Below are positions 1 through 61,090 of a stretch of DNA of 61,090 nucleotides, one piece after another. A program made the translations under genes and the position numbers. Location: positions 1-61,090 of the forward strand of contig JAACPI010000004.1 in assembly GCA_009995545.1 (NCBI GenBank), in the 5' to 3' direction. Source of the stretch: a bacterium (GTDB lineage Bacteria > Patescibacteriota > WWE3 > 2-01-FULL-39-13 > JAACPI01). The notes under the pieces were generated by a model, which worked only from the letters and a program-made list of their open reading frames with translations, searched no databases and was not told the origin of the DNA. Numbering within the stretch: the first letter of the stretch is position 1; each line of letters begins with the position of its first letter.

Positions 1-99
1 GTTGAGCGTGGAGAGGTTAATCCTACTGCGGATATAATAGATTCAATAGCTAAAGCTTTAAAAATTAAGATTAAATTTCCTCTTGGAGATTCTAAATAA
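1..99 (+). CDS. 3' end of a window-truncated XRE-like helix-turn-helix protein
   Basis: The frame-1 translation VERGEVNPTADIIDSIAKALKIKIKFPLGDSK* resembles the last helices of Cro/XRE HTH domains (ErG..nP....l..ia.aL). The N-terminus lies outside the window. Confidence 0.35.
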   Translation, partial: VERGEVNPTADIIDSIAKALKIKIKFPLGDSK

Positions 100-556
100 G
101 ATTTTTTAAACCTAAAAACTTAAACATTTCCTTCGCATAGCTTATCCCTTCAATTCTTCTCATAATCTCAAGACTATTGCTATATGAAAGTATATTTAAG
201 CTTCCCTCCCACAAAATTTGTTTATCAATAATTGCTAACTTTCTGTGATGAAAACCTCTTAACAAGACTATGTTTATCCATAATTCCTTGCACTTTAATA
301 TTTCATTTGTTGATTGGTGCCTAAAATATTCATCATCATGATCTACTGGATCTCTTGTTATTAAATGTATTTTTATATTTTTATGTAATAAACCTTGAAA
401 GACTGGATAAAGAGTTTCCATTCTGGAAGATGTAATATATGGGCTTTCAATAACTACCTCCTTTTTGCTACAACTTAAGTCTTTCAAAAATCTTTTATAA
501 AACGTCTTTTCATTAAATAATTCTGATTTAAATGTATTATTGCGTAGACTAAACAT
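92..556 (-). CDS. Single-HKD phospholipase-D-superfamily nuclease (Nuc-like), about 154 aa
   Basis: A perfect HxKx4Dx6GSxN motif is present (HRKLAIIDKQILWEGSLN). The size matches Nuc-type homodimeric endonucleases. The internal ATG at 556 (MFSLRNN...) is a more plausible start than the track start at 652. Confidence 0.75.
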   Translation of the reverse strand: MFSLRNNTFKSELFNEKTFYKRFLKDLSCSKKEVVIESPYITSSRMETLYPVFQGLLHKNIKIHLITRDPVDHDDEYFRHQSTNEILKCKELWINIVLLRGFHHRKLAIIDKQILWEGSLNILSYSNSLEIMRRIEGISYAKEMFKFLGLKNLI

Positions 557-722
557 ATAATTAATTGATATTATCAATATAATACGTAGGTAAAGACCTT
601 GAAGGTAAGCCTTCTTGTTTATCCTTTTCCTCTTGATCAGAAGGATAAGCAAGCATTATTTTGTAAATCCAAGGGAAAAATGGTTCGAAACAAGATGCAC
701 TAGGGTCACCAAAAACAAGATC

Positions 723-1355
723 CTAATTTTTAAACCCCTTCAGTAATTCCTTAGAAGTTATAGTTTTTCCGTACATTACTGGAAAGGTGTACTTTATTAA
801 AGTTTTTTGTAAAGCTTGCCTAATTTTTACATCGGTAGTTTCTATTAGGTCTTTTAAAATAACAAAGTTATACCCCTTAGAAAAACCTCCAATAACCGAT
901 GCTAAAACACACCCATCGGTAAAAATTCCAGTAATTATAATGTACTTTATTTTTTCTTTAGCTAGTTTTTTACACAAATCTTGGTTAGTAAAAACATCGT
1001 AGGTATTTTTAGCTATTACGAAATCACTTTTTTCTACTTTTACTTCATAAAATTGTTCATCAAAACCTGTTGTGTCTTCACTATAATAAGTACATTTTGG
1101 GTCTTTATACAACTCGATTAAGTTTTTAGCTAAGTGTTTTTTATCCCAAGGAGTTATAGTTGTTACTACAACCAAACCCCCCACTTTTTTTCTATATTCT
1201 TTAATAAAGTTATTTAGTTTTGGAAGCATTGTTCTTATTTTTGAAAAATGTATCCCCCATTCTGGAGTTTCACAATCTTTATGCGCGCAAGAATTTACAG
1301 GGTCGATAACTATTAGGGCGGTGTTATCTTTAGTCATTTCTTTATATATTTTCAT
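723..1355 (-). CDS. Isochorismatase-family cysteine hydrolase (nicotinamidase-like)
   Basis: ALIVIDPVN supplies the catalytic Asp strand, AKNTYDVF the Lys, and IIITGIFTDGCVLAS the nucleophilic Cys. Confidence 0.8.
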   Translation of the reverse strand: MKIYKEMTKDNTALIVIDPVNSCAHKDCETPEWGIHFSKIRTMLPKLNNFIKEYRKKVGGLVVVTTITPWDKKHLAKNLIELYKDPKCTYYSEDTTGFDEQFYEVKVEKSDFVIAKNTYDVFTNQDLCKKLAKEKIKYIIITGIFTDGCVLASVIGGFSKGYNFVILKDLIETTDVKIRQALQKTLIKYTFPVMYGKTITSKELLKGFKN

Positions 1356-1416
1356 ACTTAAATATTATCACTCTATTCTATATCTTTTATGATTTTATCA
1401 ATTTATAATTATTTTA

Positions 1417-2190
1417 ATGCTATTTAAAGGACTAATTAACTCATTTATTGGGGTGTTTTTTGGCAATATTATCGGTTTTTTTAAGTCCCCCAAAGAGGAT
1501 AGTTCTTTAATTTGGAAAGGTGATCCCTACTATAAACAACCTGGGAAAGTAACTTTGTGGATGCCCTTAAGCTTTGGTATTGGATTTATACTTATGGGTC
1601 TGCCCTGGGTAACTTTCATACAAAGTGAGCTTATTTTTCGAGTCTTCGGTTCTGTTTTTGTAAGTATTGGGTATTTTGCACTTACTGGATTTACATTACA
1701 CCTTGCACAGCTCTATATGTACGATAATAGAATAGAGGTTAGAGCATTAAAACAGCTTATTTTAGTTATAAACTCTCAAGATATAGTCGCTCTACTAAAA
1801 GTAAAATCAAACTCACCGCAATATAATTTACTTTATAAGGTAAGGGGTAAATATAATTTATTAAGTTCTCTGGGCTTAAACTTTTATATCCCAGTAGATA
1901 TCTTAAAATCAAAGTGGGGGGTTAAAGAAATAGAGGTAGCAGATTTAGATAACGTTTGGTCTAAAAATTCAAATGCGTCTATTTTAGATAAAGCCTTGTC
2001 TTACCTGACTAGGGTTTTTAACCCATTTGTGGCCTTAGTATTCTATATAGCAATCTATGGCCCTTTTGCCAATTTTTTTACAGGATTGTTGGTTTTAGAG
2101 TCAATTTCTATCTTTTTCAGTCTTATTACGAAGTATTTTATTAACAAGTATAGCCCTAGATTAAATAAATCTTTGCTAGAGGAAATATAG
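1417..2190 (+). CDS. Hypothetical integral membrane protein
   Basis: A 257-aa ORF with several hydrophobic helices at both ends. No recognisable catalytic motif. Confidence 0.5.
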   Translation: MLFKGLINSFIGVFFGNIIGFFKSPKEDSSLIWKGDPYYKQPGKVTLWMPLSFGIGFILMGLPWVTFIQSELIFRVFGSVFVSIGYFALTGFTLHLAQLYMYDNRIEVRALKQLILVINSQDIVALLKVKSNSPQYNLLYKVRGKYNLLSSLGLNFYIPVDILKSKWGVKEIEVADLDNVWSKNSNASILDKALSYLTRVFNPFVALVFYIAIYGPFANFFTGLLVLESISIFFSLITKYFINKYSPRLNKSLLEEI

Positions 2191-2208
2191 TTAGTAAAAT
2201 TAAAATAG

Positions 2209-2262
2209 TTACTTTCTCCCCGTATTTATTTTTCTAGTAGTTTCTCGTAGGTCTATTTTTAC
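2209..2262 (-). pseudogene. Relic 3' end of a second AlkD-like DNA alkylation repair gene
   Basis: It encodes ...KIDLRETTRKINTGRK*, nearly identical to the C-terminus of the intact gene at 3357..4076 (...KIAVRETTRKINTGRK*). About 50 nt of DNA match with 3 mismatches (2211-2260 vs 3359-3408). The rest of the 63-aa track ORF has no similarity. Confidence 0.55.
2211..2260. repeat. Direct repeat copy 1 (about 50 nt, partner at 3359..3408)
   Basis: actttctccccgtatttatttttctagtagtttctcgtaggtctattttt aligns with actttcttcccgtatttatttttctagtagtttctcgtacggctattttt. Confidence 0.8.
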
Positions 2263-2343
2263 CTTCAATGAGGTGGATTCTTGTGCAGGGGATGAGCTCC
2301 TTTCCAAGTAGTGTGTTCCTAACATTAAGTATTTTTTTATTAT

Positions 2344-2352
2344 TGTTATAAT
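2344..2352 (+). promoter_or_regulatory. Extended -10 box TGTTATAAT, 6 nt upstream of ATG 2359 (leaderless-type promoter)
   Basis: The sequence reads tgttataat-atatcc-ATG. The spacing places the expected transcription start on the start codon. Confidence 0.45.
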
Positions 2353-2358
2353 ATATCC

Positions 2359-3306
2359 ATGCTTTTTTATAATGTAATAACAGAGTTGTTTGCAACACAA
2401 GTTTTGTTTGTAGTAATTATTGAGGTTGCCATCTTACTCTCCGCTACTTTTATTTTTAAACTAAAAATATCCCCAAAGATTATTTTATTTAGCATAATTG
2501 TCGCTTTTGTTCTTTCATTGTTAAGCATAGTTTTTGTGCGAGGTGACTATGGGGGAACGGCATATCACGAAAGGTTTGGGTGGCCTCTTCAATATCATAG
2601 CGTTTCAAGAAACATTGAATTGGGAACCGATATTGCAGTACCTTACCAAAAGTCTTTCGGCGTATTTAAATTTGTTGTAAATACTTTATTTTGGTCCATT
2701 TTTCCGCTTATTATATTAATATTTTTTTCTAAAAAAGATGAAAACCAAAAAAGGTCATTATTTTTAATCGTTTCATTATTAATATTTTTATCTTTTATTT
2801 TATTTTTTTCTTATTCAAACAACATTGGCGAGCAAAACAGGAGAAATGAAGGTTCTTTAAGAGAAGTATCAAGCTACGATCCGAACATTCAAATTAGTGA
2901 TAAAGCTAATGTTTGCATTTCCGTCTTTTCTGGAATGCCTGACCCATGTGTTGATTTATCAGAACAACAAACTGTTGAGCTTGTCGAAAAAATTAAATTG
3001 TTACCAAATGCAAAAAGTGATGCGTATATAAGAGATACTGGCTTAGGTTATAGGGTAATAACTGGCAATCTTGCTAATAACTTAGATTTAAGTATTGATA
3101 AATCTTTTGTAATGTTTCAAGTATTTGAAGAGTTAGTTGCTTACAATCCAAATATAAAAGCCGGGATTAGTTCAATGAGTTATACAGATGAACCAAACCC
3201 CAACTTAATTTATAGGGTTGATAAAAGCAGAGAATTAGAAAAATGGCTAGCTAGTTTAATACCTACTGATTCAGAAACACAAAAGCTTGTCGACGATCTT
3301 TTTTAA
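2359..3306 (+). CDS. Hypothetical membrane protein with a soluble C-terminal domain
   Basis: A 315-aa ORF with about 5 N-terminal hydrophobic helices followed by a polar C-terminal half. It lies between the two copies of the alkD 3'-end repeat. Confidence 0.55.
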   Translation: MLFYNVITELFATQVLFVVIIEVAILLSATFIFKLKISPKIILFSIIVAFVLSLLSIVFVRGDYGGTAYHERFGWPLQYHSVSRNIELGTDIAVPYQKSFGVFKFVVNTLFWSIFPLIILIFFSKKDENQKRSLFLIVSLLIFLSFILFFSYSNNIGEQNRRNEGSLREVSSYDPNIQISDKANVCISVFSGMPDPCVDLSEQQTVELVEKIKLLPNAKSDAYIRDTGLGYRVITGNLANNLDLSIDKSFVMFQVFEELVAYNPNIKAGISSMSYTDEPNPNLIYRVDKSRELEKWLASLIPTDSETQKLVDDLF

Positions 3307-3356
3307 AGACTGGTGAAGAGGTCAGTAATACTTTGGTTAATTCAATAGCGGGGTGT

Positions 3357-4076
3357 CTACTTTCTTCCCGTATTTATTTTTCTAGTAGTTTCTCGTACGG
3401 CTATTTTTGGTAAAGAGTCTTTATTCTCATTTAAAAACTCTTGTACCTCTTTTTTATAATTTTTAACCATTTCTCTTAAAAGCCAGGATACAGCTTTGGT
3501 TATTAAAATATCTTTTTCGCTCTGTAAGTTTTGAATATTTTTAAAAGCCATTTTTTGCAGATCTATACTTTTAGCTTGCCTAGCTGGTTTAGTTAGTAAA
3601 ACTAAACTCGCCCCTCTTTTGCTAATATTTTTATCTTTATTTAACTCGTTTAAAAGTTTTTTCCAACTCTCCCAACCATTTAAAACTACTTCTGCTGTAA
3701 AAAGTGTTTGGCAAAGTGAGTCTACTTCTGCCCAACCGGTTAAGTAACCTAACCACTCGTTAATTTTATTCGTTTTAATTTTGCCTAAATAATTTTTGTA
3801 GCAACCTATTAAGTAACTAGCTAAATACTTTTCTGTTGTCGATTTACCCTTACTGTATAAAGAATCTAATAGAGTAATAAAACCGTTAAATTCTAAATTT
3901 TTATTAGATGTATAAAAATCTTTAGCAATGTTTTTTATTTGAGGATTAGAAAGAAAGTAGATTTTTGTAGAGCTTTTACTCCCCGAGTAGCCTTGCGGTA
4001 GTTTAGAAATTATAGGGTTTTTGCTGTTTTCAAGTTCTAACTTTTCTAGTAATTGAGTGTGACATTTGTGTAACAT
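3357..4076 (-). CDS. DNA alkylation repair protein (AlkD/AlkC-like HEAT-repeat glycosylase family)
   Basis: The size and motifs are typical of the DNA_alkylation family: GWAEVDSLC, SKRGASLVLL and KAVSWLLREM. Confidence 0.7.
   Translation of the reverse strand: MLHKCHTQLLEKLELENSKNPIISKLPQGYSGSKSSTKIYFLSNPQIKNIAKDFYTSNKNLEFNGFITLLDSLYSKGKSTTEKYLASYLIGCYKNYLGKIKTNKINEWLGYLTGWAEVDSLCQTLFTAEVVLNGWESWKKLLNELNKDKNISKRGASLVLLTKPARQAKSIDLQKMAFKNIQNLQSEKDILITKAVSWLLREMVKNYKKEVQEFLNENKDSLPKIAVRETTRKINTGRK
3359..3408. repeat. Direct repeat copy 2 (partner at 2211..2260)
   Basis: See copy 1. This copy is the functional 3' end of the AlkD-like gene. Confidence 0.8.
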
Positions 4077-4117
4077 TTATATCAATTGTATTGAAAATGT
4101 GACAAATTTAAAAAGAC

Positions 4118-4546
4118 TTAAACAGTTAAAAATCTCCCTTTTGTAAATGGGGGATAACAGATTTCATAAAAAATTAAGTCCGAGTCCTCAGCAGCCTCCC
4201 AGTGCATAATATCTCCAACTAATACTTCCATTTCAAATATTCTATTTTCATCACACACGAATTCTAGTATATCGCTACCTCTTTCAATATAAAATTTTCC
4301 TTTTCCCGCAAAAAATACTTCCACAGTCTTTTCTCCTTTGAAAACCAGTTGTCTGGGAGTAGAGTAACCTGCCTTGACTAAAACTAGTCCTAAGTCTTTC
4401 TCATTATCATTTGGGTTTTTGTATGCCCAACAATATACCCCTTCTGTAACTTCTCCTTCATCAATTATTTCTAACTCGGGTATTTCTTCTGCGATTGAGC
4501 AAATTAAACTTTCGGATTCGAATCTTTGTTCTCCTACAGTAATCAT
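4118..4546 (-). CDS. Small cupin-like beta-barrel protein
   Basis: A 142-aa protein with an alternating beta-strand pattern (VLVKAGYSTPRQLVFKGEKTVEVFFAGKGKFYIE...GDIMHWEA). No metal-ligand motif could be verified. Confidence 0.4.
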   Translation of the reverse strand: MITVGEQRFESESLICSIAEEIPELEIIDEGEVTEGVYCWAYKNPNDNEKDLGLVLVKAGYSTPRQLVFKGEKTVEVFFAGKGKFYIERGSDILEFVCDENRIFEMEVLVGDIMHWEAAEDSDLIFYEICYPPFTKGRFLTV

Positions 4547-4575
4547 AGTGAGTACTTAGGCAGGGTAAATTTTAA

Positions 4576-6390
4576 TTACTTTCTTCTGGCTTCTCTTGCC
4601 CTTTCAGCGTTGTTTAAAATTCTTTTTCTTGTTCTTAGTGACTTAGGGGTTACTTCTAAAAGTTCGTCGTTTTCTAAAAAGTTTAAACTTTGTTCTAAAT
4701 CCATAACTATTGGGGGAGTTAAAATAACTGCTTCATCTCCTCCTGCGGATCTTACATTAGTCATCTTTTTTTCTTTGGTAACATTTATATCCATATCGTC
4801 GCCTCTGGTATTTAAACCTACTATCATTCCTTCGTAAACTTCGGTACCAGAACCTATAAATAAAGCCCCTCTGTTTTGTGCATTATTTAAACCGTAAGGA
4901 TTAGCTTTTCCTTGTGAGGAAGAAACTAAAACACCATTTCTTATTTTTGGTATAGCATTTCCCAATTGCCTAAATTCTATAAAACTTGTGTTCATTACCA
5001 AGCTACCTTTTGTGGCAGTAAGCAATAAGTTCCGTAGACCTAAAGTTCCCCTTGTAGGTATTTCAAAAACTAAAACTGTAGTCATAGTGCCTTCTTCTTT
5101 TTGTAGTACTAGTAATCCTCCTCTTTTTAATATTTCTCCTGTTACACTACTTGCCGCGTTGTTAGGAACTTGTAATGAAAGCTCTTCGTAAGGCTCTTTT
5201 TTTATACCGTCCTCCTCTTTTATAATAACCTGGGGTTTCCCAACCTGCATTTCAAATCCTTCTCTTCTCATATTTTCTAAAAGTACAGATAAATGTAGTT
5301 CTCCTCTACCGGATACTAGAAATTCGCCACTTGGTCCCATTTCCATTTTTAAAGAAACATTCGTTTCTAGTTCTTTATCTAATCTTTCTTTAATATGTCT
5401 GCTTGTTACTAATTTTCCTTCTCTTCCTAAAAAGGGTGAGGTATTTGGTGAAATAGCAATTTTAATTGTAGGGTCTTGAACAATAATTCTAGGCATTGCT
5501 TCTGTAACAGAAGTATCTGAAAGAGTGTCTCCAATAGAAGCATTTTTAATACCTGTTATATAAACAATATCTCCTGTTAATCCTTCATCTATCTCTATTC
5601 TGTTTAAGCCTTGATTTGTGTATAGATTTTCTATTTTGTAGGTTTCCTTTGCTTTTTCTGTGAATAAAGTTACGTCCATACCTCTTCTAATAGATCCTGA
5701 GTGTACTCTTCCTAACGCGTATTTTCCTTTATAGTTGTCCCAGTCTAAGCTCGATATTAGCATCTGAAAAGGTTCTGCGCTTAAGTCCTCTGGACTTGGT
5801 ATGTGTTCTACCAAACCCTCAAATAGGTCGGTTAAATCCTTTTTTTCATTATAGTCTTCAGGTAAGTGCTTCCAAGCCTTACCTTCTCTTCCAATTGCAT
5901 AGTAAACTGGAAATTCCAAATCTTCTTCTTTTGTAGCTAAGTCTAAAAATAAATCGTATGTTCTGTTTAAAGCCTGTTTAGGATTACAGTCTATCTTATC
6001 GATTTTATTTATTACTAATATTATTTTTAAGCCAAGTTCTAATGCTTTTTTTAAAACATATCTAGTCTGGGGCATAGGGCCTTCTTTTGCATCTACGATA
6101 AGTAAAGCTGCATCAGCCATGTTTAGGGTTCTTTCTACTTCTCCACTAAAATCACTGTGGCCTGGGGTGTCAATAATATTAATTTTGGTATCTTTGTAGG
6201 TTATAGCTGTATTTTTAGCTAAAATAGTGATTCCTCTTTCTCGTTCTTGGTCATTAGAGTCTAAAATTAACTCCTCATTCATGTAGCTTTCATTTTCTCT
6301 AAATGAGTGGGATTGTTTTAACAATTCGTCAACTAGGCTAGTCTTTCCATGGTCAACGTGGGCTATAACTGCAATATTTTTAATATTCAT
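4576..6390 (-). CDS. typA: Translational GTPase TypA/BipA
   Basis: AHVDHGKTSLVD (G1), DTPGHSDF (G3) and NKID (G4) are present. The 604-aa length and the C-terminal BipA-specific domain also fit. Confidence 0.95.
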   Translation of the reverse strand: MNIKNIAVIAHVDHGKTSLVDELLKQSHSFRENESYMNEELILDSNDQERERGITILAKNTAITYKDTKINIIDTPGHSDFSGEVERTLNMADAALLIVDAKEGPMPQTRYVLKKALELGLKIILVINKIDKIDCNPKQALNRTYDLFLDLATKEEDLEFPVYYAIGREGKAWKHLPEDYNEKKDLTDLFEGLVEHIPSPEDLSAEPFQMLISSLDWDNYKGKYALGRVHSGSIRRGMDVTLFTEKAKETYKIENLYTNQGLNRIEIDEGLTGDIVYITGIKNASIGDTLSDTSVTEAMPRIIVQDPTIKIAISPNTSPFLGREGKLVTSRHIKERLDKELETNVSLKMEMGPSGEFLVSGRGELHLSVLLENMRREGFEMQVGKPQVIIKEEDGIKKEPYEELSLQVPNNAASSVTGEILKRGGLLVLQKEEGTMTTVLVFEIPTRGTLGLRNLLLTATKGSLVMNTSFIEFRQLGNAIPKIRNGVLVSSSQGKANPYGLNNAQNRGALFIGSGTEVYEGMIVGLNTRGDDMDINVTKEKKMTNVRSAGGDEAVILTPPIVMDLEQSLNFLENDELLEVTPKSLRTRKRILNNAERAREARRK

Positions 6391-6772
6391 ATAAATGTTG
6401 TTTACTAAAATAAAAGGAGAATGTGGAATTCTAGCGTAGATATGTTACTAGTAAGGCTTTAAATAGTCAATAAAGGAGTTAAATTGTAGGCATACTTTTT
6501 TTATGAGTTTGTAAAAAAGTAGCCTATAAACTCCCGGGTAGTGTAGTATAGTAAATGTAGTTTTCTGGTACTTTTTTTGTTTGTTTTCGCTCGGCATTTA
6601 ATTTTTCTATAAGTTATTTAGCCCCATAAAGGGCTATACTAAAGGATGATACATACTAAATACTCAGATTGTAATTTAGATTATAATAAGGTAAGATTTA
6701 TGTCCGTATAGTAATTACTTAAACCCCCCACAAGTAGGTATCTTGAGGGTGTTTTATTCTATTTATAAAGAT

Positions 6773-7237
6773 ATGAAAGAAGATTTGATATTAACAAAAG
6801 AAGGCTTGGAAAAGCTTAAAAAAGAGCACACTGAGCTTGTTGATATAAAGAGACCTAAAAATATAGAAACTATTAGGTCAACTAGGGCTATGGGAGATTT
6901 ATCTGAAAATGGGGGCTATCACGCAGCCCGAGATGAGCAGTCTTTTATTGAAAGTCGAATCCAAGAGCTTGAGGAAATCTTTAAACGAGCTAAGGTTGCA
7001 AGTGGTACCAAAACAAAATCAGTATCCGTTGGTTCTAAGGTCGTCCTAGAAAGTTATCAAAATAAAGATAAAGTTATCTACGAATTAGTGGGTGCTACCG
7101 AAGCGGATCCTGTGAATAATAAAATATCTTACGAATCCCCTTTAGGTAAAGGTCTTATGGGTAAAAAGCCAGGAGATTTATTTACTATTCAGGTCCCTGT
7201 AGGAGAACTCAAGTATAAAATTTTAGAAGTAAAATAA
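6773..7237 (+). CDS. greA: Transcription elongation factor GreA
   Basis: The coiled-coil tip GDLSENGGYHAARDEQ carries both conserved acidic residues, and the C-terminal SPLGKGLMGKKPGD motif is present. ATG 6773 is preferred over the track TTG at 6743. Confidence 0.9.
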   Translation: MKEDLILTKEGLEKLKKEHTELVDIKRPKNIETIRSTRAMGDLSENGGYHAARDEQSFIESRIQELEEIFKRAKVASGTKTKSVSVGSKVVLESYQNKDKVIYELVGATEADPVNNKISYESPLGKGLMGKKPGDLFTIQVPVGELKYKILEVK

Positions 7238-7238
7238 A

Positions 7239-7703
7239 ATGTCACAGGTTAAAACCAACTATATCTCTAAGCTCCGTGCTGAAGAACTAGAACAGGAATT
7301 AAAGTTTCTTTTAGAGGTTAAACAACCGGATATAGCAAAAAAAATATTAGAAGCCCGTGAAATGGGCAACCTACAAGAGAATAGTTCCTTTGATTTATAT
7401 ATAGAAGAGCAGGAATTAGTTACTTCTAGGGTAAGAGACATTCAGAACTTACTTGCAAGTGCTAAAATAATAAAAGATACTAAATTTACAACTGTTGAGG
7501 TAGGTACTACCGTAATAGTTGAAGTTGAGGGGAGACAAGATGAATTTACTATTGTCGGAGTATCTGAAGTACAACCGACAAGTGGTAGAATATCCCACGA
7601 ATCCCCAGTAGGTAAGGCATTATTAGGCGCAGCTACAGGCCAAGAAGTATTGGTAGAAACAGAGGTTTATTCTGCCATTTACAAAATTATAAATATTAAA
7701 TAA
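7239..7703 (+). CDS. Gre-factor paralog with an altered coiled-coil tip (GNLQEN)
   Basis: It has the same two-domain architecture (SPVGKALLGAATGQ in the C-terminal domain). The first conserved acidic tip residue is Asn (MGNLQENSSFD). Confidence 0.8.
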   Translation: MSQVKTNYISKLRAEELEQELKFLLEVKQPDIAKKILEAREMGNLQENSSFDLYIEEQELVTSRVRDIQNLLASAKIIKDTKFTTVEVGTTVIVEVEGRQDEFTIVGVSEVQPTSGRISHESPVGKALLGAATGQEVLVETEVYSAIYKIINIK

Positions 7704-9049
7704 TGACCAATTCTCTGAATTACGGAGATAACTTAGATAAATATAAGAACTTAATTCCCAAAGAGGTGGAAAAACACCTACCCCTTTATAAAGCTCTTAT
7801 ATGTCAAATATCGGATGTTCAAGATAAACTTGAAAAAAACTTTTATAGAGTTCCGGATTTAGAAAAACTTAAACAAGCAGTTTTAGACGGAAAAATAAAA
7901 CCCGCTAAATATTCTATAATTGAGGAGGTATCTGGAGGTTATCACCTAGTAAAGTTTAGTGACTTTTTTGAAACTGAATTTGAAAAAATAATTGTTAATC
8001 TTCAACGTATAGAAAAGGACCTAGTTCCCGGCAAATATGCTGAGTACATACAAGCACTAATATCTGCTTTTAAAAACAACAACTTCATAGACCCTTACAA
8101 AAAGTGGGTTCAACTAACTACTTTGGATTACCCAGTAGACTTTATTATACTTCCTACTGAGCCTGATTTAGATAAGGTTTTCGACAGTATTTTATCCTTT
8201 GACGCTTCTTTAAGAGTTCACGCGCCTAATTTTTTATCATATAAAGTAGAGGAAGATTACATAAAATACTTAACTTCTGCCGTAAAAACTTTGCCAAGGC
8301 TTTCCGAGATTCATTACGGGTTTTCAGAGGATGCTTTAAAACTTCAGATTCGGGTAGATTACAATATTTACAGTGCTGGTGTACATTTTAAAAGAAGATT
8401 CTACGGACAAAATTTACCTAATGAAAGAGAATTTGTTATTAACTGGGGATCTAAAATTATAGTATATAAAAATTTAGTAGATGAATTTTCCTCCAATGGG
8501 GCCAGCGAATTAGGGAGCAAGGTTTTTGACAATTACACACTAACTTCAGAGGAGCTGTCTCGAGCTGTCAGTGAGAAACTTTTAGTACACGAAGTAACAG
8601 AGTCTTTAATGAAGTTCGAAGGTGACTCAGCTAGACTAGGTAAAAGCTACTTTAAGGTAAGAGAAATGAATGCAGAAATGTCTGGAATTAAGAATTACAT
8701 TCTATTTTTACTTAAACTTGAGGATTCTGCCAGAGGTATGCATAACTTAGCTACCGCCTACATACTTTCGGCTTTAGACTACTACCGAAGAAAGCATGCT
8801 CCCGAGGATAGATCTGCACATTACCACGGCTATATGGCTGCTATTAATTATTTTGCAGAAAAAGGTGGCATAAAGTTTGTCGAAGGTAACAAGTTAACTT
8901 GTGATACTAAAATTATTCTAAAAAGTATCTCAGAATTATCCGATATTTTGGTTAGTTTACTTATAAAGGGTACACAACAAGAGGCACAGGACTTTTTTGA
9001 AAAATATTCTTCAGAAGATTTACCCAAACGTGCCTTAAATATTAAATAG
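7703..9049 (+). CDS. Hypothetical 448-aa protein, possibly a distant and degenerate DPP3/M49-like metallopeptidase fold
   Basis: Its start ATG overlaps the Gre-paralog stop (TAATG). It contains LLVHEVTES followed about 25 aa later by REMNAE, reminiscent of the bacterial M49 HExxGH...EExxAE motif pair but lacking the second His. Confidence 0.45.
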   Translation: MTNSLNYGDNLDKYKNLIPKEVEKHLPLYKALICQISDVQDKLEKNFYRVPDLEKLKQAVLDGKIKPAKYSIIEEVSGGYHLVKFSDFFETEFEKIIVNLQRIEKDLVPGKYAEYIQALISAFKNNNFIDPYKKWVQLTTLDYPVDFIILPTEPDLDKVFDSILSFDASLRVHAPNFLSYKVEEDYIKYLTSAVKTLPRLSEIHYGFSEDALKLQIRVDYNIYSAGVHFKRRFYGQNLPNEREFVINWGSKIIVYKNLVDEFSSNGASELGSKVFDNYTLTSEELSRAVSEKLLVHEVTESLMKFEGDSARLGKSYFKVREMNAEMSGIKNYILFLLKLEDSARGMHNLATAYILSALDYYRRKHAPEDRSAHYHGYMAAINYFAEKGGIKFVEGNKLTCDTKIILKSISELSDILVSLLIKGTQQEAQDFFEKYSSEDLPKRALNIK

Positions 9050-9107
9050 CAGGTTAAACTACTTAGCTTGTCCTATCTCTTTCTTCGATATAAAATTTTA
9101 ACAATAT

Positions 9108-10613
9108 ATGAGCGATAATAATCAAACACAACTACCAATAGATCAGCTTAGACAAATTAGAATAGAAAAAATAAATAAGCTTACTGAAAGAGGTATTAAC
9201 AGTTTTCCTTCAACTGCCAAAAGATCTCATACAAACAAGGTTATAACCGAGGACTTTACAAAGCTTGAAAACAAAGAGGTAAATATTGTTGGAAGAATTA
9301 TGAGTTTACGCGAGCACGGCGTTATTGCTTTTGCAGATTTAGAAGATAGTTCTGGAGTTATTCAGCTTTATATCAAGCAAGATAGTCTTTCTAAGCCTTT
9401 AAAAACTAGAAAAAACCTAGGTTTTGAAGATTTAAATTTACTTGATATTGGCGATTTTATTGAGGTTACTGGGGTTGTAACCAAAACTCAAAGAGGTCAA
9501 ATTTCGGTAATGCCTAAGTATATAAACTTACTTACAAAATCGATTCGTCCACTACCAAGTAAGCATTTTGGCTTAAAAGACGATGAGGATAGATATCGTC
9601 AAAGATACGTAGACTTGGCTCTAAATAGCGAATTGAGAGAAATGTTTGTAAAAAAGGCTATATTTTGGAATTCTATGCGTGACTTTCTAGTTAAAAAAGG
9701 GTTTTTAGAAGTAGAGACTCCTGTTTTAGAAAATACCGCAGGGGGTGCCGATGCAGAGCCTTTTATTACTCACCATAATGCCCTAGATATTGACGTTTAT
9801 TTAAGAATTTCTATGGGTGAGTTATGGCAAAAAAGACTGATGGTGGGTATGTATGAAAAAACTTTTGAAATTGGCAGACAGTTTAGAAACGAAGGTATGA
9901 GTAGAGAACACCTACAAGATTACACTCAAATGGAATTTTACTGGGCATATGCTAACTATGAAGATTCTATGGAGGTAGTGGAAGAAATGTATAAACACGT
10001 GGCAAAAAAGACCTTTGGTACCTTAAAATTTACTATAGCGGAGCACAAAATTGATTTGTCTAAAAAATGGGAAAAAATCAGGTATAGAGATATTTTAATT
10101 AAGAGAACTGGTATAGATCTTGAAAAAGTAACTGAAAAAGAGCTAATTAAAAAATTAAGTGATCTTAAGGCTGAATTTAATCCAAATGATGATAAGGCTA
10201 GATTAATAGATACCTTATGGAAACAAATAAGAAAAGATATTAGCGGACCTGCATTTTTAGTAGGTCATCCGGTAGAGGTATCCCCCTTGGCTAAAAGAGA
10301 CCCTAAAAACCCTAATTATGTTGAAAGATACCAGATAATTTTAGCTGGTAGTGAAATGGGTAATGGTTATAGTGAGTTAAATGATCCTATCGACCAGGCC
10401 CAAAGGTTTGAAAAGCAACAAGCAATGAGAGATGCCGGTGACGGAGAGGCTCAAATGCACGATGAGGATTTTGTAAGAGCACTGGAGTATGGAATGCCTC
10501 CTGTTACGGGCTTTGGGGTTAGCGAAAGATTATTTTCGTTTTTAGCAGATAAAAGTGTTAGAGAATGTGTTATGTTTCCTTTATTAAGACCAGAAAATGT
10601 ACAAGATGACTAA
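9108..10613 (+). CDS. lysS: Lysyl-tRNA synthetase, class II
   Basis: An N-terminal OB anticodon-binding domain is followed by class II motifs (FRNEG, GYSELNDP, GMPPVTGFGVSERL). Confidence 0.95.
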   Translation: MSDNNQTQLPIDQLRQIRIEKINKLTERGINSFPSTAKRSHTNKVITEDFTKLENKEVNIVGRIMSLREHGVIAFADLEDSSGVIQLYIKQDSLSKPLKTRKNLGFEDLNLLDIGDFIEVTGVVTKTQRGQISVMPKYINLLTKSIRPLPSKHFGLKDDEDRYRQRYVDLALNSELREMFVKKAIFWNSMRDFLVKKGFLEVETPVLENTAGGADAEPFITHHNALDIDVYLRISMGELWQKRLMVGMYEKTFEIGRQFRNEGMSREHLQDYTQMEFYWAYANYEDSMEVVEEMYKHVAKKTFGTLKFTIAEHKIDLSKKWEKIRYRDILIKRTGIDLEKVTEKELIKKLSDLKAEFNPNDDKARLIDTLWKQIRKDISGPAFLVGHPVEVSPLAKRDPKNPNYVERYQIILAGSEMGNGYSELNDPIDQAQRFEKQQAMRDAGDGEAQMHDEDFVRALEYGMPPVTGFGVSERLFSFLADKSVRECVMFPLLRPENVQDD

Positions 10614-11199
10614 AGAAAAAGCCTTAGAGATACTTCATAAAAACATGCAGAATACTAATCTACGTAGACATTGTTATGCAGTAGGTTTTGCACTAGCGGG
10701 TATTTATGATTATTTAAAAGAAAATAATTGGAAAGCAGATAGCCCAGATAACTCGGAAGACTGGGAAATTTTAGGAATTTTACACGACAGCGATTACGAG
10801 TTAACTAAAGATGACTGGACACAGCATACTTTAAAAACTCTTGAGTGGTTTAAAGAAGAGGGAGTTTCTGAAACAGACCCTTTGTATTTAGCTGAAACGA
10901 GTCACAACAATAAAATAACAGGATTAAGAGAACCCCAAACCCAAATGGAATGGGCTTTAGAATGTTGTGACGAACTTACAGGTTTTATAGTAGCCATTGC
11001 CGTAATTAAACCAGAAAAAAAGCTTTCAGCTGTTGATGTAGCTGGAGTTAAAAAAAAGTTTAAACAAAAGGCCTTTGCCGCCGCAGTTGAAAGAGAGCAA
11101 ATCTCTCAGTGTGAAGAAAAATTAAACATACCCTTAGATGCCTTTGTAGAGGTGGTTTTAACTTCTATGCAGAAAAATTCCCAGGATCTAGGTTTATAG
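10597..11199 (+). CDS. HD-domain metal-dependent phosphohydrolase
   Basis: RRHCYAVGFA ... ILGILHDSDYE gives the H...HD...D pattern. It overlaps the lysS stop. ATG 10606 is an alternative start. Confidence 0.7.
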   Translation: MYKMTKEKALEILHKNMQNTNLRRHCYAVGFALAGIYDYLKENNWKADSPDNSEDWEILGILHDSDYELTKDDWTQHTLKTLEWFKEEGVSETDPLYLAETSHNNKITGLREPQTQMEWALECCDELTGFIVAIAVIKPEKKLSAVDVAGVKKKFKQKAFAAAVEREQISQCEEKLNIPLDAFVEVVLTSMQKNSQDLGL

Positions 11200-11237
11200 T
11201 GTTATTTTTTGTAGTATTTGTTGTATTATAGTTAATA

Positions 11238-11365
11238 AGTGATGATGAGGTTTAGCAACCTTTGAACTTAACAGGGGTAGTTCCCTTAAAAAACTTATTC
11301 AAGTGTCTCCACGTGTTGGAGGAAAATGGAGTGGCACCGCGGACTACCCGTCTCCATTATTTTCA
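11238..11365 (+). promoter_or_regulatory. T-box-like leader with intrinsic terminator upstream of serS
   Basis: The core ggaGUGGCACCGCGg at 11328-11342 matches the conserved T-box sequence (AGGGUGGNACCGCG). A terminator stem (aatggag 11325-31 / ctccatt 11352-58) is followed by a T-rich run. A GA-rich tgatgatga lies at the 5' end. A Ser codon AGC sits at 11254-56 in a small loop. UGGC would pair with the GCCA end of tRNA-Ser (G73). Confidence 0.55.
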
Positions 11366-11432
11366 TTAATTTATAGTTAGTTTAAAATTACAGGTTCTTT
11401 GTAGTTTGTGATTTTAACTTTACACTTAATAT

Positions 11433-12746
11433 ATGTTAGATATAAATTTTATACGCGAAAACAAACAACAGGTTATTGATGCCGTAAAAAATAAAGGCTT
11501 GGATAAAAAAATTGACATTGAGAAGTTGTTGGAACTAGATGTGATAAGAAGAGAGTTGGTTGCTAAAAGAGATGAACTTCGGTCAAAAAGGAATGAGATA
11601 TCTGACAAAATTGGCTCAGCTTCTGCGGAAGATCGAAAACCTCTAATCGAAGAGGCTTCCAAAATTAAAGAGGAAATAAAATTAGTCGAGGATAAGCATG
11701 TTCTTGTGGATGAGGAGTACTTATCTTTACTTCTTTTAGTTCCTAATGTTACTTCCGATAGAATGCACGTCGGTTTAAATGAGGATTTTAATAAGGTCAT
11801 AAGAGCTTGGGGAGAGCCCAAGAAATTTACTTTTACTATTAAAGATCATGTAGATATAGGGAAAGACCTGGATTTAATCGACATAGAGACTGCCGGTAGG
11901 GTTAGTGGTGCTAGATTTTACTATTTAAAAAATGAGGCTGTTCTATTGCAATTTGCTCTAATACAGCTAGTTTTCACCACTCTTCAAGATACCAAAATTA
12001 TTAAAAAGTTGGCCGACAAAGTGGGTAATCCTTTCGATAAAGCTTTTTCCCCTATTTTACCTCCAGTTATGATGCGCCCCGATGTAATGAAAAAGATGGA
12101 TAGGCTAGATCCTATCGATGAGAGATTTCAGATGAAACTTGATGATTTAATTTTGGTAGGTAGTGCAGAGCATACTTTAGGCCCCTATCATATGGACCAA
12201 GTCTTAGAAGAAAAAGATTTGCCGATTAGGTACATAGGTTACTCTACCGCGTTTAGAAGAGAAGCGGGTTCCTATGGAAAAGACACTAGAGGAATAATTA
12301 GAGTTCACCAGTTTGATAAATTGGAGATGGAAACTTTGGTGCCCGAAGAATATGGGCAGCAAGAGCAGGACTTAATAGTATCCATTCAAGAGTATTTAAT
12401 GCAGCAATTAGAGCTACCTTACCAGGTTATACAAATTTGTACCGGAGATGCTGGAAAGCCTGACTTCAACCAAGTTGATATAAATTGCTGGATACCGAGC
12501 CAAAATAAGTATAGGGAGACCCATACTTCGGATTATATGACTGACTTTCAATCAAGAAGACTCGGGACTAGATATAAAACTAAAGATGGTAACAAGTTTG
12601 TTTATATGAACGATGCTACAGCCTTTGCAATTGGAAGAACTTTAGTTGCTATTTTAGAGAATAATCAACAAAAAGACGGATCTGTTGTAATACCTAAAGT
12701 TTTGCAAAAATACGTAGGTAAAGAGGTTATAGAACCTAAAAAATAA
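11433..12746 (+). CDS. serS: Seryl-tRNA synthetase
   Basis: An N-terminal coiled-coil arm is followed by class II motifs (FRREAGSYGKDTRGIIRVHQF, DATAFAIGRTLVAILEN). Confidence 0.95.
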   Translation: MLDINFIRENKQQVIDAVKNKGLDKKIDIEKLLELDVIRRELVAKRDELRSKRNEISDKIGSASAEDRKPLIEEASKIKEEIKLVEDKHVLVDEEYLSLLLLVPNVTSDRMHVGLNEDFNKVIRAWGEPKKFTFTIKDHVDIGKDLDLIDIETAGRVSGARFYYLKNEAVLLQFALIQLVFTTLQDTKIIKKLADKVGNPFDKAFSPILPPVMMRPDVMKKMDRLDPIDERFQMKLDDLILVGSAEHTLGPYHMDQVLEEKDLPIRYIGYSTAFRREAGSYGKDTRGIIRVHQFDKLEMETLVPEEYGQQEQDLIVSIQEYLMQQLELPYQVIQICTGDAGKPDFNQVDINCWIPSQNKYRETHTSDYMTDFQSRRLGTRYKTKDGNKFVYMNDATAFAIGRTLVAILENNQQKDGSVVIPKVLQKYVGKEVIEPKK

Positions 12747-13429
12747 TGCTGAAGCTGTTGAGTAATTTATTGGCTCAAAATGACGAAAATATCTTGTTTG
12801 AGGGTAATTCCCCTTTATCTGGACACCTAGTAGTTAAAGACACCTACCTCGGCAGAGAGCTACTTATTGAGGGTACTACGCATACAATTAAATCCGTGTT
12901 TAAAAGAGCTAATTATTGGGAATACTGTGTAGAGTACTCGAGTGTAAAAGACGGGGACAAAGTTTTAGTTTTGGGGCTTGGGGGCGGTGAAATTATTAGA
13001 AACCTTTTTAACAAATATAAGGTTACTATAGAGGTGGTAGAGTTAGATCCTGCAGTAATAGCTGTCTACAAAAAGTATTTTATGCATTTTATAAAAAAAC
13101 ACGTTTCTAATTTAAAAATAATTGAAGGGGATGCCCTTGAATATGTTTTAAATAGTAATCACAAAAAATACGACGTAATAATTGGGGATGTTTATAGTAA
13201 CGATAGTTACGATAACAGACTTTTAGAAGATTCTTTTTTACGAACTGTAAAAAGTAGGCTCACTAAAAATGGGCAATTTATAAGTAATAGGATTTTTGTG
13301 TTTATGTCTAAATCTGAAATAGAGAACTATACGGGTCTTTTAAAGCTTTACTTCAACACTGTTTACAGTAAGTATGTTGCCGATGGAATATTTCATTCCA
13401 ATAACTATGTGTTTTTTGCTAATAAGTAG
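12746..13429 (+). CDS. Spermidine-synthase-like class I methyltransferase-fold protein
   Basis: VLVLGLGGGEIIRNL (motif I), VEVVELDP, and IIEGDALEYV ... YDVIIGDVYS. The start overlaps the serS stop. Confidence 0.6.
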   Translation: MLKLLSNLLAQNDENILFEGNSPLSGHLVVKDTYLGRELLIEGTTHTIKSVFKRANYWEYCVEYSSVKDGDKVLVLGLGGGEIIRNLFNKYKVTIEVVELDPAVIAVYKKYFMHFIKKHVSNLKIIEGDALEYVLNSNHKKYDVIIGDVYSNDSYDNRLLEDSFLRTVKSRLTKNGQFISNRIFVFMSKSEIENYTGLLKLYFNTVYSKYVADGIFHSNNYVFFANK

Positions 13430-13442
13430 TTAAAATAAAACT

Positions 13443-13913
13443 ATGATTAAACCTAAGAAAGGCAGTTTTGATTACACCTATATTTATTTTATTTCTCAAA
13501 ATCTAATTTTCTTCTTATTTGGGATTTTTCTACTACTTTCCAGGAACCATTTACAGGTTATTAATTTTGCCTTTGTAAGCCTCTTATTAAGTGTTGTGAC
13601 ATCTGAAGGTATAAAATATATTCATTTTAAATCAAGGCCAAAAAATTATTTATTTGGTGTTACGCATGACTCCAGTTTTCCAAGCACCCACGCTACCGCT
13701 TCGTTTGCATTGGCATTTACCTACGCATTTACCTCAGGTGATCTCTCCGGATCCTTATTACTTCTTACAATGGCTGGTTTTGTTTCATGGGGTAGGGTTC
13801 TGTCGGGGGCTCATTTTAAGGTAGATGTGTTTGCAGGTTTAGCAATAGCCCTTATTGCCAGTTTGTTAGTAAGCATTTATCAAATCGGAATTGTTTTAGG
13901 TTTATATGCTTAG
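13443..13913 (+). CDS. PAP2-family membrane phosphatase
   Basis: KSRPKN ... PSTHAT ... SGAHFKVDV matches the KxxxxxxRP / PSGH / SRxxxxxHxxxD pattern. Confidence 0.8.
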   Translation: MIKPKKGSFDYTYIYFISQNLIFFLFGIFLLLSRNHLQVINFAFVSLLLSVVTSEGIKYIHFKSRPKNYLFGVTHDSSFPSTHATASFALAFTYAFTSGDLSGSLLLLTMAGFVSWGRVLSGAHFKVDVFAGLAIALIASLLVSIYQIGIVLGLYA

Positions 13914-14724
13914 CTATATTTTGTTAGGTTTAATCCAGGGAATTACAGAATTTCTGCCAGTTAGCTCTAGCGGTCACCTAATACTTTTTAAAGACACTTT
14001 AGGCTTGGGGCAAGACATCATTCTAGACGTAACTTTACACATAGCCACTTTAACTGCTGTAGTAATTTACTACCGTAAAAAACTATATAGCCTAACTCTA
14101 TCTATATTTTACTTAATACTATTAAAGTTAAAGGTCGTCCCGTTAAAATCCGCAAATTCTCTAAATAAATATAAAAAAGACGCTAGATTTGTATCTTTTT
14201 TAATATTAGCTACTATTCCGGCTGCATTGTTGGGGTATTTTTATAATGATTTTTTTGAGTCCCTTAGATCCCCTTTAATAGTAGCTACTATGTTGATAGT
14301 TGTAGCACTATTAATGCTTTACGATCACTTAAGAACATCTGCAAAGGCTACACATTTTAGCTATAAAAATGCCATTCTTGTAGGGCTGGCTCAAGCAGTT
14401 GCCATAATTCCAGGTACTAGCAGAAGCGGTATTACTATAACCCTTGCCTCCTTGTTGGGTATTAAAAAAGAGGAGGCAGCCGACTTTACTTTTATGTTAT
14501 CTATCCCTGTAATTTTAGGTGCTTTTTTGTTTAAAATTTCAGATATAAGTAGTTTTTCAGTTTTTTTTAACACCCGGGTTATCGTGTCTTTTTTAACGGC
14601 CCTACTTAGTGGATATTTTAGTATAGGTTTACTGATAAATATTTTAAAAAAATATGGTTTTATGCCCTTTATTATTTATCGAATAGTACTTGCTGGTGTA
14701 GTTTTAGTTTTTTTATTTCTATAA
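13906..14724 (+). CDS. uppP: Undecaprenyl-diphosphate phosphatase (BacA/UppP)
   Basis: GLIQGITEFLPVSSSGHLIL and PGTSRSGITI signature motifs are present in an 8-TM-like protein. Confidence 0.9.
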   Translation: MLSYILLGLIQGITEFLPVSSSGHLILFKDTLGLGQDIILDVTLHIATLTAVVIYYRKKLYSLTLSIFYLILLKLKVVPLKSANSLNKYKKDARFVSFLILATIPAALLGYFYNDFFESLRSPLIVATMLIVVALLMLYDHLRTSAKATHFSYKNAILVGLAQAVAIIPGTSRSGITITLASLLGIKKEEAADFTFMLSIPVILGAFLFKISDISSFSVFFNTRVIVSFLTALLSGYFSIGLLINILKKYGFMPFIIYRIVLAGVVLVFLFL

Positions 14725-14818
14725 TACTTGTTTTACACTAGGGTATAGATAAAGTATCTGCTAATATTGAGAATGCTATGTAAAATAGCTTGCTAATTAT
14801 TTTTGTTAACTTTATATT

Positions 14819-17398
14819 ATGAACTTCTTATCCAAATATTTCGACTCTAACGAAAAAAGGCTAAAACCTTTACGTCCAACTTTAGCTCAGGTATCTAGTT
14901 TTGAAGAACAGGTTAAAAAATATTCTGATAAAAAAATGAAGGATAGAACTTTAGAGTTTAAAGAGGAGCTTAAAAAACTACCTTATAGTGAGCATGCCGC
15001 CTACCTAGATAAAATATTACCTGAGGCTTTCGCGATTGTTAGAGAATCTGCTTTTAGAGTAGTTGGGGTTAGACACTATGACGTTCAAATAATAGCCGGT
15101 ATAGCCCTTCATCAAGGAAAGATTAGTGAGCAAAAGACGGGTGAGGGTAAAACTTTAACTGCCACGGCACCCTTGTATCTTAATAGTTTAACTGGGAGGG
15201 GATGCCACTTAGTTACCCCCAATGATTATCTGTCTCGTCATGGGGCAGGTTGGTATGGTCCTTTATACACTTTTTTAGGTATTAGTGTGGGTGTTTTAGC
15301 ACAAAACCAGAGTTTTGTTTTTGATTCCGTATATACAAATGAAAATTTTGAAGATTCCTATTCTAAAAACTTTAGACCAGCTAGCAGAAAAGAGGTTTAT
15401 TCTTGCGATATTACTTACGGAACTAATAACGAGTTTGGATTCGACTATCTTAGAGACAATATGCAAAATGAATACGAAGATATGGTACAGACCAATGCTC
15501 GTGCAAACATAGGATCTCACTATTTTGCTATCGTTGATGAAATAGACTCTATTTTAATAGATGAGGCTAGAACTCCTTTAATAATATCTTCACCCTCTGG
15601 AGAGGATGCTAGTGACTATAAATTATATTCTCGAATTGCGGATAATCTGGTTAAAGAAACAGACTACAAAGTCGACGAAAAAGAAAAAAGTGCCACACTA
15701 TCTGAAATAGGTATGATAAAGGTTGAAAAATCTTTAGGTGTTGCTAACTTGTACGAAGAGAACTTCGAGGCTGTAAAACAGGTAGAAAACGCTTTAAAAG
15801 CTAAGGCAATGTTTACTAGAGACAAAGACTATGTTGTTCAGAATGGATCTGTAAAAATTGTTGATGAGTTTACAGGTAGAATTTTAGAGAGTAATAGATA
15901 TAGCGGAGGAGTTCACCAGGCTATTGAGGCTAAAGAGGGAGTTGAAATTCAACAAGAAAGCAAAACGGTAGCCACAACTAGTTATCAAAACTACTTTCGT
16001 TTATACAGTAAGCTTTCGGGAATGACAGGTACAGCTAAAACCGAAGAGGAGGAATTTTATAAAATATACGGTTTGGAGGTAGTAGTTATACCTACAAATA
16101 GGCCTACGGTTCGAAAAGACAATACCGATGTTGTTTACAAAACTGAATCGGCTAAATTTAGAGCAGTTGCAGATGATATTAAAGCCAGACACAGTAAGGG
16201 TCAGCCCGTCTTAATTGGTACTACCAGTGTAGAAAGGTCCGAGCTTTTAAGCGGATTTTTAAAGCGTTTAAAAATCCCACACAGTATTTTAAATGCAAAA
16301 CAACATGAAAAAGAGGCTTTAGTAATTGCTCAGGCCGGTAGAATGGGTGGAGTTACTGTTGCAACCAATATGGCAGGTAGGGGAGTCGATATTATTTTAG
16401 GTGGTGATCCGGTTGATAAAAAAGAACAAGAAAAAGTAAAAGATGTAGGTGGTCTCTATGTAATAGGTACAGAAAGGCACGAAAGCAGGAGAATTGATAA
16501 CCAGCTAAGAGGTAGAAGTGGTAGGCAAGGAGACCCTGGGGAGAGTACTTTTTACATTAGTTTACAAGATGACTTAATGCGTATATTTGGAGGAGCTCAA
16601 GTAGAAAGTTTAATGAATAAGTTTGGCGTTGAAGAAAGTACCCCACTATCTGCAGGTATGGTGAGTAGGGCTATTGAAAATGCGCAAAAAAAGGTTGAGG
16701 GGATGAATTTTGATCATCGAAAAAACTTAGTTGAGTACGACGACGTTATGAATATTCAGCGAGAAATAGTCTACAAGCTTAGAAGAAGAATTATGCAGGC
16801 TCCAAAGTTTGATAAAGTACACGAACTTATCGAAGATGAGCAAGTTAAAATGACTAGGGATGAATTTAATGATTGGTACCTAGGAAAACTAGGTAAAAAG
16901 TCTAAAGATAAATATTTAAAATTTGCAAAGGATTATAAAGACGCTTGGTATCAAATACTTAAAGTAGACACTTTAAACGTTATAAATAGTCTTTGGATGG
17001 ATCACATAGATATAATGGATGATCTACGTAAGGGAGTAGGTCTCCGGGGACACGGTCAAATGGACCCGCTAGTTGAGTACAAAAGAGAGGGCAGGGTATT
17101 ATTTGAAAAACTTGTTTCTAGTGTTTGGGGTACTATGGATAAAAGGATCGAAAGATTAGATATAAGAGAAGCTAATGCTCCGAAAGAACAAAATATTCCA
17201 GAACAACTAAAATATAATGACCCGTCTGTTCAAGAATATGGTGTTGCTACTGAGGCCGAAGAGCTTGCCGCTGCAAGGTCAGGGGGTTCTGCACAACCAG
17301 TTGAGCCTTATGTAAACACTAAAAAAGTTGGACGAAACGACTCTTGTCCTTGTGGTAGTGGTAAAAAGTATAAGCATTGTCATGGAAAATCCGCCTAA
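14819..17398 (+). CDS. secA: Preprotein translocase ATPase SecA
   Basis: An 859-aa protein with Walker [35 protein letters not shown], and the C-terminal zinc motif [14 protein letters not shown]. Confidence 0.97.
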
Positions 17399-17696
17399 AT
17401 CGGGTATTTTTCAAAAGGTACTAAATGAAGTTGCTACTATACCTTTCGGTAAAGTTACTACCTACGGTGATATAGCTCAAAGATTAAGTATAAAAGATGT
17501 TCGCATTATTGGTTGGGCACTGCATACAAATAAAGATTCTAAAAAATACCCTTGTCATAGAGTAGTAAAAAAAGACGGTAGTCTTCCTAGCGGTTATGTT
17601 TTTGGCGGTCCCGATGTACAAAAGGGTATACTAGAGTCCGAGGGGGTTAATTTTATAAATAATAAAATCCCCACTAAATTTTTTTATTCTACTTAA
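17382..17696 (+). CDS. MGMT-family protein (O6-alkylguanine methyltransferase C-terminal or DNA-binding domain only)
   Basis: [10 protein letters not shown] (HTH) and the active-site PCHRVV motif with Cys retained. ATG 17382 (MENPPKSG) overlaps the secA stop by 17 nt. Confidence 0.75.
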
Positions 17697-17711
17697 CATT
17701 TATTATTTATA

Positions 17712-18476
17712 GTGAAAACTGAATTACGTTACTTATTGAAAGATAAATACAACTGGGACGAAGTTTCTATCCAAAAGTATTTTGAAGACCCTAATCAGAA
17801 TGTAGACCCCTCTATTTTAAGAGATACTAAAAGGTTACGAAATGGCGAGCCTTTAGCCTATATTATTGGTTGGGTAGAGTTTTTAGGAAGCAAAATTGAA
17901 GTAAATAAAAATGTTTTAATACCTAGAGTAGAGACAGAGTTTTGGGTTCAAAAAGTAATTAATAATTGTAAATCAAAAAATCAAAAAATAAGCGTTTTAG
18001 ATTTATGTTGTGGTAGCGGTTGTATTGGGATTTCTATTTTAAATCGTTTACCAAAATCTTTTGTAACTTTTGCGGACATTAGTCCTAAAGCTTTAGAGCA
18101 GACAAAAGAGAATTTAATATCCTGCAATATATCAAATTCTAGATATAAAATAATAGAATCGAATTTATTTGAATCCTTAAAGGATATCTACGATCTTATT
18201 CTTACTAACCCTCCTTATGTAAGTACAAAAAATACCAACCCAGATCTTAAATTTGAGCCCTCTAAAGCTCTTTATGCAGGTTTGCAGGGTTTAGACCTAA
18301 TTAAAAAAATACTATCTGCATTTCCAAAATTTTTAAAACTTGGTGGTGAAATTTATATAGAAATATCTGAAGATCAAAAAGACGAATTGCAAAAACTACT
18401 TACAGGTAAATATAATAATTTTGAATTTATAAAAGATCAAAATGGTTTATGTCGTGTATTGCATTTAGTCGTGTAA
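17712..18476 (+). CDS. prmC: Release-factor glutamine N5-methyltransferase PrmC/HemK
   Basis: VLDLCCGSGCIG (SAM motif I) and the LTNPPYV (NPPY) motif. GTG start. Confidence 0.85.
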   Translation: MKTELRYLLKDKYNWDEVSIQKYFEDPNQNVDPSILRDTKRLRNGEPLAYIIGWVEFLGSKIEVNKNVLIPRVETEFWVQKVINNCKSKNQKISVLDLCCGSGCIGISILNRLPKSFVTFADISPKALEQTKENLISCNISNSRYKIIESNLFESLKDIYDLILTNPPYVSTKNTNPDLKFEPSKALYAGLQGLDLIKKILSAFPKFLKLGGEIYIEISEDQKDELQKLLTGKYNNFEFIKDQNGLCRVLHLVV

Positions 18477-18520
18477 ACTTTTGTGGTATATTTCGGGTAC
18501 TATTCGGTAAATGTTAGTCG

Positions 18521-18529
18521 TGGTAACAT
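18521..18529 (+). promoter_or_regulatory. Extended -10-like box TGGTAACAT, 6 nt upstream of ruvC ATG 18536
   Basis: The sequence reads tggtaacat-aagctt-ATG. Confidence 0.4.
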
Positions 18530-18535
18530 AAGCTT

Positions 18536-19015
18536 ATGATAATTTTGGGTTTGGATCCTGGAACTACCACCACTGGTTTTGGTGTAATAGAGGCTTCTAG
18601 TAAACATATTTATAAAACACTAGATTATGGAGAAATCCATACAAAGCCTAAAATCCCTCAGCAAGAAAAGCTGGTTGAAATTTATAACGACTTAACAAAA
18701 CTTATTAAAAAATATAACCCAGATATTATTTCGATAGAAAAAATATTTTTTAATAAAAACCCTAAAACAGTTATAAGTGTTAGTCAGGCAAGGGGAATAT
18801 GTATGTTGTTAGCCGGGCAAAATAATACCCAAATAGTAGAATTTACCCCGCTTCAAGTTAAAAATAATGTAGTAGGTTACGGCCGTGCCGAAAAAAAGCA
18901 GGTACAATACATGGTGCAAAAGGTCTTAAATTTAAAAGAAATTCCAAAACCAGATGACGCTGCGGATGCTCTAGCCTTAGCAATTAGTGCTGCACTAACT
19001 AGTTATCACGATTAA
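18536..19015 (+). CDS. ruvC: Holliday junction resolvase RuvC
   Basis: ILGLDPGTTTTGFGVI ... SIEKIFF ... DDAADALALAI (catalytic acidic residues). Confidence 0.9.
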   Translation: MIILGLDPGTTTTGFGVIEASSKHIYKTLDYGEIHTKPKIPQQEKLVEIYNDLTKLIKKYNPDIISIEKIFFNKNPKTVISVSQARGICMLLAGQNNTQIVEFTPLQVKNNVVGYGRAEKKQVQYMVQKVLNLKEIPKPDDAADALALAISAALTSYHD

Positions 19016-19038
19016 TGCTCTTTTTTAATAAACTAATT

Positions 19039-19044
19039 TATACT
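19039..19044 (+). promoter_or_regulatory. -10 box TATACT, 6 nt upstream of ruvA ATG 19051
   Basis: The sequence reads tatact-taaata-ATG. Confidence 0.35.
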
Positions 19045-19050
19045 TAAATA

Positions 19051-19620
19051 ATGATTTATAGCCTTAGGGGTATTTTAAAAGAAAAACTTATAGATTCTAT
19101 AGTCGTAGAGGTTAACGGTATTGGATACGAGGTATTTTTAACTGGAAGAGATATTAATAACCTGTCAATAGATACTGATATATTTTTATACACACAACAG
19201 ATAATTAGTGATGATAAGCATTCATTATATGGATTTATGTCACAAGGGTCTTTGCAACTCTTTAAGTTACTTAGAAGTGTTAACGGTGTTGGTCCTAAAT
19301 CTGCTCTAAATATTTTAAATGCTGGGGATTCAAAAAAACTTATTTCTGCAATTGCTCAGGCTGATAAATCTTTTTTTAAGTCAGTGTCTGGTATTGGCCC
19401 TAAGTCAGCCCTAAAGATTATTGTAGATCTACAAGATAAAGTAGGAAAATTAAAAGATTTAGACTTAGCCCCCAGACCCAGAGAAGAAGTTGAAATTTTA
19501 GATGCATTAGAATCAATGGGTTATGATAGGTTAAGTACCGAAGAAGTAGTATCAAAAATTGACTCTAAGTTAAGTGAAAAAGATAAAATTAAAGAGGCAA
19601 TTAGGTTATTATCTAATTAA
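19051..19620 (+). CDS. ruvA: Holliday junction branch-migration protein RuvA
   Basis: An OB-like N-terminus and two HhH motifs (VNGVGPKSALNIL, VSGIGPKSALKII). Confidence 0.9.
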   Translation: MIYSLRGILKEKLIDSIVVEVNGIGYEVFLTGRDINNLSIDTDIFLYTQQIISDDKHSLYGFMSQGSLQLFKLLRSVNGVGPKSALNILNAGDSKKLISAIAQADKSFFKSVSGIGPKSALKIIVDLQDKVGKLKDLDLAPRPREEVEILDALESMGYDRLSTEEVVSKIDSKLSEKDKIKEAIRLLSN

Positions 19621-19638
19621 TTAAGCGTCAGTAGCTAA

Positions 19639-20619
19639 ATGATTAAACAAAATAAAGTTTTACAAGAAGACTTAAAAATAGAAGATACCGTTAGGCCTAA
19701 ATTCTTTAAAGATTTTATTGGGCAAAAAGAAACTAATAAAATTAAAATGTTTGTGGATGCTGCAAAAAATCGTAACGAGGTATTAGACCACTTTTTATTT
19801 TATGGTCCACCCGGACTTGGAAAAACTACCCTAGCTAATATTTTGGCTAACGAAATGGGAAAAAATATTCGTATAACAAGTGGACCAACACTTAGCAAAG
19901 TGAGCGATTTATCTTCTTTACTAACAAATATTTCCGAAGGAGATTTTTTATTTATAGATGAAATACATAGGCTAAATCGTAATATCGAGGAATTACTTTA
20001 TTCCGCAATGGAGGACTTCGCTTTGGATATATTTCTAGGTACAGGTCCAAGTGCTAGAACAGTAAGGGTAGACCTACCTAAATTTACTCTTATTGGTGCT
20101 ACTACTAGAATTGGTTTACTCACCAACCCTTTAAGAGATCGTTTTGGAGCAGTTCATAAATTAAAATTTTACTCTGCTGAAGATTTGCAAAAAATTATCA
20201 TTAGAAGCGCTAACTTACTTAATGTTTCTATCGAAGAAGTTGCTGCCCTAGAGCTTGGAAAAAGAAGCCGGGGTACTCCAAGAATTGCTAACCGACTTCT
20301 ACGCCGTGTACGAGATATTAGCGAAATATCGGGCGCAAAAAAAGTAAATTTAAAAAGTGTTTTAGATGCGTGTGAAATACTTGGTGTTGATAGCAAGGGT
20401 TTAGACGCAGAAGACAAAAGATTACTAAAAGTTTTAGCAGAGGACTTTGAACAAAAACCAGTCGGCCTTTCAACTCTATCTGCTTCTTTAAGCGAGGATA
20501 AACAAACCTTAGAAGAAGTAGTAGAGCCGTATTTAATACAGTTAGGGTTACTAAAAAGAACCAGTCAAGGAAGAATAATAACTGCCCGGGGAATAGAGCA
20601 CCTAAGAGAATCTAATTAA
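19639..20619 (+). CDS. ruvB: Holliday junction helicase RuvB
   Basis: GPPGLGKTTLA Walker A, FIDEIHRL Walker B, and GTPRIANRLLRRVRD. Confidence 0.95.
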   Translation: MIKQNKVLQEDLKIEDTVRPKFFKDFIGQKETNKIKMFVDAAKNRNEVLDHFLFYGPPGLGKTTLANILANEMGKNIRITSGPTLSKVSDLSSLLTNISEGDFLFIDEIHRLNRNIEELLYSAMEDFALDIFLGTGPSARTVRVDLPKFTLIGATTRIGLLTNPLRDRFGAVHKLKFYSAEDLQKIIIRSANLLNVSIEEVAALELGKRSRGTPRIANRLLRRVRDISEISGAKKVNLKSVLDACEILGVDSKGLDAEDKRLLKVLAEDFEQKPVGLSTLSASLSEDKQTLEEVVEPYLIQLGLLKRTSQGRIITARGIEHLRESN

Positions 20620-21910
20620 AGTATTGGTTTATTTTTTTAGGTTCAACGCCCTTAATATTACCCACTACTGCAACCTCAAAATTTTTAAGCTCGATTGCTT
20701 TTAGTTCTGAATTTATTTCATCTAATTTTATAGACATTAAGACATCTATTTTTTCTTTTGTGGTGTGTATTTTTTTCGAGTAAAAATAATCCCAAAGCAT
20801 ACCTCGACCGATACTTGTATGGGTATCGTTAGCAATCAGATTTCGATTTAGATTAAATGTTTTCCAGTGTTCAAGTTGTTTTTCACTAAATCCCTTTAAT
20901 TTAACTTTTTTTATTACTTTACTAATAGAATCTAGTATTTCATAAAATTTTTCTGAAGAACATTCATAGTTTAGTGAGACTAAGGAAAAGTTTTCGTATA
21001 TTAAATTGTCTAATCCGTATGAATATAGATATCCAGTTTTATCCCTAAGTTCTTTAAACAAAACTGAGGATTCTCCTTTTGCTAACATTCTTTGAAATAA
21101 CGCTGATGTAATATCTTCTCGTAAACTTGTTCCGCTTCTTCCCTTTACTTTTGTACTTAAACTTACTATTGGGTTGTTGGAAAGTTTAGAAGACTTTAAA
21201 ACTATTTTACCGGGTTCTCTAAATTCTGAGTTTAAAAAAGTAAGTTTTTTACTATCCTTGTTTAAAGACATTTTTTCAGAATAGTCTTTAATGTATCTTT
21301 CTACTTCTCTTTTTTTAAACTTTCCAGACACCGCTAGTACAATGTTTTTAGGTCCGTACTTGCTGTATGTTTTTAATAGCTCCTTTTTACCTATTAAATT
21401 TAGACTTTCGGCAGTGCCAAGGATATTTCCTGAATTTGCTGTGTTTATTTTTAAGTAATTGTTTTTAACGGTGTGGTAAGCCAAAACCCAGGGGTCGTTT
21501 AGATCTTTGTTTATTTCGTCTAATATTACCCTTCTTTCCGCCTCTACTTCTTTTTCATTAAAAAGTGCGTTTACTAGAGTATCTTCTAAAAATGTAAAAC
21601 CATATTTTAATTCTGTGTAGGGTAGTGTTATGTAATACCTTGTAAAATCGTAAGAAGTTCCTCCGTTGTGAATAGATCCTCGATACTCTATCTCTTTTTG
21701 TTTTACATTATACTTAGCTCTGGAGGATGATTTAAATACACAATGTTCTAAAAAATGAGCCTCTCCCCCTATTAAGTCAAGATTTGCACCTACTCTAATA
21801 TTAGCTGTGAAACTCACTGAATATGATTTTGGATCGGGGATTAAAATGTATTCTAACCCTTCCTTAGTTACTCCCTGTTCGTATTTTGTATCTTTTATTT
21901 CTAATTCCAT
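20612..21910 (-). CDS. M16-family (pitrilysin/insulinase-like) zinc peptidase
   Basis: The inverted zincin motif HFLEH is present (GEAHFLEHCVFK) in a 432-aa two-lobed protein. It overlaps the ruvB end convergently by 8 nt. Confidence 0.85.
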   Translation of the reverse strand: MELEIKDTKYEQGVTKEGLEYILIPDPKSYSVSFTANIRVGANLDLIGGEAHFLEHCVFKSSSRAKYNVKQKEIEYRGSIHNGGTSYDFTRYYITLPYTELKYGFTFLEDTLVNALFNEKEVEAERRVILDEINKDLNDPWVLAYHTVKNNYLKINTANSGNILGTAESLNLIGKKELLKTYSKYGPKNIVLAVSGKFKKREVERYIKDYSEKMSLNKDSKKLTFLNSEFREPGKIVLKSSKLSNNPIVSLSTKVKGRSGTSLREDITSALFQRMLAKGESSVLFKELRDKTGYLYSYGLDNLIYENFSLVSLNYECSSEKFYEILDSISKVIKKVKLKGFSEKQLEHWKTFNLNRNLIANDTHTSIGRGMLWDYFYSKKIHTTKEKIDVLMSIKLDEINSELKAIELKNFEVAVVGNIKGVEPKKINQYFN

Positions 21911-22036
21911 ATTTTAGCCTCCAAATTATAGCAGTACTAGTTTATATTGTCTCTGTTAACCTAACTATCGTAATTAATTTTCACCTGTCGGTAATGTTTG
22001 CTACACTATACTTATAGTAACTTTAAGTACCTGCAA

Positions 22037-23221
22037 ATGCTTGCCAAAATATACGATTTTTTAACAGTCCTTTTAATTTTAGTTGCTGTTGCAATTTTTG
22101 GTTATGTTTATTTGCATAGAGAGTCTTTTTTCCCAAGCAAAATATCCCAAACTAGTACTACCCAACTTTATTCAAGCCTCGTGCCTGTGCAAGTAAAAGT
22201 TTCGGATAAGTGGCTCAGTTATGCAGATCCCCTAAGAAACAATAAATTAAATGCTCTTGAAGGAAGTAACCTCATTTTATTTGGGGCATCTCTAAATTAC
22301 CCATCTCAAATAGAGGTTGTAGAAGATTATATAGTTGTTTCAGAGCCTACCAGTGGAAATTTAGTTGTTTTAAAAGACACCAATGGTGATAATTCTGCCG
22401 ATGAGAAAAAAGTTTTTGCATCTAGCTTAGATGGTCCTTATGGGATTTCTTATTATAATAAAGATTTATACGTAGCTACCCAAAGTAAGGTTTTAAAATA
22501 TCCAAACTTTATTGCTCAGCTTAATTCTGGGACAAACGACTCAGAGGTTTTGCTGTCTAATCTTCCTTATATAGGGTTAAATAAATACAAATCTATACTC
22601 GCTGGGGTAGACGGCAGAATTCTAATTTCAATTGGCTCCAGTTGCAACGATTGTATTGAGCAGGATAAGAGAAGGGGATCAATTATTTCTTATGGGTTGG
22701 GTGGTGACGATGAAAAAATATATGCCACAGGTCTTAAAAATGTTTTTTCAATGTCTTTAAATCGGGGAGAAATTCTTGCAGTAGAAGATAACCTAGATTT
22801 AATCGATCAGGATGCCTCAGAAGAAATTAATCAGATTTTACCCGGCAAGTCTTATGGGTGGCCTCAAATATACAATGACTCTTCTGCAAACCCTAAATAC
22901 GGAGACTTTTCTGTGGCAGGCTACAAGGAGCCCTTAATATTATTTTCCAAAAATTCTGATACGAGAGGATTAACTCCTGAAGATTCAAAATTGGGAGTTT
23001 TAAACGGGGCGATAATTTGTTTTTCGGGTAGCTCCTCTTTTGACTCAAATTCCAAAAAAGTTAGTTTGGTTGATTTTAGTACAGGGGAGTTAACTGATAT
23101 TGTATCTTTTTGGAACACCAAAACCGACTTTGTAGGCACTCCCTACGACATAAAAAAGTATAAAAATGGGTGGTTAATAACTGATATTGATAACGGATTT
23201 GTCTATTATCTAGATTTTTAA
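22037..23221 (+). CDS. Membrane-anchored beta-propeller protein, sorbosone/glucose dehydrogenase (GSDH)-like
   Basis: An N-terminal TM helix (FLTVLLILVAVAIFGYV) is followed by repetitive beta-strand blades and a GKSYGWPQ motif typical of soluble quinoprotein dehydrogenase-like propellers. ATG 22037 is preferred over the TTG at 21998. Confidence 0.45.
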   Translation: MLAKIYDFLTVLLILVAVAIFGYVYLHRESFFPSKISQTSTTQLYSSLVPVQVKVSDKWLSYADPLRNNKLNALEGSNLILFGASLNYPSQIEVVEDYIVVSEPTSGNLVVLKDTNGDNSADEKKVFASSLDGPYGISYYNKDLYVATQSKVLKYPNFIAQLNSGTNDSEVLLSNLPYIGLNKYKSILAGVDGRILISIGSSCNDCIEQDKRRGSIISYGLGGDDEKIYATGLKNVFSMSLNRGEILAVEDNLDLIDQDASEEINQILPGKSYGWPQIYNDSSANPKYGDFSVAGYKEPLILFSKNSDTRGLTPEDSKLGVLNGAIICFSGSSSFDSNSKKVSLVDFSTGELTDIVSFWNTKTDFVGTPYDIKKYKNGWLITDIDNGFVYYLDF

Positions 23222-23222
23222 G

Positions 23223-23519
23223 CTATTTAGTAGCTTCGTTTAGTAACTTTTTTATTTCAATAAGCTGCTTCTCGACGTTTGCCAGCATGGAGGCTACAGA
23301 ATAATCGATATTTTCAGTTTCTGTATTGGTAAAGTACCCAACTGGTCTGTGAGTAATTTTTGCTAGTTTTTGTAAGGTATTTAGTCTTGGCACGGCCCTT
23401 CCAGATTCGTAGCTAGATATAGCTTTATCAGAAACACCTAAAGCTTCTCCCAACTCTCTTTGAGACATTTTGCTTTCTTTCCGAGCTCTTTTTATTTTTA
23501 AGGCCAGTGGTTTATTCAC
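23223..23519 (-). CDS. XRE-family helix-turn-helix transcriptional regulator
   Basis: LKIKRARKESKMSQRELGEALGVSDKAISSYESGRAVPRLNTLQKLAKI is a canonical XRE HTH. The GTG at 23519 (VNKPLAL...) lies 6 nt after a tatatt box and is preferred over the longer track ORF. Confidence 0.75.
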   Translation of the reverse strand: MNKPLALKIKRARKESKMSQRELGEALGVSDKAISSYESGRAVPRLNTLQKLAKITHRPVGYFTNTETENIDYSVASMLANVEKQLIEIKKLLNEATK

Positions 23520-23605
23520 AAAAATAATATAATTTCGTAAGTTGGTAAAAGTGCTGATGTATAGTAATAATATTACTAGCACCTTTCACTATAAGTTTGT
23601 GTTCT

Positions 23606-23621
23606 AAATATATTTGATATC
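23606..23621. promoter_or_regulatory. Operator-like 16-nt motif aaatatatttgatatc, copy 1
   Basis: It is an exact repeat of the motif at 23685-23700 and contains the palindrome aaatatattt. It is embedded in a 7-bp inverted repeat, agtttgt (23594-600) / acaaact (23623-29). Confidence 0.5.
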
Positions 23622-23681
23622 TACAAACTAATCTTAGTACCTATGTATTCTAGAAGATGTTTTTTAAAAGACAAGTGGTTC

Positions 23682-23709
23682 TTGAAATATATTTGATATC
23701 GATTAGTAT
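23682..23709 (+). promoter_or_regulatory. Putative arsR-suf promoter (-35 TTGAAA, 16-nt spacer, -10 TAGTAT) overlapped by operator copy 2 (23685..23700)
   Basis: The sequence reads ttgaaa-tatatttgatatcgat-tagtat-caatat-ATG(23716). The 16-nt repeat fills the spacer, a classical repressor position. The start codon lies 6 nt after the -10 box. Confidence 0.5.
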
Positions 23710-23715
23710 CAATAT

Positions 23716-23976
23716 ATGAAAACTAAATGTTCCAGTTGTATCTTAACACTGGGAGAAAAAAATCGAATACGTATTTACGAACTTCTAAGTATTGAAGGCG
23801 AATTAAATACTTCTCAGTTGAAGGAGGCATTAAATATTAATCAGCCAACTGTTTCTCATCATTTGGGAATTTTACAGCAACAGGGCCTAGTGTCTTGCAC
23901 TAAAAAAGGAAAATTTAAATTCTACCAATTAATGATTAATTGTCCGTATTATCAATGTCAATGTATTTTAAAATAA
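23716..23976 (+). CDS. ArsR/SmtB-family winged-helix regulator heading the suf operon
   Basis: RIRIYELLSIEGELNTSQLKEALNINQPTVSHHLGILQQQGLV is a canonical ArsR HTH. Cys residues occur at both termini (CSSC..., CPYYQCQC). Confidence 0.85.
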   Translation: MKTKCSSCILTLGEKNRIRIYELLSIEGELNTSQLKEALNINQPTVSHHLGILQQQGLVSCTKKGKFKFYQLMINCPYYQCQCILK

Positions 23977-23980
23977 TAAA

Positions 23981-24718
23981 ATGTTATCTATAAAAAACTT
24001 AAAAGTTAATAGGGAAGGCTTAGAAATATTAAAAGGTATTTCTTTAAATATTAAAAAAGGGGAAACTCACGTTTTAATGGGCCCCAACGGCTCTGGAAAA
24101 AGTACTTTAGCTAATAGCTTAATGGCTAATCCAGACTATGAGGTAACCTCTGGAAGTATTGTTTTAAATCAAAGCGACATTACAAAACTGGATGTTTCAG
24201 AACGTGCCAAAAAAGGCCTATTTTTAGCTTTTCAATATCCCGTCGAGGTTCCAGGAGTGCCCTTAATACAGTTTTTAAAATTGGCCTACACAGAAAAAAC
24301 AGGCACTAGTATTACTCCTGGGGCCTTTTTAAAACTAATTAACGAAGTGGCAAAAGATTTAGACATAAAGCAGAGCCTTTTGGATAGATATCTCAATGAG
24401 GGGTTTAGTGGCGGAGAAAAAAAGAAAATAGAGATACTTCAAATGGCTGTTTTAAATCCTGAATTTGTAATACTTGATGAAACTGATTCCGGTTTGGATG
24501 TTACGGCTCTAAAAACTATTTTTAAGTACGTAAATCAGATTAAAATAAGTAAAAATATGGGTGTCTTAGTAGTAACTCACTACTCCCGTATTTTAGAATT
24601 TTTAAAACCTGACTTTGTTCACATAATGAAAGAGGGAAAATTGGTCAAAAGTGGCGGTATAGAATTGGCCGAAGAAATTGAAAAAGATGGTTATAAAACT
24701 TTAGTGGATGTTAATTAG
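23981..24718 (+). CDS. sufC: Fe-S cluster assembly ATPase SufC
   Basis: GPNGSGKST Walker A, the FSGGEKKK signature, and ILDETDSGLD Walker B. Confidence 0.95.
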   Translation: MLSIKNLKVNREGLEILKGISLNIKKGETHVLMGPNGSGKSTLANSLMANPDYEVTSGSIVLNQSDITKLDVSERAKKGLFLAFQYPVEVPGVPLIQFLKLAYTEKTGTSITPGAFLKLINEVAKDLDIKQSLLDRYLNEGFSGGEKKKIEILQMAVLNPEFVILDETDSGLDVTALKTIFKYVNQIKISKNMGVLVVTHYSRILEFLKPDFVHIMKEGKLVKSGGIELAEEIEKDGYKTLVDVN

Positions 24719-24740
24719 GTATTAATAAATAACGTTATCA

Positions 24741-26150
24741 ATGAAAAATAAAGTCCCTCTAAAACAAAATACTAAAAGTGGTTATCAATATGGTTTCTCG
24801 GACCCAGAAAAATACGAAGTGAAGTTCGAAAAGGGACTTAATGAGGGGGTTGTAAAGAGAATATCCAAATTAAAAGGTGAACCAGATTGGATGTTAAAAA
24901 TAAGACTAGAGGCCTATAAAGTATTCTTAGGAAAAAAAATGCCTAATTGGGGTGGGGATTTATCTAAGATTGATTTTAATAATATTCATTACTATTTAAA
25001 GCCAACACCAAAAGAGCAAAAAAGTTGGGAAGATGTTCCCGATGATATAAAGAATACTTTTAATCGTTTAGGTATACCGGAGGCTGAAAAAGAATATTTA
25101 GCGGGTGTTAAAACTCAGTACGACTCTGAAATAGTTTACGGTAGTGTTAAAAAAGAATTAGAAGATAAGGGCGTGTTGTTTATGGGGACTGACGAGGGTT
25201 TAAAAAAATATCCTGAGATCTTTAGACAGTACTTTGGTTCAGTAATACCTGCAGCCGACAATAAATTTTCGGCTTTAAATACTGCGGTGTGGAGTGGTGG
25301 AAGCTTTGTTTATGTTCCTAAAGGAGTAAAGGTAGACTTACCTTTACAGGCCTACTTTAGAATTAACGCAAAAAATATTGGGCAATTCGAAAGAACCCTA
25401 ATAATTGCTGATGAAGGTAGTTTTGTAAATTATGTAGAGGGCTGTACGGCACCAATCTATACGTCTGACTCTTTACACTCTGCGGTTGTAGAAATAATAG
25501 TAAAAAAAGATGCTAGGGTGCGCTATACCACTATTCAAAACTGGTCTAATAACGTCTACAACCTAGTTACAAAAAGAGCATTTGCTTACGAAAATTCCGT
25601 TATGGAGTGGGTTGATGGAAATATAGGGAGTAAGTTAACAATGAAATATCCTAGTGTCTATTTACTTGGAGAAGGTGCAAGAGGTGAAGTTTTAAGCTTA
25701 GCCTACGCCAATAGTAGTCAGCATCAGGATACAGGTACAAAAATGATCCATTTAGCTCCCAATACCTCTAGCAACGTAATTTCTAAATCTATTTCTCAGG
25801 GAACCGGAAGATCCAGTTATAGAGGTATAGTTCATATCGCTAAAAATGCTAAAAATAGCAAGAGTAATGTTGAGTGTGATGCTTTATTAATTAATAAAAA
25901 TAGCAGAACGGATACTTATCCTTTTATAAAGGTTAATAATAGTTCCTCTAGGGTCGGCCACGAGGCAAGCGTTTCTAAAGTTAACGAGGAACAGCTTTTT
26001 TACCTAATGAGTAGGGGGTTAAATGAGGAACAAGCAAAAGCACTAATTGTTAGCGGTTTTATTGAGCCAATAGTTAAGTTGCTACCTATGGAATACGCTG
26101 TAGAACTTAACAGGCTAATAGAGCTCGAAATGGAAGGTAGTGTAGGGTAG
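24741..26150 (+). CDS. sufB: Fe-S cluster assembly scaffold SufB
   Basis: A 469-aa protein with typical SufB blocks ([35 protein letters not shown]). Confidence 0.95.
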
Positions 26151-26192
26151 TAAAGAATTGAAAATACATAATTTACAATCATTAATTCAGAA

Positions 26193-26732
26193 GTGAAAAC
26201 AGAAATAATTAAAACAACTTTAAATAAAATTCCTAGCAAAATCTTTCTAAAAAAAGACGTTAAGAAAGTATACTTTTTTGAGCATACAGGTGGGTTAAAA
26301 ACCAAAACTATTGAAATTATAGCTAAAGAAAGGGGGGGAGAAGTAGAGTTAAAAGGAAGTGTATCCTTAAAAAATACAGATGACTTTAATTTAAAAACTC
26401 TCACAACACATTTTGTGGGAAATAATAAGGTAAGAATTCACATTAAAGCTGTTTTAGATGACCAAGCAAAGTTAAATTATGAAGGACTAATTAATATTGA
26501 AAAAGGCGCCGACTTTTCCGACTCGTTTTTGCAACAAGACAACTTACTCCTCAATGACGGCGTAGTTTGCAATTCTAGCCCCCAGTTACAAATTAAAGCT
26601 AACGAGGTTAAGGCAAGCCATGGCGTAACCATGGGGAGTTTTGACCAAAATCAACTTTTTTATTTAAAAAGTAGGGCCCTTAGTGAAAAAATGGCTAAGA
26701 AACTTTTGGTACAAGGGTTTCTACTTTTCTAA
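26193..26732 (+). CDS. sufD: Short SufD-like protein (C-terminal beta-helix part only)
   Basis: The 179-aa protein carries SSPQLQIKANEVKASHGVTMGSFDQNQLFYLKSRALSE, equivalent to the SufB/D C-terminal region. The N-terminal half of canonical SufD (more than 400 aa) is missing. GTG start. Confidence 0.7.
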   Translation: MKTEIIKTTLNKIPSKIFLKKDVKKVYFFEHTGGLKTKTIEIIAKERGGEVELKGSVSLKNTDDFNLKTLTTHFVGNNKVRIHIKAVLDDQAKLNYEGLINIEKGADFSDSFLQQDNLLLNDGVVCNSSPQLQIKANEVKASHGVTMGSFDQNQLFYLKSRALSEKMAKKLLVQGFLLF

Positions 26733-27533
26733 ATTCTCACCATCTTCTGTAAAATCTAAATCTATAGTTGGTTCCATCCAACTTAAGTCCCTAATATCCA
26801 ATCTACTTACTCCTCGTAATTCTGGTAACAATATACTAGCGTCGATATCTTGATGTCCTCTAAGGGAGGAGCTGATAAATGTGGTGATGTCTATTCCAGA
26901 TATCTCTGTAGTTTCAAGCCAATCCTTGGCGGTTTCTATTGGTTGTTTACCTGAAACGGGACTCATGTGTGGAGGGGTTATGTGTATCAAAGATCTTCCT
27001 ATTATAACCATACCACCCATTGGGAAAACTTTAAGTTTACAAATTTTAAACTGAGAGTTGGAAATACTACCTTCAGCGGAAAACGGATTAATTTCATTTT
27101 TATATTCTGCCAATACAAAATTATGCCCGATTCCTTGCATAATTCCCCCCGTTGTTAATGTATTGCCTCTAGCTCCAATTTTTAGTTCTAGATAACTCGT
27201 GGTTAATCTTGAGTTTTCTTCGTAAGAAAATTCAAATGAAGGGGTGGGGCCGGTTAGATAGCTGATTGCCTCTAAGCTTATGTCTTTTGGTGCGGAGTAA
27301 AAATACCTTTTTAAAATTATACTTTCTTCGAACAGTAGTGCTGATGCTTCTAATCTAGCCCCTTCTAGCTCTTCGTTTTTGTAGTAGGAAGTACTCTCTG
27401 GACCTAAATTGGTTACTGGTAATTGCACAGCTGCTTCCCTTACTGAGTCAACAAGATCCTTGGTATAATTGGTAAAATTTGCTAGTCCCTCTGCTCCATA
27501 GGGTTCTTCTCTGCGTAAATTGGTGTATTTCAT
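26721..27533 (-). CDS. Hypothetical soluble 270-aa protein inserted antisense inside the suf cluster
   Basis: A long ORF with no TM segment or signal peptide and no recognisable motif. Sampled lines are slightly more GC-rich than neighbours. Its 3' end overlaps the sufD-like 3' end by 12 nt. Confidence 0.5.
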   Translation of the reverse strand: MKYTNLRREEPYGAEGLANFTNYTKDLVDSVREAAVQLPVTNLGPESTSYYKNEELEGARLEASALLFEESIILKRYFYSAPKDISLEAISYLTGPTPSFEFSYEENSRLTTSYLELKIGARGNTLTTGGIMQGIGHNFVLAEYKNEINPFSAEGSISNSQFKICKLKVFPMGGMVIIGRSLIHITPPHMSPVSGKQPIETAKDWLETTEISGIDITTFISSSLRGHQDIDASILLPELRGVSRLDIRDLSWMEPTIDLDFTEDGENLEK

Positions 27534-27553
27534 AACCTATAGCATAAATTATG

Positions 27554-27562
27554 TGGTATAAT
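27554..27562 (+). promoter_or_regulatory. Extended -10 box TGGTATAAT upstream of 27589
   Basis: A consensus TGnTATAAT lies 26 nt before the ATG. Confidence 0.45.
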
Positions 27563-27588
27563 TATCTTGACTTAAGTTCGACAAATTT

Positions 27589-28569
27589 ATGCACATAAAT
27601 TTTAGTTACAGCCCTTTAAAAGAGTATCAGGGATTAATTTATAATCTTTACAACGCTGAATCTGGTTTTTATAAAAATGAAGGGATGTTTTTGTGTAGTC
27701 AGCCAAATATTTCTTCAAGTAGTGTAGTTATTCCAAACATTAACGAAATTAGTAAAAAAAGTTTTTGGGCAGAATATAAAAAAGTAAAAAAAGATATACC
27801 AAAAAAATACCCAAGTTTTAAGGGTAACGAGTTTTCTAATTTATTTGAAGAAGTTTTAAAGTTAAAGGTACTGGATACTACCCCTATAAAAAGAGAATGG
27901 GGGAGTGTTGAAATTGAATTTATTAATATTATAAATACTTTGTTTGAAAATGATTTAGATGAGGTTAATGTTTATCTAACACTTTTTGGTACAGTGGCTT
28001 CCTATTACATCAAAGGCAGTGGCTTAAGCATTTATTTAAGAAAAGATGCGGATATTTCGCAAATTGCATTCTGTATTTTAAGTTATTACATTCATAAATA
28101 CCCAGGTAAATTAACTTGGTCAGAGCAACAAAGGGCAGTTGATTTTTTACTATCCAACACAAAATTAAATGGGTTATTTCCTAAATTCTATTCGGTTATA
28201 GAATCTTCTAAAAATCCTGAGTGTGATATCTCATTAATCTTAAGCTCTGAAAAATTATATAAAGAATTAGGAATTAACCTTAAAAGTTCCATAGAATATA
28301 AAAACAATAAGGTTTATATACTGGGAGAGCACGTAACTAATTTAACCAAACAAGAACAATTGGTTTTACACGAAATGTTTATAAACAAAAATCAAGTTAC
28401 AACTTTTGAACAAATATCTAATATTCTTTGGGGAGATGACTTTTCCGCGTTTTCATTACAAGCAATTGCAAAGACAGTAGAAAGGGTTAGATCAAAAATA
28501 CTTAATGCAGGTCTAAATCGGCAAGTAATTTTTACCAGGCGTAAAGAAGGTTATCTTTTATACGACTAG
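27589..28569 (+). CDS. Orphan OmpR/PhoB-type winged-helix DNA-binding protein with an unknown N-terminal domain (no receiver domain)
   Basis: The C-terminal about 90 aa (LTKQEQLVLHEMFINKNQVTTFEQISNILWGDD...AIAKTVERVRSKI...IFTRRKEGYLL) match the Trans_reg_C pattern. The N-terminal about 230 aa are unassignable. Confidence 0.6.
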   Translation: MHINFSYSPLKEYQGLIYNLYNAESGFYKNEGMFLCSQPNISSSSVVIPNINEISKKSFWAEYKKVKKDIPKKYPSFKGNEFSNLFEEVLKLKVLDTTPIKREWGSVEIEFINIINTLFENDLDEVNVYLTLFGTVASYYIKGSGLSIYLRKDADISQIAFCILSYYIHKYPGKLTWSEQQRAVDFLLSNTKLNGLFPKFYSVIESSKNPECDISLILSSEKLYKELGINLKSSIEYKNNKVYILGEHVTNLTKQEQLVLHEMFINKNQVTTFEQISNILWGDDFSAFSLQAIAKTVERVRSKILNAGLNRQVIFTRRKEGYLLYD

Positions 28570-28574
28570 TACAG

Positions 28575-28583
28575 TGGTATAAT
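28575..28583 (+). promoter_or_regulatory. Extended -10 box TGGTATAAT, 9 nt upstream of sufS ATG 28593
   Basis: The sequence reads tggtataat-tgatcgaca-ATG. This is an internal promoter that re-starts the second half of the suf cluster. Confidence 0.45.
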
Positions 28584-28592
28584 TGATCGACA

Positions 28593-29810
28593 ATGATAAC
28601 AAAAAGCATTAAAAAAGATTTTCCAATACTCTCTCGAAAAGTGGGAAAAAAACAACTAGTTTATTTAGACAATTCAGCTACAACTCAATCCCCAAAAGTT
28701 GTTATTGATTCTTTAACCGACTTCTATACAAACCACAGGGCAAACGTTCATCGCGGTATTCACATGCTTTCAGAAGAAAGCACCGTTATGTACGAGCAGT
28801 CAAGAAAAACTATCGCCCATTTTTTTGGTGTAACTCCTAGTGAAATGGTTTTCGTGAGAAACACCACAGAAGCTAGTAATTTAGTGGCATTTACTTTTTT
28901 GCAGACTTTAAAAAAAGGTTCAACAGTAATGATTTCCGAATTTGAACACCACAGCAACCTTATTCCCTGGCAAATAGCCTGTAAACAATTAAAATTAAAT
29001 TTTAAGACCGCACCGGTTAATAGCGAGGGTGAGTTGGATTTGAATTTTATTAAAAATTCCGATTTTTCATTTATTGCTATTAATCATATTTCTAACTTTT
29101 TGGGAAACATAAACCCTGTCCATAAGATAATTGAAATTGCCAAAGAAAAAAAAGCTTATGTGTACATCGATGGGGCTCAAGCAGTGGCTAGAGTTCCTCT
29201 AAATTTTAAAAAACTTGATTGTGATTTTTATTCTTTCTCGGGGCACAAGATATACGGCCCTTTTGGCATAGGTGGTTTGTATGTAAAAAAACAAATTTTA
29301 GAAAGTATGCCTCCATTTATGACTGGTGGTGGAATGATAGTTGATGTAGGTATTAAAAAATCGTCTTTTCTTAAAGATTCAGAGGGGTACGATGCTGGAA
29401 CCCCTAACGTTGGTGGGTCCATAGCTTTGGCTAGTGCACTTGATTACGTAACCCAGGTTGGCATAAAAGAAATAGCCAAACATGAACATGCTGTTTTAAC
29501 CTATATGTACGAATCTCTTTTAAAGGTTTCTGGTGTTGAAATATATGGAACAAAAAAAGTTAGTAATCGGGCCGGATTAGTTTCTTTTAATCTTAAAGGG
29601 GTTCATTCTCACGATTTGGCTAGTATTTTAGATGGTGAAGGCATAGCGATTAGAAGCGGTACCCACTGTGTTATCCCAATGCATAAAAAATTAAATATTT
29701 CTTCTAGTGCTAGGGCTAGCTTGGCTTTATACAATTTTAAAGAAGATGTAGATGTACTAATAGAGGGTGTTAAAAAATCTAAAAAAATACTTGGAGGCTA
29801 TAATGTCTGA
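28593..29810 (+). CDS. sufS: Cysteine desulfurase SufS (class II aminotransferase V)
   Basis: FSGHKIYGPFGIGGLY carries the PLP Lys, and RSGTHCVIP carries the active-site Cys loop. Confidence 0.92.
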   Translation: MITKSIKKDFPILSRKVGKKQLVYLDNSATTQSPKVVIDSLTDFYTNHRANVHRGIHMLSEESTVMYEQSRKTIAHFFGVTPSEMVFVRNTTEASNLVAFTFLQTLKKGSTVMISEFEHHSNLIPWQIACKQLKLNFKTAPVNSEGELDLNFIKNSDFSFIAINHISNFLGNINPVHKIIEIAKEKKAYVYIDGAQAVARVPLNFKKLDCDFYSFSGHKIYGPFGIGGLYVKKQILESMPPFMTGGGMIVDVGIKKSSFLKDSEGYDAGTPNVGGSIALASALDYVTQVGIKEIAKHEHAVLTYMYESLLKVSGVEIYGTKKVSNRAGLVSFNLKGVHSHDLASILDGEGIAIRSGTHCVIPMHKKLNISSSARASLALYNFKEDVDVLIEGVKKSKKILGGYNV

Positions 29811-30198
29811 TCTTTACGCTAGAGAAAATATGCTAGACCACATAAAAAACCCTAGAAATAGAGGTAAAATGGTAAACGCGGATATTAAAACTAAAGTAGT
29901 AAACAGACATTGTGGAGACATATTAAGTCTATACGCGAATATTGAGGCAGGCAAAATAAAAAAAATTACCTTTGATGGTGACGGTTGCGCTGTAGCTATG
30001 TCTAGCGCCTCAATGATTTTAGAAGATATTCAGGGAATAGACTTAAAAAATCTTTCCAAGGTAACGAAAAAGCAGGTTTTAAAAAACTTTGGTCAAGACT
30101 TGACTCCTAGCAGGCAGAACTGTGCACTTTTAGTTTTAGAAGGCCTTCAACAACTCAATAAAAAGTTAAATAAAAATGCAAAAAAAGACGAAGAATAA
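29803..30198 (+). CDS. sufU: Zinc-dependent sulfur transferase or scaffold, SufU/IscU-like
   Basis: NPRNRGK, NRHCGD and FDGDGCAVAMSSAS motifs are present. ATG 29803 is preceded by ggagg at 29794-98 and overlaps the sufS stop. Confidence 0.85.
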   Translation: MSDLYARENMLDHIKNPRNRGKMVNADIKTKVVNRHCGDILSLYANIEAGKIKKITFDGDGCAVAMSSASMILEDIQGIDLKNLSKVTKKQVLKNFGQDLTPSRQNCALLVLEGLQQLNKKLNKNAKKDEE

Positions 30199-30445
30199 AT
30201 TTAAATACGTTAACCCCGAGGACAATATTGCTGAGGTGATTAGTTTGTATCCGGAAACCGCTGAGGTTTTTTTAGCTTATGGTCTTCACTGTGTCGGGTG
30301 TTTTGCCAGTTCCTTTGATAGTATAACTGCAGGTGCACAGATTCACGGTATGGGTCTAAATGAGATTGAAGATATGGTTAAGGAGGTTAATTATATTGTC
30401 GAAGAGAATAAAAAGCTTATTAAAGAGAGAGTACAGAAAAGTTAA
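30176..30445 (+). CDS. DUF1858-type (hybrid-cluster-associated redox disulfide) small protein
   Basis: VISLYPETAEVFLAYGLHCVGCFASSFDSITAGAQIHGMGLNEI matches the conserved CxxC-containing DUF1858 pattern. Confidence 0.6.
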   Translation: MQKKTKNKFKYVNPEDNIAEVISLYPETAEVFLAYGLHCVGCFASSFDSITAGAQIHGMGLNEIEDMVKEVNYIVEENKKLIKERVQKS

Positions 30446-30459
30446 ATAACCAAAAATCT

Positions 30460-30714
30460 ATGTCATCTAAAGTTATAAAGAAAATCAAAAAAAGAGATAT
30501 TCAAAAAATAGTTGTTGATAGAGATTTGTGCATTGGTGCAGCCCCTTGTGTGGTAGTAGCTCCTAGTGCTTTTGAATTAGATTCAGAGGGAAAAGCAATA
30601 GTATTAAAAGACTGGATTAAACATACTGATGATGAGTTGTTAATTGCTGCTCAAAGCTGCCCTGTCCAGGCTATCTTACTTTTTGACAAATTAGGTAAGC
30701 AGATTTTTCCTTAA
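30460..30714 (+). CDS. Small single-cluster ferredoxin
   Basis: VDRDLCIGAAPCVVVAPSAF ... AAQSCPVQAI shows the Cys pattern of Fer4_13/15-type ferredoxins. Confidence 0.75.
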   Translation: MSSKVIKKIKKRDIQKIVVDRDLCIGAAPCVVVAPSAFELDSEGKAIVLKDWIKHTDDELLIAAQSCPVQAILLFDKLGKQIFP

Positions 30715-30738
30715 TCAAAATTATAGTTTAAAGAAGGT

Positions 30739-31407
30739 ATGCGTATGTTTAAAGCTGAATTATTAGCAAAAAAGGCCGTATCCCCAAACGTAATTGAATT
30801 TACATATAGTCGGCCTTTAAATTTCAATTATTTGCCTGGTCAGTATATCTCTATAGTGGTTGATAAAATCACAAACAGATCTTACTCTTTAAACTCTCCC
30901 CCTTTAAATAGTGAGACAATATCCTCTTTAGTGGACATTTCCCCTGGGGGTAAGGGAACCACTTATCTAAAAAAGATGGCTGTAGGAGGTTTAATTACTT
31001 TCAAGGGTCCTTATGGCCACATGATTCTACCTGATAAACTTGATACTTATAAAAATTTAAATTTTATTGCAACAGGTACGGGTATTTGCCCCTTTATTTC
31101 TATTATCTCTCATTTAGAGGGTGCAGATTTTACGGGCAAAATAAATTTGTTATATTCTGAAAAATATCAGAATGATCTTCTAGGACTATCTAATTTAAAA
31201 ATTGATAACATAGCTATTTCCTTAACCAGAGAGGAAGTTAAAGGTTATAATTACGGAAGAGTTACAGCTTACTTAAAAAAATTACCCAGGGAAAAGGCCT
31301 TATTTTTTATTTGTGGGAATACAAGAATGCTTTTAGAAGTTATAAAGTTACTAAAAAGAGATGGTGTTAAAGATTCTAAAGTTATCTACGAATCTTTTTA
31401 TTATTAG
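30739..31407 (+). CDS. Ferredoxin-NAD(P)+ reductase-like FAD/NAD-binding oxidoreductase
   Basis: RSYSL (RxYS FAD motif), GGKGTTYL, and ATGTGICPF (NAD(P) binding). ATG 30745 has better spacing to the gaagg SD and may be the true start. Confidence 0.75.
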   Translation: MRMFKAELLAKKAVSPNVIEFTYSRPLNFNYLPGQYISIVVDKITNRSYSLNSPPLNSETISSLVDISPGGKGTTYLKKMAVGGLITFKGPYGHMILPDKLDTYKNLNFIATGTGICPFISIISHLEGADFTGKINLLYSEKYQNDLLGLSNLKIDNIAISLTREEVKGYNYGRVTAYLKKLPREKALFFICGNTRMLLEVIKLLKRDGVKDSKVIYESFYY

Positions 31408-31416
31408 TTATACCAA

Positions 31417-32412
31417 ATGGATTTTTTAGAAAGAATTGAAAAATTAAAAACTAACTTAGGAGTTGTGGAAAAAGAAAAGGAGTTATCTGCTTTGGAAGAA
31501 CAAATCCAAGCACCTGACTTTTGGTTAAATTCTACAGATGCTCAAATTAAAACTCAAAAGTATAATTCTACAAAGAGTATAATTGAAAAATTCATTACAT
31601 TGGATATTCTTTTGTCCGAGGGTAAAGATACCGAAGTAGCAGAAATATTAGATGAGCTGGAAATTCTTACCTACCTATCTGGCAAATACGATTTTAATAA
31701 TGCTTTTTTTTCTATTCATTCTGGTCAAGGTGGGGTAGAGGCGATGGATTGGGCACAAATGTTGGAACGTATGTACCTATCCTACTTTTCTAAGGTAGGG
31801 TATAAGGTAACCCAGGTTGATAGAAATATTGGCGAAGAAGCAGGTATAAAGTCTGCTTATTACAAAGTGGTGGGCGATAATGCCTTTGGTTACTTAAAAA
31901 GAGAGTCAGGGACCCATAGATTAGTAAGGCAGAGTCCTTTTAATGCTAATAGTTTAAGACAAACTTCCTTTGCTAAGGTAGAAGTTTTACCTGAAATCCC
32001 CTTTAAAGAAGTGGAGCTTAATGAAAATGAATTACAAATTACTACAATGCATTCAAGTGGTGCTGGGGGACAAAATGTAAATAAGGTTGAAACGGCTGTT
32101 AGAGTTAAACACATACCTACGGGCATTGTTATCTCCAGTCAGGCCGAACGTTCTCAGCCAAGAAATAAAGAAATTGCCTTGCAGATACTTTATTCAAAGT
32201 TAGTTGAAATGGCGGAGGAAAAAAGAAAATTAGCTGAGGGGGATCATAAGGATTCTGGAACAGCTAGTTGGGGTACCCAAATAAGGTCCTATGTTTTACA
32301 TCCTTATAAACAGGTTACTGACCACAGAACTGATCTAAAAATTACTAACGCTGAGTCTGTTTTAGATGGAAATCTAGAGGATTTTATTGAAAGTGATTTA
32401 CGATCCTTCTAG
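31417..32412 (+). CDS. prfB: Peptide chain release factor 2, encoded without the +1 frameshift
   Basis: The SPF tripeptide (RQSPFNANS) and GGQ (SGAGGQNVNKVETAVR) are present. The N-terminal region is contiguous and in frame. Confidence 0.9.
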   Translation: MDFLERIEKLKTNLGVVEKEKELSALEEQIQAPDFWLNSTDAQIKTQKYNSTKSIIEKFITLDILLSEGKDTEVAEILDELEILTYLSGKYDFNNAFFSIHSGQGGVEAMDWAQMLERMYLSYFSKVGYKVTQVDRNIGEEAGIKSAYYKVVGDNAFGYLKRESGTHRLVRQSPFNANSLRQTSFAKVEVLPEIPFKEVELNENELQITTMHSSGAGGQNVNKVETAVRVKHIPTGIVISSQAERSQPRNKEIALQILYSKLVEMAEEKRKLAEGDHKDSGTASWGTQIRSYVLHPYKQVTDHRTDLKITNAESVLDGNLEDFIESDLRSF

Positions 32413-32470
32413 TTGATAAAAATTTATAGCGTATTTACCCATTTCTAACCTAGTTACTTTTTACTGATAT

Positions 32471-32479
32471 TGCTATAAT
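32471..32479 (+). promoter_or_regulatory. Extended -10 box TGCTATAAT, 6 nt upstream of ATG 32486
   Basis: The sequence reads tgctataat-gaatta-ATG. Confidence 0.45.
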
Positions 32480-32485
32480 GAATTA

Positions 32486-32896
32486 ATGAATCCATCTCTG
32501 CCGGATACAAAAAAACTCATTTCAGTGATGTTGTTTTTACTCGTGGTAGGCTTGTCTTATTTTGTTGGTGTTAAAAAGCCTGTAAATAAAGATATTACGG
32601 GTGATACCCCTTCTAGGGAAGGTAAAATATCGAATGCTTTTTTTATTCCACCCGACTCCACTGTAAAAGAAGCAAAAGTTAGGGGTAGGGTACTACCCGC
32701 CCAGATTGGAGAATTTGACGGGGCAAGCCACAAAGTTGTTGATGGCGACGGTAAGGTTTTAGTATATGCTTATACCGAAGATGATAAACTTAAGCAGCAA
32801 GAGCAGAGCGTTGTAACATTAGTAGGTTCTGTTCCAATTGGAACCAACATAAGCCCGAAAACTTTATTAAAGGTTGACTATATATCGTTTAAATAA
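32486..32896 (+). CDS. Hypothetical membrane-anchored small protein heading the ftsEX operon
   Basis: A 136-aa protein with an N-terminal TM helix (LISVMLFLLVVGLSYFVGV). Its stop overlaps the ftsE start. Confidence 0.5.
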   Translation: MNPSLPDTKKLISVMLFLLVVGLSYFVGVKKPVNKDITGDTPSREGKISNAFFIPPDSTVKEAKVRGRVLPAQIGEFDGASHKVVDGDGKVLVYAYTEDDKLKQQEQSVVTLVGSVPIGTNISPKTLLKVDYISFK

Positions 32897-33552
32897 TGCT
32901 CAAATTCGAAAACGTTTCAAAAAAATACGGCAATAAACAGGTTTTAGATGATGTGGATTTATTCGTCGACGACGGTGAATTTGTTTTTTTAATGGGTACT
33001 TCGGGGGCTGGAAAAACTACCCTTCTTAGAATGATTCTACGTGAAGAGAGCCCTGATTCGGGTAAAGTATTTTTTGATAAAAAGGATCTTCTTCAGTATT
33101 CAAAGTCAGAACTTCCCGGAATCCGGAGAAAAATAGGTTTTATTTTTCAAGATTTTAAACTTTTAGAATCTAAAAATGCTTCGCAAAATGTTTCTTTATC
33201 TTTAGATATTCTCGGAAAATCTGCCAAACAAATAAAACAACTAGTTCCTGAACTTTTAAAAAGCGTTGGGCTTTCTGAAAAGGGTAATAATTACCCATGG
33301 CAACTTAGTGGCGGTGAAAAACAAAGATTGGCTATTGCCAGGGCCGTGGCACTAGAACCTAAACTTATAATTGCGGATGAGCCAACAGGAAATTTAGATA
33401 AAGGTACCAGTTGGGAAATAATTAACTTACTAAATACCTTAAACAAGGAGAATGGCACTACCATAATTGTAGCTACCCATGATGAAACTCTAGTAAACTC
33501 ATTAAAAAAGAAAGTTTATAAAATAGAAAATGGGAGGATTCAAAATGCGTAG
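32896..33552 (+). CDS. ftsE: Cell-division ABC ATPase FtsE
   Basis: GTSGAGKTT Walker A, LSGGEKQRLAIARA signature, and IIADEPTGNLD. Confidence 0.9.
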   Translation: MLKFENVSKKYGNKQVLDDVDLFVDDGEFVFLMGTSGAGKTTLLRMILREESPDSGKVFFDKKDLLQYSKSELPGIRRKIGFIFQDFKLLESKNASQNVSLSLDILGKSAKQIKQLVPELLKSVGLSEKGNNYPWQLSGGEKQRLAIARAVALEPKLIIADEPTGNLDKGTSWEIINLLNTLNKENGTTIIVATHDETLVNSLKKKVYKIENGRIQNA

Positions 33553-34417
33553 ATATTTTAAGACGGCTTCGGACAACTTAAAAATGCAGTCAGTTATTAC
33601 TTTTGTAAGCTTAATTACTAGTACCCTAACTTTTTTTATGCTTTCCTGTTTTTTAAGTTTTGCTTTGTTATCTAACTACCTTTTAAACTTTTTAGAAAGT
33701 AAGGCTCAAATAACCGTATATTTTCAAGATTCTGCTTCTCAGGACCATATTTTAGATGTTAAAAAACAACTTTTAGATCAAGATTTTGTTAGTGATGTTT
33801 CTTATACCTCAAAAGAGGAAGCTTTGAATATATTTTTAAACTTGTATGAGTCCGAACCTTTATTAACCGAAAATGTGGATGTTGGGATTTTTCCAGCCTC
33901 TTTAGATGTTAGGGTTAAAGATATCTCTGATCTGGATAAGGCTTCTGAGTTTTTAAAAAACACTGATGAAATAGAAGAAATTAGCTACTTTAAAGAGGCT
34001 TTAGATCAATTTAAATCTTGGAGTAATGGAATTAAGTATGTTGGCTCTGTTTTAGTCTCGGCTCTTTTACTTATTAGTTTTTTAGTAATGCTTTTAGTTA
34101 CGGGCATAACCATAAGAGACAAATCTGAGGAAATACGCGTAACTAGATTATTAGGCGCTACAAACGGCTATATTCAAGGACCCTTCTTTGCTCAAACCTT
34201 TTTAGTTTCTTTAATTTCGTCTTTATTTTCCGTGGTTCTTTTCATGGGTTTGCTTCCTTTTGTTGAACCCTTTATTAGGCACCAGTTTTCCACAATTCCC
34301 ATACCGCCCGTAAGCTTCTTAACTATTTTGTATATTTTTGTAATACAGTTTGCTATTAACTTGTTTATCTCTTTTACCGGAACCTTGTTTGCGGTTAAAA
34401 AGTACATGAACCTTTAG
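33530..34417 (+). CDS. ftsX: Cell-division ABC permease-like protein FtsX
   Basis: A 295-aa protein with TM1, an extracellular domain and 3 C-terminal TMs. The R..GAT motif is present (RLLGATNGYI). An alternative start is at 33545. Confidence 0.85.
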   Translation: MGGFKMRRYFKTASDNLKMQSVITFVSLITSTLTFFMLSCFLSFALLSNYLLNFLESKAQITVYFQDSASQDHILDVKKQLLDQDFVSDVSYTSKEEALNIFLNLYESEPLLTENVDVGIFPASLDVRVKDISDLDKASEFLKNTDEIEEISYFKEALDQFKSWSNGIKYVGSVLVSALLLISFLVMLLVTGITIRDKSEEIRVTRLLGATNGYIQGPFFAQTFLVSLISSLFSVVLFMGLLPFVEPFIRHQFSTIPIPPVSFLTILYIFVIQFAINLFISFTGTLFAVKKYMNL

Positions 34418-34420
34418 CTT

Positions 34421-35686
34421 ATGCTTAACATACAGAAGGTTTTTTCGATCTTAACGGTTTTGATTGTTTCTGTGTTTTTCGTGTCCGCTATACATGGGCA
34501 AGAAGCTAGTACAACCGATGCTACTGCAAGTAAAACTTCACTAGAAAAGAAAATTCAAGATTACCAAACTAAACTAGACGACCTGGGTAATCAAAAAGGT
34601 TCCTTAGAAAAAGAAAAGCAATCACTAGAAAATCAAATAATTATTACCGGATATAAAATTGAGTCTGCCTCAATAGAAATTGCCGAAAAGATTAAAGAAA
34701 TTGAGTTTTTAACTGATGATTTAAATTTTTTAGAAACAAGATTAGATAAAATTGTTGAATCTATATCCTCCCAAGAAGAAATATTTGATCGCAGAATACG
34801 TGAAAAGTATAAAACTTCTAGGGTCAGCTCTATCCCCCTACTAGTTACTTCTAACGGGTTTTCAACCTTTATGAGTAAGGTTAAATACGATCAAATAGCC
34901 GAAGAAATGGATAAAAGCTTACTAGGGGATATGCGTTCAACTCAAAAATCCTATGAGGCTCAACAAGGAATATTAGCAGATAAAAAATTAGAGATAGAAA
35001 AAGCCAAACAGGTTGTTGAAAATCAAAAGGCCGAGTCTGAGAGACTTAAAAATGAATTTTCTGATCTAAAAAAGCAAAAAGAGAGCCTACTAGAAATTAC
35101 AAAAAACGACGAAAAAAAATATCAACAACTTTTGGACGATGCCAAAAAGGAGCTTGATCAAATACAATCTGCTGCCAGTGTTGTGATAAGAACTGGCAAA
35201 TCCGTTAGTGTAAAAAAAGGGGAAACTATAGGAACAATGGGAAATTCTGGATTTTCTACAGGTGCACATTTACATTTTAGTATCTACCAATACTCTGTTG
35301 AAGATTTTAATAACTACAATGGGTGGGCATGGTATTACTCAAAACACATTAATCCAGTTAACAAGCTAAGTCCCAAATCGGTGACTTGGGGAACAGGTTG
35401 TTATTTAGATCCCTCGGGTAGTGAGACTTCTGGTAAGGGAGATTGGGACTGGCCCATGTCTTCTCCTGTTATTACTCAAAATTATGGTAATAATACTTGT
35501 TACAATTGGATGTATGGGGGTAAGTCACACCCTGCTATTGATATGGTTAGCTACAGTAATATTTCTGTAAAGGCAATTGCTGATGGAGAGGCCTATTTTT
35601 GTAGAAATTGTCTAGGCGATGGCGGAAATGGAGTTTTTGTCTTTCATAAAGGTTCCTACATGAGTGTTTATTGGCATTTAAGGTAG
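34421..35686 (+). CDS. Secreted coiled-coil M23/LytM metallopeptidase (EnvC/PcsB-position partner of FtsEX) with permuted domain order
   Basis: A signal or anchor is followed by about 200 aa of heptad-rich coiled coil. Next comes GNSGFSTGAHLHFSIY (HxH), and further downstream WDWP...SHPAIDM (HxxxD)...YWHLR*. See the finding. Confidence 0.85.
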   Translation: MLNIQKVFSILTVLIVSVFFVSAIHGQEASTTDATASKTSLEKKIQDYQTKLDDLGNQKGSLEKEKQSLENQIIITGYKIESASIEIAEKIKEIEFLTDDLNFLETRLDKIVESISSQEEIFDRRIREKYKTSRVSSIPLLVTSNGFSTFMSKVKYDQIAEEMDKSLLGDMRSTQKSYEAQQGILADKKLEIEKAKQVVENQKAESERLKNEFSDLKKQKESLLEITKNDEKKYQQLLDDAKKELDQIQSAASVVIRTGKSVSVKKGETIGTMGNSGFSTGAHLHFSIYQYSVEDFNNYNGWAWYYSKHINPVNKLSPKSVTWGTGCYLDPSGSETSGKGDWDWPMSSPVITQNYGNNTCYNWMYGGKSHPAIDMVSYSNISVKAIADGEAYFCRNCLGDGGNGVFVFHKGSYMSVYWHLR

Positions 35687-35731
35687 TCGTTTATATAATC
35701 AGAGATATTGAAAATCTTGTATTTAGGTTTG

Positions 35732-36169
35732 CTAAACCTCTATTTTAACGATGTTAGCAACTCTTTTTCTACTCTCTATTTTCAATTTAACTAAGATATA
35801 ATTTTCAATTTGTTTAACAATTAACTCTGGCCATTCAATAACTACTACATTTTTTACATTATTAATTTCTTCTAAAATCCCTAATTCGTCTAGTTCTTGC
35901 TTGCCCGAAAGTCTGTATAAGTCATAGTGGCATAAATTTAGAAAATAGTTGTCAGTAGTTGTATATTTTTTAGCAATAGTAAATGTGGGTGAATTAACCC
36001 TAGTTTTAACCCCAAGCTGTATAGCTATATTTTGGGTAATTGTTGTTTTTCCGGCCCCTAGCTCTCCTTTTAATAAAATTGTATTACAGTTGGTTTTTTT
36101 ACACTGATTAACTAAGTACTGGGATAATTCTTGTAAACTATTTAAATCAGTATAGTCGAATGTCTTCAT
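35732..36169 (-). CDS. tsaE: tRNA t6A37 biosynthesis ATPase TsaE
   Basis: LKGELGAGKTT, NSPTFTI and HYDLYRL motifs. Confidence 0.85.
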   Translation of the reverse strand: MKTFDYTDLNSLQELSQYLVNQCKKTNCNTILLKGELGAGKTTITQNIAIQLGVKTRVNSPTFTIAKKYTTTDNYFLNLCHYDLYRLSGKQELDELGILEEINNVKNVVVIEWPELIVKQIENYILVKLKIESRKRVANIVKIEV

Positions 36170-36570
36170 ACAAGTATTTTTTTAATAAATTCAGGAGTTT
36201 TTCCCCACAAGGTTTTTAAATAAACCGCGCCAATTAGACCTCCTAATATATCTATAAAGACATCTTTTACTGCAGGACCTCTACCCTCAACAAAACCCTG
36301 ATGAAATTCGTCGGAAGAGGCATAGAGTACTACTATAATCAAAGATATTATAAATTTGTGTTTAAAGTTTTCTTTTTCAATACTTTTATTTACTAAAATA
36401 AATAAAACAGCGTATTCGGTTAAGTGTGCTATTTTGCGTATAACTAAGTCCCAGTCGTTATTCTGATTAATTCGGGCATTTGGAATGCTTGAAAGAGCAA
36501 ATATAAATAACATCCAAATAACCACCTTGTAGTATTTTTTTATAAAATTCATTATTCTATTATACTTCAA
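36166..36570 (-). CDS. VanZ-family membrane protein
   Basis: SDEFHQGFVEGRGPAVKDVFIDILGGLIG is the VanZ signature. The protein has 4 TM helices. Confidence 0.75.
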   Translation of the reverse strand: MKYNRIMNFIKKYYKVVIWMLFIFALSSIPNARINQNNDWDLVIRKIAHLTEYAVLFILVNKSIEKENFKHKFIISLIIVVLYASSDEFHQGFVEGRGPAVKDVFIDILGGLIGAVYLKTLWGKTPEFIKKILV

Positions 36571-36604
36571 TAAAGCCTAGTTCTACATAAATGCACCAAG
36601 CTAA

Positions 36605-36613
36605 TGTTATAAT
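36605..36613 (+). promoter_or_regulatory. Extended -10 box TGTTATAAT, 6 nt upstream of GTG 36620
   Basis: The sequence reads tgttataat-tttaaa-GTG. Confidence 0.4.
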
Positions 36614-36619
36614 TTTAAA

Positions 36620-36964
36620 GTGAAAAATAATATTTTATTAAAAATTAAGAGCACTGGTAGAGAGGACAAAGAGTTAATTGTAAAGTACGGTACAGCTACG
36701 TACAAAAAGAATTTTTCCGGGGATTTTTTGTCTAACTTACAGTTAGTTCTTAGAGAAAAAGGGTTAAAAATTGCGGATGTTAGTAATATTTTACCTTTAA
36801 AGTCGGATAGCTTTACTGGGTTTAGAGAATCTGTAGTTATTGCTAATATTTTTAATGGTATTTATAAAAAAGTTCCTTTAAATAAGCTTGTGCTAGCCAA
36901 ATATCACAAAGAACCAAATATAAATATACGAACTAAAACTGCATCCCCAAAGCCTCTAAATTAG
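36620..36964 (+). CDS. Hypothetical 114-aa protein
   Basis: An ORF with a promoter-like box and no recognisable motif. Its 3' end overlaps the pgk 3' end by 32 nt. Confidence 0.4.
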   Translation: MKNNILLKIKSTGREDKELIVKYGTATYKKNFSGDFLSNLQLVLREKGLKIADVSNILPLKSDSFTGFRESVVIANIFNGIYKKVPLNKLVLAKYHKEPNINIRTKTASPKPLN

Positions 36965-37991
36965 TTTTTTTGTTTGCTAAAAAACTGAACATAGCACCTC
37001 CTCCGGTGGACACAAACGTATAGTTTTTAAAATTTCCAAACTTTTCTACCGCAGAAATAGTGTCACCTCCTCCAATTATTTTTAATGCCCGGGTATTACT
37101 TTCTATTGCTTCAATTAATTTGACCGTGGATTTTTGATAAAGTTCCGACTCAAATTTTCCTAGAGGCCCGTTCCATATAATTGTTGTTGCAGAAGAAACC
37201 CTAGAAGTAATTTGTTTTGTCGATTCTTCTGATATATCCAAACCACTGGGTAAAAGGTTTGCTAAGTAAGATCTGCCTTGCAAACTAGCACTAAGTTCCG
37301 GGGAGTTCATAATCTCTTTAGGCATAAGACCCCCTATTAAAAATAAATCAAAGTGAGACATTATATCTTGCATGAGGGGTATTTTAGTTTCAGCCTTGGC
37401 TCCCCCGAGCACAAAATAAGCTGGCCGTTCGAATCTCCCTATTCTAATTTTTGATAAATGACTTATTTCGTTTAAATAATTTTCGCCTGCAGCTACTTTG
37501 CCTATAACTTTGGGAAAAAAATAATTTGAGGCTTCTTTTCTATGACTCATGGCAAAGGCCTCATCTACAAAGTATTCGAATTGTTTTGTAACTTTGCTTA
37601 TTTCTTTTGCCTCTTCCGGGTTGTTTTTTAAGTAATCTAGCTCTGACCAAGAAAAAAATCTAATATTTTCAAATATAACTATTTTATTTTGGTCTATACT
37701 AATTTTTAGGTTGTTTAGTTCGTTTTCAAAATATATATTTTCACCTAATAAATACTTAAGTTTGGGGATTATATTTTTGGTACTTAAAGACTCTTCTTTT
37801 TTAGTAGGCCTTCCCAACTTAGTTAAAATTAAGATCTTATTGTTGTTTTTAAGAAGTGTAGAGATTGTGGGTATACATCGTTTAATTCTATAGTCACTAG
37901 ATATGTTTAGATTAATGTCTAAAGGTACATCAAAGTCACAACATACCACTACCTTGGAGTTAATGATTTCGGAGAGTGAGCAGTATTCCAT
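36933..37991 (-). CDS. pgk: Phosphoglycerate kinase (short form, 352 aa)
   Basis: TKLGRPTKKE (the SHLGRP equivalent), GGAKAETKI, WNGPLGKFE and GGGDTISAV ... STGGGA motifs. Confidence 0.85.
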   Translation of the reverse strand: MEYCSLSEIINSKVVVCCDFDVPLDINLNISSDYRIKRCIPTISTLLKNNNKILILTKLGRPTKKEESLSTKNIIPKLKYLLGENIYFENELNNLKISIDQNKIVIFENIRFFSWSELDYLKNNPEEAKEISKVTKQFEYFVDEAFAMSHRKEASNYFFPKVIGKVAAGENYLNEISHLSKIRIGRFERPAYFVLGGAKAETKIPLMQDIMSHFDLFLIGGLMPKEIMNSPELSASLQGRSYLANLLPSGLDISEESTKQITSRVSSATTIIWNGPLGKFESELYQKSTVKLIEAIESNTRALKIIGGGDTISAVEKFGNFKNYTFVSTGGGAMFSFLANKKTNLEALGMQF

Positions 37992-38106
37992 TTGTTAATT
38001 ATACCTAAACTATTTTCTAGTAAAACTAAGTGAATAATAATTGTTCTTTCTTCTAACCAATTAACTGTATATATTATATAATAGTTAACAAGTAAGCCCT
38101 TAAAAT

Positions 38107-38967
38107 ATGCCCCATAGACTTTTTAAGCCAAGACATAAACAAAGATCCCATGCTACCTCTTCGTGGGCTCTGTTATTTTCTAATCTTTTAGTTTTATCTC
38201 TTTTGCTTCTTAGGCATTTACCTGTAAATAAAGAAGGGGCCAAGATCTTAGGTTTTGCTACTAATGTTAAATTAGTGGATTTATTTGATCAGACTAATTT
38301 AGAAAGAGATCAACTGGGGCTAAAAAAACTTAAATACAACTTAGTACTAGAAGACATAGCCAAGCAAAAAGCTGCGGATATGTTTAACGACAATTACTGG
38401 GCACACGTGGCCCCCGATGGCAGAACGCCCTGGGATTTTTTTCAGGAATCAAACTATAAATACTTATATGCCGGAGAAAATTTAGCTAAAGACTTTGATA
38501 AGACTCCAAACTTAATTCAGGCCTGGATGAATTCTCCAACACATCGAGAAAACATTGTAAATCCAAATTACACAGAAATAGGTTTTGCAGTAGTTAATGG
38601 GAAATTAGATGGTGAAGAAACAACCTTAGTAGTTCAAGAATTTGCAAAACCAGAACCGGGTTTTATAACTAGTACTCTAGAGGAACCGGTAGGGACCTTA
38701 GGTATTAATCAGGTTACCGTAGAAGAAACTCCTACAGTTAACTATTTAAGTTCCAGTAGTAAGTCTTTTGTGTCGGTAAATATTTTATATATTATGTATT
38801 TTTCCTATTTTGTCTTGGGATTCTTTGCCATGTCGCTTCTTATTGATGGGGTTTGGGCATATAAAGAAGGTCACTTAAGAGTAACGGGTAACACAGTTTC
38901 TCATATCATTCTTTTTGTAGCTTCTATTGTATTTATTTTCTATCTACACCATCCCGAAATCATATGA
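38107..38967 (+). CDS. CAP/SCP/PR1-like domain protein with a C-terminal membrane anchor
   Basis: NYWAHVAPDGRTPWDFF, YAGENLA and WMNSPTHRENIVNPNYTEIGFAV (CAP motifs). TM helices occur at the N- and C-termini. Confidence 0.8.
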   Translation: MPHRLFKPRHKQRSHATSSWALLFSNLLVLSLLLLRHLPVNKEGAKILGFATNVKLVDLFDQTNLERDQLGLKKLKYNLVLEDIAKQKAADMFNDNYWAHVAPDGRTPWDFFQESNYKYLYAGENLAKDFDKTPNLIQAWMNSPTHRENIVNPNYTEIGFAVVNGKLDGEETTLVVQEFAKPEPGFITSTLEEPVGTLGINQVTVEETPTVNYLSSSSKSFVSVNILYIMYFSYFVLGFFAMSLLIDGVWAYKEGHLRVTGNTVSHIILFVASIVFIFYLHHPEII

Positions 38968-39215
38968 ACAATCTAAAAGGTTATCTAGCACACAACATAA
39001 TTCTTGTAATTTGGTTTATGATAATCGGGGCAGCTTACTTTTACAGCTCAGTTGCTTTTTATAAACATTTAATAATTTTGGGAGGCATACTAGGATTTTT
39101 TGGAATTAATTTTTATTACCAGCAAACCCGGGCAAGATTAAGTATAAACGTACTTTTAGAGTATTTTTTAGTAGGAAGTTTGGTTTACTTGCTGTATTTG
39201 GTAATTGCACTTTAA
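38964..39215 (+). CDS. Small membrane protein (83 aa, 3 TM)
   Basis: A hydrophobic ORF whose start overlaps the upstream TGA stop (ATGA). Confidence 0.4.
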   Translation: MNNLKGYLAHNIILVIWFMIIGAAYFYSSVAFYKHLIILGGILGFFGINFYYQQTRARLSINVLLEYFLVGSLVYLLYLVIAL

Positions 39216-39545
39216 ATGAAGAGAATAATTTTATTCTCTTTGTCTCTATTTTTGTTTAGCGTTTTAAAGCCAGATTATATCCACTCTCAAGACAAAGACG
39301 GGATAAACAAAATTATTCAACAAAATCTTGAAGATAGTACATCAGATTTTATAAAGAGTACGGGCGAAGATTTACAGGAATACGTACAAGAAGAAGTTAG
39401 CAACAAGACTATAGAATTAACTGAACAGGTTTATTCTCCTAAGTTTATAGATTCTGTTAAAAGTACTTTTTGGTATTGGTGGGGACAGCTATTAACATTT
39501 ATCCAACAAAAAGTCTCTGAATTTGGTAAGTATTACTCTAGGTAG
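39216..39545 (+). CDS. Small secreted or anchored protein (109 aa)
   Basis: An N-terminal signal-like segment (IILFSLSLFLFSVL) in an ORF directly abutting the previous stop. Confidence 0.4.
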   Translation: MKRIILFSLSLFLFSVLKPDYIHSQDKDGINKIIQQNLEDSTSDFIKSTGEDLQEYVQEEVSNKTIELTEQVYSPKFIDSVKSTFWYWWGQLLTFIQQKVSEFGKYYSR

Positions 39546-39557
39546 TAGAATACCCTT

Positions 39558-40700
39558 ATGCCAAAAAAGATCAAAAAATACGTTTTAATAATACCTACTT
39601 ACAATGAGGCAGAGAATATAGAAAAGACTGTAAATGTAGTTTTAAACTCGTTTCCTAAAGACCCCTTAAAAGAATTTCACGTATTGGTTATTGATGGTAA
39701 TTCTCCAGATGCAACTTCAGGTGTAGTTAGAAAATTGATTAAAATACATTCAAATGTTCACTTGTTAATGGAAAAAGAAAAAAGGGGATTAGGTGCTGCC
39801 TACTTGCAAGCTATGTCTTACTGTTTTGATGAAATGGGAGGTGACTATGTTATTCAGTTTGATGCCGACTTGTCCCACGATCCCGTAATTATAAAATCGA
39901 TGGTTGCGCTTACAGATTCTAAAGCCGAATTTGTAACCGGTACTAGATATAAAAAGGGGGGAAGCATACCCTCAGAATGGGCCTTTCACAGAAAGTTAAT
40001 TTCAATAGGTGGTAACTTGTTAACAAGATTAGTTTTTTACCCCACTAACGTTTCTGACTGGACTAGTGGCTATTCTTTAATTTCGAAAAAGGTTTTTAAA
40101 ACAGTTTATAATAAAGTAAGTTTAGAAAAGGGTTATAACTTTCAAATTTCTCTAAAAAAATCTGCATTAAATAACGGGTTTAAGATTGAAGAAGTTCCAT
40201 ACCATTTTAAAGATAGAGAGATGGGAGATAGTAAACTTGGTCCAGAATATATGTTTAGAGCTTTCTACTTTATACTTAGGACCCGTGCATCCGAAATTTT
40301 AAAATCTCCTTTTTTTAAGGTTTGTTTGGTCGGAGGTATAGGGACTCTTGTACAGCTTAGTGCCTTTGCCTTAATGTTTTCTTACTTAGGATTTAATAAC
40401 TATGTATCTTTGGTTTTAAGTGTTGAGTTAGCAATTATTAGCAATTATATTCTTAACAATAACTTTAGTTTTAAATCTAACAAAATTGAAGGCTCAAAAG
40501 CTGCTTCACTTTTTTCATTTGCTAAATTTAATTTAATAAGTTGTGGGTCTTTGGGCATACAAGCCTTAAGCCAGTATATTGGGTCTGTTTTCTTCGGTTT
40601 TTCCGATATCACAGTTTACACATTTTTAATTGTAGGTATTCTATTAGGGTTAGTTTCTAATTTTTATTTTTATAAGACACTTGTATGGAAAGTAAAGTAG
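39558..40700 (+). CDS. GT2 polyprenol-phosphate glycosyltransferase (Dpm1-like) fused to a GtrA-like membrane domain
   Basis: IIPTYNEAENI, VIDGNSPD and QFDADLSHDP (DxD) form the GT2 part. The C-terminal FKVCLVGGIGTLVQL...AIISNYILNNNFSFK forms the GtrA part. Confidence 0.85.
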   Translation: MPKKIKKYVLIIPTYNEAENIEKTVNVVLNSFPKDPLKEFHVLVIDGNSPDATSGVVRKLIKIHSNVHLLMEKEKRGLGAAYLQAMSYCFDEMGGDYVIQFDADLSHDPVIIKSMVALTDSKAEFVTGTRYKKGGSIPSEWAFHRKLISIGGNLLTRLVFYPTNVSDWTSGYSLISKKVFKTVYNKVSLEKGYNFQISLKKSALNNGFKIEEVPYHFKDREMGDSKLGPEYMFRAFYFILRTRASEILKSPFFKVCLVGGIGTLVQLSAFALMFSYLGFNNYVSLVLSVELAIISNYILNNNFSFKSNKIEGSKAASLFSFAKFNLISCGSLGIQALSQYIGSVFFGFSDITVYTFLIVGILLGLVSNFYFYKTLVWKVK

Positions 40701-41467
40701 TAGCAAAAAAACTTCCAAGACCCTACATTTCAATAGTTATTCCAGCATTTAATGAAGAAAAAAGTATTTTAAGTACTCTAAAAAAAGTAGAGGCCTTTCT
40801 TATTAATAATAAAAAAAGTTACGAGGTTTTGGTTATGGATGACGGAAGTGTAGATGCTACAGTATCTATAGCAAAAACCTTTTCAGATACAAATTCTAAA
40901 ATAAAGATTTTTCCACTTGTTCACAAAGGCAAAGCCAATGCAGTTATTCAGGGTCTAAGGAAAGCCAATGGAAAGTATATTTTATTTTCAGATGCAGACC
41001 TTGCAACACCTATTGAGGAGTTGAAAAAGCTTTTACACTATATTACTGACCAAAAATACGATATTAGTATCGGAAGTCGCGAAGGTGTTGGTGCTGTGAG
41101 AAAAGACGAACCCTTTTATAGACACTTAATGGGCAGAGTGTTTAACTACTTAGTTCAAATAATACTTATTAAGGGTATTAACGATACGCAATGTGGTTTT
41201 AAGCTTTTTACTAACGAAAGTGCTAAAGCCATAATTAAAAAGATGAGGCTTTATTCTAACGCACCAGAAATAACAGTGGCTAAGGTAACTGCCTTTGATA
41301 CAGAAATACTTTTTTTAGCTAAAAAGCTTGGTTATAGAGTTAAATCTGTGGCTGTAGAGTGGCAGTATGTTGAAACAAACCGTGTGAGTGCTTGGAGAGA
41401 CTCTCTTCAGAATTTTTTTGATGTATTAAAAGTTTGGTATAACGACAAAAAGGGTTTATATAAATAA
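40685..41467 (+). CDS. GT2 glycosyltransferase (dolichyl-phosphate beta-glucosyltransferase-like, soluble)
   Basis: SIVIPAFNEEKSI, VMDDGSVD, FSDADLATP and DTQCGFKLF motifs. Confidence 0.85.
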   Translation: MESKVVAKKLPRPYISIVIPAFNEEKSILSTLKKVEAFLINNKKSYEVLVMDDGSVDATVSIAKTFSDTNSKIKIFPLVHKGKANAVIQGLRKANGKYILFSDADLATPIEELKKLLHYITDQKYDISIGSREGVGAVRKDEPFYRHLMGRVFNYLVQIILIKGINDTQCGFKLFTNESAKAIIKKMRLYSNAPEITVAKVTAFDTEILFLAKKLGYRVKSVAVEWQYVETNRVSAWRDSLQNFFDVLKVWYNDKKGLYK

Positions 41468-41512
41468 CTTATATGCTTGGAATCTTAAAAATATTAAATT
41501 AAAACAAATATT

Positions 41513-42835
41513 ATGAAGGTAACAATAATTGGAACAGGCTATGTCGGTTTAGTAAGTGGTGCAGTTTTTGCTGATTGGGGTCACGAGGTAGTGTGTTTAG
41601 ATATTGACGCAAAAAAGGTAGAAAATATCAAAAAGGGCATAATGCCTATTTATGAGGAAGGTTTAGAGGAACTTGTAGATAAGGTACAAAATAAAGATAA
41701 AAGGTTTGAGGTTACTACTGATTACAAAGGAGCTGTTGAACATGGGGAAGTTATTTTTATTTGCGTTGGAACACCTGGAAATCAATCTGGTGCTGCCGAT
41801 TTAAGCTATGTAGATCAAGCAGCTCAAAGTATTGGTAAGAACATTCCAGAAGGAGATTACAAAGTGGTTGTTACCAAAAGTACTGTTCCCGTGGGTACCC
41901 ACAATCGAGTTAAGGAAAATGTTAAAAAGGGGTCAGAAGGTAAAAAAATTAGTTTTGATGTTGCAAGTTGTCCCGAATTTTTAAGGGAGGGGACATCCAT
42001 TTACGATGCTAATAACAGTGAAAGAACGGTTATAGGAAGTAATAGCGAAAAAGCACTGGATATTTTATCCGGTGTCTACGCTACTTTAAAATCACCCATT
42101 GTTAGAACTGACGTAGCTAGTGCAGAGCTTATTAAATACGCTGCTAATGCATTTTTAGCCACAAAAATAAGCTTTATTAATGAAATGTCACAAATTTGTG
42201 AAAGAACTGGGGCTGACGTTGTTAGTGTGGCTAAAGGTATGGGTTTAGATAGTAGGATTGGTCCTAAGTTTTTAAATGCAGGTATAGGTTATGGTGGAAG
42301 TTGTTTTCCTAAAGATGTAGAAGCCCTGTATAGGACCAGTAGTGAGAACTTTTACGATTTTAGGCTACTTAGAGGTGTGATGGATGCAAACGAAAGGCAA
42401 AAAGACTACTTCTTTGACAAAATTACTAGTAAGTACGGAGCTAATCTTTATGGGCTAACTTTTGGAGTTTTAGGTGCTGCATTTAAAAATGGCACAGACG
42501 ACACTAGAAAATCCGTAGCTATACAAATAATTAGAATGCTTCGAGGACATGGCGCAAAGATGAAGGTTTACGACCCTGCTGCAATGGATAATGCTAAAAG
42601 AGAGCTTGGTAATGAGTACATTACCTATGTAGATTCTTCTGACGAAGTATTTAAAGACTCTGATGCTTTAGTAATTTTAACTGAATGGAAAGAATTTGCA
42701 GAATTAGACTATAAAACCCTTTTACCACAACTAAAAGAAAAAGTAGTTTTTGATGGTCGAAACTTGTTAGATCCTATAAAAATGCAAGAAATGGATGTTG
42801 ATTACTACGCTATTGGTAGATTTTTAGGTAAGTAA
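41513..42835 (+). CDS. ugd: UDP-glucose 6-dehydrogenase
   Basis: IIGTGYVGLVSG (NAD motif), the catalytic GIGYGGSCFPKD Cys motif, and a 440-aa length. Confidence 0.9.
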   Translation: MKVTIIGTGYVGLVSGAVFADWGHEVVCLDIDAKKVENIKKGIMPIYEEGLEELVDKVQNKDKRFEVTTDYKGAVEHGEVIFICVGTPGNQSGAADLSYVDQAAQSIGKNIPEGDYKVVVTKSTVPVGTHNRVKENVKKGSEGKKISFDVASCPEFLREGTSIYDANNSERTVIGSNSEKALDILSGVYATLKSPIVRTDVASAELIKYAANAFLATKISFINEMSQICERTGADVVSVAKGMGLDSRIGPKFLNAGIGYGGSCFPKDVEALYRTSSENFYDFRLLRGVMDANERQKDYFFDKITSKYGANLYGLTFGVLGAAFKNGTDDTRKSVAIQIIRMLRGHGAKMKVYDPAAMDNAKRELGNEYITYVDSSDEVFKDSDALVILTEWKEFAELDYKTLLPQLKEKVVFDGRNLLDPIKMQEMDVDYYAIGRFLGK

Positions 42836-42980
42836 TGAGTTAGTAATAAAAATATGATTTTTATTACTACAGAACCTGAAAACTTTAAGTTTAGTTTAAA
42901 AGAGGATTACGTTAATCTTAAAGAAGAAGAAGCGGCTGTAGAAAAATTCTGGCAAGAAAAGAAAAAATAACTCCTTTCGA

Positions 42981-43946
42981 TTGGCCTTTTATCGAGAGAT
43001 TAATTGTTTTACAAAATTTAAATGTCATTTAACCCTGTTTAATATTAAAATCTTAAGTTCCTTTAAAAAATACACCTATGACGATAATACAAATGCGTAT
43101 GATTTTTATCTTCAAAATAAAGAAAATTTAGAAAAGTTTTATTCTGTAATACCCAAAGAATTTTACACAATGGTAGAGGAGGAGGTTTTATTGGCTTTAA
43201 ATTCTGACCTAGCCTGTAACAAATCTCATTTTGTTAACATAATGCGAAAAGTGGTACACGTTTTAGTAGAAATTCCTGCATTAGCTCAAGAGCTATACGA
43301 CTTGTCTAAAGATAAAAGCTTAAAGCAAGAAAAGTTTTTATCTTCTTTATTACACGACTTAGGTCATTTTCAGCAGTACTTAACTATACAGTCTTTTAAC
43401 AATTTTAAATATGATCATTGTATAGAAGGGGACAAGATTTTTGTATCTAAAATAGCAAAAAAAGAATTGAAAATTGAGTCACATTTAGAAAAAATTATTA
43501 GTTCTGTTATCGTAGAACATGGTTTGACTTTTATAGAATCCCAAGATCCAGAAAAAGTTAAGTGCATTTATTTTCTGCGTGATATAGATAAAATTTCGGC
43601 AATAGAAGCCTGGGATCGAAATCAAAGAAAAGTTATAGAAACAGACAAAAACGGCTGGGGTTTGTTAAAAAAGGGTTATAGCGAAGATGTAGTGCGTATT
43701 TTCCTGTCTTCTTCTCAAATAGATTATAAATATCGTAAAACGACTGCCGATGCAATGATTTGTTATTTAGCATTTATTTTTGACTTTTATTATAAAGAAT
43801 CCCTTCAACTAGTGTTAAAGAATGGTTATCTAAATAACATAATAAATTGTATCCCTCCCTTTTTAGATGAAAAAGATTTGGGTATAATAAGATTAATAAA
43901 GGACCATATTAGGGATTACGCTAGAAAAATTTTAAGTTCCAATTAA
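42981..43946 (+). CDS. HD-domain protein (N-terminus uncertain)
   Basis: SLLHDLGHF (HD motif) plus downstream His/Asp. The track start is a TTG. The reading frame is open back to 42942, and a 38-codon ORF (42854..42970) ends in an A-run just upstream. See the finding. Confidence 0.55.
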   Translation: MAFYREINCFTKFKCHLTLFNIKILSSFKKYTYDDNTNAYDFYLQNKENLEKFYSVIPKEFYTMVEEEVLLALNSDLACNKSHFVNIMRKVVHVLVEIPALAQELYDLSKDKSLKQEKFLSSLLHDLGHFQQYLTIQSFNNFKYDHCIEGDKIFVSKIAKKELKIESHLEKIISSVIVEHGLTFIESQDPEKVKCIYFLRDIDKISAIEAWDRNQRKVIETDKNGWGLLKKGYSEDVVRIFLSSSQIDYKYRKTTADAMICYLAFIFDFYYKESLQLVLKNGYLNNIINCIPPFLDEKDLGIIRLIKDHIRDYARKILSSN

Positions 43947-43949
43947 TAT

Positions 43950-44396
43950 CTGAAACAAGAATGTTTAAGTTGCAATATTGTAAACGGTAAGGTTAAGAGT
44001 CTTTTGGTTTATGAAGACGCCTGTTTTCATGCACATCAAGATTACGGGGTCCCTATTCCGGGCTTTATTGTAATTAGTTCTAAAAGACACTTAAGGTCTA
44101 TGTCTGATTTTAATGAAGAAGAACAAAAAAATTTTGGAATTATTCTCTGTAAGGTAAGAACTGCTATGGAAAAGGCTTTGGATATAAAAACAGTATACAC
44201 AGCCCAAAAAGAAAGAGATAAAGATCCTTTTCATTTTTGGATTTTACCTAGGTACCCCTGGATTTCTGAAATGTTTGGTAATTCTACCGCCTCAATTTCT
44301 AATTCTTTAGACTATGCCAAAGACAAATTAAAGACTGAGGAAAACTTAAAGGCTGTTGTAGCGTCTACGGACAAACTTTATAAATATTTAAATTAG
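43950..44396 (+). CDS. HIT-superfamily-like protein with a degenerate histidine triad; start codon unresolved
   Basis: ECLSCNIVNGKVKSLLVYEDA...GFIVISSKRH...DPFHFWILPRY aligns with HIT proteins (C.FC.I..G....vYEd, GH.lv.pk.H, HxHxHxxPR). The conserved N-terminus lies upstream of the track TTG (44004), and the only in-frame candidate start is CTG 43950. Confidence 0.55.
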   Translation: MKQECLSCNIVNGKVKSLLVYEDACFHAHQDYGVPIPGFIVISSKRHLRSMSDFNEEEQKNFGIILCKVRTAMEKALDIKTVYTAQKERDKDPFHFWILPRYPWISEMFGNSTASISNSLDYAKDKLKTEENLKAVVASTDKLYKYLN

Positions 44397-44397
44397 T

Positions 44398-44751
44398 ATG
44401 GAAATTAAAACTGGTTTTGTTAAAGACTTAGGTAGCGACACTAAAGGGTGGTTTGTGGGCAAATTTATGCCTAAAAATAGTCCTTTTCACTCAGAGGACT
44501 TTGAAGTTAAGTGGGTTGAGCGTAAAAAAGGGGAGGTAAAAGAGAACAAAAATCCACCAGAAAATAACCAAAAAACAGTTTGTATTTTAATTGAGGGCGA
44601 AATGGAATTTAACTTTCCTGACTCCAATCAAACAGTTGTTTTAAAAGATAAAGGGGAGTATCTGTTTTACAGCCCCACACCTATTCACAAAAGCACGGCC
44701 TTAAAAGACAGTACTGTAATTGTACTACGCTGGCCTTCTAAACTTCCTTAA
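44398..44751 (+). CDS. Small cupin-like protein
   Basis: A 117-aa protein with a beta-barrel-like pattern (KTVCILIEGEMEFNFPDSNQTVVLKDKGEYLFYSPTPIHKSTALKDSTVIVLRWPS). Confidence 0.45.
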   Translation: MEIKTGFVKDLGSDTKGWFVGKFMPKNSPFHSEDFEVKWVERKKGEVKENKNPPENNQKTVCILIEGEMEFNFPDSNQTVVLKDKGEYLFYSPTPIHKSTALKDSTVIVLRWPSKLP

Positions 44752-44753
44752 CT

Positions 44754-45746
44754 CTATCTGTGTGGGTATTTATATATCTGGTTATCTAAGTACCAACTTA
44801 CGGTTTTTTTAATACCCTCTTCCAACTCTATACTTGAGGTGTATTTAAGCATTTTTTGTGCTTTTGAAATATCGCCTTTTATATAGTCGCTGGTTAAAGC
44901 CGAATAATCTTTATCTTTAGACCTTACCATTTTTACATTCTTTTTACCCATTTCTTTTGCTATAGCATTAATGACTCTTTCCAAGGTGTAGCCTTTTCCA
45001 CTTGCTATATTTATTGCTTGATATTTAAATCTTTTATTAAAACAGTTTGTAATGTAATTTAGCGCCTCTTCTATATACAAATAATCTCTAACCGTGCCTT
45101 TATCACCATATAAAATTACGGGCCTGTCGTAATAAATTGACTGTAGTGCTCCATATACTATTGTGTGAGGGTTAAGTTCTGGTCCGTAGACACTAAAAAA
45201 TCTTAAACTTATCGCGGGAATATCGTAAAAAGTACTTAGGTATTCCACTACTTTCTCTCCTGCCAAACTGGCTGAACCTACAGGGGATAAAGGATTTAAT
45301 ACAATGTTTTTTTCAGTGTAGATATCTTTTTTTGTTTTTCCATAAACAGACTTTGCGGATCCATAAATATATTTTTTTACACTTAATTTTTTAGCTATCC
45401 CCATAGCTACAGAGTTTCCAACTACCGAGGCTTTTATGTAAAGTGTGTATTCAATTTTTTCTTTCTCCATGTAATAAAAATTTTCGGTAGCAAAATTTAT
45501 AAAAATATCCCAATTTCCTATAGGAATTTTGTTTATAATCTCTGGGTTAGTAATGTCGTCTCTTACAAAAGTAAAATTTTTAAAATTTAAAAGTTTTGTT
45601 ATTCTTCGCATTTTAACCTCAGTACCATAACTTTCGGTTAAGTTGTCTATTCCTACTACAGTGTCGCCTCTTTTGAGCAAACGGTCACATAATGAGTAAC
45701 CAACAAAACCCCCACATCCTGCTAAAATAATTTTTTGATTTTTCAT
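44754..45746 (-). CDS. Extended-SDR NAD-dependent epimerase/dehydratase-like protein lacking the catalytic YxxxK (paralog A)
   Basis: The GCGGFVG Rossmann motif and LRFFSVYGP are conserved. The YxxxK position reads SPVGSASLAGE, with V156 and S160 in place of Tyr and Lys. Confidence 0.8.
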   Translation of the reverse strand: MKNQKIILAGCGGFVGYSLCDRLLKRGDTVVGIDNLTESYGTEVKMRRITKLLNFKNFTFVRDDITNPEIINKIPIGNWDIFINFATENFYYMEKEKIEYTLYIKASVVGNSVAMGIAKKLSVKKYIYGSAKSVYGKTKKDIYTEKNIVLNPLSPVGSASLAGEKVVEYLSTFYDIPAISLRFFSVYGPELNPHTIVYGALQSIYYDRPVILYGDKGTVRDYLYIEEALNYITNCFNKRFKYQAINIASGKGYTLERVINAIAKEMGKKNVKMVRSKDKDYSALTSDYIKGDISKAQKMLKYTSSIELEEGIKKTVSWYLDNQIYKYPHR

Positions 45747-45916
45747 ATTACTTTAAATTTTATCACAGATTAGACGAGTTAATTTGTACCCATAACCCCA
45801 AATTTAGTGGTCATTTTTACGTAATTTCCCCTATCACAAAAGCTTACATTAAACATTGAATACTTCTTGGTTAAATATATCCTATAGCTGTTTACTATTA
45901 ATAATTTTATTTAATT

Positions 45917-46738
45917 ATGAAAAAAATATTAGTTCTAGGTGGCGTAGGTTTTTTAGGTAAGCATTTAATTGAGCAGGCAAATATAAAAGGAATTAAGGCA
46001 GACTACTTTGACATTAAGGCTGTCGGGAAAAACAAAAAGGATAAACTAGAATTAAGAACCCAAGATTTTAAAGGGTATGGAGCAATTTATGATTTTGCTG
46101 GGGTACTTGGAACACACGAAACCTTTGAAATAGCTGAAAAAGCTGTTGAGGTGAATATCTTGGGTACGCTAAATGTTCTAGAGCAAATAAAAGACCTAAA
46201 TATTCCATATTATTATATTACCTTGGGCAATAACTGGCTCAATCCTTACAGTATAACTAAAAATGCAGCGAGTAACTTTTGTTTAATGTATTTAAATGAA
46301 TATGGTACACCTGTGCAAGTTGTTAAAACTTATAATGCTTATGGGCCTTATCAAAAGCTTTTTCCAGTGCGTAAAATTGTTCCCACTTTTATGTACAAGT
46401 TAATAAAAGATGAAGAAATAGTAATTAATGGAGATGGTAACCAAATTGTCGATTTAGTTTACGCACCCGACTTAGCTAAAAGTTTGCTTAAAAATAAGCA
46501 AGTTGGTGTTGTTCACTACGGAAGTGCTAAACCTTTAACTGTAAAACAAGCTGTAGAGGCTTGTGCTAAATCATTAGGTATTAGTGACTATAAACTTAAA
46601 TTTGTCCCGAAAAGAATGGGTGAGCCTTTGCAGTCTACTTCGTTATCACCGAGAAAAATGGAATATTCAACTCCTTTAGAAAAAGGCTTAAATATAACAT
46701 CGGCCTGGTACAAAGGTGAAATTAAAAAATTAATATAA
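45917..46738 (+). CDS. Short SDR NAD-dependent epimerase/dehydratase family protein
   Basis: LGGVGFLGKHL (GxxGxxG) and NPYSITKNAA (YxxxK intact). Confidence 0.75.
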   Translation: MKKILVLGGVGFLGKHLIEQANIKGIKADYFDIKAVGKNKKDKLELRTQDFKGYGAIYDFAGVLGTHETFEIAEKAVEVNILGTLNVLEQIKDLNIPYYYITLGNNWLNPYSITKNAASNFCLMYLNEYGTPVQVVKTYNAYGPYQKLFPVRKIVPTFMYKLIKDEEIVINGDGNQIVDLVYAPDLAKSLLKNKQVGVVHYGSAKPLTVKQAVEACAKSLGISDYKLKFVPKRMGEPLQSTSLSPRKMEYSTPLEKGLNITSAWYKGEIKKLI

Positions 46739-46742
46739 ACTT

Positions 46743-47240
46743 ATGGTAAATGAAGCAGAAAAGCCAATATTCGAGGATATTCAACGAAGAGAAATAATTG
46801 AGGAAATGCGTGCCTATTTATTTCCAGGTAATACGGAGTCTTTGAATGATAAATCTGAGATAAATAGATATATAGACGATACTGCCTTGAATATTCCTAC
46901 TAGTCTATTAATTTTGTTGAGGAGGCCCAACCGCTTCCCCGTGAATGAAACCTTTCCATCTTTTAATTCCGCACAAAAGACAAGAAAGGAAGAAGAATTA
47001 TATTCTAACCACATATCGACTGTGTTTAAAGGTTTAGCTATGGGTATGGTTTTTATTGAGTACGGGGATACACCGTATTTTAAGTACAGCTCCAAAAATA
47101 CTATAGACATATCTAGTGTAAGAAAAATGGTTGAAATTGATCTCTCATTGATTACTCTGTTAAAGCTGAATTCTCCTTATAACTATAGGAATTACATATA
47201 TAGGCAAAGATCTATAACCGATCATCCCTTCGCTATTTAA
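46743..47240 (+). CDS. Hypothetical 165-aa protein
   Basis: The ORF starts 4 nt after the SDR gene stop. No recognisable motif. Confidence 0.45.
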   Translation: MVNEAEKPIFEDIQRREIIEEMRAYLFPGNTESLNDKSEINRYIDDTALNIPTSLLILLRRPNRFPVNETFPSFNSAQKTRKEEELYSNHISTVFKGLAMGMVFIEYGDTPYFKYSSKNTIDISSVRKMVEIDLSLITLLKLNSPYNYRNYIYRQRSITDHPFAI

Positions 47241-47522
47241 GTCTTAAGTACATATTTACTATACAAAAATTGTAGATATCTATTGACTATAGGTTATAAA
47301 TAATATACTATTTTCCTGTTTACAATTCTGCCCCCCCATAATTGTAACCAATTTGGGTGGGCACATTCATAATTTATCTTAGTCAACAAAAAACTTGCAT
47401 AAGTTTCTTCTTGAATAAGCGGACTACATTAAGAGCATTAATAACGTGTTTTTAATGTAGTTCGTTTTATTCACTCGGCCTAGGCAATCTCGCCGTAGGC
47501 ATTCAACCAAAAGGAGAAACAA

Positions 47523-48308
47523 ATGTTTGACAATCTATTGATTGGTGGTCGTTTTTGGGATGGGAAAAGTGAAGATCCGAGCCAGCTTTTGGCCTGGGTA
47601 GAGGCTCACTCAAACATTGCAAAACTTGCGGTCGCCGTCAACATTGCGAACGACAAGTCCCATGCAGTGAAGGCTCTACAGGAAGGTGGCGTAGCTACAG
47701 CAATCCCTGTCCAGCCTTGGCTCAGATGGTCACCAGCGCTTCTGGCTCTTACAGCAGAAGCAGTTCGACAGGGAAAGGAGTACGTACTATTTCTTTCCAC
47801 CACAATGCGGGTCGACGAGGTCTCAGTAGGGGCCCTAGTGCAAATTATGGATGAGAATCCTAGCATTATGCATCTCGGCCCGGCTTTTCCCGAACACGAC
47901 TTCCAACCAGGAGTCAACAAGATTCGGGGGAGAACTGTAGGTTGGAACAACTGTTCCATTCACCGAGTCAGTGCGCTATCTGGCTTTGGTTTCCAGCCCG
48001 GGTCTGAGGGACTTCTGGATCCTAAGGCGCAGGGAGTTGAGGAGGTGGTCTACGATTCTTTGAACCAGGCAATCCGCGGTCGTCAAAATCACCGAGTTCT
48101 CCTAGTGAAAGGACTTCCCGGTCTTATTGTATGGGATGTTAATACGGACTCGCATGGGGCCTGGTATGTGGTATACCACAATGACAAGCTTCAGTCGAAG
48201 GACGATCGTCCCGACGCTCAGTTGCGATTGCTGGGACTCTCCGCTGGAGAAGTCTGGCATGCCGAGTATGGAGATCTTCTCCAGAATGGGATGCCCTGGA
48301 ATCGTTAA
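47523..48308 (+). CDS. Hypothetical 261-aa protein encoded by a GC-rich foreign-looking cassette; weak GT-A-like features
   Basis: A strong SD (aaggag) lies 6 nt before the ATG. A hand count gives 32/60 G+C at 47641-47700, versus 19/60 at 46741-46800. GRTVGWNNCSIHRVSALSGFGF loosely resembles the GT2 G.N.a.rr.....GgF block, but no DxD motif is present (LFLSTTMRVDE). Confidence 0.7.
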   Translation: MFDNLLIGGRFWDGKSEDPSQLLAWVEAHSNIAKLAVAVNIANDKSHAVKALQEGGVATAIPVQPWLRWSPALLALTAEAVRQGKEYVLFLSTTMRVDEVSVGALVQIMDENPSIMHLGPAFPEHDFQPGVNKIRGRTVGWNNCSIHRVSALSGFGFQPGSEGLLDPKAQGVEEVVYDSLNQAIRGRQNHRVLLVKGLPGLIVWDVNTDSHGAWYVVYHNDKLQSKDDRPDAQLRLLGLSAGEVWHAEYGDLLQNGMPWNR

Positions 48309-48334
48309 GGTTGACTAAGTTTATGTAAACAACA

Positions 48335-48394
48335 GGAGGTCCCGGAGGACTAAAGAGCGTATTTCAGTACAAAACTCTTTAGACTCCGGCCTCC
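48335..48394 (+). terminator. Long GC-rich imperfect hairpin immediately after the GC-rich gene
   Basis: ggagg-tcccggag-gac-taaagag (48335-57) pairs with ctcttta-ga-ctccgg-cctcc (48375-94) in three helical segments of 5, 6 and 7 bp. No T-run follows. Confidence 0.5.
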
Positions 48395-48402
48395 AGTCAA
48401 CC

Positions 48403-48432
48403 AAATGTATAGCTAGGCTATACATTTTTAAT
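48403..48432 (+). terminator. AT-rich perfect hairpin plus T-run (intrinsic terminator)
   Basis: aaatgtatagc-tag-gctatacattt is followed by ttaatt. Confidence 0.6.
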
Positions 48433-48540
48433 TATATCTTATTTTTAAGGTATTTAACTACAGGTTATGTGTTTAAAAAAGATGAAACTATAAAAATTTC
48501 ACTTCTTTTAAGTACAAAATAAGTACTTTAAAACAAAAAA

Positions 48541-49575
48541 ATGACTACTAAGAGAGATGAAACAATAAACTACCCAACCGTCCTAAGTGAGTCTTGGGAT
48601 AAAAATATTCAAGTATCTTTAATACGTCCAGATGTGGTAAAAAAAGAGGAATTATGGACTAATAAAGGAATTCCTGAAGGTGCCGCAAGTTGGAGATTAA
48701 AAAGAGAGTATTCTACTTTACAGTATTTAAGTACTCAAGGCTTACCTGTTCCAACTCCTCTAGATATTACAGAAGGTAGTGGTGTGCGTGGAGCCGAAGC
48801 TATTGCATTTACAATGCGGAGAGTCCCTGGTTACTCCTTAGACTTCCCTGACTCTCCAGATAGAATTGACCATTTCGAAGATTTTCGTGCTAATTTTGAA
48901 TGTTATCTTGAGGATGCTTTAGAGTCTTTAGACTCCATACACAAAGCCGGCTATGCTTTAGGGGATATAAAGCCTGGAACTTTTATTATTAATCCAAAAA
49001 CAAAAAAAGTGACTTTAGTGGATTTTGAATTTGCTTACAGTGTCAAAGACCTTGAACAAAATATGGGGTATGGGGCTAATTCACTATTAAATTCTCTGAA
49101 AGTGGATCCAGGAATCGCTTGTTTAATAAACAATTTAACACAACCCTCCCCGGGTATTTCGTTTGAACAGGCTAAGATGATAGAAATTTCTTCTTTGGTC
49201 AGGTATTTTTGTATTTTAGCTTCTTCGGATTTAGATAACCCAGTTGAGTTAAAATCTATCGAGTTTTCCGAAAATGAACTTAATCAGCTTATGGAGGCTG
49301 CAAGATATTCTTCAACGCTCCATTATTTGGACCGAGCAGGTATTCCTATTAATGGTGTTAGTAGTATTGATTTTAGAAGTTTTACTGAGCAAATTGGTGA
49401 TGACTACGTACACCCCGCTTTTATGAGATACGGGTATGAAGCAGCGTTTAGAAAGCAAGCTGTTACATCTTTAACCACCTTGGGTATAGAACTATCCGAA
49501 TCACTTCGTCAGTTTATAAATAAAAGCTTAAGTTTAGATTTATCCAGAAGACCAATTAATTACAAATTAAAATAA
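48541..49575 (+). CDS. Atypical protein-kinase-like (APH/choline-kinase/ePK-like) phosphotransferase
   Basis: The catalytic-loop-like GDIKPGTFII (D142 ... T147, where kinases have Asn) is followed by VTLVDFEFA (D161-F-E, the DFG/DxE equivalent). There is no clear Gly-rich loop. A C-terminal extension of about 150 aa is present. Confidence 0.55.
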   Translation: MTTKRDETINYPTVLSESWDKNIQVSLIRPDVVKKEELWTNKGIPEGAASWRLKREYSTLQYLSTQGLPVPTPLDITEGSGVRGAEAIAFTMRRVPGYSLDFPDSPDRIDHFEDFRANFECYLEDALESLDSIHKAGYALGDIKPGTFIINPKTKKVTLVDFEFAYSVKDLEQNMGYGANSLLNSLKVDPGIACLINNLTQPSPGISFEQAKMIEISSLVRYFCILASSDLDNPVELKSIEFSENELNQLMEAARYSSTLHYLDRAGIPINGVSSIDFRSFTEQIGDDYVHPAFMRYGYEAAFRKQAVTSLTTLGIELSESLRQFINKSLSLDLSRRPINYKLK

Positions 49576-49580
49576 AAAAT

Positions 49581-50225
49581 ATGAATACACCAAAATTACC
49601 ACAAATATTAGAAATTGGCGGGTCGATAGAGAGACCTGAAGTAGATCCAGACAGGGAATTTATTGAATTTATTACTAGGGCTAGTACCGAACAGATGACA
49701 AGTTATATAGATGAGGAGTTTCCTGAGGAAGCAGAAGAAATGAAAGCTGTTTTATTATCCGAGCGTTCTGTAGTTGCACCGTATTTACTTTTAGACCGTG
49801 ACTCCCTATTAATAATGTTTACCCCGTTAAGGGATAGAGTACAAAATGCTACTGAACCTGATTATTTTTCTATGATTAGACCTGGATTAAATCAGGTTTT
49901 AAGATATCCTGGCGAAGGTAGCCAAGGTAAAGGTAGGGCGGAGGGTTACAAGAATGCCTTATACGCTTTTTATAAAGGTGTAGTAGATCAAAAAATTGAT
50001 TTTAGATCCCATTGCCCCGCAATTTTTAAACCTGACGGTAGTTATGTTACTTTTACGGGTTATGAGGTATCTTCTCAGACTTTGGAACCAATACATATTT
50101 TAATGGTTGCTTACTCTGTTCTTAGGTATGATTTTGCAACTGATATAGGTTTACTTGAGATGGACGGCCCAAATATTTTCCACGTACTTGAAGATCCAGT
50201 AGGTTACAAAAGGCGTGGGAGGTAA
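49581..50225 (+). CDS. Hypothetical 214-aa acidic protein
   Basis: The ORF starts 5 nt after the kinase-like gene. No recognisable motif. Confidence 0.5.
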   Translation: MNTPKLPQILEIGGSIERPEVDPDREFIEFITRASTEQMTSYIDEEFPEEAEEMKAVLLSERSVVAPYLLLDRDSLLIMFTPLRDRVQNATEPDYFSMIRPGLNQVLRYPGEGSQGKGRAEGYKNALYAFYKGVVDQKIDFRSHCPAIFKPDGSYVTFTGYEVSSQTLEPIHILMVAYSVLRYDFATDIGLLEMDGPNIFHVLEDPVGYKRRGR

Positions 50226-50270
50226 GGATACGGATTTTGCTTAATTATCGTATATTTGGATTACTAAAAT

Positions 50271-51209
50271 ATGTACTCAATAAGATCTTTATTCAAAAAT
50301 AATTCTTCGGAAGGCCCTCTATTTGGAGAGGGTGTTTTACATGTGAGCGACAGAACCCCTGAAGAAATAATTGATCATTTACCAACTATAGATTCTACTG
50401 AAAGTTTTTTGGGTATAGATAACTTACCCCAGGGTGCAGTTATGGTAAATTTAGGCAGTGGACAGTATGATTTGTTCTTTGAGTGGGTAAAGGAGCGTAG
50501 GCCAGATGTCACGCCTGTAGGAATAGACCTATCCGCAGGCGTTAATCCTGAAGATTTAAAGTCTGGAAATATAGGGATTGAGCAGTATGAGAGATTGAGG
50601 ATGGTGATCTATACTGATAGAACTAAAGAAAGAGGAAAAGGCCTGTTTATAATGGGCGTGACTTCTATTGCTACTGACCCAGAAATCTATCAGTTAGATC
50701 GGCAAAGACATTTAAGTAAATACAACGTAATATCCGCACGTTCCCCAGAGATCCCCCTAAGACCTAATTCCGTAGATCTTTTAGTAGATTCCTACGGTCT
50801 AACTTCTTATACCGATGGTAAGATTAAGCGAACTTTATTAAAAAATGTTGTTAAGGTACTGGCGGATGGAGGTAAGGCAATAGTATACCCCGTAAAAAAT
50901 AAGCCCATCTTTCCTACCTCTGAGAATGAAAATAGCTCTGTTGACGAGGTGAGTAAACTGGTAAGAGCTGTGCTAGGTTGTGATAAAGATGTGTCCGTTG
51001 AGTTATTCCTAACATACCAAGAAAAGGAGAGGTTTGGTTATTATATAGGCCTTGTTGTTCGTAAATACTCTAATGATAGTAATAAACGTAGGCTGAATCG
51101 AGCAAGTATTTTCATATCGGGTTTAGAAGACTCTGAAAAAGATTTAGCTATATCTTCACTTTCGCAGAAATATAAAGGTTTAAAAAAGTATGGTCTACAA
51201 ATACTTTAA
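50271..51209 (+). CDS. Hypothetical Rossmann-like protein, possible class I SAM methyltransferase fold (NLGSG motif)
   Basis: VMVNLGSGQYD (motif-I-like), VGIDLS (acidic end of beta-2), SVDLLVDSYGL and VLADGGKAIVYPV (later motifs). Confidence 0.45.
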   Translation: MYSIRSLFKNNSSEGPLFGEGVLHVSDRTPEEIIDHLPTIDSTESFLGIDNLPQGAVMVNLGSGQYDLFFEWVKERRPDVTPVGIDLSAGVNPEDLKSGNIGIEQYERLRMVIYTDRTKERGKGLFIMGVTSIATDPEIYQLDRQRHLSKYNVISARSPEIPLRPNSVDLLVDSYGLTSYTDGKIKRTLLKNVVKVLADGGKAIVYPVKNKPIFPTSENENSSVDEVSKLVRAVLGCDKDVSVELFLTYQEKERFGYYIGLVVRKYSNDSNKRRLNRASIFISGLEDSEKDLAISSLSQKYKGLKKYGLQIL

Positions 51210-51284
51210 TACTTAGTACGTTTGTATACCGCTTAATACACTTTTACTTTGCTTACTGCCTCAATTGGCTGTATTATTTATTTG

Positions 51285-51983
51285 ATGGAAGAATTAAAGG
51301 ACTTAATAAATGATATTGAATATGCTTTTTTTGATTGGGACGGGACAGTGTTAAAAAGTAACCCAGATTTAAGTATAAAACTAGCTTTAAAAGAGTTGCT
51401 TAATTACCTTTACTCCAACCCCAATTTTATTAGTGCCCCACTAGAGCAGACTGTTACCCGAACTGTAGGTAAGCCTAGAGATGAGCATGTTAAAGATTTT
51501 TTTAACATTTTAGAAAGTAGTCTTACTAAAAAGAATACTGCGGGCGAATCCGTCTGGGATGCAATATACGGTCCAATAAAAGCAGGGTTTTCCGAAGAAA
51601 TAAACTCGGATGTTTTGGTTTTGTTTGAAAAATTAAGAAATTCAGGTGTAAAAATAATAGTATCTTCTGTGGTCCCTGAACCCCGTCTTTTAAAGACTGT
51701 CGGAGAATATGGTATTACGGAAATGGTTGATTTGATTTTAGGTAAAAATACTTTAGGTACGAAAGGTGGGGGCCATATAAAAAGAGCGGCGGATTTTTTC
51801 GAGGTTTCGAAGGAGATGTTAGTTTTAAAAAGTATGTTTGTGGGAGATACTCCAACAGATATGAAATTGAGCAGCGGGATTAAATATAGGTTTCTTTTGC
51901 AGCCGGATCTAACTGAAAGTATTCTAAAAAAGTCAGATTATTACATAGTAAATAGCTTTTCAAGCCTACGTGAATTTCTCTAG
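51285..51983 (+). CDS. HAD-superfamily hydrolase (phosphatase-like)
   Basis: FFDWDGTVL (DxDGT motif I), VSSV (motif II-like), and VGDTPTDM (motif IV). ATG 51285 is preferred over the TTG at 51249. Confidence 0.8.
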   Translation: MEELKDLINDIEYAFFDWDGTVLKSNPDLSIKLALKELLNYLYSNPNFISAPLEQTVTRTVGKPRDEHVKDFFNILESSLTKKNTAGESVWDAIYGPIKAGFSEEINSDVLVLFEKLRNSGVKIIVSSVVPEPRLLKTVGEYGITEMVDLILGKNTLGTKGGGHIKRAADFFEVSKEMLVLKSMFVGDTPTDMKLSSGIKYRFLLQPDLTESILKKSDYYIVNSFSSLREFL

Positions 51984-52004
51984 TCCTAGTTTTATTTCTA
52001 ACGA

Positions 52005-52997
52005 CTAACTTTTATGGTATCGGTGTTTATGTTGCTCAGTTTCTAAATACCACTTTACGGTGTTCCTAATCCCTGTATCTATATCTGTCTGAGGTTTATA
52101 TTTAAGCATTTTTACCGCCTTACTTATGTCGGCCTGAACCTTATTAGCCGTAATATCTGAGAAGTTTTTATGTGATTTACCTATTTTTATTTTACTTTTG
52201 GGTATCCCCATTTCCACTGCTACTTTGTAGGCTATTTCTCTAAGTGAATAACTTTTACCTGAGGCGATATTAAAAACTTGAAATTTTAGCCTCTTGTCAA
52301 AAGTAGAAATAATATAGTTAACTAGATCGTCTATATATATAAAATCCCTAGTATCGTCGATGCTAGAATACATTTTTAAACCTTCCCCGTGGTGAAACTT
52401 TTCCATATAATGACCTATAATCTTATAGAGAGGCATTCCTGGGCCGTATTCAGAAAAGATTCTTAGAACTACGCAAGGCAGGTTGTAGTATTCACTCATA
52501 AATTCCACCACGTGCTCACCGGCTAGTTTAGAAGAACCGTTGGGAGATACGGGCTTTGGGATAATCTTTTTCTCTGTAAATTTAATTTTTTTAGTTTTTC
52601 CGTAAACACTAAAAGTTGAGCCGTAAATATATTTTTTAGCGCCTAGTTTTTTTGCCAACTCTATAATTTTTGCAGTGCCTATAACATTTGTAGTCAAGTA
52701 TGGGCTGTAATTTAAGAGTTCGTGCGAGTCATAATAAAAGTCTTTAGAGGCTAAATCTACTACGATGTCTATGGACTCTTCTTTTAGTAAAGACTCCACC
52801 CCTTCATTTAAAACACCTAATTTTACGAATCTAAAGTTTTTATAACTAGTTAATTCCAGGGTCCTAGACTCTTTAAGGTGATTTGGGGACTCTGCTTCTA
52901 TATTGTCTATACCTACGACGTAATTTCCTAGCTCCAGAAGCCTCTTGGTCAAGGCGTGTCCTACAAAACCCGATGAACCTGTTACTAGTACTTTCAT
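52005..52997 (-). CDS. Extended-SDR epimerase/dehydratase-like protein lacking the catalytic Tyr (paralog B)
   Basis: It is 330 aa, the same length as paralog A, and shares blocks with it (VVGIDN, KKYIYGS..SVYGKTKK, LAGE, NIASGK, MLKY). The YxxxK position reads SPNGSSKLAGE, with N153 replacing Tyr and K157 kept. Confidence 0.8.
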   Translation of the reverse strand: MKVLVTGSSGFVGHALTKRLLELGNYVVGIDNIEAESPNHLKESRTLELTSYKNFRFVKLGVLNEGVESLLKEESIDIVVDLASKDFYYDSHELLNYSPYLTTNVIGTAKIIELAKKLGAKKYIYGSTFSVYGKTKKIKFTEKKIIPKPVSPNGSSKLAGEHVVEFMSEYYNLPCVVLRIFSEYGPGMPLYKIIGHYMEKFHHGEGLKMYSSIDDTRDFIYIDDLVNYIISTFDKRLKFQVFNIASGKSYSLREIAYKVAVEMGIPKSKIKIGKSHKNFSDITANKVQADISKAVKMLKYKPQTDIDTGIRNTVKWYLETEQHKHRYHKS

Positions 52998-53003
52998 AGG
53001 CTA

Positions 53004-53012
53004 AGAATACCA
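53004..53012 (-). promoter_or_regulatory. Extended -10-like box TGGTATTCT (minus strand), 6 nt upstream of ATG 52997
   Basis: The reverse complement reads tggtattct-tagcct-ATG. Confidence 0.35.
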
Positions 53013-53040
53013 CATAAAGATTAACGTAGTAAATTATAAC

Positions 53041-53049
53041 TGTTAGTAT
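53041..53049 (+). promoter_or_regulatory. Extended -10-like box TGTTAGTAT, 7 nt upstream of ATG 53057
   Basis: The sequence reads tgttagtat-ttaccta-ATG. It is divergent from the box at 53004-53012. Confidence 0.4.
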
Positions 53050-53056
53050 TTACCTA

Positions 53057-54130
53057 ATGAATAATTTTCAGATGGACGGGGGGTCTGGCAATTCGAATTC
53101 CCAAATTTCGATTCCTAAAGGACCTGAAATTGAAGATTCCTTACACCACTTAAAAAATTTAGGGGACCAGCTATGGGAAGACTGTAGAGATGTTTCTAGG
53201 ACAGGTGAGGTTAGAGGAGTACTAGACCGTAGTTTTATTGAAAACTATGTGTTTAACGATGCGAATTTTTCGAAATTTGTTGTAAGAAACTTGCCTAATC
53301 CTACGGAGTTAATAGATCAATTGGCTGTCTTAGACTTGCCTGAAAACTTTCTCGCGGTAAACCTAGGTTCAGGTTGGGGTAATGATACTAGAAATCTTTT
53401 AAGAGATCCTCGAATGAGACCAAGAATGGTCATTGATCTGGAGTTAGAACCTACTGTCTCTGTATATGATAATGACGAAAACCGCGCCAGCGGGTTTTCT
53501 GGCCGCACAAGATCCTTGGTAGGTGATCTCCGATCTACACCCTTTCCAAATCATAAATCCGAAAATGGTCCCCTCGTGCATTTGGTTTTTTCCTCTGGAG
53601 TCGGTCGTTATCAGGTCCCAAGTAAACTTGGCGGAGTCGAGGAGCTAGATCGTAGGATGTCGGACAGTCTAAGTATAGTTAGAAGTGGGGGCTACACCGT
53701 GCATATGGAGATGGGAGATGCAGCTAAGACATTCTTTTTTGGAGGCAAAGACTGTGGGGGAGGATTTAATACAGTGCTTAAGAATAGGGGCTACCAGGCT
53801 GCACCACAGAGCAAGCATCTAGAAAAAGGAGAATATTCAGTTAAGAAATTAGTAGTCAGCAACTTACCGAGGTTTACAAGATGGTACCTTTTATACGCAA
53901 TTACTTCAGGTGACCATAATTTAAATTTGCCCCCAGATACGGATTCTAATAATCTTAATGAGATAGAAGAACTAGTTCAAAACCTAAGGTCTCTCGTCAA
54001 AGAAGAATTAAGGAGAAATGGTAAAAATCTAGATTTTAGCTCCTCTAACCCTGACTACTTGAAGTTACTTTTAGAAATTGCGGGATCTGAGGATAAGGAA
54101 TCTTACATTGTCACTGCTCGAAAACATTAA
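53057..54130 (+). CDS. Hypothetical Rossmann-like protein, distant paralog of 50271..51209 (NLGSG motif)
   Basis: FLAVNLGSGWGND, MVIDLEL, LVHLVFSSGVG and VRSGGYTVHM occur in the same order as the motifs in 50271..51209. There are GC-rich patches (30/60 at 53461-53520). Confidence 0.45.
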   Translation: MNNFQMDGGSGNSNSQISIPKGPEIEDSLHHLKNLGDQLWEDCRDVSRTGEVRGVLDRSFIENYVFNDANFSKFVVRNLPNPTELIDQLAVLDLPENFLAVNLGSGWGNDTRNLLRDPRMRPRMVIDLELEPTVSVYDNDENRASGFSGRTRSLVGDLRSTPFPNHKSENGPLVHLVFSSGVGRYQVPSKLGGVEELDRRMSDSLSIVRSGGYTVHMEMGDAAKTFFFGGKDCGGGFNTVLKNRGYQAAPQSKHLEKGEYSVKKLVVSNLPRFTRWYLLYAITSGDHNLNLPPDTDSNNLNEIEELVQNLRSLVKEELRRNGKNLDFSSSNPDYLKLLLEIAGSEDKESYIVTARKH

Positions 54131-54155
54131 AATTGGTCATTTATAGTATGTGAGA

Positions 54156-54161
54156 TATAAT
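54156..54161 (+). promoter_or_regulatory. -10 box TATAAT, 7 nt upstream of ATG 54169
   Basis: The sequence reads tataat-tgtccct-ATG. Confidence 0.4.
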
Positions 54162-54168
54162 TGTCCCT

Positions 54169-55248
54169 ATGAAAGTACTAGTAACAGGAGCCGCAGGATA
54201 TATTGGTAGCTACGTAGCAAGGGCTCTGCTTTGGAGAGGCGATGATGTGGTTGGGTTAGATAATTTTAATTTTTACTACCCTCGTAACTGTAAAGAGTTC
54301 CACGTAGACTTGTGCCACAAGGCCTCTGGTCGAAAAACTCATTATTTTTCTGGAGAAACTATTGATCCTGTTTATAAGAAATTAAAAGGTTATTTTGATG
54401 GGAAAAAAGCTAAGGAACCTGGTCAATTTAGTTTTTATGAAGCAGATATTACCAATTACGAATTTTTAGAATACATTTTTACCAGAGAAAAACCTGATGC
54501 GGTAATTCACCTTGCTGCAATGGCAGGAGTTCCTTTTTCAACTAAACAACCTAGAGTTTACTCTAGTGTAAACGTTGATGGAACAACCAACTTATTAAAC
54601 TTGTGCAAAGAAGTTGGTACAAATAAGTTTATATTTGCCTCTTCCTCCTCAGTTTATGGGGACATGGGTGGGGGGTTAGTAACAGAAAAAGACGATGTAA
54701 CAAGGGCGGTTTCAATTTATGGAGCTACTAAGGTTGCAGGTGAATCCATTAGCCATGCGGCTCATGCAATATATGGAATTAACTGTGTAAATATAAGAAT
54801 ATTTGGGCCAATTTATGGACCTCTTCAAAGACCCTATGGGATGTTTTTACCTCGGGCGATAAACTTTATACGTAACAATAAGATAATGCAGATTTATGGT
54901 AGAAAAGGTCTTGAAACGGCTAAAGACAGTACCTATATTGATGATCTAGTAGATGGTTTATTACTTGCTTTAGACAGCGATGTTAAATTTGATGTATTTA
55001 ATATAGGTACACAAAACCCCCAATCGATTCAACAATGGCTTGACGCTGTTGAAAAGGCTTATGGAGAGCCTGTAAAATATAAAATTGTAGATGTAGATGT
55101 TGCCGATGTAGCTAGTAGTGCCAGTATTGCTAAGGCCCGTAAAATTCTTGGCTACTCTCCAAAAGCAACTTTGGAAGAAGGTGTTAAAAGACAGGTAGAG
55201 GTGTTTAAAATGATGCCTGAGTGGTACCAAACTATGGATAATGTTTAA
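54169..55248 (+). CDS. NAD-dependent nucleotide-sugar epimerase (UDP-glucuronate/UDP-glucose 4-epimerase-like), canonical
   Basis: VTGAAGYIGS, ASSSSVYGD, YGATKVAGE (intact YxxxK), and IRIFGPIYGP. Confidence 0.88.
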   Translation: MKVLVTGAAGYIGSYVARALLWRGDDVVGLDNFNFYYPRNCKEFHVDLCHKASGRKTHYFSGETIDPVYKKLKGYFDGKKAKEPGQFSFYEADITNYEFLEYIFTREKPDAVIHLAAMAGVPFSTKQPRVYSSVNVDGTTNLLNLCKEVGTNKFIFASSSSVYGDMGGGLVTEKDDVTRAVSIYGATKVAGESISHAAHAIYGINCVNIRIFGPIYGPLQRPYGMFLPRAINFIRNNKIMQIYGRKGLETAKDSTYIDDLVDGLLLALDSDVKFDVFNIGTQNPQSIQQWLDAVEKAYGEPVKYKIVDVDVADVASSASIAKARKILGYSPKATLEEGVKRQVEVFKMMPEWYQTMDNV

Positions 55249-55274
55249 AACCTATAGCATATTTGTTGTAAGCA

Positions 55275-55283
55275 TGGTATAAT
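55275..55283 (+). promoter_or_regulatory. Extended -10 box TGGTATAAT, 8 nt upstream of ATG 55292
   Basis: The sequence reads tggtataat-gtatttgt-ATG. Confidence 0.45.
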
Positions 55284-55291
55284 GTATTTGT

Positions 55292-56251
55292 ATGGATATT
55301 TCCACGGTTGTACGAGTACACAACAATGAAAAAACAATTGAAGAGCTTTACGAAAGACTTTCAAAAACTTTAGGCAAGTTTGGTAGGTCTTATGAGACTA
55401 TTTTCATAAACGACGGATCTACAGACAAATCCTGGAGTATAATTTCTAAAATTCAAAGAAAAGATCCCCACGTTAAAGCTATAAACTTTACAAGACACCA
55501 CGGTGAATCCGCTGGTTTGCAAGCTGGCTTTGAGCACAGTAAAGGAGAGTATATTTTTACACTAAGCCCCACCTTAGAAAACGCCCCCGAAGAGCTTAAA
55601 AAACTTTTTAATAAACTTTTAAAAGGTAAGCATGATATGGTGGTAGGGAATAGGGTTGGAAGACATGGTGGTAGGCCCCTAACCAAAATCGCCTCAAAAT
55701 TTGCCCATAAAGTAATTAGTTTAGTTATTCCCCATACATATAACGATGTAACCTCCCCTTTCAGGGTGATGCGTAGCGAGATTTCTAAAAATTTAAAACT
55801 ATACGGTGACTCTCATTTATTGCTTCCCGTATTAGCTAGTATGTATGGTGCTAATTTTGCAGAAGTTAAAATTAAACATTACCCATTAAAGTATATTGAG
55901 ATGAAGGCAGTAAAAACTAGTCTTATTAAAGTATTATTCGACTTAGTGTTATTGAAATTTTTTATATCCTCTACTACGCCTCCTTTTAATGCTACCCCCA
56001 TAAGATTTATGGGTATACTAGGTGTTACTTCTACATTTGTAGGGCTATCCATTGGTGTCTATTTGAGTGTTTTAAAAATGTTTTACGGCCAAGATATAGG
56101 GGGTAGACCAATGTTACTGTTGGCTTTTTTGCTTATGATTATTGGAGTATTATTTGTTTTAATGGGTCTATTAGGAGAGATTATAATAAGAACTTACTTT
56201 GAAAGCGCTAAAAAATCTATTTATACTATTAGAGATAAACTAGACTTTTAA
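55292..56251 (+). CDS. GT2 polyprenol-phosphate sugar transferase (ArnC/GtrB-like, two C-terminal TMs)
   Basis: FINDGSTD is followed by a GT2 core and a C-terminal GQDIGGRPMLLLAFLLMIIGVLFVLMGLLGEIIIRTYFES block typical of ArnC/GtrB/DPM-type enzymes. Confidence 0.85.
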   Translation: MDISTVVRVHNNEKTIEELYERLSKTLGKFGRSYETIFINDGSTDKSWSIISKIQRKDPHVKAINFTRHHGESAGLQAGFEHSKGEYIFTLSPTLENAPEELKKLFNKLLKGKHDMVVGNRVGRHGGRPLTKIASKFAHKVISLVIPHTYNDVTSPFRVMRSEISKNLKLYGDSHLLLPVLASMYGANFAEVKIKHYPLKYIEMKAVKTSLIKVLFDLVLLKFFISSTTPPFNATPIRFMGILGVTSTFVGLSIGVYLSVLKMFYGQDIGGRPMLLLAFLLMIIGVLFVLMGLLGEIIIRTYFESAKKSIYTIRDKLDF

Positions 56252-56275
56252 TATTTAACAAATTTTATTTTAACT

Positions 56276-57319
56276 ATGGAAAGAGATATGAAATTACTAG
56301 CTTCTAAACCTAAGAACAACTTAGTTTCTATTATTATCCCAGCTTACAGAGAGGCCGGAAATGTTAAAAGATACAAAAAAGAACTAATGCCTTTTTTAGA
56401 AAAATTACAGTATCCTTACGAATTAATTATTACCGAAGATGGTTCTGCTGACAAAGATGCAAGAGACAATACTTGGGGCGAAATGTTGCAACTCCAAAAA
56501 GAATTTCCTAAAACAGTTACTGTTTTAAGACACGCAAGAAATTACGGTATGACTGGGGCAATGCAAACAGGTGTTGAGGCTAGTAAAGGTGACTATATTA
56601 TTTTTTACTCTGCTGATTTAGAAATAGATCCCGATGAAATAAAAACAGTTATTGAAAAACTTGATGAAGGTTACGATTTTGTAAATACCGAAAGAGAAAA
56701 AAGATGGAATGAATCATTTATAGACAAAGCAGTTAGAAGTATTCCTTCTAAGTTTGCAAGTAGTTTAATTACAAAAGTGCTCAAAACTAATATGGCCGAC
56801 AACGGGTCGGGGTTAAAGGGTTATAAAAGATACATTATTGAAAACATGAATTTGTACGGCGAAATGCAAAGGTTAATGGCCAGCTATACTGGTAACTTAA
56901 CCAGAAACTATACTGAGATTCCTGTTAAATACTTAGAAAGAACCTTTGGGGAAAGTGCTTACGGAGGAATAAAAGGGATGTTTAAAAGAACTTTTGCAGT
57001 TATTTTAGACTTAACAGGCTTAAAATTTATGGCAACTTTTTCTACAAAGCCCTTTACCTTAATGCCTAGTAGGGCCTTTGGTTTTACTGGAATATTAATA
57101 TTTTCATTAGGATTAATGGATACTATTTACATGATAGCTCTAAAGTTAATGGGCCAAGACATAGGTACAAGGCCTTTATTTATAGTCGGTCTAATATTTA
57201 TAGTTTTAGGTGTTCAAATGGTTATGTTTGGTATGCTTGGAGAGCTTATGCTTAGAACCTACTACGAGAGTGGGAAAACTAAAAACTTTATTGTTGCAGA
57301 TAAAATAGAGAGAAAATAA
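56276..57319 (+). CDS. GT2 polyprenol-phosphate sugar transferase (tandem paralog)
   Basis: SIIIPAYREAGNV, ITEDGSAD and YSADLEIDP are present, along with the same C-terminal GQDIGTRPLF...LGELMLRTYYES block. Confidence 0.85.
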   Translation: MERDMKLLASKPKNNLVSIIIPAYREAGNVKRYKKELMPFLEKLQYPYELIITEDGSADKDARDNTWGEMLQLQKEFPKTVTVLRHARNYGMTGAMQTGVEASKGDYIIFYSADLEIDPDEIKTVIEKLDEGYDFVNTEREKRWNESFIDKAVRSIPSKFASSLITKVLKTNMADNGSGLKGYKRYIIENMNLYGEMQRLMASYTGNLTRNYTEIPVKYLERTFGESAYGGIKGMFKRTFAVILDLTGLKFMATFSTKPFTLMPSRAFGFTGILIFSLGLMDTIYMIALKLMGQDIGTRPLFIVGLIFIVLGVQMVMFGMLGELMLRTYYESGKTKNFIVADKIERK

Positions 57320-57358
57320 GGGTCTTAAATTTCTGCCAAAATAAAGTTAAAAATACTT

Positions 57359-58252
57359 ATGAAAAAATACTTTAAGATATTATTGAGAGTGGGTATTAGC
57401 TCTGCATTAATAATATTTTTATTAAGCACCCAGGACTTTAGTAAAATTAAAGATAGTTTGCTTTCGTTTAATTTTATATTTGTTGTTATAGCGTTGCTGT
57501 CTTTACTTGCAGGTACTTATATATCTTCTATTAGGTGGAAAACTATACTAAAAACCTCGAATATAAATGTTTCTGAGTGGTTCTTATTTGCTCTTTACAT
57601 AAAAGGGTATTTTTACAACAACTTTTTACCTACCCAAATGGGAGGAGACGTTTATAAAAGTGTAGCTTTAGGAAATAAAATTAAAGACCAGTCCACTGCT
57701 TTATTTAGTGTGTTTATGGATAGGTTTGGGGGATTAGTAGTTTTACTAATTTTAGCGCTTTTCGGGATAGGGTCTTTGTATGGATTACTTGGTGTGTTTG
57801 CTTCTCTTGGGCTATTAATAGTTGGGTTAATGCTTTATTTTCCAGTTTTAAAGATTGCTGCTAAAAAAGTTAAGTTCTTAAAAAAGTTTGAAGACGCTAG
57901 TAAACTTTTTATTTCTGACAAGCAAAATGGTTTTTTGGTACTAACCTATTCCCTTCTTGTCCAAATATTTTCCTTTTTTACTACTTATACACTTTTTTTG
58001 GGTTTAGGTACTGTTTTACCCCTAGGTAAAGTGTTTGCCTTTTTACCTATTGCTGCACTTTCTTCTTTAATACCCTCGTTTAATGGTTATGGTACACAAG
58101 AAACAGTGTATGCCTATCTTTTTGCTACAGCAGGGGTTACTGCTACATTATCTATTACGGCTTCAATTATGAATCATATAGTTAGATTAATTATGAGCTT
58201 AGTTGGCGGGCTACTTATATTTTTTAATATAGATCTTTCCAAAAATAAATGA
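57359..58252 (+). CDS. Flippase-like / LPG-synthase-TM (UPF0104) family membrane protein
   Basis: SIRWKTIL ... YFYNNFLPTQMGGDVYK signature in an 8-TM-like protein. Confidence 0.75.
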   Translation: MKKYFKILLRVGISSALIIFLLSTQDFSKIKDSLLSFNFIFVVIALLSLLAGTYISSIRWKTILKTSNINVSEWFLFALYIKGYFYNNFLPTQMGGDVYKSVALGNKIKDQSTALFSVFMDRFGGLVVLLILALFGIGSLYGLLGVFASLGLLIVGLMLYFPVLKIAAKKVKFLKKFEDASKLFISDKQNGFLVLTYSLLVQIFSFFTTYTLFLGLGTVLPLGKVFAFLPIAALSSLIPSFNGYGTQETVYAYLFATAGVTATLSITASIMNHIVRLIMSLVGGLLIFFNIDLSKNK

Positions 58253-59454
58253 GTATAAGTAAAAAAAAGTTTAGAGTCCTTAGAATAATATATGATTTTG
58301 CGGATGAAAACGTTCAAACAGAAGGACTTTCTCCAGGCCCTTACGAATTAACAGTATCCCAAGGAAAAAATCCGAATTATAAAATATATGTTTTAACTGG
58401 TAATTTAAATGGAAAAAATGTTAAAGCAAAAAAGTTTAAATATTCTTTATGTGAGGGTCGAGTAGAGGTTTATAATCTCCCTCGTGCTATTTGGAAATTT
58501 GGCCCTTTTATAAGTTCCTCGGTATTTGTGCTGCCCTATTACTTTTATTTTAGATTAACTAAAAAGATTAATATTGTTCATATTCATCAGCAAATGGGTG
58601 TATGGTTACTTTTATACAAATATCTTTTTGGTTGGTTAGATAAAATACCATTTGTACACACTAACCATGCCTCTATAAAGGGTAGGGAGATGGTGGCCCT
58701 TTCAAAAGGTGAAAAACTTGGATTTATGACCAAATATTTTGAATATCCGCTTCACAAGTTTAACGATTATTTATCTACAAAAGTAGCAAATGTTTTAATT
58801 GCCGTAAGCGACGATACTTTAAAAGAATTAAAAGATTTTTATAATCCTAAACAACCCATTTATGTTATAGAAAATTCAGTAAGTATTGATAGGTTTAAAA
58901 AAGAAGGAGAAACTATTGATTATGGTTTTGAAAAAGATTCTAAAATTCTATTTAATTTAGGTAGACTTAGTAAAAGAAAAGGAATTGGTGTCTTGGTCGA
59001 GTCGTTAGCTATTTTACCTAAAAATTTTAAACTAGTTTTAGCCGGAATCTGGGAAAACGGCTATGAGGAGCACATTAATAAATTAATATCCAGGCTAAAG
59101 CTTACTGACAGGGTTAAATATATAGGTAAGGTTAGTAACTTTAAAGCACCTGCATACTTTAGATCTGCAGATATTTTTGTGTTAGCCAGTGACCATGAGG
59201 GTCTACCAAAAGTGGCAATTGAGGCTTTGGCATCTGGTAATAAGGTAGTAGGAAGTCATTTTAAACTTTCGCATGCTGTTCCAAATATTTTTTATCTAAA
59301 AGAAAAGAGTGTAAAAGATTTAACAGCAGGTATCTTAAAGATAGATAAACAAGAAAATAGGTATCAAGATACAAGAAAAGTAATAGAAGAATTTTACAGT
59401 TGGGATGCAAAGGCTAAAGACATTGAGGTTATTTACAAGAGCCTTCTTAAATAA
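58249..59454 (+). CDS. GT4 (GT-B, group 1) glycosyltransferase
   Basis: The C-terminal GRLSKRKGI ... ASDHEGLPKVAIEALASGNKVV matches the EX7E-type GT1/GT4 motif. Confidence 0.85.
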   Translation: MSISKKKFRVLRIIYDFADENVQTEGLSPGPYELTVSQGKNPNYKIYVLTGNLNGKNVKAKKFKYSLCEGRVEVYNLPRAIWKFGPFISSSVFVLPYYFYFRLTKKINIVHIHQQMGVWLLLYKYLFGWLDKIPFVHTNHASIKGREMVALSKGEKLGFMTKYFEYPLHKFNDYLSTKVANVLIAVSDDTLKELKDFYNPKQPIYVIENSVSIDRFKKEGETIDYGFEKDSKILFNLGRLSKRKGIGVLVESLAILPKNFKLVLAGIWENGYEEHINKLISRLKLTDRVKYIGKVSNFKAPAYFRSADIFVLASDHEGLPKVAIEALASGNKVVGSHFKLSHAVPNIFYLKEKSVKDLTAGILKIDKQENRYQDTRKVIEEFYSWDAKAKDIEVIYKSLLK

Positions 59455-59525
59455 ACTTAGAGTTTACACAAATTTACTAATGCAAATCCTAGTCTACCCA
59501 CTCCTTAATTTATCTGAATCTGAGA

Positions 59526-59534
59526 TGGTATTAT
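59526..59534 (+). promoter_or_regulatory. Extended -10-like box TGGTATTAT, 6 nt upstream of ATG 59541
   Basis: The sequence reads tggtattat-taatca-ATG. Confidence 0.4.
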
Positions 59535-59540
59535 TAATCA

Positions 59541-60278
59541 ATGATCTATTCTAAAGAAGTATATTATTTGTATACCAAAATAGCCCTCAAGGCTCATGAC
59601 CTTGGATACGGTCCTTTAAGAGATTGTTTTTTACATTTTACCCCGCTCTTTACAAGGATTGCCCATACAAATGATAAGGACCCCAATACTCAATTTGAAG
59701 AACTGTTTAAAAAAATTGATTCTGTAGGTTCTTCCAAATGTGAAGAAATAACTGAGTTAATATATAAATTTTTTATTAATATCCAGGAACTGGGTTTTCC
59801 CAAAGAGCCCTCAGGACTTGTAGGTGTTTTTTATACTATTTATTATCCAAAATTTAAAAATTTGGGAATACACTTCTACTTACCTCCTGATCTAAAATCT
59901 AGTCCTTTTTTAATACAAAGTTTAAATCAGAGGCAATATGAACTTAAAGAGCTCTTTAAAAAAGCTAGAATTGATTATCCCCAGGCTGAAAGGGTAAGAG
60001 GGTTTTCTTGGCTCCATAATATGGATTTTTATAAGCGTATCTTTCCGACTTTTTACTATAACAAGGGTACTATCTCCGCTAAAGATTACTACGGTAGTAA
60101 TGCCTACTGGGGACAATTTGTTAACAGAGACGGTAGCTGTAGAAAAGATTCAGCCAATAAGTTTTTAAACTGTCTGGATACCAAAAAAAATCTAGCCACC
60201 TTAACCGAGTGCTTTCCCCTTAAGGGGTTGGAGGTTATTTGTGATATAAAATATTTCTATGATTTTTACGGTGTTTAG
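59541..60278 (+). CDS. Hypothetical 245-aa protein
   Basis: An aromatic-rich ORF with a promoter-like box and no motif I can assign. Confidence 0.5.
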   Translation: MIYSKEVYYLYTKIALKAHDLGYGPLRDCFLHFTPLFTRIAHTNDKDPNTQFEELFKKIDSVGSSKCEEITELIYKFFINIQELGFPKEPSGLVGVFYTIYYPKFKNLGIHFYLPPDLKSSPFLIQSLNQRQYELKELFKKARIDYPQAERVRGFSWLHNMDFYKRIFPTFYYNKGTISAKDYYGSNAYWGQFVNRDGSCRKDSANKFLNCLDTKKNLATLTECFPLKGLEVICDIKYFYDFYGV

Positions 60279-60400
60279 TTCGTGTTAATTGTGGTTTTTC
60301 TTAGAAAGGGATTATCTTTCAAAAAATAAAATACCCTGTCAATTAACTATTACTTTTCCTAACCCACATTTTTGTCTAGAATTAATTTGTGTATAATATA

Positions 60401-60428
60401 TAGGATTATCCTAAATAGGATTATCCTA
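60401..60428. repeat. Tandem pair of palindromic REP-like units (taggattatccta x2)
   Basis: Two exact 13-mers are separated by aa. Each has the form aggat-t-atcct and is self-complementary. Confidence 0.85.
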
Positions 60429-60431
60429 ATA

Positions 60432-61055
60432 ATGCCTTATAGAAATAGGATAAAAGATTTTTATACCGACTCCTACTATCATCTATACGCCCGTGGCATA
60501 AATAAATAACCACTATTCCATAGAACGCCCGATTACACATTTTTTCTCTACTTACTTAAAAAATATTTGACCCCAAAATTTATAGAAAAAAAGATAGTCA
60601 ATGGTTTTGAAGTGGAGATCGAAGCCAATGGTGTAAGCGATCTAGTTAAACTACATGCCTACTGTCTTATGCCTAACCATTTCCACCTGTTGGTTCAAAA
60701 TGTAGAGATTGAGGGTGTGCAACTACTAATGAGGCGGGTACTGACCGCCTACGTTAGAGTATTTAATAAAAAATATGAAAGAGAAGGCCCCTTAATACAA
60801 GGTTCCTACAGATGTGTTCCTATACACTCGGAACCTCAATTAATCCACACGTCTCGTTATGTACATTTGAATCCTCTTAAAGATAGATTAGTAAAAAAAT
60901 CGATAGAGTACCCATACTCGTCTTTAAAGTTTTATTATAACGGGAAGAATTTTCCAATATGGTTGAAGCGTAACGCAGTAATTCAGAATAGTACTGATTT
61001 TGGTAAGTTGGACACACTGTTGAAGGTTTTTGAGAAAGAGGATAATCCTATTTAG
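60432..61055 (+). pseudogene. REP-associated tyrosine transposase (RAYT/IS200-like, Y1 HUH) interrupted by one in-frame TAA
   Basis: MPYRNRIKDFYTDSYYHLYARGINK-TAA(60507-09)-PLFHRTPDYTFFLYLLKKYL continues in the same frame into the track ORF at 60567..61055. That ORF carries the HUH motif (LMPNHFHLLV) and the catalytic Tyr region (SRYVHLNP). Confidence 0.75.
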
Positions 61056-61065
61056 GATTATCCTA
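61039..61065. repeat. Inverted pair of the same palindromic unit (can form an 11-bp hairpin)
   Basis: aggataatcct-attt-aggattatcct. Confidence 0.8.
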
Positions 61066-61090
61066 CTTTAGACTGGGTGGGCGGGTAGTG

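Follow-up and report, generated by a model that had tools for sequence, protein, structure and literature searches.

Protein-kinase-fold sugar kinases (WaaP and KdkA) serve in LPS core synthesis, and the logic of a kinase combined with a HAD phosphatase is found in heptose nucleotide-sugar synthesis (HldE/GmhB). Here, we analyzed a 7.4-kb stretch that also encodes a kinase-like protein and a HAD phosphatase among eight ORFs, within the window, i.e., the whole stretch of DNA under analysis (61,090 nt). The original prediction had taken the eight genes for a single tailoring module. Our results point, with moderate confidence, to a glycan locus with a hypervariable decoration slot that has been filled piecemeal and lies beside two core genes. 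The features are as follows.

44754..45746, minus strand: extended-SDR paralogue at the left edge of the slot, 330 aa (Pfam Epimerase, 4e-29)
45917..46738, plus strand: short SDR, a slot gene, 273 aa (Pfam Epimerase, 1e-24)
46743-47240, plus strand: g165, 165 aa
47419..47465, plus strand: terminator-like hairpin between g165 and g261, a 20-pair stem followed by a T-run
47523-48308, plus strand: g261, 261 aa
48309..48427, plus strand: long GC-rich hairpin, then an intrinsic-terminator-like hairpin with a T-run
48541-49575, plus strand: g344, 344 aa
49581-50225, plus strand: g214, 214 aa, pI 4.8
50271-51209, plus strand: g312, 312 aa
51249-51983, plus strand: HAD, 244 aa from TTG or 232 aa from ATG
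52005-52997, minus strand: SDR330, 330 aa
53057-54130, plus strand: g357, 357 aa
54169..55248, plus strand: SDR359, canonical core epimerase/dehydratase-type SDR (Epimerase, 3.5e-49)

The eight ORFs from g165 to g357 are all present as predicted, and the annotated frame gave the best codon-usage score in each (8/8). By our own estimate, a chance ORF of 165 to 357 codons is very unlikely at ~35% GC. The identical g344 protein is encoded by 24 or more contigs, drawn from ENA, JGI, and Logan assemblies. Five contigs compared base by base differ from the window by 1 to 20 substitutions over 12 to 21 kb and agree with it except for one nonsense variant (L005), a stop codon that cuts g312 in one metagenome population. 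This identity of g344 and the near-identity of the five contigs rule out an assembly artifact. The stretch is real and mostly lineage specific.

Glycan genes lie on both flanks (GT2-GtrA, GT2, UDP-glucose dehydrogenase, SDRs, two GT2s, LPG_synthase_TM, and GT1), and the predicted location within a glycan locus is thus confirmed. Three related loci (L010, L030, and L007) were recovered, with SDR359 as the right-hand synteny anchor (79%, 72%, and 65% identity, respectively); the closest match in the metagenome scan was 31% identical. The three loci share the core order SDR330 (minus strand), methyltransferase, SDR359, GT2, GT2, with the methyltransferase absent in L007, where the SDR330 homologue adjoins the SDR359 homologue. 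The core of L030 additionally includes LPG_synthase_TM (64% identity) and GT1 (55%). The remaining core identities are 76% (SDR330), 48% (methyltransferase), 77% (GT2), and 85% (second GT2) in L010 and 46% (SDR330), 23 to 27% (methyltransferase), and 73% (second GT2) in L030. What precedes the core differs: g130, g117, an NTP_transferase gene (minus strand, in place of the SDR gene at 44754..45746), NUDIX, and a gene for a 241-aa protein in L010; four unrelated genes in L030; and a gene set that is different again in L007. Products of g165, g261, g344, g214, g312, and HAD had no match in the three loci, even with phmmer --max, and the short SDR at 45917..46738 had no orthologue there, only weak paralogous matches. 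The slot upstream of SDR330 is occupied by entirely different genes in each related locus; with three loci from few genomes, "hypervariable" is the best reading.

Sequence and position indicate that SDR330 and g357 are members of the core conserved in L010 and L030. SDR330 is an extended SDR (Epimerase, 5e-41) with an intact GxxGxxG motif. It had been predicted to be degenerate, and it does lack the catalytic Tyr (SPNGSSK), a loss retained in its orthologues (Asn, Asn, His, and His); orthologues occupy the same position in L010, L007 (48% identity), and L030. The paralogue at 44754..45746 is 41% identical to SDR330 and by alignment lacks both Tyr and Lys of YxxxK (SPVGSAS). The short SDR has a canonical YxxxK (NPYSITK), and g165 starts 4 nt downstream of it. 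Between the two divergent SDR genes SDR330 and SDR359 sits g357, for which two relatives were found. In L010 and L030 a methyltransferase gene occupies the corresponding place in the gene order, and Pfam methyltransferase matches are present in P0044 and in the L030 protein. It is far less conserved (48% in L010 and 23 to 27% in L030) than SDR359 and the second GT2 (72 to 85%), and it bears N- and C-terminal extensions. Its best PDB profile match is LahSB, a lanthipeptide-cluster methyltransferase (1.5e-6), and hhalign placed it with the g312 family at 96%. By these comparisons, g357 appears to be a fast-evolving orthologue of a core class I methyltransferase.

The two NLGSG Rossmann proteins had been put forward as possible methyltransferases, which fits both g312 (VNLGSGQ) and g357 (VNLGSGWG). 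The g312 family comprises proteins of ~250 aa, with at least 41 relatives among the matches listed. Motif I in g312 is VNLGSG (E, D, or N first in the family), followed by VGIDLS, SVDLLVDS, and VLADGGKAIVYP. Matches to Methyltransf_25 and Methyltransf_11 were found in 20 and 18 of 41 members, respectively, and PDB profile matches were to methyltransferases (1e-6). Judged by these profiles, g312 is a divergent class I SAM-methyltransferase-fold protein. Elsewhere, members of its family stand alone amid housekeeping genes.

Two stretches of raised GC content had been counted by hand, exactly as it turned out (31/60 at 48781-48840 and 30/60 at 53461-53520, against a mean of 20.4 ± 4.4 per 60 nt for the window), and had been attributed to stepwise acquisition. 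This explanation holds for g261, acquired separately, and in part for g357, which is moderately raised (GC, 0.41; GC3, 0.36). It fails for g344, g214, g312, and HAD, in which codon usage and GC3 (0.26 to 0.31) are native; the strongest native codon-usage score belongs to g214 (0.335). Only g261 is clearly foreign by composition (GC, 0.52; GC3, 0.50), compared with a GC3 of ~0.22 to 0.34 in genes outside the stretch. Hairpins lie on both sides of it. The downstream pair begins at the g261 stop and closes the unit (MFE, -51.6 kcal/mol; z = -7.8; none of 200 shuffles as stable). We conclude that g261 is a horizontally acquired single-gene cassette. Its AF2 model (pLDDT 91.8) matched TarP, EXTL2, HAS, GnT-I, SpsA, and viral GT-A proteins in Foldseek (E of ~1e-7; TM of 0.5 to 0.6), identifying it on modeled structure as a GT-A-fold glycosyltransferase-like protein. 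Its family, which has no Pfam model, lies mainly on eukaryotic (diatom-like) contigs plus one bacterial sugar operon; 70 relatives of g261 were found. Within the family g261 is the most divergent member, with substitutions at 19 of the 53 positions that are otherwise conserved, among them the Glu of "SAE" (STT in g261), and it lacks an acidic residue at the DxD-equivalent position.

Four proteins had been listed as being of unknown fold. This still applies to g165 and g214 and no longer to g261; sensitive searches placed most of the eight proteins in families, g165 and g214 excepted. Pfam and NCBIfam gave no match for g165, g261, g214, or g357 and only below-threshold matches for g344 and g312. 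Profile searches found no family for g165, which is soluble and has a single relative (P0009; 42% identity by HMMER and 40% by tblastn) on contigs of 594 to 782 nt. No relative of g214 was found among 1.84 billion representative proteins or on viral contigs. It is acidic and soluble, and its AF2 model (pLDDT 42) is unusable.

The predicted kinase-like nature of g344 is supported by Pfam (APH and Pkinase, below threshold), NCBIfam, and PDB matches. The best NCBIfam match is the kinase region of LanKC (1.6e-7); it covers only ~65 residues surrounding the catalytic loop, and its score of 30 bits lies far below the cut-off (575). PDB matches over the same loop include Cdc7, CK2, VRK1, and LanKC. 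Generic STK models also matched. Its one homologue (38% identity, nonsyntenic context) conserves Lys35, Glu56, Asp142/Lys144 (LGDIKPGTF), and Asp161 (DFE). The Gly-rich loop and the His and Arg of HRD are missing, and the catalytic-loop Asn is replaced by Thr. These features mark g344 as an atypical protein-kinase-fold protein that is closer to Ser/Thr protein kinases than to small-molecule or sugar kinases. The HAD assignment was borne out by scores above the cut-offs (PF00702, 28.9 bits versus 26.4; HAD_2, 27.9 versus 23.8) and by the presence of motifs I to IV (DWDGT, Ser in VSSVV, Lys in KGGGHIKR, and GDTPTD). Weak matches were phosphoglycolate-phosphatase-like, and no PDB match was found by sequence. 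The genes g344, g214, g312, and HAD lie on one strand, g214 starting 5 nt past the g344 stop. Because codon usage is native, spacers are 5 to 45 nt, and a pattern scan found no internal terminator, we infer that they probably form one operon, with g344 first and HAD last.

According to the reading that we favor, SDR330 and g357 would belong to the core of a cell-envelope glycan or glycolipid locus in a low-GC bacterium (SDR on the minus strand, methyltransferase, SDR359, GT2, GT2, LPG_synthase_TM, and GT1). The slot directly upstream would be filled by the genes from g165 to HAD and by the two SDR genes at 44754-46738, and its content appears to be swapped wholesale between related genomes; g261 would be a recent import, consistent with piecemeal filling. 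None of the eight products has a predicted transmembrane helix. Beyond the observed folds, families, synteny, and composition, we infer that the slot encodes soluble enzymes of the cytoplasm that act on the precursor or repeat unit of the glycan before export. Their activities might include SAM-dependent methylation by g312 and g357, sugar addition by g261 if it is still active, and ATP-dependent phosphorylation and dephosphorylation of some acceptor by g344 and HAD. Some slot genes may be inactive, since g261 lacks the acidic DxD-equivalent residue and one population carries a truncated g312.

A single new pathway, adding a phosphorylated and/or methylated substituent to a surface glycan or lipid by means of a kinase-fold phosphotransferase, two methyltransferases, and a HAD phosphatase, seems to us unlikely, although the enzyme classes match those predicted, the genes from g344 to HAD follow one another closely on a single strand and no terminator interrupts them, the soluble products fit precursor-level chemistry, and the LPS core and heptose systems offer precedents. 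The eight-gene set was found to co-occur nowhere else, and relatives of g344, g312, and g261 occur in other contexts; this test is weak because most of the eight proteins have at most two relatives. Moreover, g357 and SDR330 are part of the conserved core rather than of one unit with the slot genes, g261 is a separate imported cassette, and the D-x-K-P catalytic loop of g344 is of the Ser/Thr protein-kinase type. A transferase partner for a phospho-substituent is absent; the predicted absence of LicC/LicD and of a cytidylyltransferase held in Pfam scans of ORFs of at least 117 aa at 38 to 61 kb, which cover all but the 109-aa ORF at 39216-39545. In sum, the original observation is confirmed and its interpretation partly supported. 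The proposed phospho-alcohol or methyl-sugar chemistry is putative, as is any new phospho/methyl tailoring chemistry.

The D-x-K-P catalytic loop of g344 raises the possibility, in our view a doubtful one, that g344 and HAD form a regulatory pair that switches glycan assembly by phosphorylating a protein, possibly g214, whose gene closely follows that of the kinase. Such a pair would be a functional analogue of the kinase/phosphatase pairs in capsule loci. Every match of g344 is to a Ser/Thr protein kinase or to the LanKC peptide kinase domain, and the matched parts center on helix E, the catalytic loop, and the DFG region. HAD-fold protein phosphatases exist. However, with its Gly-rich loop, HRD His/Arg, and catalytic-loop Asn missing, g344 could be a pseudokinase or act on another acceptor, the weak best matches of HAD are small-molecule phosphatases, and the capsule regulators known to us are BY-kinases (P-loop), which do not share the g344 fold.

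It is improbable that most of the slot genes are insertions, decaying or selfish, that play no part in glycan synthesis at present. The lack of any relative of g214, the single relative of g165, the eroded family positions of g261, the premature g312 stop, and the missing Tyr and Lys in the SDR at 44754 could be so explained, but the ORFs are all long and intact in the window, g344 is identical on the 24 contigs read and keeps its putative catalytic residues at 38% identity, the HAD motifs are intact, and neither codon usage nor GC3 sets g344, g214, g312, and HAD apart from native genes. Lastly, a RiPP-like cluster in which a LanKC-like kinase and a LahSB-like methyltransferase modify a ribosomal peptide, as the best NCBIfam match of g344 (to class III lanthionine synthetase) and the best PDB match of g357 might suggest, is highly improbable, as the LanKC match is short and far below its cut-off, the methyltransferase similarity is generic, g357 is orthologous to a core glycan-locus gene, and a lyase/cyclase domain, precursor peptide, protease, and transporter are all absent.

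We return to a probable glycan locus in which a conserved core adjoins a slot of changing content. Other polysaccharide loci also have variable "decoration" regions, and wholesale exchange of the slot would resemble theirs.

The eight genes at 46743-54130, which the original prediction grouped into one tailoring module, belong to two different parts of a glycan locus. Comparison with three related loci (L010, L030, and L007), together with the unrelated contexts of the relatives of g344 and g312, identifies SDR330 and g357 as core genes, and places the other six genes and two SDR genes at 44754-46738 in a slot that relatives fill with different genes. The genes of the region are as follows; g numbers are lengths in amino acids.

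Genes of the core and the slot
42981-43946: 321-aa ORF upstream of g130 and g117, no convincing family
44004-44751: g130 and g117, small left-anchor genes of the slot, conserved in L010
44754-45746, minus strand: second extended SDR, left edge of the slot
45917-46738, plus strand: SDR273
46743-51983, plus strand: slot genes g165, g261, g344, g214, g312, and HAD, in this order (HAD, 51249-51983)
52005-52997, minus strand: SDR330, right anchor
53057-54130, plus strand: g357, putative methyltransferase (MTase)
54169-55248, plus strand: SDR359

The right anchor SDR330 and the downstream core are kept in all three related loci, and the left anchors g130 and g117 are found in L010 only. The gene content is listed below, with identities to the window proteins.

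Core and slot content of the related loci
L010 slot: after g130 and g117, an NTP_transferase (minus strand), a NUDIX protein, and an unknown 241-aa protein
L010 core: SDR330 76%, g357 48%, SDR359 79%, GT2 77%, GT2 85%
L030 slot: four unrelated genes
L030 core: SDR330 46%, MTase 23-27%, SDR359 72%, GT2 51%, GT2 73%, LPG_synthase_TM 64%, GT1 55%
L007 slot: one methyltransferase and four unknowns
L007 core: SDR330 and SDR359 homologs adjacent, MTase absent

The slot contents between the anchors are unrelated in all four genomes, and unfiltered phmmer searches with g165, g261, g344, g214, g312, and HAD gave no match in L010, L030, or L007. A decoration slot that varies within a polysaccharide locus is marked by non-homologous content beside a conserved flanking core, and the region shows both. 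In a thin sample of loci (L001, L007, L010, L013 to L016, L018, and L030), the slot genes were nowhere found together, and only SDR330, g357, and SDR359 recur jointly. A single conserved eight-gene tailoring module is thus not supported, as its gene set does not recur in other loci; within this sampling, the core genes recur and the slot genes do not. Searches of metagenome contigs with SDR330 added no syntenic locus, and the relatives they gave did not exceed 31% identity. The nearest species-level genome match of SDR359 is in an uncultured Candidatus Saccharibacteria MAG, with 65% identity and local synteny. A 57%-identical SDR359 homolog also adjoins UDP-glucose dehydrogenase homologs on a contig from a MAG labeled "uncultured Methanosarcinales archaeon" (CAYFMJ010000001.1, 269721-290806), which could reflect gene transfer, a widespread gene pair, or a misbinned contig.

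All eight predicted open reading frames are present at precisely the predicted positions, and the annotated frame of each has the best codon-usage score (based on the window's own usage), which supports their identification as real genes. The glycan setting also holds, with GT2-GtrA, GT2, and UDP-glucose dehydrogenase genes on the upstream flank and one SDR, two GT2s, LPG_synthase_TM, and GT1 on the downstream flank. With a GC content of ~33% and genes for TypA, LysS, SerS, SecA, SufB, and SufS, the window is a piece of a bacterial chromosome. A fragment of an IS200-like Y1 transposase (PF01797, 2.8e-6) is found at the window end (60567-61055), ~6 kb downstream of the locus. At least 24 contigs, drawn from independent assemblies (ENA, JGI, and Logan), encode the identical g344 protein. 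Five of these, compared base by base with the window, differ by 1 to 20 substitutions over 12 to 21 kb, so the gene arrangement is not an assembly artifact.

The region had been described as heterogeneous in GC and raised relative to its flanks. The two hand counts behind this description (31/60 and 30/60) are exact, and the mean per 60 nt over the window is 20.4 ± 4.4. The rise is clear in g261 (GC 0.52, GC3 0.50), the sole clearly foreign gene of the eight, and moderate in g357, and the GC3 of g344, g214, g312, and HAD (0.26 to 0.31) is native.

Two terminator-like hairpins, at 47419-47465 and 48309-48427 (the latter with an MFE of -51.6 kcal/mol and z = -7.8), set g261 apart as a unit of its own. 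The genes g344, g214, g312, and HAD most likely form a single operon, based on their short spacers (5, 45, and 39 nt), the absence of a detected terminator between them, and the native codon usage of all four; one terminator-like hairpin lies inside g312 (50314-50333). An Rfam search of the region from 44 to 56 kb detected no RNA family. Searches against Pfam and NCBIfam gave nothing for g165, g261, g214, and g357 and only subthreshold matches for g344 (APH, Pkinase, LanKC kinase region) and g312 (Methyltransf_11). Single-sequence PDB searches with g261, g312, g357, and HAD were of no use.

Originally placed among the proteins of unknown fold, g261 is a GT-A-fold glycosyltransferase-like protein. 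A profile search identified 70 relatives, whose sources, where named, are diatoms (including Fragilaria and Fistulifera) or other MMETSP/EukProt eukaryotes. The four contigs inspected carry eukaryotic genes (split proteasome subunits, Gaa1, mitofilin, formin, CFAP58), and at least one relative is bacterial, located in a sugar operon (L018) with an HldE-like enzyme, a ROK kinase, radical-SAM enzymes, a GT4, and a methyltransferase. The family (P0003, P0054 to P0123) has no Pfam model and shares the conserved motifs PWGKF, SAE, GRTxPWNT, GVEEV, and KMKSKxERP. The AF2 model of g261, built from the family alignment (pLDDT 91.8, pTM 0.91), matched TarP, EXTL2, hyaluronan synthase (HAS), GnT-I, and SpsA in the PDB (Foldseek probability 1.00, E ~1e-7, TM 0.5 to 0.6) as well as viral GT-A proteins, and the top PDB and viral matches are almost all GT-A. 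Judging from strand 87-91 in the model, the S-A-E site would be the equivalent of DxD after beta-4. Its nearly invariant Glu is replaced in g261 (S-T-T), so that the DxD-type acidic residue is absent, and the invariant G-V-E-E is kept. With 19 of 53 conserved positions changed, against a family median of 2, g261 is the most divergent member.

The donor of g261 cannot be named, because the gene lies on a long branch and its closest relatives are only 31 to 37% identical. A clear eukaryote-to-bacterium origin was rejected on the same grounds, the neighbors in the tree being a few divergent members, one of them bacterial, with no relative above 37%. A 281-aa protein of the L007 slot with similar-looking motifs was also rejected as a distant homolog (hhalign probability 0.3%). 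In attC sites, the arms are ordered RYYYAAC...GTTRRRY; the arms of the 3' hairpin of g261 (GTTGAC...GTCAAC) are in the reverse order, and an integron cassette was rejected on this basis. An imperfect 13-nt direct repeat, CA(T/G)TCAACCAAA(A/T), is present at 47500-47512, separated by 11 nt from the g261 start codon that follows it, and at 48394-48406, where the long 3' hairpin ends; the copies may mark the boundaries of an imported cassette or may have arisen by chance.

The kinase-like character predicted for g344 is borne out by local matches that point consistently to the protein kinase fold, though below family thresholds (Pkinase, 19.2 bits versus 31.7; APH, 19.8 versus 23.2; LanKC, 30 versus 575). 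A PDB search returned 148 sequences at E ≤ 1, and the best 60 listed are, with the exception of one chimera, all protein kinases or LanKC. The proteins matched are Ser/Thr protein kinases (Cdc7, CK2, VRK1) and LanKC in its kinase domain. The matches cover only about 50 to 65 residues with helix E, the catalytic loop, and DFG; that to LanKC is confined to residues 109-174 (model positions 328-392 of 833). The sole homolog among 5.8 billion clusters is 38% identical and lies among membrane-protein genes, not in a glycan locus. Residues K35, E56, D142, K144, and D161 are invariant between the two proteins, and alignment with Cdc7 and CK2 suggests that K35 is the beta-3 Lys, E56 the helix-C Glu, D142 the catalytic Asp, and D161 the DFG Asp. 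Both proteins are without a Gly-rich loop (no GxGxxG), have LGD at the HRD position and Thr for the catalytic-loop Asn, and share D-F/L-E at the DFG position (DFE in g344). The catalytic loop of g344, D-I-K-P-G-T, is of the Ser/Thr-kinase type. Overall, g344 is a kinase-fold protein that has probably retained ATP binding. A kinase alignment found no relative in GTDB species genomes, and g344 and g214 matched nothing in viral contigs. Defense-island and prophage readings of the region were dropped because PHROGs and PADLOC gave nothing specific, the former returning nothing of known function and one weak "kinase" match to g344 (E 0.047), the latter only generic Ser/Thr-kinase similarity of g344.

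The HAD protein exceeds the Pfam thresholds (PF00702, 28.9 bits versus 26.4; HAD_2, 27.9 versus 23.8) and contains motifs I to IV (DWDGT, the Ser in VSSVV, the Lys in KGGGHIKR, and GDTPTD), in agreement with its prediction as a phosphatase-type hydrolase. The slot proteins g165 and g214 are near orphans. The only relative of g165 (42% identity) occurs on tiny contigs. The acidic g214 (pI 4.8) has no relative among 1.84 billion representative proteins, and its AF2 model, obtained without an alignment, is unusable (pLDDT 42). The left-anchor protein g117 matches phrog_24762, of unknown function (1.9e-9).

The two NLGSG Rossmann proteins had been proposed as possible methyltransferases, and family profiles and motifs now assign g357 and, more tentatively, g312 to the class I SAM methyltransferase fold at the level of sequence. 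An exhaustive HMMER search with one joined query (g165, g214, g312, and g357) listed 41 relatives of g312 of roughly 250 aa with 27 to 38% identity. In the alignment of 41 members (g312 and 40 relatives), Methyltransf_25 is matched by 20 and Methyltransf_11 by 18 (best 1.5e-8), and g312 alone scores 15.9 bits against Methyltransf_11, below the cutoff of 21.2. The family profile matches solved methyltransferases in the PDB at E = 1e-6. The alignment places the motifs of g312 at VNLGSG, VGIDLS, SVDLLVDS, and LADGGKAIVYP, with an insert of ~85 residues after beta-2. For g357, only two relatives were found; the profile of the three sequences matches the methyltransferase LahSB in the PDB (1.5e-6), and hhalign aligns g357 with the g312 family at 96% probability. 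Alone, g357 has no Pfam match, and its distant syntenic ortholog (P0044) has precomputed matches to Methyltransf_31, _11, and _25 (E ≤ 1e-5). The corresponding motifs of g357 are VNLGSGWG, VIDLE, GDLRSTPFP, VHLVFSSGV, and IVRSGGY, and the protein has extensions of ~90 residues at the N terminus and ~130 residues at the C terminus. In both proteins motif I opens with Asn, not Asp/Glu; across the g312 family, this first position is E, D, or N.

One g312-family member stands alone among KsgA, Dus, and DNA glycosylase genes. In one population, represented by a JGI metagenome (L005, 12384-12387), the change GAAT>ATGA at 50924-50927 creates a stop at codon 219, which splits g312 into 218 and 86 aa and hints that the gene is dispensable; this truncated form is the representative of its database cluster. 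The 280-aa methyltransferase of L007 was rejected as kin of the g312 family. The presence of g357 in L010 and L030 rejects a plain insertion between the SDR genes, to which L007 had pointed, and identifies g357 as an ancestral core gene absent from L007. The GC of g357 is raised (0.41, central part 0.45 to 0.48; GC3 0.36), its orthologs in L010 (4357-5385) and L030 (5857-6951) have native GC3 (0.24 and 0.20), and its identity to the L010 copy is 48%, versus 76 to 85% for the neighboring genes. This suggests that g357 has evolved rapidly or that an outside allele has replaced it.

The predicted degeneracy of SDR330 proved correct. The protein matches Epimerase (5.4e-41) with an intact GxxGxxG (GSSGFVG), and its YxxxK site reads SPNGSSK, with Asn for the catalytic Tyr. 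The same site has Asn in L010, His in L007, and His in L030, where the Lys is also replaced; the neighbors SDR359 and SDR273 have the Tyr. As loss of the Tyr is common to orthologs in three other genomes, SDR330 represents an old, conserved non-canonical extended-SDR subfamily. The SDR at 44754-45746 is 41% identical to SDR330, and its YxxxK site has neither Tyr nor Lys (SPVGSAS); in L010, the NTP_transferase takes its position. At 52978-53000 and 54166-54188 lie the two arms of a perfect 23-nt inverted repeat, CCTATGAAAGTACTAGTAACAGG. Each arm combines three leader nucleotides with the opening 20 nt (MKVLVTG) of one of the divergent SDR genes flanking g357; the two SDR proteins are only ~28% identical. 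Position 53000 is G or C among metagenome copies, and the starts of the two SDRs differ in L007 (MRILITG and MKVFVTG). The repeat could reflect gene conversion or a common regulatory or translation-start element.

In the best-supported picture, this is the part of a polysaccharide or glycolipid locus that carries its variable decoration genes. The products would be soluble cytoplasmic enzymes, and none of the eight is hydrophobic over a length sufficient for a membrane helix. They would include two methyltransferases, one core (g357) and one slot (g312); an imported, possibly crippled glycosyltransferase (g261); and a kinase-fold protein (g344) paired with the HAD phosphatase. The target of the kinase and HAD may be an intermediate, either sugar or lipid, as originally proposed; the location among glycan genes and the HAD matches, which are of small-molecule type, lean this way. 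Alternatively, they may be a regulatory pair acting on protein, toward which the Ser/Thr-type catalytic loop of g344 leans slightly. A RiPP or class III lanthipeptide locus, suggested by the LanKC and LahSB matches, is rejected because there are no lyase/cyclase domains and no precursor peptide and because g357 is a core glycan-locus gene.

Within the decoration-slot picture, the boldest possibility is that g344, g214, g312, and HAD constitute an undescribed envelope-decoration route of an ultra-small epibiotic bacterium, in which g344 phosphorylates a glycan or lipid-linked intermediate with g214 as partner, beside a captured GT-A gene of a diatom-like family. We consider this unlikely, and we would likewise give only a small chance to new chemistry being hidden in the four-gene operon. 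If true, the capture of g261 from a family almost confined to diatom-like eukaryotes would represent gene flow between domains. Nothing here is yet a new kind of system; it is a slot with unusually orphan content in an under-studied phylum.

Attachment to host cells is the lifestyle of Saccharibacteria and of related ultra-small bacteria, and to our knowledge the surface polymers of Saccharibacteria-like bacteria are almost uncharacterized. Attachment and phage susceptibility are probably determined by these polymers, and a conserved core with an apparently rapidly exchanged slot provides a concrete place to seek strain-level surface variation. The analysis also yields an unannotated GT-A family found in diatom-like eukaryotes as well as in a few bacteria, a conserved Tyr-less extended-SDR clade with 46 to 76% identity across three related loci, and a kinase-fold protein for which a single relative is known.

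The g261 model superposes on TarP and TarS (Staphylococcus aureus), EXTL2, hyaluronan synthase, GnT-I, and SpsA at 9 to 15% sequence identity; at the position corresponding to DxD, g261 has STT and its family SAE. The g312 and g357 profiles match Methyltransf_11/25, YtkW, LahSB, and phosphoethanolamine N-methyltransferases, with motifs I, II, IV, and V in common. The best sequence matches to g344 are the LanKC kinase domain, Cdc7, CK2, and VRK1, whose Gly-rich loop, HRD His/Arg, and loop Asn are absent from g344, as are the lyase/cyclase domains of LanKC. WaaP and KdkA (Kdo/WaaP family, PF06293) are protein-kinase-fold enzymes that phosphorylate LPS core sugars, and we know of no other well-known precedent for the originally proposed function. 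As with these enzymes, a eukaryotic-like kinase fold is encoded in a glycan locus; unlike them, g344 has no PF06293 match among Pfam matches at E ≤ 0.1, has a D-I-K-P-G-T loop, and has its homolog outside glycan loci.

The EPA, cwps/rgp, and K loci combine conserved backbone genes with variable, horizontally exchanged tailoring genes. The Enterococcus faecalis EPA decoration region, lactococcal/streptococcal cwps/rgp, and Acinetobacter K loci resemble the present locus in having a conserved backbone core beside an exchanged tailoring slot. Loci of this kind are treated in PMC6497286, PMC8752142, and PMC3628348. In those loci the usual content is glycosyltransferases, a flippase, and a polymerase, whereas the slot described here carries an ePK-fold kinase, a HAD protein, and near orphans, and its host, in contrast to theirs, is probably a Saccharibacteria-type bacterium.

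Follow-up and report, generated by a model that had tools for sequence, protein, structure and literature searches.

A gene of atypical G+C is routinely taken as a recent horizontal transfer, and Lawrence and Ochman reportedly put forward, in 1997, the amelioration model for compositionally atypical transferred genes. The glycosyltransferase genes of O-antigen and capsule loci are variable and of atypical G+C, with conserved flanks and a conserved leader (JUMPstart/ops); phase-variable glycosyltransferases are also common. At the level of the messenger, we know of almost no riboregulation in Patescibacteria. Pairing between the 5' UTR and the 3' UTR inside one bacterial mRNA has been described for icaR of Staphylococcus aureus, where the 3' UTR pairs with the Shine-Dalgarno (SD) sequence itself (PMC3868564), and for hbs of Bacillus subtilis (PMC5737220).

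Here, we describe a locus in a stretch of 61,090 nucleotides (the whole of the DNA analysed, hereafter the window) from an aquifer bacterium of candidate division WWE3 (Katanobacteria, Patescibacteria); the SecA of the organism is 70% identical to that of a WWE3 genome, and the runs that hold the sequence are aquifer metagenomes. The DNA is represented by eight assemblies (L001-L005 and L017-L019; SPAdes, MEGAHIT and JGI), which are 99.93-99.99% identical, and three single Logan contigs (52.7, 32.4 and 4.1 kb) cross positions 46900-48800 with zero differences. None of the RNA-seq runs searched for the gene holds it. The elements of the locus, in 5' to 3' order, are as follows.

47283-47311, + strand: predicted sigma-70-like promoter (-35 TTGACT at 47283-47288, 17-nt spacer, -10 TACTAT at 47306-47311)
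47317-47350, + strand: 5'-proximal leader hairpin around a C7 run (inverted repeat I14, 14 nt, 86% complementary)
47378-47387, + strand: predicted 5' strand of the closing helix, CTTAGTCAAC, a perfect 10-nt complement of 48310-48319 (I23)
47397-47412, + strand: predicted anti-SD/anti-AUG strand, GCATAAGTTTCTTCTT, paired with AAGGAGAAACAAATG (47511-47525) in both the MFE and the centroid fold
47417-47467, + strand: conserved leader hairpin followed by a U-run (inverted repeat I4), terminator-like and a possible attenuator
47475-47493, + strand: leader block TCGGCCTAGGCAATCTCGC with a small hairpin, conserved in the relatives L007 and L016
47511-47516, + strand: SD sequence AAGGAG, 6 nt 5' of the ATG, conserved in L007 and L016
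47523-48308, + strand: CDS of 261 aa for a GT-A-fold glycosyltransferase-like protein without a DxD (AF2 and Foldseek)
48309-48402, + strand: conserved 94-nt 3'-UTR hairpin, with outer stem GGTTGACT/AGTCAACC and inner G+C-rich stems at 48335-48394
48310-48319, + strand: predicted 3' strand of the closing helix, GTTGACTAAG, which begins 2 nt past the stop codon
48403-48432, + strand: intrinsic terminator, an 11-bp stem AAATGTATAGC/GCTATACATTT followed by a T-run (inverted repeat I19)

The reading frame at 47523-48308 has a G+C content of 0.519 in a window of 0.340. It is the most G+C-rich 786-nt stretch of the window (the runner-up reaches 0.433), and it deviates from the other 55 window ORFs in G+C (z = 6.8), at each codon position (z = 4.8, 2.4 and 6.5 for GC1, GC2 and GC3, respectively) and in the amino-acid usage of its product (z = +3.1 for GARP and -3.5 for FYMINK). 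The gene is compositionally foreign, as originally predicted, and departs from its own genome in codon usage as well as in base composition; the hand counts of G+C that accompanied the prediction were exact (32/60 at 47641-47700 and 19/60 at 46741-46800). What had been described as a G+C-rich cassette of about 1.1 kb proved, however, to be G+C-rich in the CDS and the first 3' hairpin only, the leader (47241-47522) being AT-rich (0.326). Long antisense and overlapping ORFs within the cassette had been regarded as spurious, and they are, since their reading frames vary among alleles; an antisense ORF as a true overlapping gene was ruled out on this ground.

The gene is also found in four relatives (L007, L014, L015 and L016), and there too it stands above its surroundings. 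The G+C contents of gene and background are 0.519 and 0.337 in the window, 0.508 and 0.340 in L007, 0.548 and 0.352 in L014, and 0.561 and 0.334 in L016, with a weaker difference in L015 (0.476 and 0.417), and one and the same non-native codon usage is common to all five alleles. The amino-acid identity of the window's protein to those of the relatives is 33-41%, and at 4-fold sites the identity of the CDS is 0.29, versus 0.27 expected at saturation; the flanking epimerase (GC3 0.25/0.28) stands at 0.45 versus 0.35 expected. Among 1.84 billion representatives, the nearest homologues are alleles of AT-rich genomes, at 42%, 41% and 35% identity, and a clade formed by P0001, P0003, P0004 and P0005 was recovered in 56 of 60 bootstraps (93%), or in 36 of 60 with P0009 added. 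Members of the family outside the clade are compositionally native, in genomes of 50-57% G+C.

In L007 the left flank encodes proteins of 75-81% identity and the right-hand genes are unrelated; in L016 the cassette is preceded by the end of the same 117-aa gene. Identity is 0.71-0.75 over the leader and up to 0.80 over the trailer, as compared with about 0.33-0.65 over the CDS; in L007 and L016 the promoter, the leader hairpin, the SD/AUG helix, the closing helix and the 3' hairpin are all better conserved than the CDS. The flanks diverge much more slowly than the CDS, a pattern also compatible with allele replacement (see below). Genome-contig scans with the flanking epimerase and with a leader 21-mer returned no match, and scans of metagenome contigs and viruses were empty, in collections that are incomplete for this organism, given that the JGI contigs L003 and L004 hold the motif. 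The SecA relative P0171 stems from an unrelated run, and no link between it and L007 or L016 was found.

The promoter had been placed at TTGACT-N15-TATACT. Both hexamers are there, with TATACT at 47304-47309, 15 nt from TTGACT, but TACTAT offers a better-spaced -10 at 17 nt, and both this spacing to TACnnT and the promoter block CTATTGACTATAGG are kept in L007 and L016. The promoter call rests on this conservation, because hexamers of this kind are, by themselves, no more frequent than chance in so AT-rich a region (14 found versus 25 expected from shuffles). Transcription would start at about 47318, which gives a putative 5' UTR of about 205 nt. The leader is long and structured, as expected (fold z = -8.4), and contains both of the inverted repeats that had been noted in it (47317-47350 and 47417-47467). 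In the alignment, the 5'-proximal hairpin has a counterpart with a different loop at this position in both L007 and L016. In L007 the hairpin at 47417-47467 has the same arms over 23-24 nt and a 105-nt insertion in the loop, and in the comparison with L016 it shows three compensatory double changes and no broken pair; the leader pairs total 35, none of them broken and three compensatory.

The SD also differs from the native genes, in agreement with the original prediction. The SD:anti-SD duplex has a free energy of -8.7 kcal/mol, and -6 kcal/mol or better is reached by just 2 of the 56 window ORFs, the cassette ORF included; unlike the cassette, the neighbouring genes are mostly SD-less and apparently leaderless. 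L016 retains the helix that the leader strand 47397-47412 is predicted to form with the SD and AUG, with C-G in place of a U.G pair, and L007 retains CAUGG:CCAUG in the alignment. A search of Rfam 15 gave no gathering-score match in the window, chance-level matches only at E up to 10 over 47200-48500, and no match in the UTRs of L007, L014, L015 and L016; the leader, for which an Rfam/Infernal assignment had been envisaged, matches no curated family.

Downstream of the CDS, the G+C-rich hairpin foreseen at 48335-48394 is real and extends into an outer stem (48309-48316 with 48395-48402), and the trailer (48300-48440) folds with z = -7.8. It had been read as the donor's own terminator, which it is not: it is a conserved 3'-UTR structure, near-identical in L016; in L007 an unchanged outer stem encloses re-paired inner stems, and five pairs show compensatory changes. 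The AT-rich terminator that had been placed behind it, at 48403-48432, is present, and its stem TATAGC/GCTATA is conserved in L007. The 3' hairpin was also considered, by eye, as an integron attC and rejected; GTTGACT on the 5' side and AGTCAAC on the 3' side are in the reverse of the R''...R' order, and they are not exact fits to RYYYAAC/GTTRRRY. GTTGACT is not over-represented in the window (6 found versus 5.7 expected).

The first bases past the stop codon are predicted to pair with the leader in a 5'UTR-3'UTR closing helix, CUUAGUCAAC/GUUGACUAAG; alternatively, bases 48310-48319 can pair locally with 48395-48401. In folds of the full transcript, the pair probability of the closing helix is at least 0.99 in the window, L007 and L016. 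The helix measures 10-16 nt in these three genomes, its extensions covary in L007 and L016, and for both of these the cognate duplexes are the most stable. The window's own duplex is the weakest (-14.5 kcal/mol), below non-cognate combinations in stability, and control genes have chance 5'-3' helices in their MFE folds too. L015 is without closure, and in L014 closure is ambiguous. As the shared UTRs are known from three genomes only, covariation statistics are limited and the support is modest (n = 3).

The protein had been described as faintly GT-A-like and without a DxD, and both points were borne out by the AF2 model (pLDDT 95.6, pTM 0.92) and by Foldseek. The model consists of a single Rossmann-like alpha/beta/alpha domain with the GT-A strand order, and every one of the top 50 Foldseek matches in the PDB is a GT-A enzyme (probability 1.0, TM up to 0.58), the best being EXTL2 (TM 0.55-0.58, E = 6e-8, probability 1.0), GnT-I, TarP/TarS, SpsA and MGS. 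The product of the gene is thus shown to have a GT-A fold, and its family is uncurated. Neither a DxD nor an xED follows strand beta-4 in the model; strand E87-91 is followed by S92-T93-T94, and the family consensus at the DxD position is S-x-E, with S92 alone invariant there. Some GT-A enzymes are metal-independent, so that the absence of a DxD would lower a claim of activity without excluding it.

Neither the protein nor any of 46 relatives matches Pfam or NCBIfam, and no match was found among PDB sequences, also when the 46-sequence profile was used. Word-indexed homology searches were near-empty, and an exhaustive HMMER scan of 1.84 billion representatives was required to define the family. 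This DxD-less GT-A-fold family comprises 369 representative clusters, spread over CPR, further bacteria and eukaryotes (diatoms among them), and its invariant residues are R10, W66, S92, G119, H125, W141, G171, E173, E174 and K226. Members occur fused to NAD sugar-nucleotide epimerase, 5'-nucleotidase and AMP-binding domains. The cassette itself lies in a surface-glycan locus, next to genes for nucleotide-sugar epimerases, a UDP-glucose dehydrogenase and GT2/GT4 glycosyltransferases, and the genes of the relatives likewise sit in glycan loci.

In our view, the locus is best explained as a glycosyltransferase cassette that is old, self-contained and probably riboregulated and that actively keeps a donor-like composition, a reading that we hold with somewhat more confidence than doubt. 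The gene would have entered the lineage long ago, probably from a genome of about 50-57% G+C, and it would since have kept its donor-like base and codon composition in spite of AT-biased mutation, perhaps through selection on some property of the mRNA, or through GC-biased repair at a locus that recombines. That it is self-contained, bringing a promoter, a long structured leader, an SD and a terminator of its own, had been anticipated and stands. The gene would be transcribed alone from TTGACT-17-TACTAT, into an mRNA in whose 5' UTR of about 205 nt the anti-SD strand would sequester the SD and AUG, with the terminator-like hairpin as a possible attenuator of transcription. Pairing of this UTR with the first bases past the stop codon would close the mRNA, and the long 3' hairpin and the terminator would seal the 3' end. 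Given the masking of the SD and AUG, the possible attenuation and the 5'-3' closure, expression would be switched after transcription start, by some signal; start site, attenuation, SD switch and 5'-3' pairing are all predictions from sequence. The enzyme would probably use a nucleotide sugar as donor for sugar transfer, with no metal bound at a DxD and with E173/E174 and the K222/K226/R229 cluster as candidate groups.

It is conceivable, although we think it unlikely, that selection, not history, keeps the CDS at about 52% G+C and that composition is part of the regulatory design. An SD-dependent, start-masked message with paired ends would then have a G+C-rich body with few A/T runs, such runs being possible entry points for ribosomes and AU-directed RNases. 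The design might serve, for example, a long-lived, stored or tightly silenced message. Runs of at least six A or T do number 0-15 per cassette allele versus 77-90 in native genes. However, internal -10-like motifs, ATGs and AT-runs in the CDS show no depletion beyond codon usage, and folding of the CDS in excess of what its composition predicts was inconsistent among alleles (z from -0.7 to -3.2 for the alleles and from +0.8 to -2.6 for controls); these tests thus gave selection on composition no direct support. If true, such selection would explain the resistance to amelioration in five lineages, and the leader and 3' hairpin would represent a new class of cis-regulatory RNA in CPR bacteria.

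Cassette swapping is an alternative that we entertain only tentatively. Here, very old, divergent alleles that circulate among related WWE3 genomes, or stem from an unsampled G+C-richer reservoir, would take each other's place by homologous recombination through the conserved UTRs, and G+C would be kept by repeated re-import or GC-biased gene conversion, much as for O-antigen and capsule serotype genes. The contrast between the CDS (33-41%) and the left-flank proteins (75-81%) or the UTRs (71-80%) is in line with swapping, as is the position of the cassette at the rim of a variable block, recognised because the right-hand genes are unrelated in L007; the UTRs are moreover mosaic, with leader arms identical between the window and L007 and a 3' hairpin near-identical between the window and L016. 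Identity, however, falls gradually from the 5' end, with no sharp breaks at the ends of the CDS, no intermediate alleles (50-99% identical) occur in 15 billion proteins, the window holds no silent copies, and the eight strain-level assemblies show a single SNP inside the cassette. A G+C-richer reservoir, we infer, could not share the AT-rich UTR homology arms. Silent donor cassettes of the vls kind were considered separately, and the window contains none. P0168 is a V102L strain variant only and is uninformative on rates.

The original prediction, a recent transfer of this single gene from a much G+C-richer donor, possibly the host, not yet ameliorated and still with the donor's terminator, now appears very unlikely. 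The gene is indeed foreign at all codon positions and in codon and amino-acid usage, its SD differs from native genes, and the family is native in genomes of 50-57% G+C and has G+C-rich eukaryotic homologues. What fails is "recent", and with it the acquisition of a single gene in this genome, on a ground for rejection that the prediction itself had named: the same G+C island is present in L007, L014 and L016, and more weakly in L015, at 33-41% identity and with saturated synonymous sites, the alleles form one clade, and in L007 and L016 the gene occupies the syntenic site, equally G+C-rich and with conserved AT-rich UTRs. The nearest homologue (42%) sits in an AT-rich relative, the 3' hairpin is conserved in relatives, the window has no tRNA and no repeat-bounded mobile signature (chance-level short repeats only), and the Pfam records for genes within about 10 kb on each side include no integrase family. 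A G+C-richer donor is plausible as the original source, because the family outside the clade is native at 50-57% G+C, but neither a closer homologue in a G+C-rich organism nor a host was found among the 1.84 billion representatives. A eukaryotic donor, suggested at first by P0002, whose eukaryotic contig carries an intron-split proteasome gene, was considered and dropped, as closer relatives are in AT-rich bacteria.

We give even less credence to a role of the 10-16-bp inverted repeats (47378-47387/48310-48319) as DNA, either as recombinase sites for phase-variable inversion or as the terminal repeats of a mobile cassette. The inverted repeat is perfect in three genomes, L007 has mirrored 4-nt duplications, and four of the six GTTGACT copies in the window cluster in 47381-48401; yet a single orientation was seen in eight assemblies, three Logan contigs and both relatives (contigs drop rare variants), and about 0.9 perfect 10-nt inverted repeats per 1.4 kb are estimated to occur by chance. 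Pairing survives the AAC-to-GAT change in L007 only through G.U wobbles, a point in favour of RNA; in addition, the locus showed no recombinase, and the element is without other copies. Finally, an assembly chimera, with a G+C-rich piece of another organism joined into an AT-rich contig, has nothing in its favour but the sudden change in composition and can be dismissed, as all eight assemblies and the three Logan contigs cross both junctions, the junctions are identical in SPAdes, MEGAHIT, JGI and Logan assemblies made independently from many samples, with even depth, and the relatives show the same arrangement; the cassette is genuine DNA.

In G+C, the gene has remained about 17-23 points higher than its genome in four of the five diverged lineages, and 6 points higher in the fifth, well past synonymous saturation. 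This offers a natural test case for what may oppose amelioration, be it mRNA selection, GC-biased conversion or cassette exchange. The SD/AUG-masking leader, the closing helix and the 94-nt 3' hairpin are candidate cis-regulatory RNAs of Patescibacteria, and the locus suggests two regimes of translation, SD-led and leaderless, side by side in a single small genome. The DxD-less GT-A family deserves a family model and an activity assay.

Compared with described systems, the cassette protein has a fold in common with EXTL2 (GT64), GnT-I (GT13), TarP/TarS/SpsA (GT2) and mannosylglycerate synthase (GT78), and its gene keeps comparable genomic company, with nucleotide-sugar enzymes and other glycosyltransferases. 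It shares about 10-14% sequence identity with these structural matches, however, and its family has an invariant set of its own (R10, W66, H125, W141-N142, E173-E174, K226 and R229). As in icaR and hbs, the 5' and 3' UTRs of the cassette mRNA would pair with each other, here in an uncultured CPR bacterium and as a helix predicted in three genomes. Unlike in icaR, the 3' UTR is not predicted to pair with the SD: its strand would pair with a separate upstream segment (47378-47387), and the SD and AUG would be masked inside the 5' UTR, by 47397-47412. Like genes that fit the amelioration model, the cassette deviates in G+C (at all positions), codons and amino acids, and has native relatives in G+C-richer genomes; unlike in a simple version of that model, the deviation is undecayed in several lineages despite saturated synonymous sites. 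As in O-antigen and capsule loci, the cassette borders a conserved flank and a variable block, and a divergent CDS lies behind a conserved leader; it differs from them in that its atypical G+C is above that of the genome and limited to one gene, and that its leader is unlike JUMPstart.

The gene at 47523..48308 (+), which encodes a 261-aa protein, is best described as a persistent compositional island. Its G+C content is 51.9%, against a window mean of 34.0%, and it is the most G+C-rich 786-nt stretch of the window (runner-up, 43.3%). Relative to the 55 other ORFs of at least 150 aa, the gene stands out in G+C (z = 6.8; GC1, 4.8; GC2, 2.4; GC3, 6.5), and its product is enriched in Gly, Ala, Arg and Pro and depleted in Phe, Tyr, Met, Ile, Asn and Lys. 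The elevation is limited to the coding sequence (CDS) and the first 3' hairpin, the leader (the transcribed region 5' of the CDS) having only 32.6% G+C. The G+C-rich island of the original prediction is thus confirmed; its hand counts (32/60 and 19/60) were exact on recount, and so are all of its motif coordinates. Within the CDS, codon usage accounts for the frequencies of -10-like motifs, ATGs and AT-runs, with no further depletion (AT-runs, 0-15 in the G+C-rich alleles against 77-90 in native genes, a drop attributable to composition alone), and folding in excess of that predicted by composition varies among alleles (z between -0.7 and -3.2; controls, +0.8 to -2.6). Antisense ORFs within the cassette (the gene with its own promoter, leader, Shine-Dalgarno sequence (SD), 3' hairpin and terminator) were compared across alleles, and none is conserved.

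The arrangement is not an assembly artefact. The identical 261-aa protein is recorded in 48 collection blocks, and in alignments of up to 20.8 kb the window shares 99.93-99.99% identity with eight loci retrieved from different assemblies (SPAdes, MEGAHIT and JGI). In three runs, single contigs of the independent Logan assemblies (52.7, 32.4 and 4.1 kb) cross 46900-48800 without differences, so that both cassette junctions are supported by eight assemblies and three Logan contigs; the sequence occurs in no fewer than 22 runs of aquifer metagenomes. Scans of the metagenome contig collection missed exact motifs of two of the eight loci (the JGI contigs L003 and L004), and absence from that collection is therefore uninformative for this organism.

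The recency of the acquisition, as originally predicted, does not stand, since diverged relatives, with proteins just 33-41% identical to that of the window, also carry a G+C-rich gene, the outcome that the prediction itself had named as refuting it.

Gene and background G+C at the loci of four relatives
L007 (protein P0003): gene 0.508, background 0.340, z 5.7
L014 (protein P0004): gene 0.548, background 0.352, z 6.9
L016 (protein P0009): gene 0.561, background 0.334
L015 (protein P0005): gene 0.476, background 0.417, z 2.4

P0001, P0003, P0004 and P0005 form a clade in 56/60 bootstrap replicates, joined by P0009 in 36/60. L007 is syntenic with the window, its left-flank proteins being 81% and 75% identical, and so is L016, which opens with the end of the window's 117-aa gene. 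In the comparison of the window with L007, 4-fold sites are saturated in the CDS (0.29 identical, 0.27 expected at saturation) and nearly so in the flanking epimerase (0.45 against 0.35), with GC3 of 0.50 and 0.56 in the CDS and of 0.25 and 0.28 in the epimerase. All five alleles share a non-native codon usage, with third bases close to uniform at 4-fold sites and a preference for CTN over TTR, CGN over AGR and AAG over AAA. Homologues outside the clade match the composition of their genomes (gene vs. background: L021, 0.567 vs. 0.567; L022, 0.512 vs. 0.499; a Parcubacteria homologue, 0.414 vs. 0.394), and an ancient source genome of about 50-57% G+C is therefore plausible. If so, that composition has persisted since, and the island is not recent. 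Of the transfer reading, then, a foreign origin survives as plausible, whereas a donor-derived terminator and a host as donor do not.

The protein has no match in Pfam, NCBIfam or PDB sequences, and a word-indexed search returned one relative only; an exhaustive HMMER scan found 369 representatives at E ≤ 1e-3 and 135 at ≤ 1e-10, the best 42% identical. Neither Pfam matches among 46 family members nor PDB sequence matches to the family profile were found. The AlphaFold2 model built with the family alignment is very confident (pLDDT 95.6, pTM 0.92) and its Foldseek matches are exclusively GT-A glycosyltransferases (EXTL2/GT64, E = 6e-8, TM 0.57; also GnT-I, TarP, TarS, SpsA, mannosylglycerate synthase and hyaluronan synthase). 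The model thus shows a GT-A fold, as suspected from the sequence, in an uncurated family. The reported lack of a DxD motif also holds: the position after strand β4 reads S92-T-T here and S-x-E across the family, whose invariant residues are R10, W66, S92, G119, H125, W141, G171, E173, E174 and K226. We infer that the protein is probably a metal-independent nucleotide-sugar transferase. Longer relatives fuse the domain to NAD sugar-nucleotide epimerase, 5'-nucleotidase/metallophosphoesterase or AMP-binding domains, and the family extends over Parcubacteria, other bacteria and eukaryotes. Eukaryotic contigs with members are L006 (ENA ERZ27237443, 3.5 kb) and L010-L013; one copy, of 67% G+C, adjoins an intron-split proteasome α-subunit gene, others lie near copia-type reverse transcriptase, BTB, ankyrin and LRR genes, and an annotated member comes from the diatom Thalassiosira.

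The window is part of a bacterial chromosome (SecA, BipA, LysRS, SerRS, SufB, SufS, PGK); its SecA is 70% identical to that of a named genome of candidate division WWE3, followed by matches in WWE3 or Patescibacteria. The surrounding glycan locus encodes GT2, GT4, UDP-glucose dehydrogenase, several NAD epimerases/dehydratases, a kinase-like protein and a HAD hydrolase. Further features are:

46743..47240, 165-aa ORF without a Pfam match, between a conserved epimerase and the cassette
52969-52999 and 54167-54197, near-perfect inverted repeat of 22-26 nt, formed where two epimerase paralogues in divergent orientation begin (5' ends, MKVLVTG...)
53057..54130, 357-aa ORF without a Pfam match, bracketed by this repeat; second-highest G+C bump in the window (0.433, peak 0.483)
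55292..56251 and 56276..57319, GT2 genes

The 165-aa ORF is missing from L016 and also from L007, where an AT-rich spacer of 700 nt takes its place; gene content upstream of the cassette is thus variable too. The inverted repeat could mark an invertible segment, or the two paralogues may have undergone gene conversion. Among the eight assemblies, strain SNPs cluster at 55975-56779, with 11 of the 19 variant sites in the two GT2 genes.

Nearly all native genes among the 56 ORFs scanned lack an SD. An anti-SD duplex of -6 kcal/mol or stronger is found upstream of two ORFs only, the cassette gene (-8.7 kcal/mol) and an M16 peptidase gene (20612..21910 (-), TTGGAGG), and the predicted contrast with native genes holds. 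In several neighbouring genes the ATG follows a -10 box by only a few bases, the leaderless pattern; among start regions within 36933..61055, a TATAAT-like box lies 7-10 nt 5' of the ATG of 36933..37991 (-), 54169..55248 and 55292..56251. These boxes and the missing SDs suggest that native mRNAs are mainly leaderless. Anti-SD loss is reported to be rare and, within the CPR, to occur mainly in one Parcubacteria subgroup (PMC9297842).

Both leader and trailer (the transcribed region 3' of the CDS) fold far more stably than shuffled sequences (z = -8.4 and -7.8). Despite 33-41% protein identity, the window, L007 and L016 have long non-coding blocks in common.

Conserved blocks in the window, L007 and L016
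Promoter: CTATTGACTATAGG, 17-nt spacer to TACnnT
Leader: CTTAGTC
Leader hairpin arms: AAGCGGACTACATTAAGAGCATT / GTGTTTTTAATGTAGTTCGTTTT, the L007 loop with a 105-nt insertion
Leader: TCGGCCnAGGCAATCTCGC
SD: conserved
3' of the stop codon: GGTTGACTAAGT ... CCAGTCAACC, then terminator

Identity is 0.71-0.75 in the leader, up to 0.80 in the trailer and about 0.33-0.65 in the CDS, peaking at its 5' end. The consensus fold of the window and L016 leaders has 35 pairs, none broken, with three compensatory double changes, and includes a predicted helix in which GCAUAAGUUUCUUCUU masks AAGGAGAAACAAAUG (SD and AUG). A U-run follows the leader hairpin in all three loci, and the hairpin is scored as an intrinsic terminator, making attenuation possible. 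The 3' hairpin has an invariant outer stem; in L007 the inner stems pair anew, with five compensatory pairs. The G+C-rich L007 insertion (1574-1680), in the loop of an otherwise identical hairpin, forms nested hairpins of its own and has no Rfam match; nor does any Rfam family match the cassette UTRs, including the leader. L014 and L015 each come with a promoter, a leader and a multi-hairpin trailer of their own, with no clear 5'-3' closure; the L014 trailer is long and G+C-rich, and in L015 (10805-10925) the loops of two 3' hairpins repeat about 20 nt, AAGTCAAATTGCAATCCGAC and, with an extra T, AAGTCAAATTTGCAATCCGAC. The end of the L015 contig (18052-18378) matches bacterial class-A RNase P RNA (89 bits, E = 7e-26; gathering score 100).

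What holds the G+C content high may be selection on the mRNA, or exchange of alleles via the conserved UTRs with GC-biased conversion. The latter stays a serious rival, because divergence is far faster in the CDS than in the UTRs and flanks, and gene content to the right of the CDS varies among genomes; however, the window contains no silent copies of the gene, and the cassette differs by a single SNP among the eight strain-level assemblies (47826 G>T, V102L). Overall, the cassette is best described as an old, self-contained and probably riboregulated GT-A glycosyltransferase unit of WWE3 glycan loci.

In full-transcript folds, CUUAGUC(AAC) of the leader pairs with (GUU)GACUAAG directly 3' of the stop codon with a probability of at least 0.99 in all three loci, chance 5'-3' helices being also present in control genes and the shared UTRs being found in three genomes only. 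Extensions of this closing helix differ yet are complementary (L016, TTACAA/TTGTAA; L007, ACTTA/TAAGT), and in L007 an AAC-to-GAU change keeps the pairing through G·U wobbles, which favours pairing at the RNA level. In L007 and L016, though not in the window, the cognate 5'-3' duplex is more stable than any non-cognate combination. Four of the six GTTGACT/AGTCAAC copies in the window, a total expected by chance, lie within 47381-48401 (47381, 47912, 48310 and 48395), and three of these four join predicted alternative UTR pairings. Pairing between the 5'- and 3'-UTRs of one mRNA has precedents, examined experimentally, in icaR (PMC3868564) and hbs (PMC5737220).
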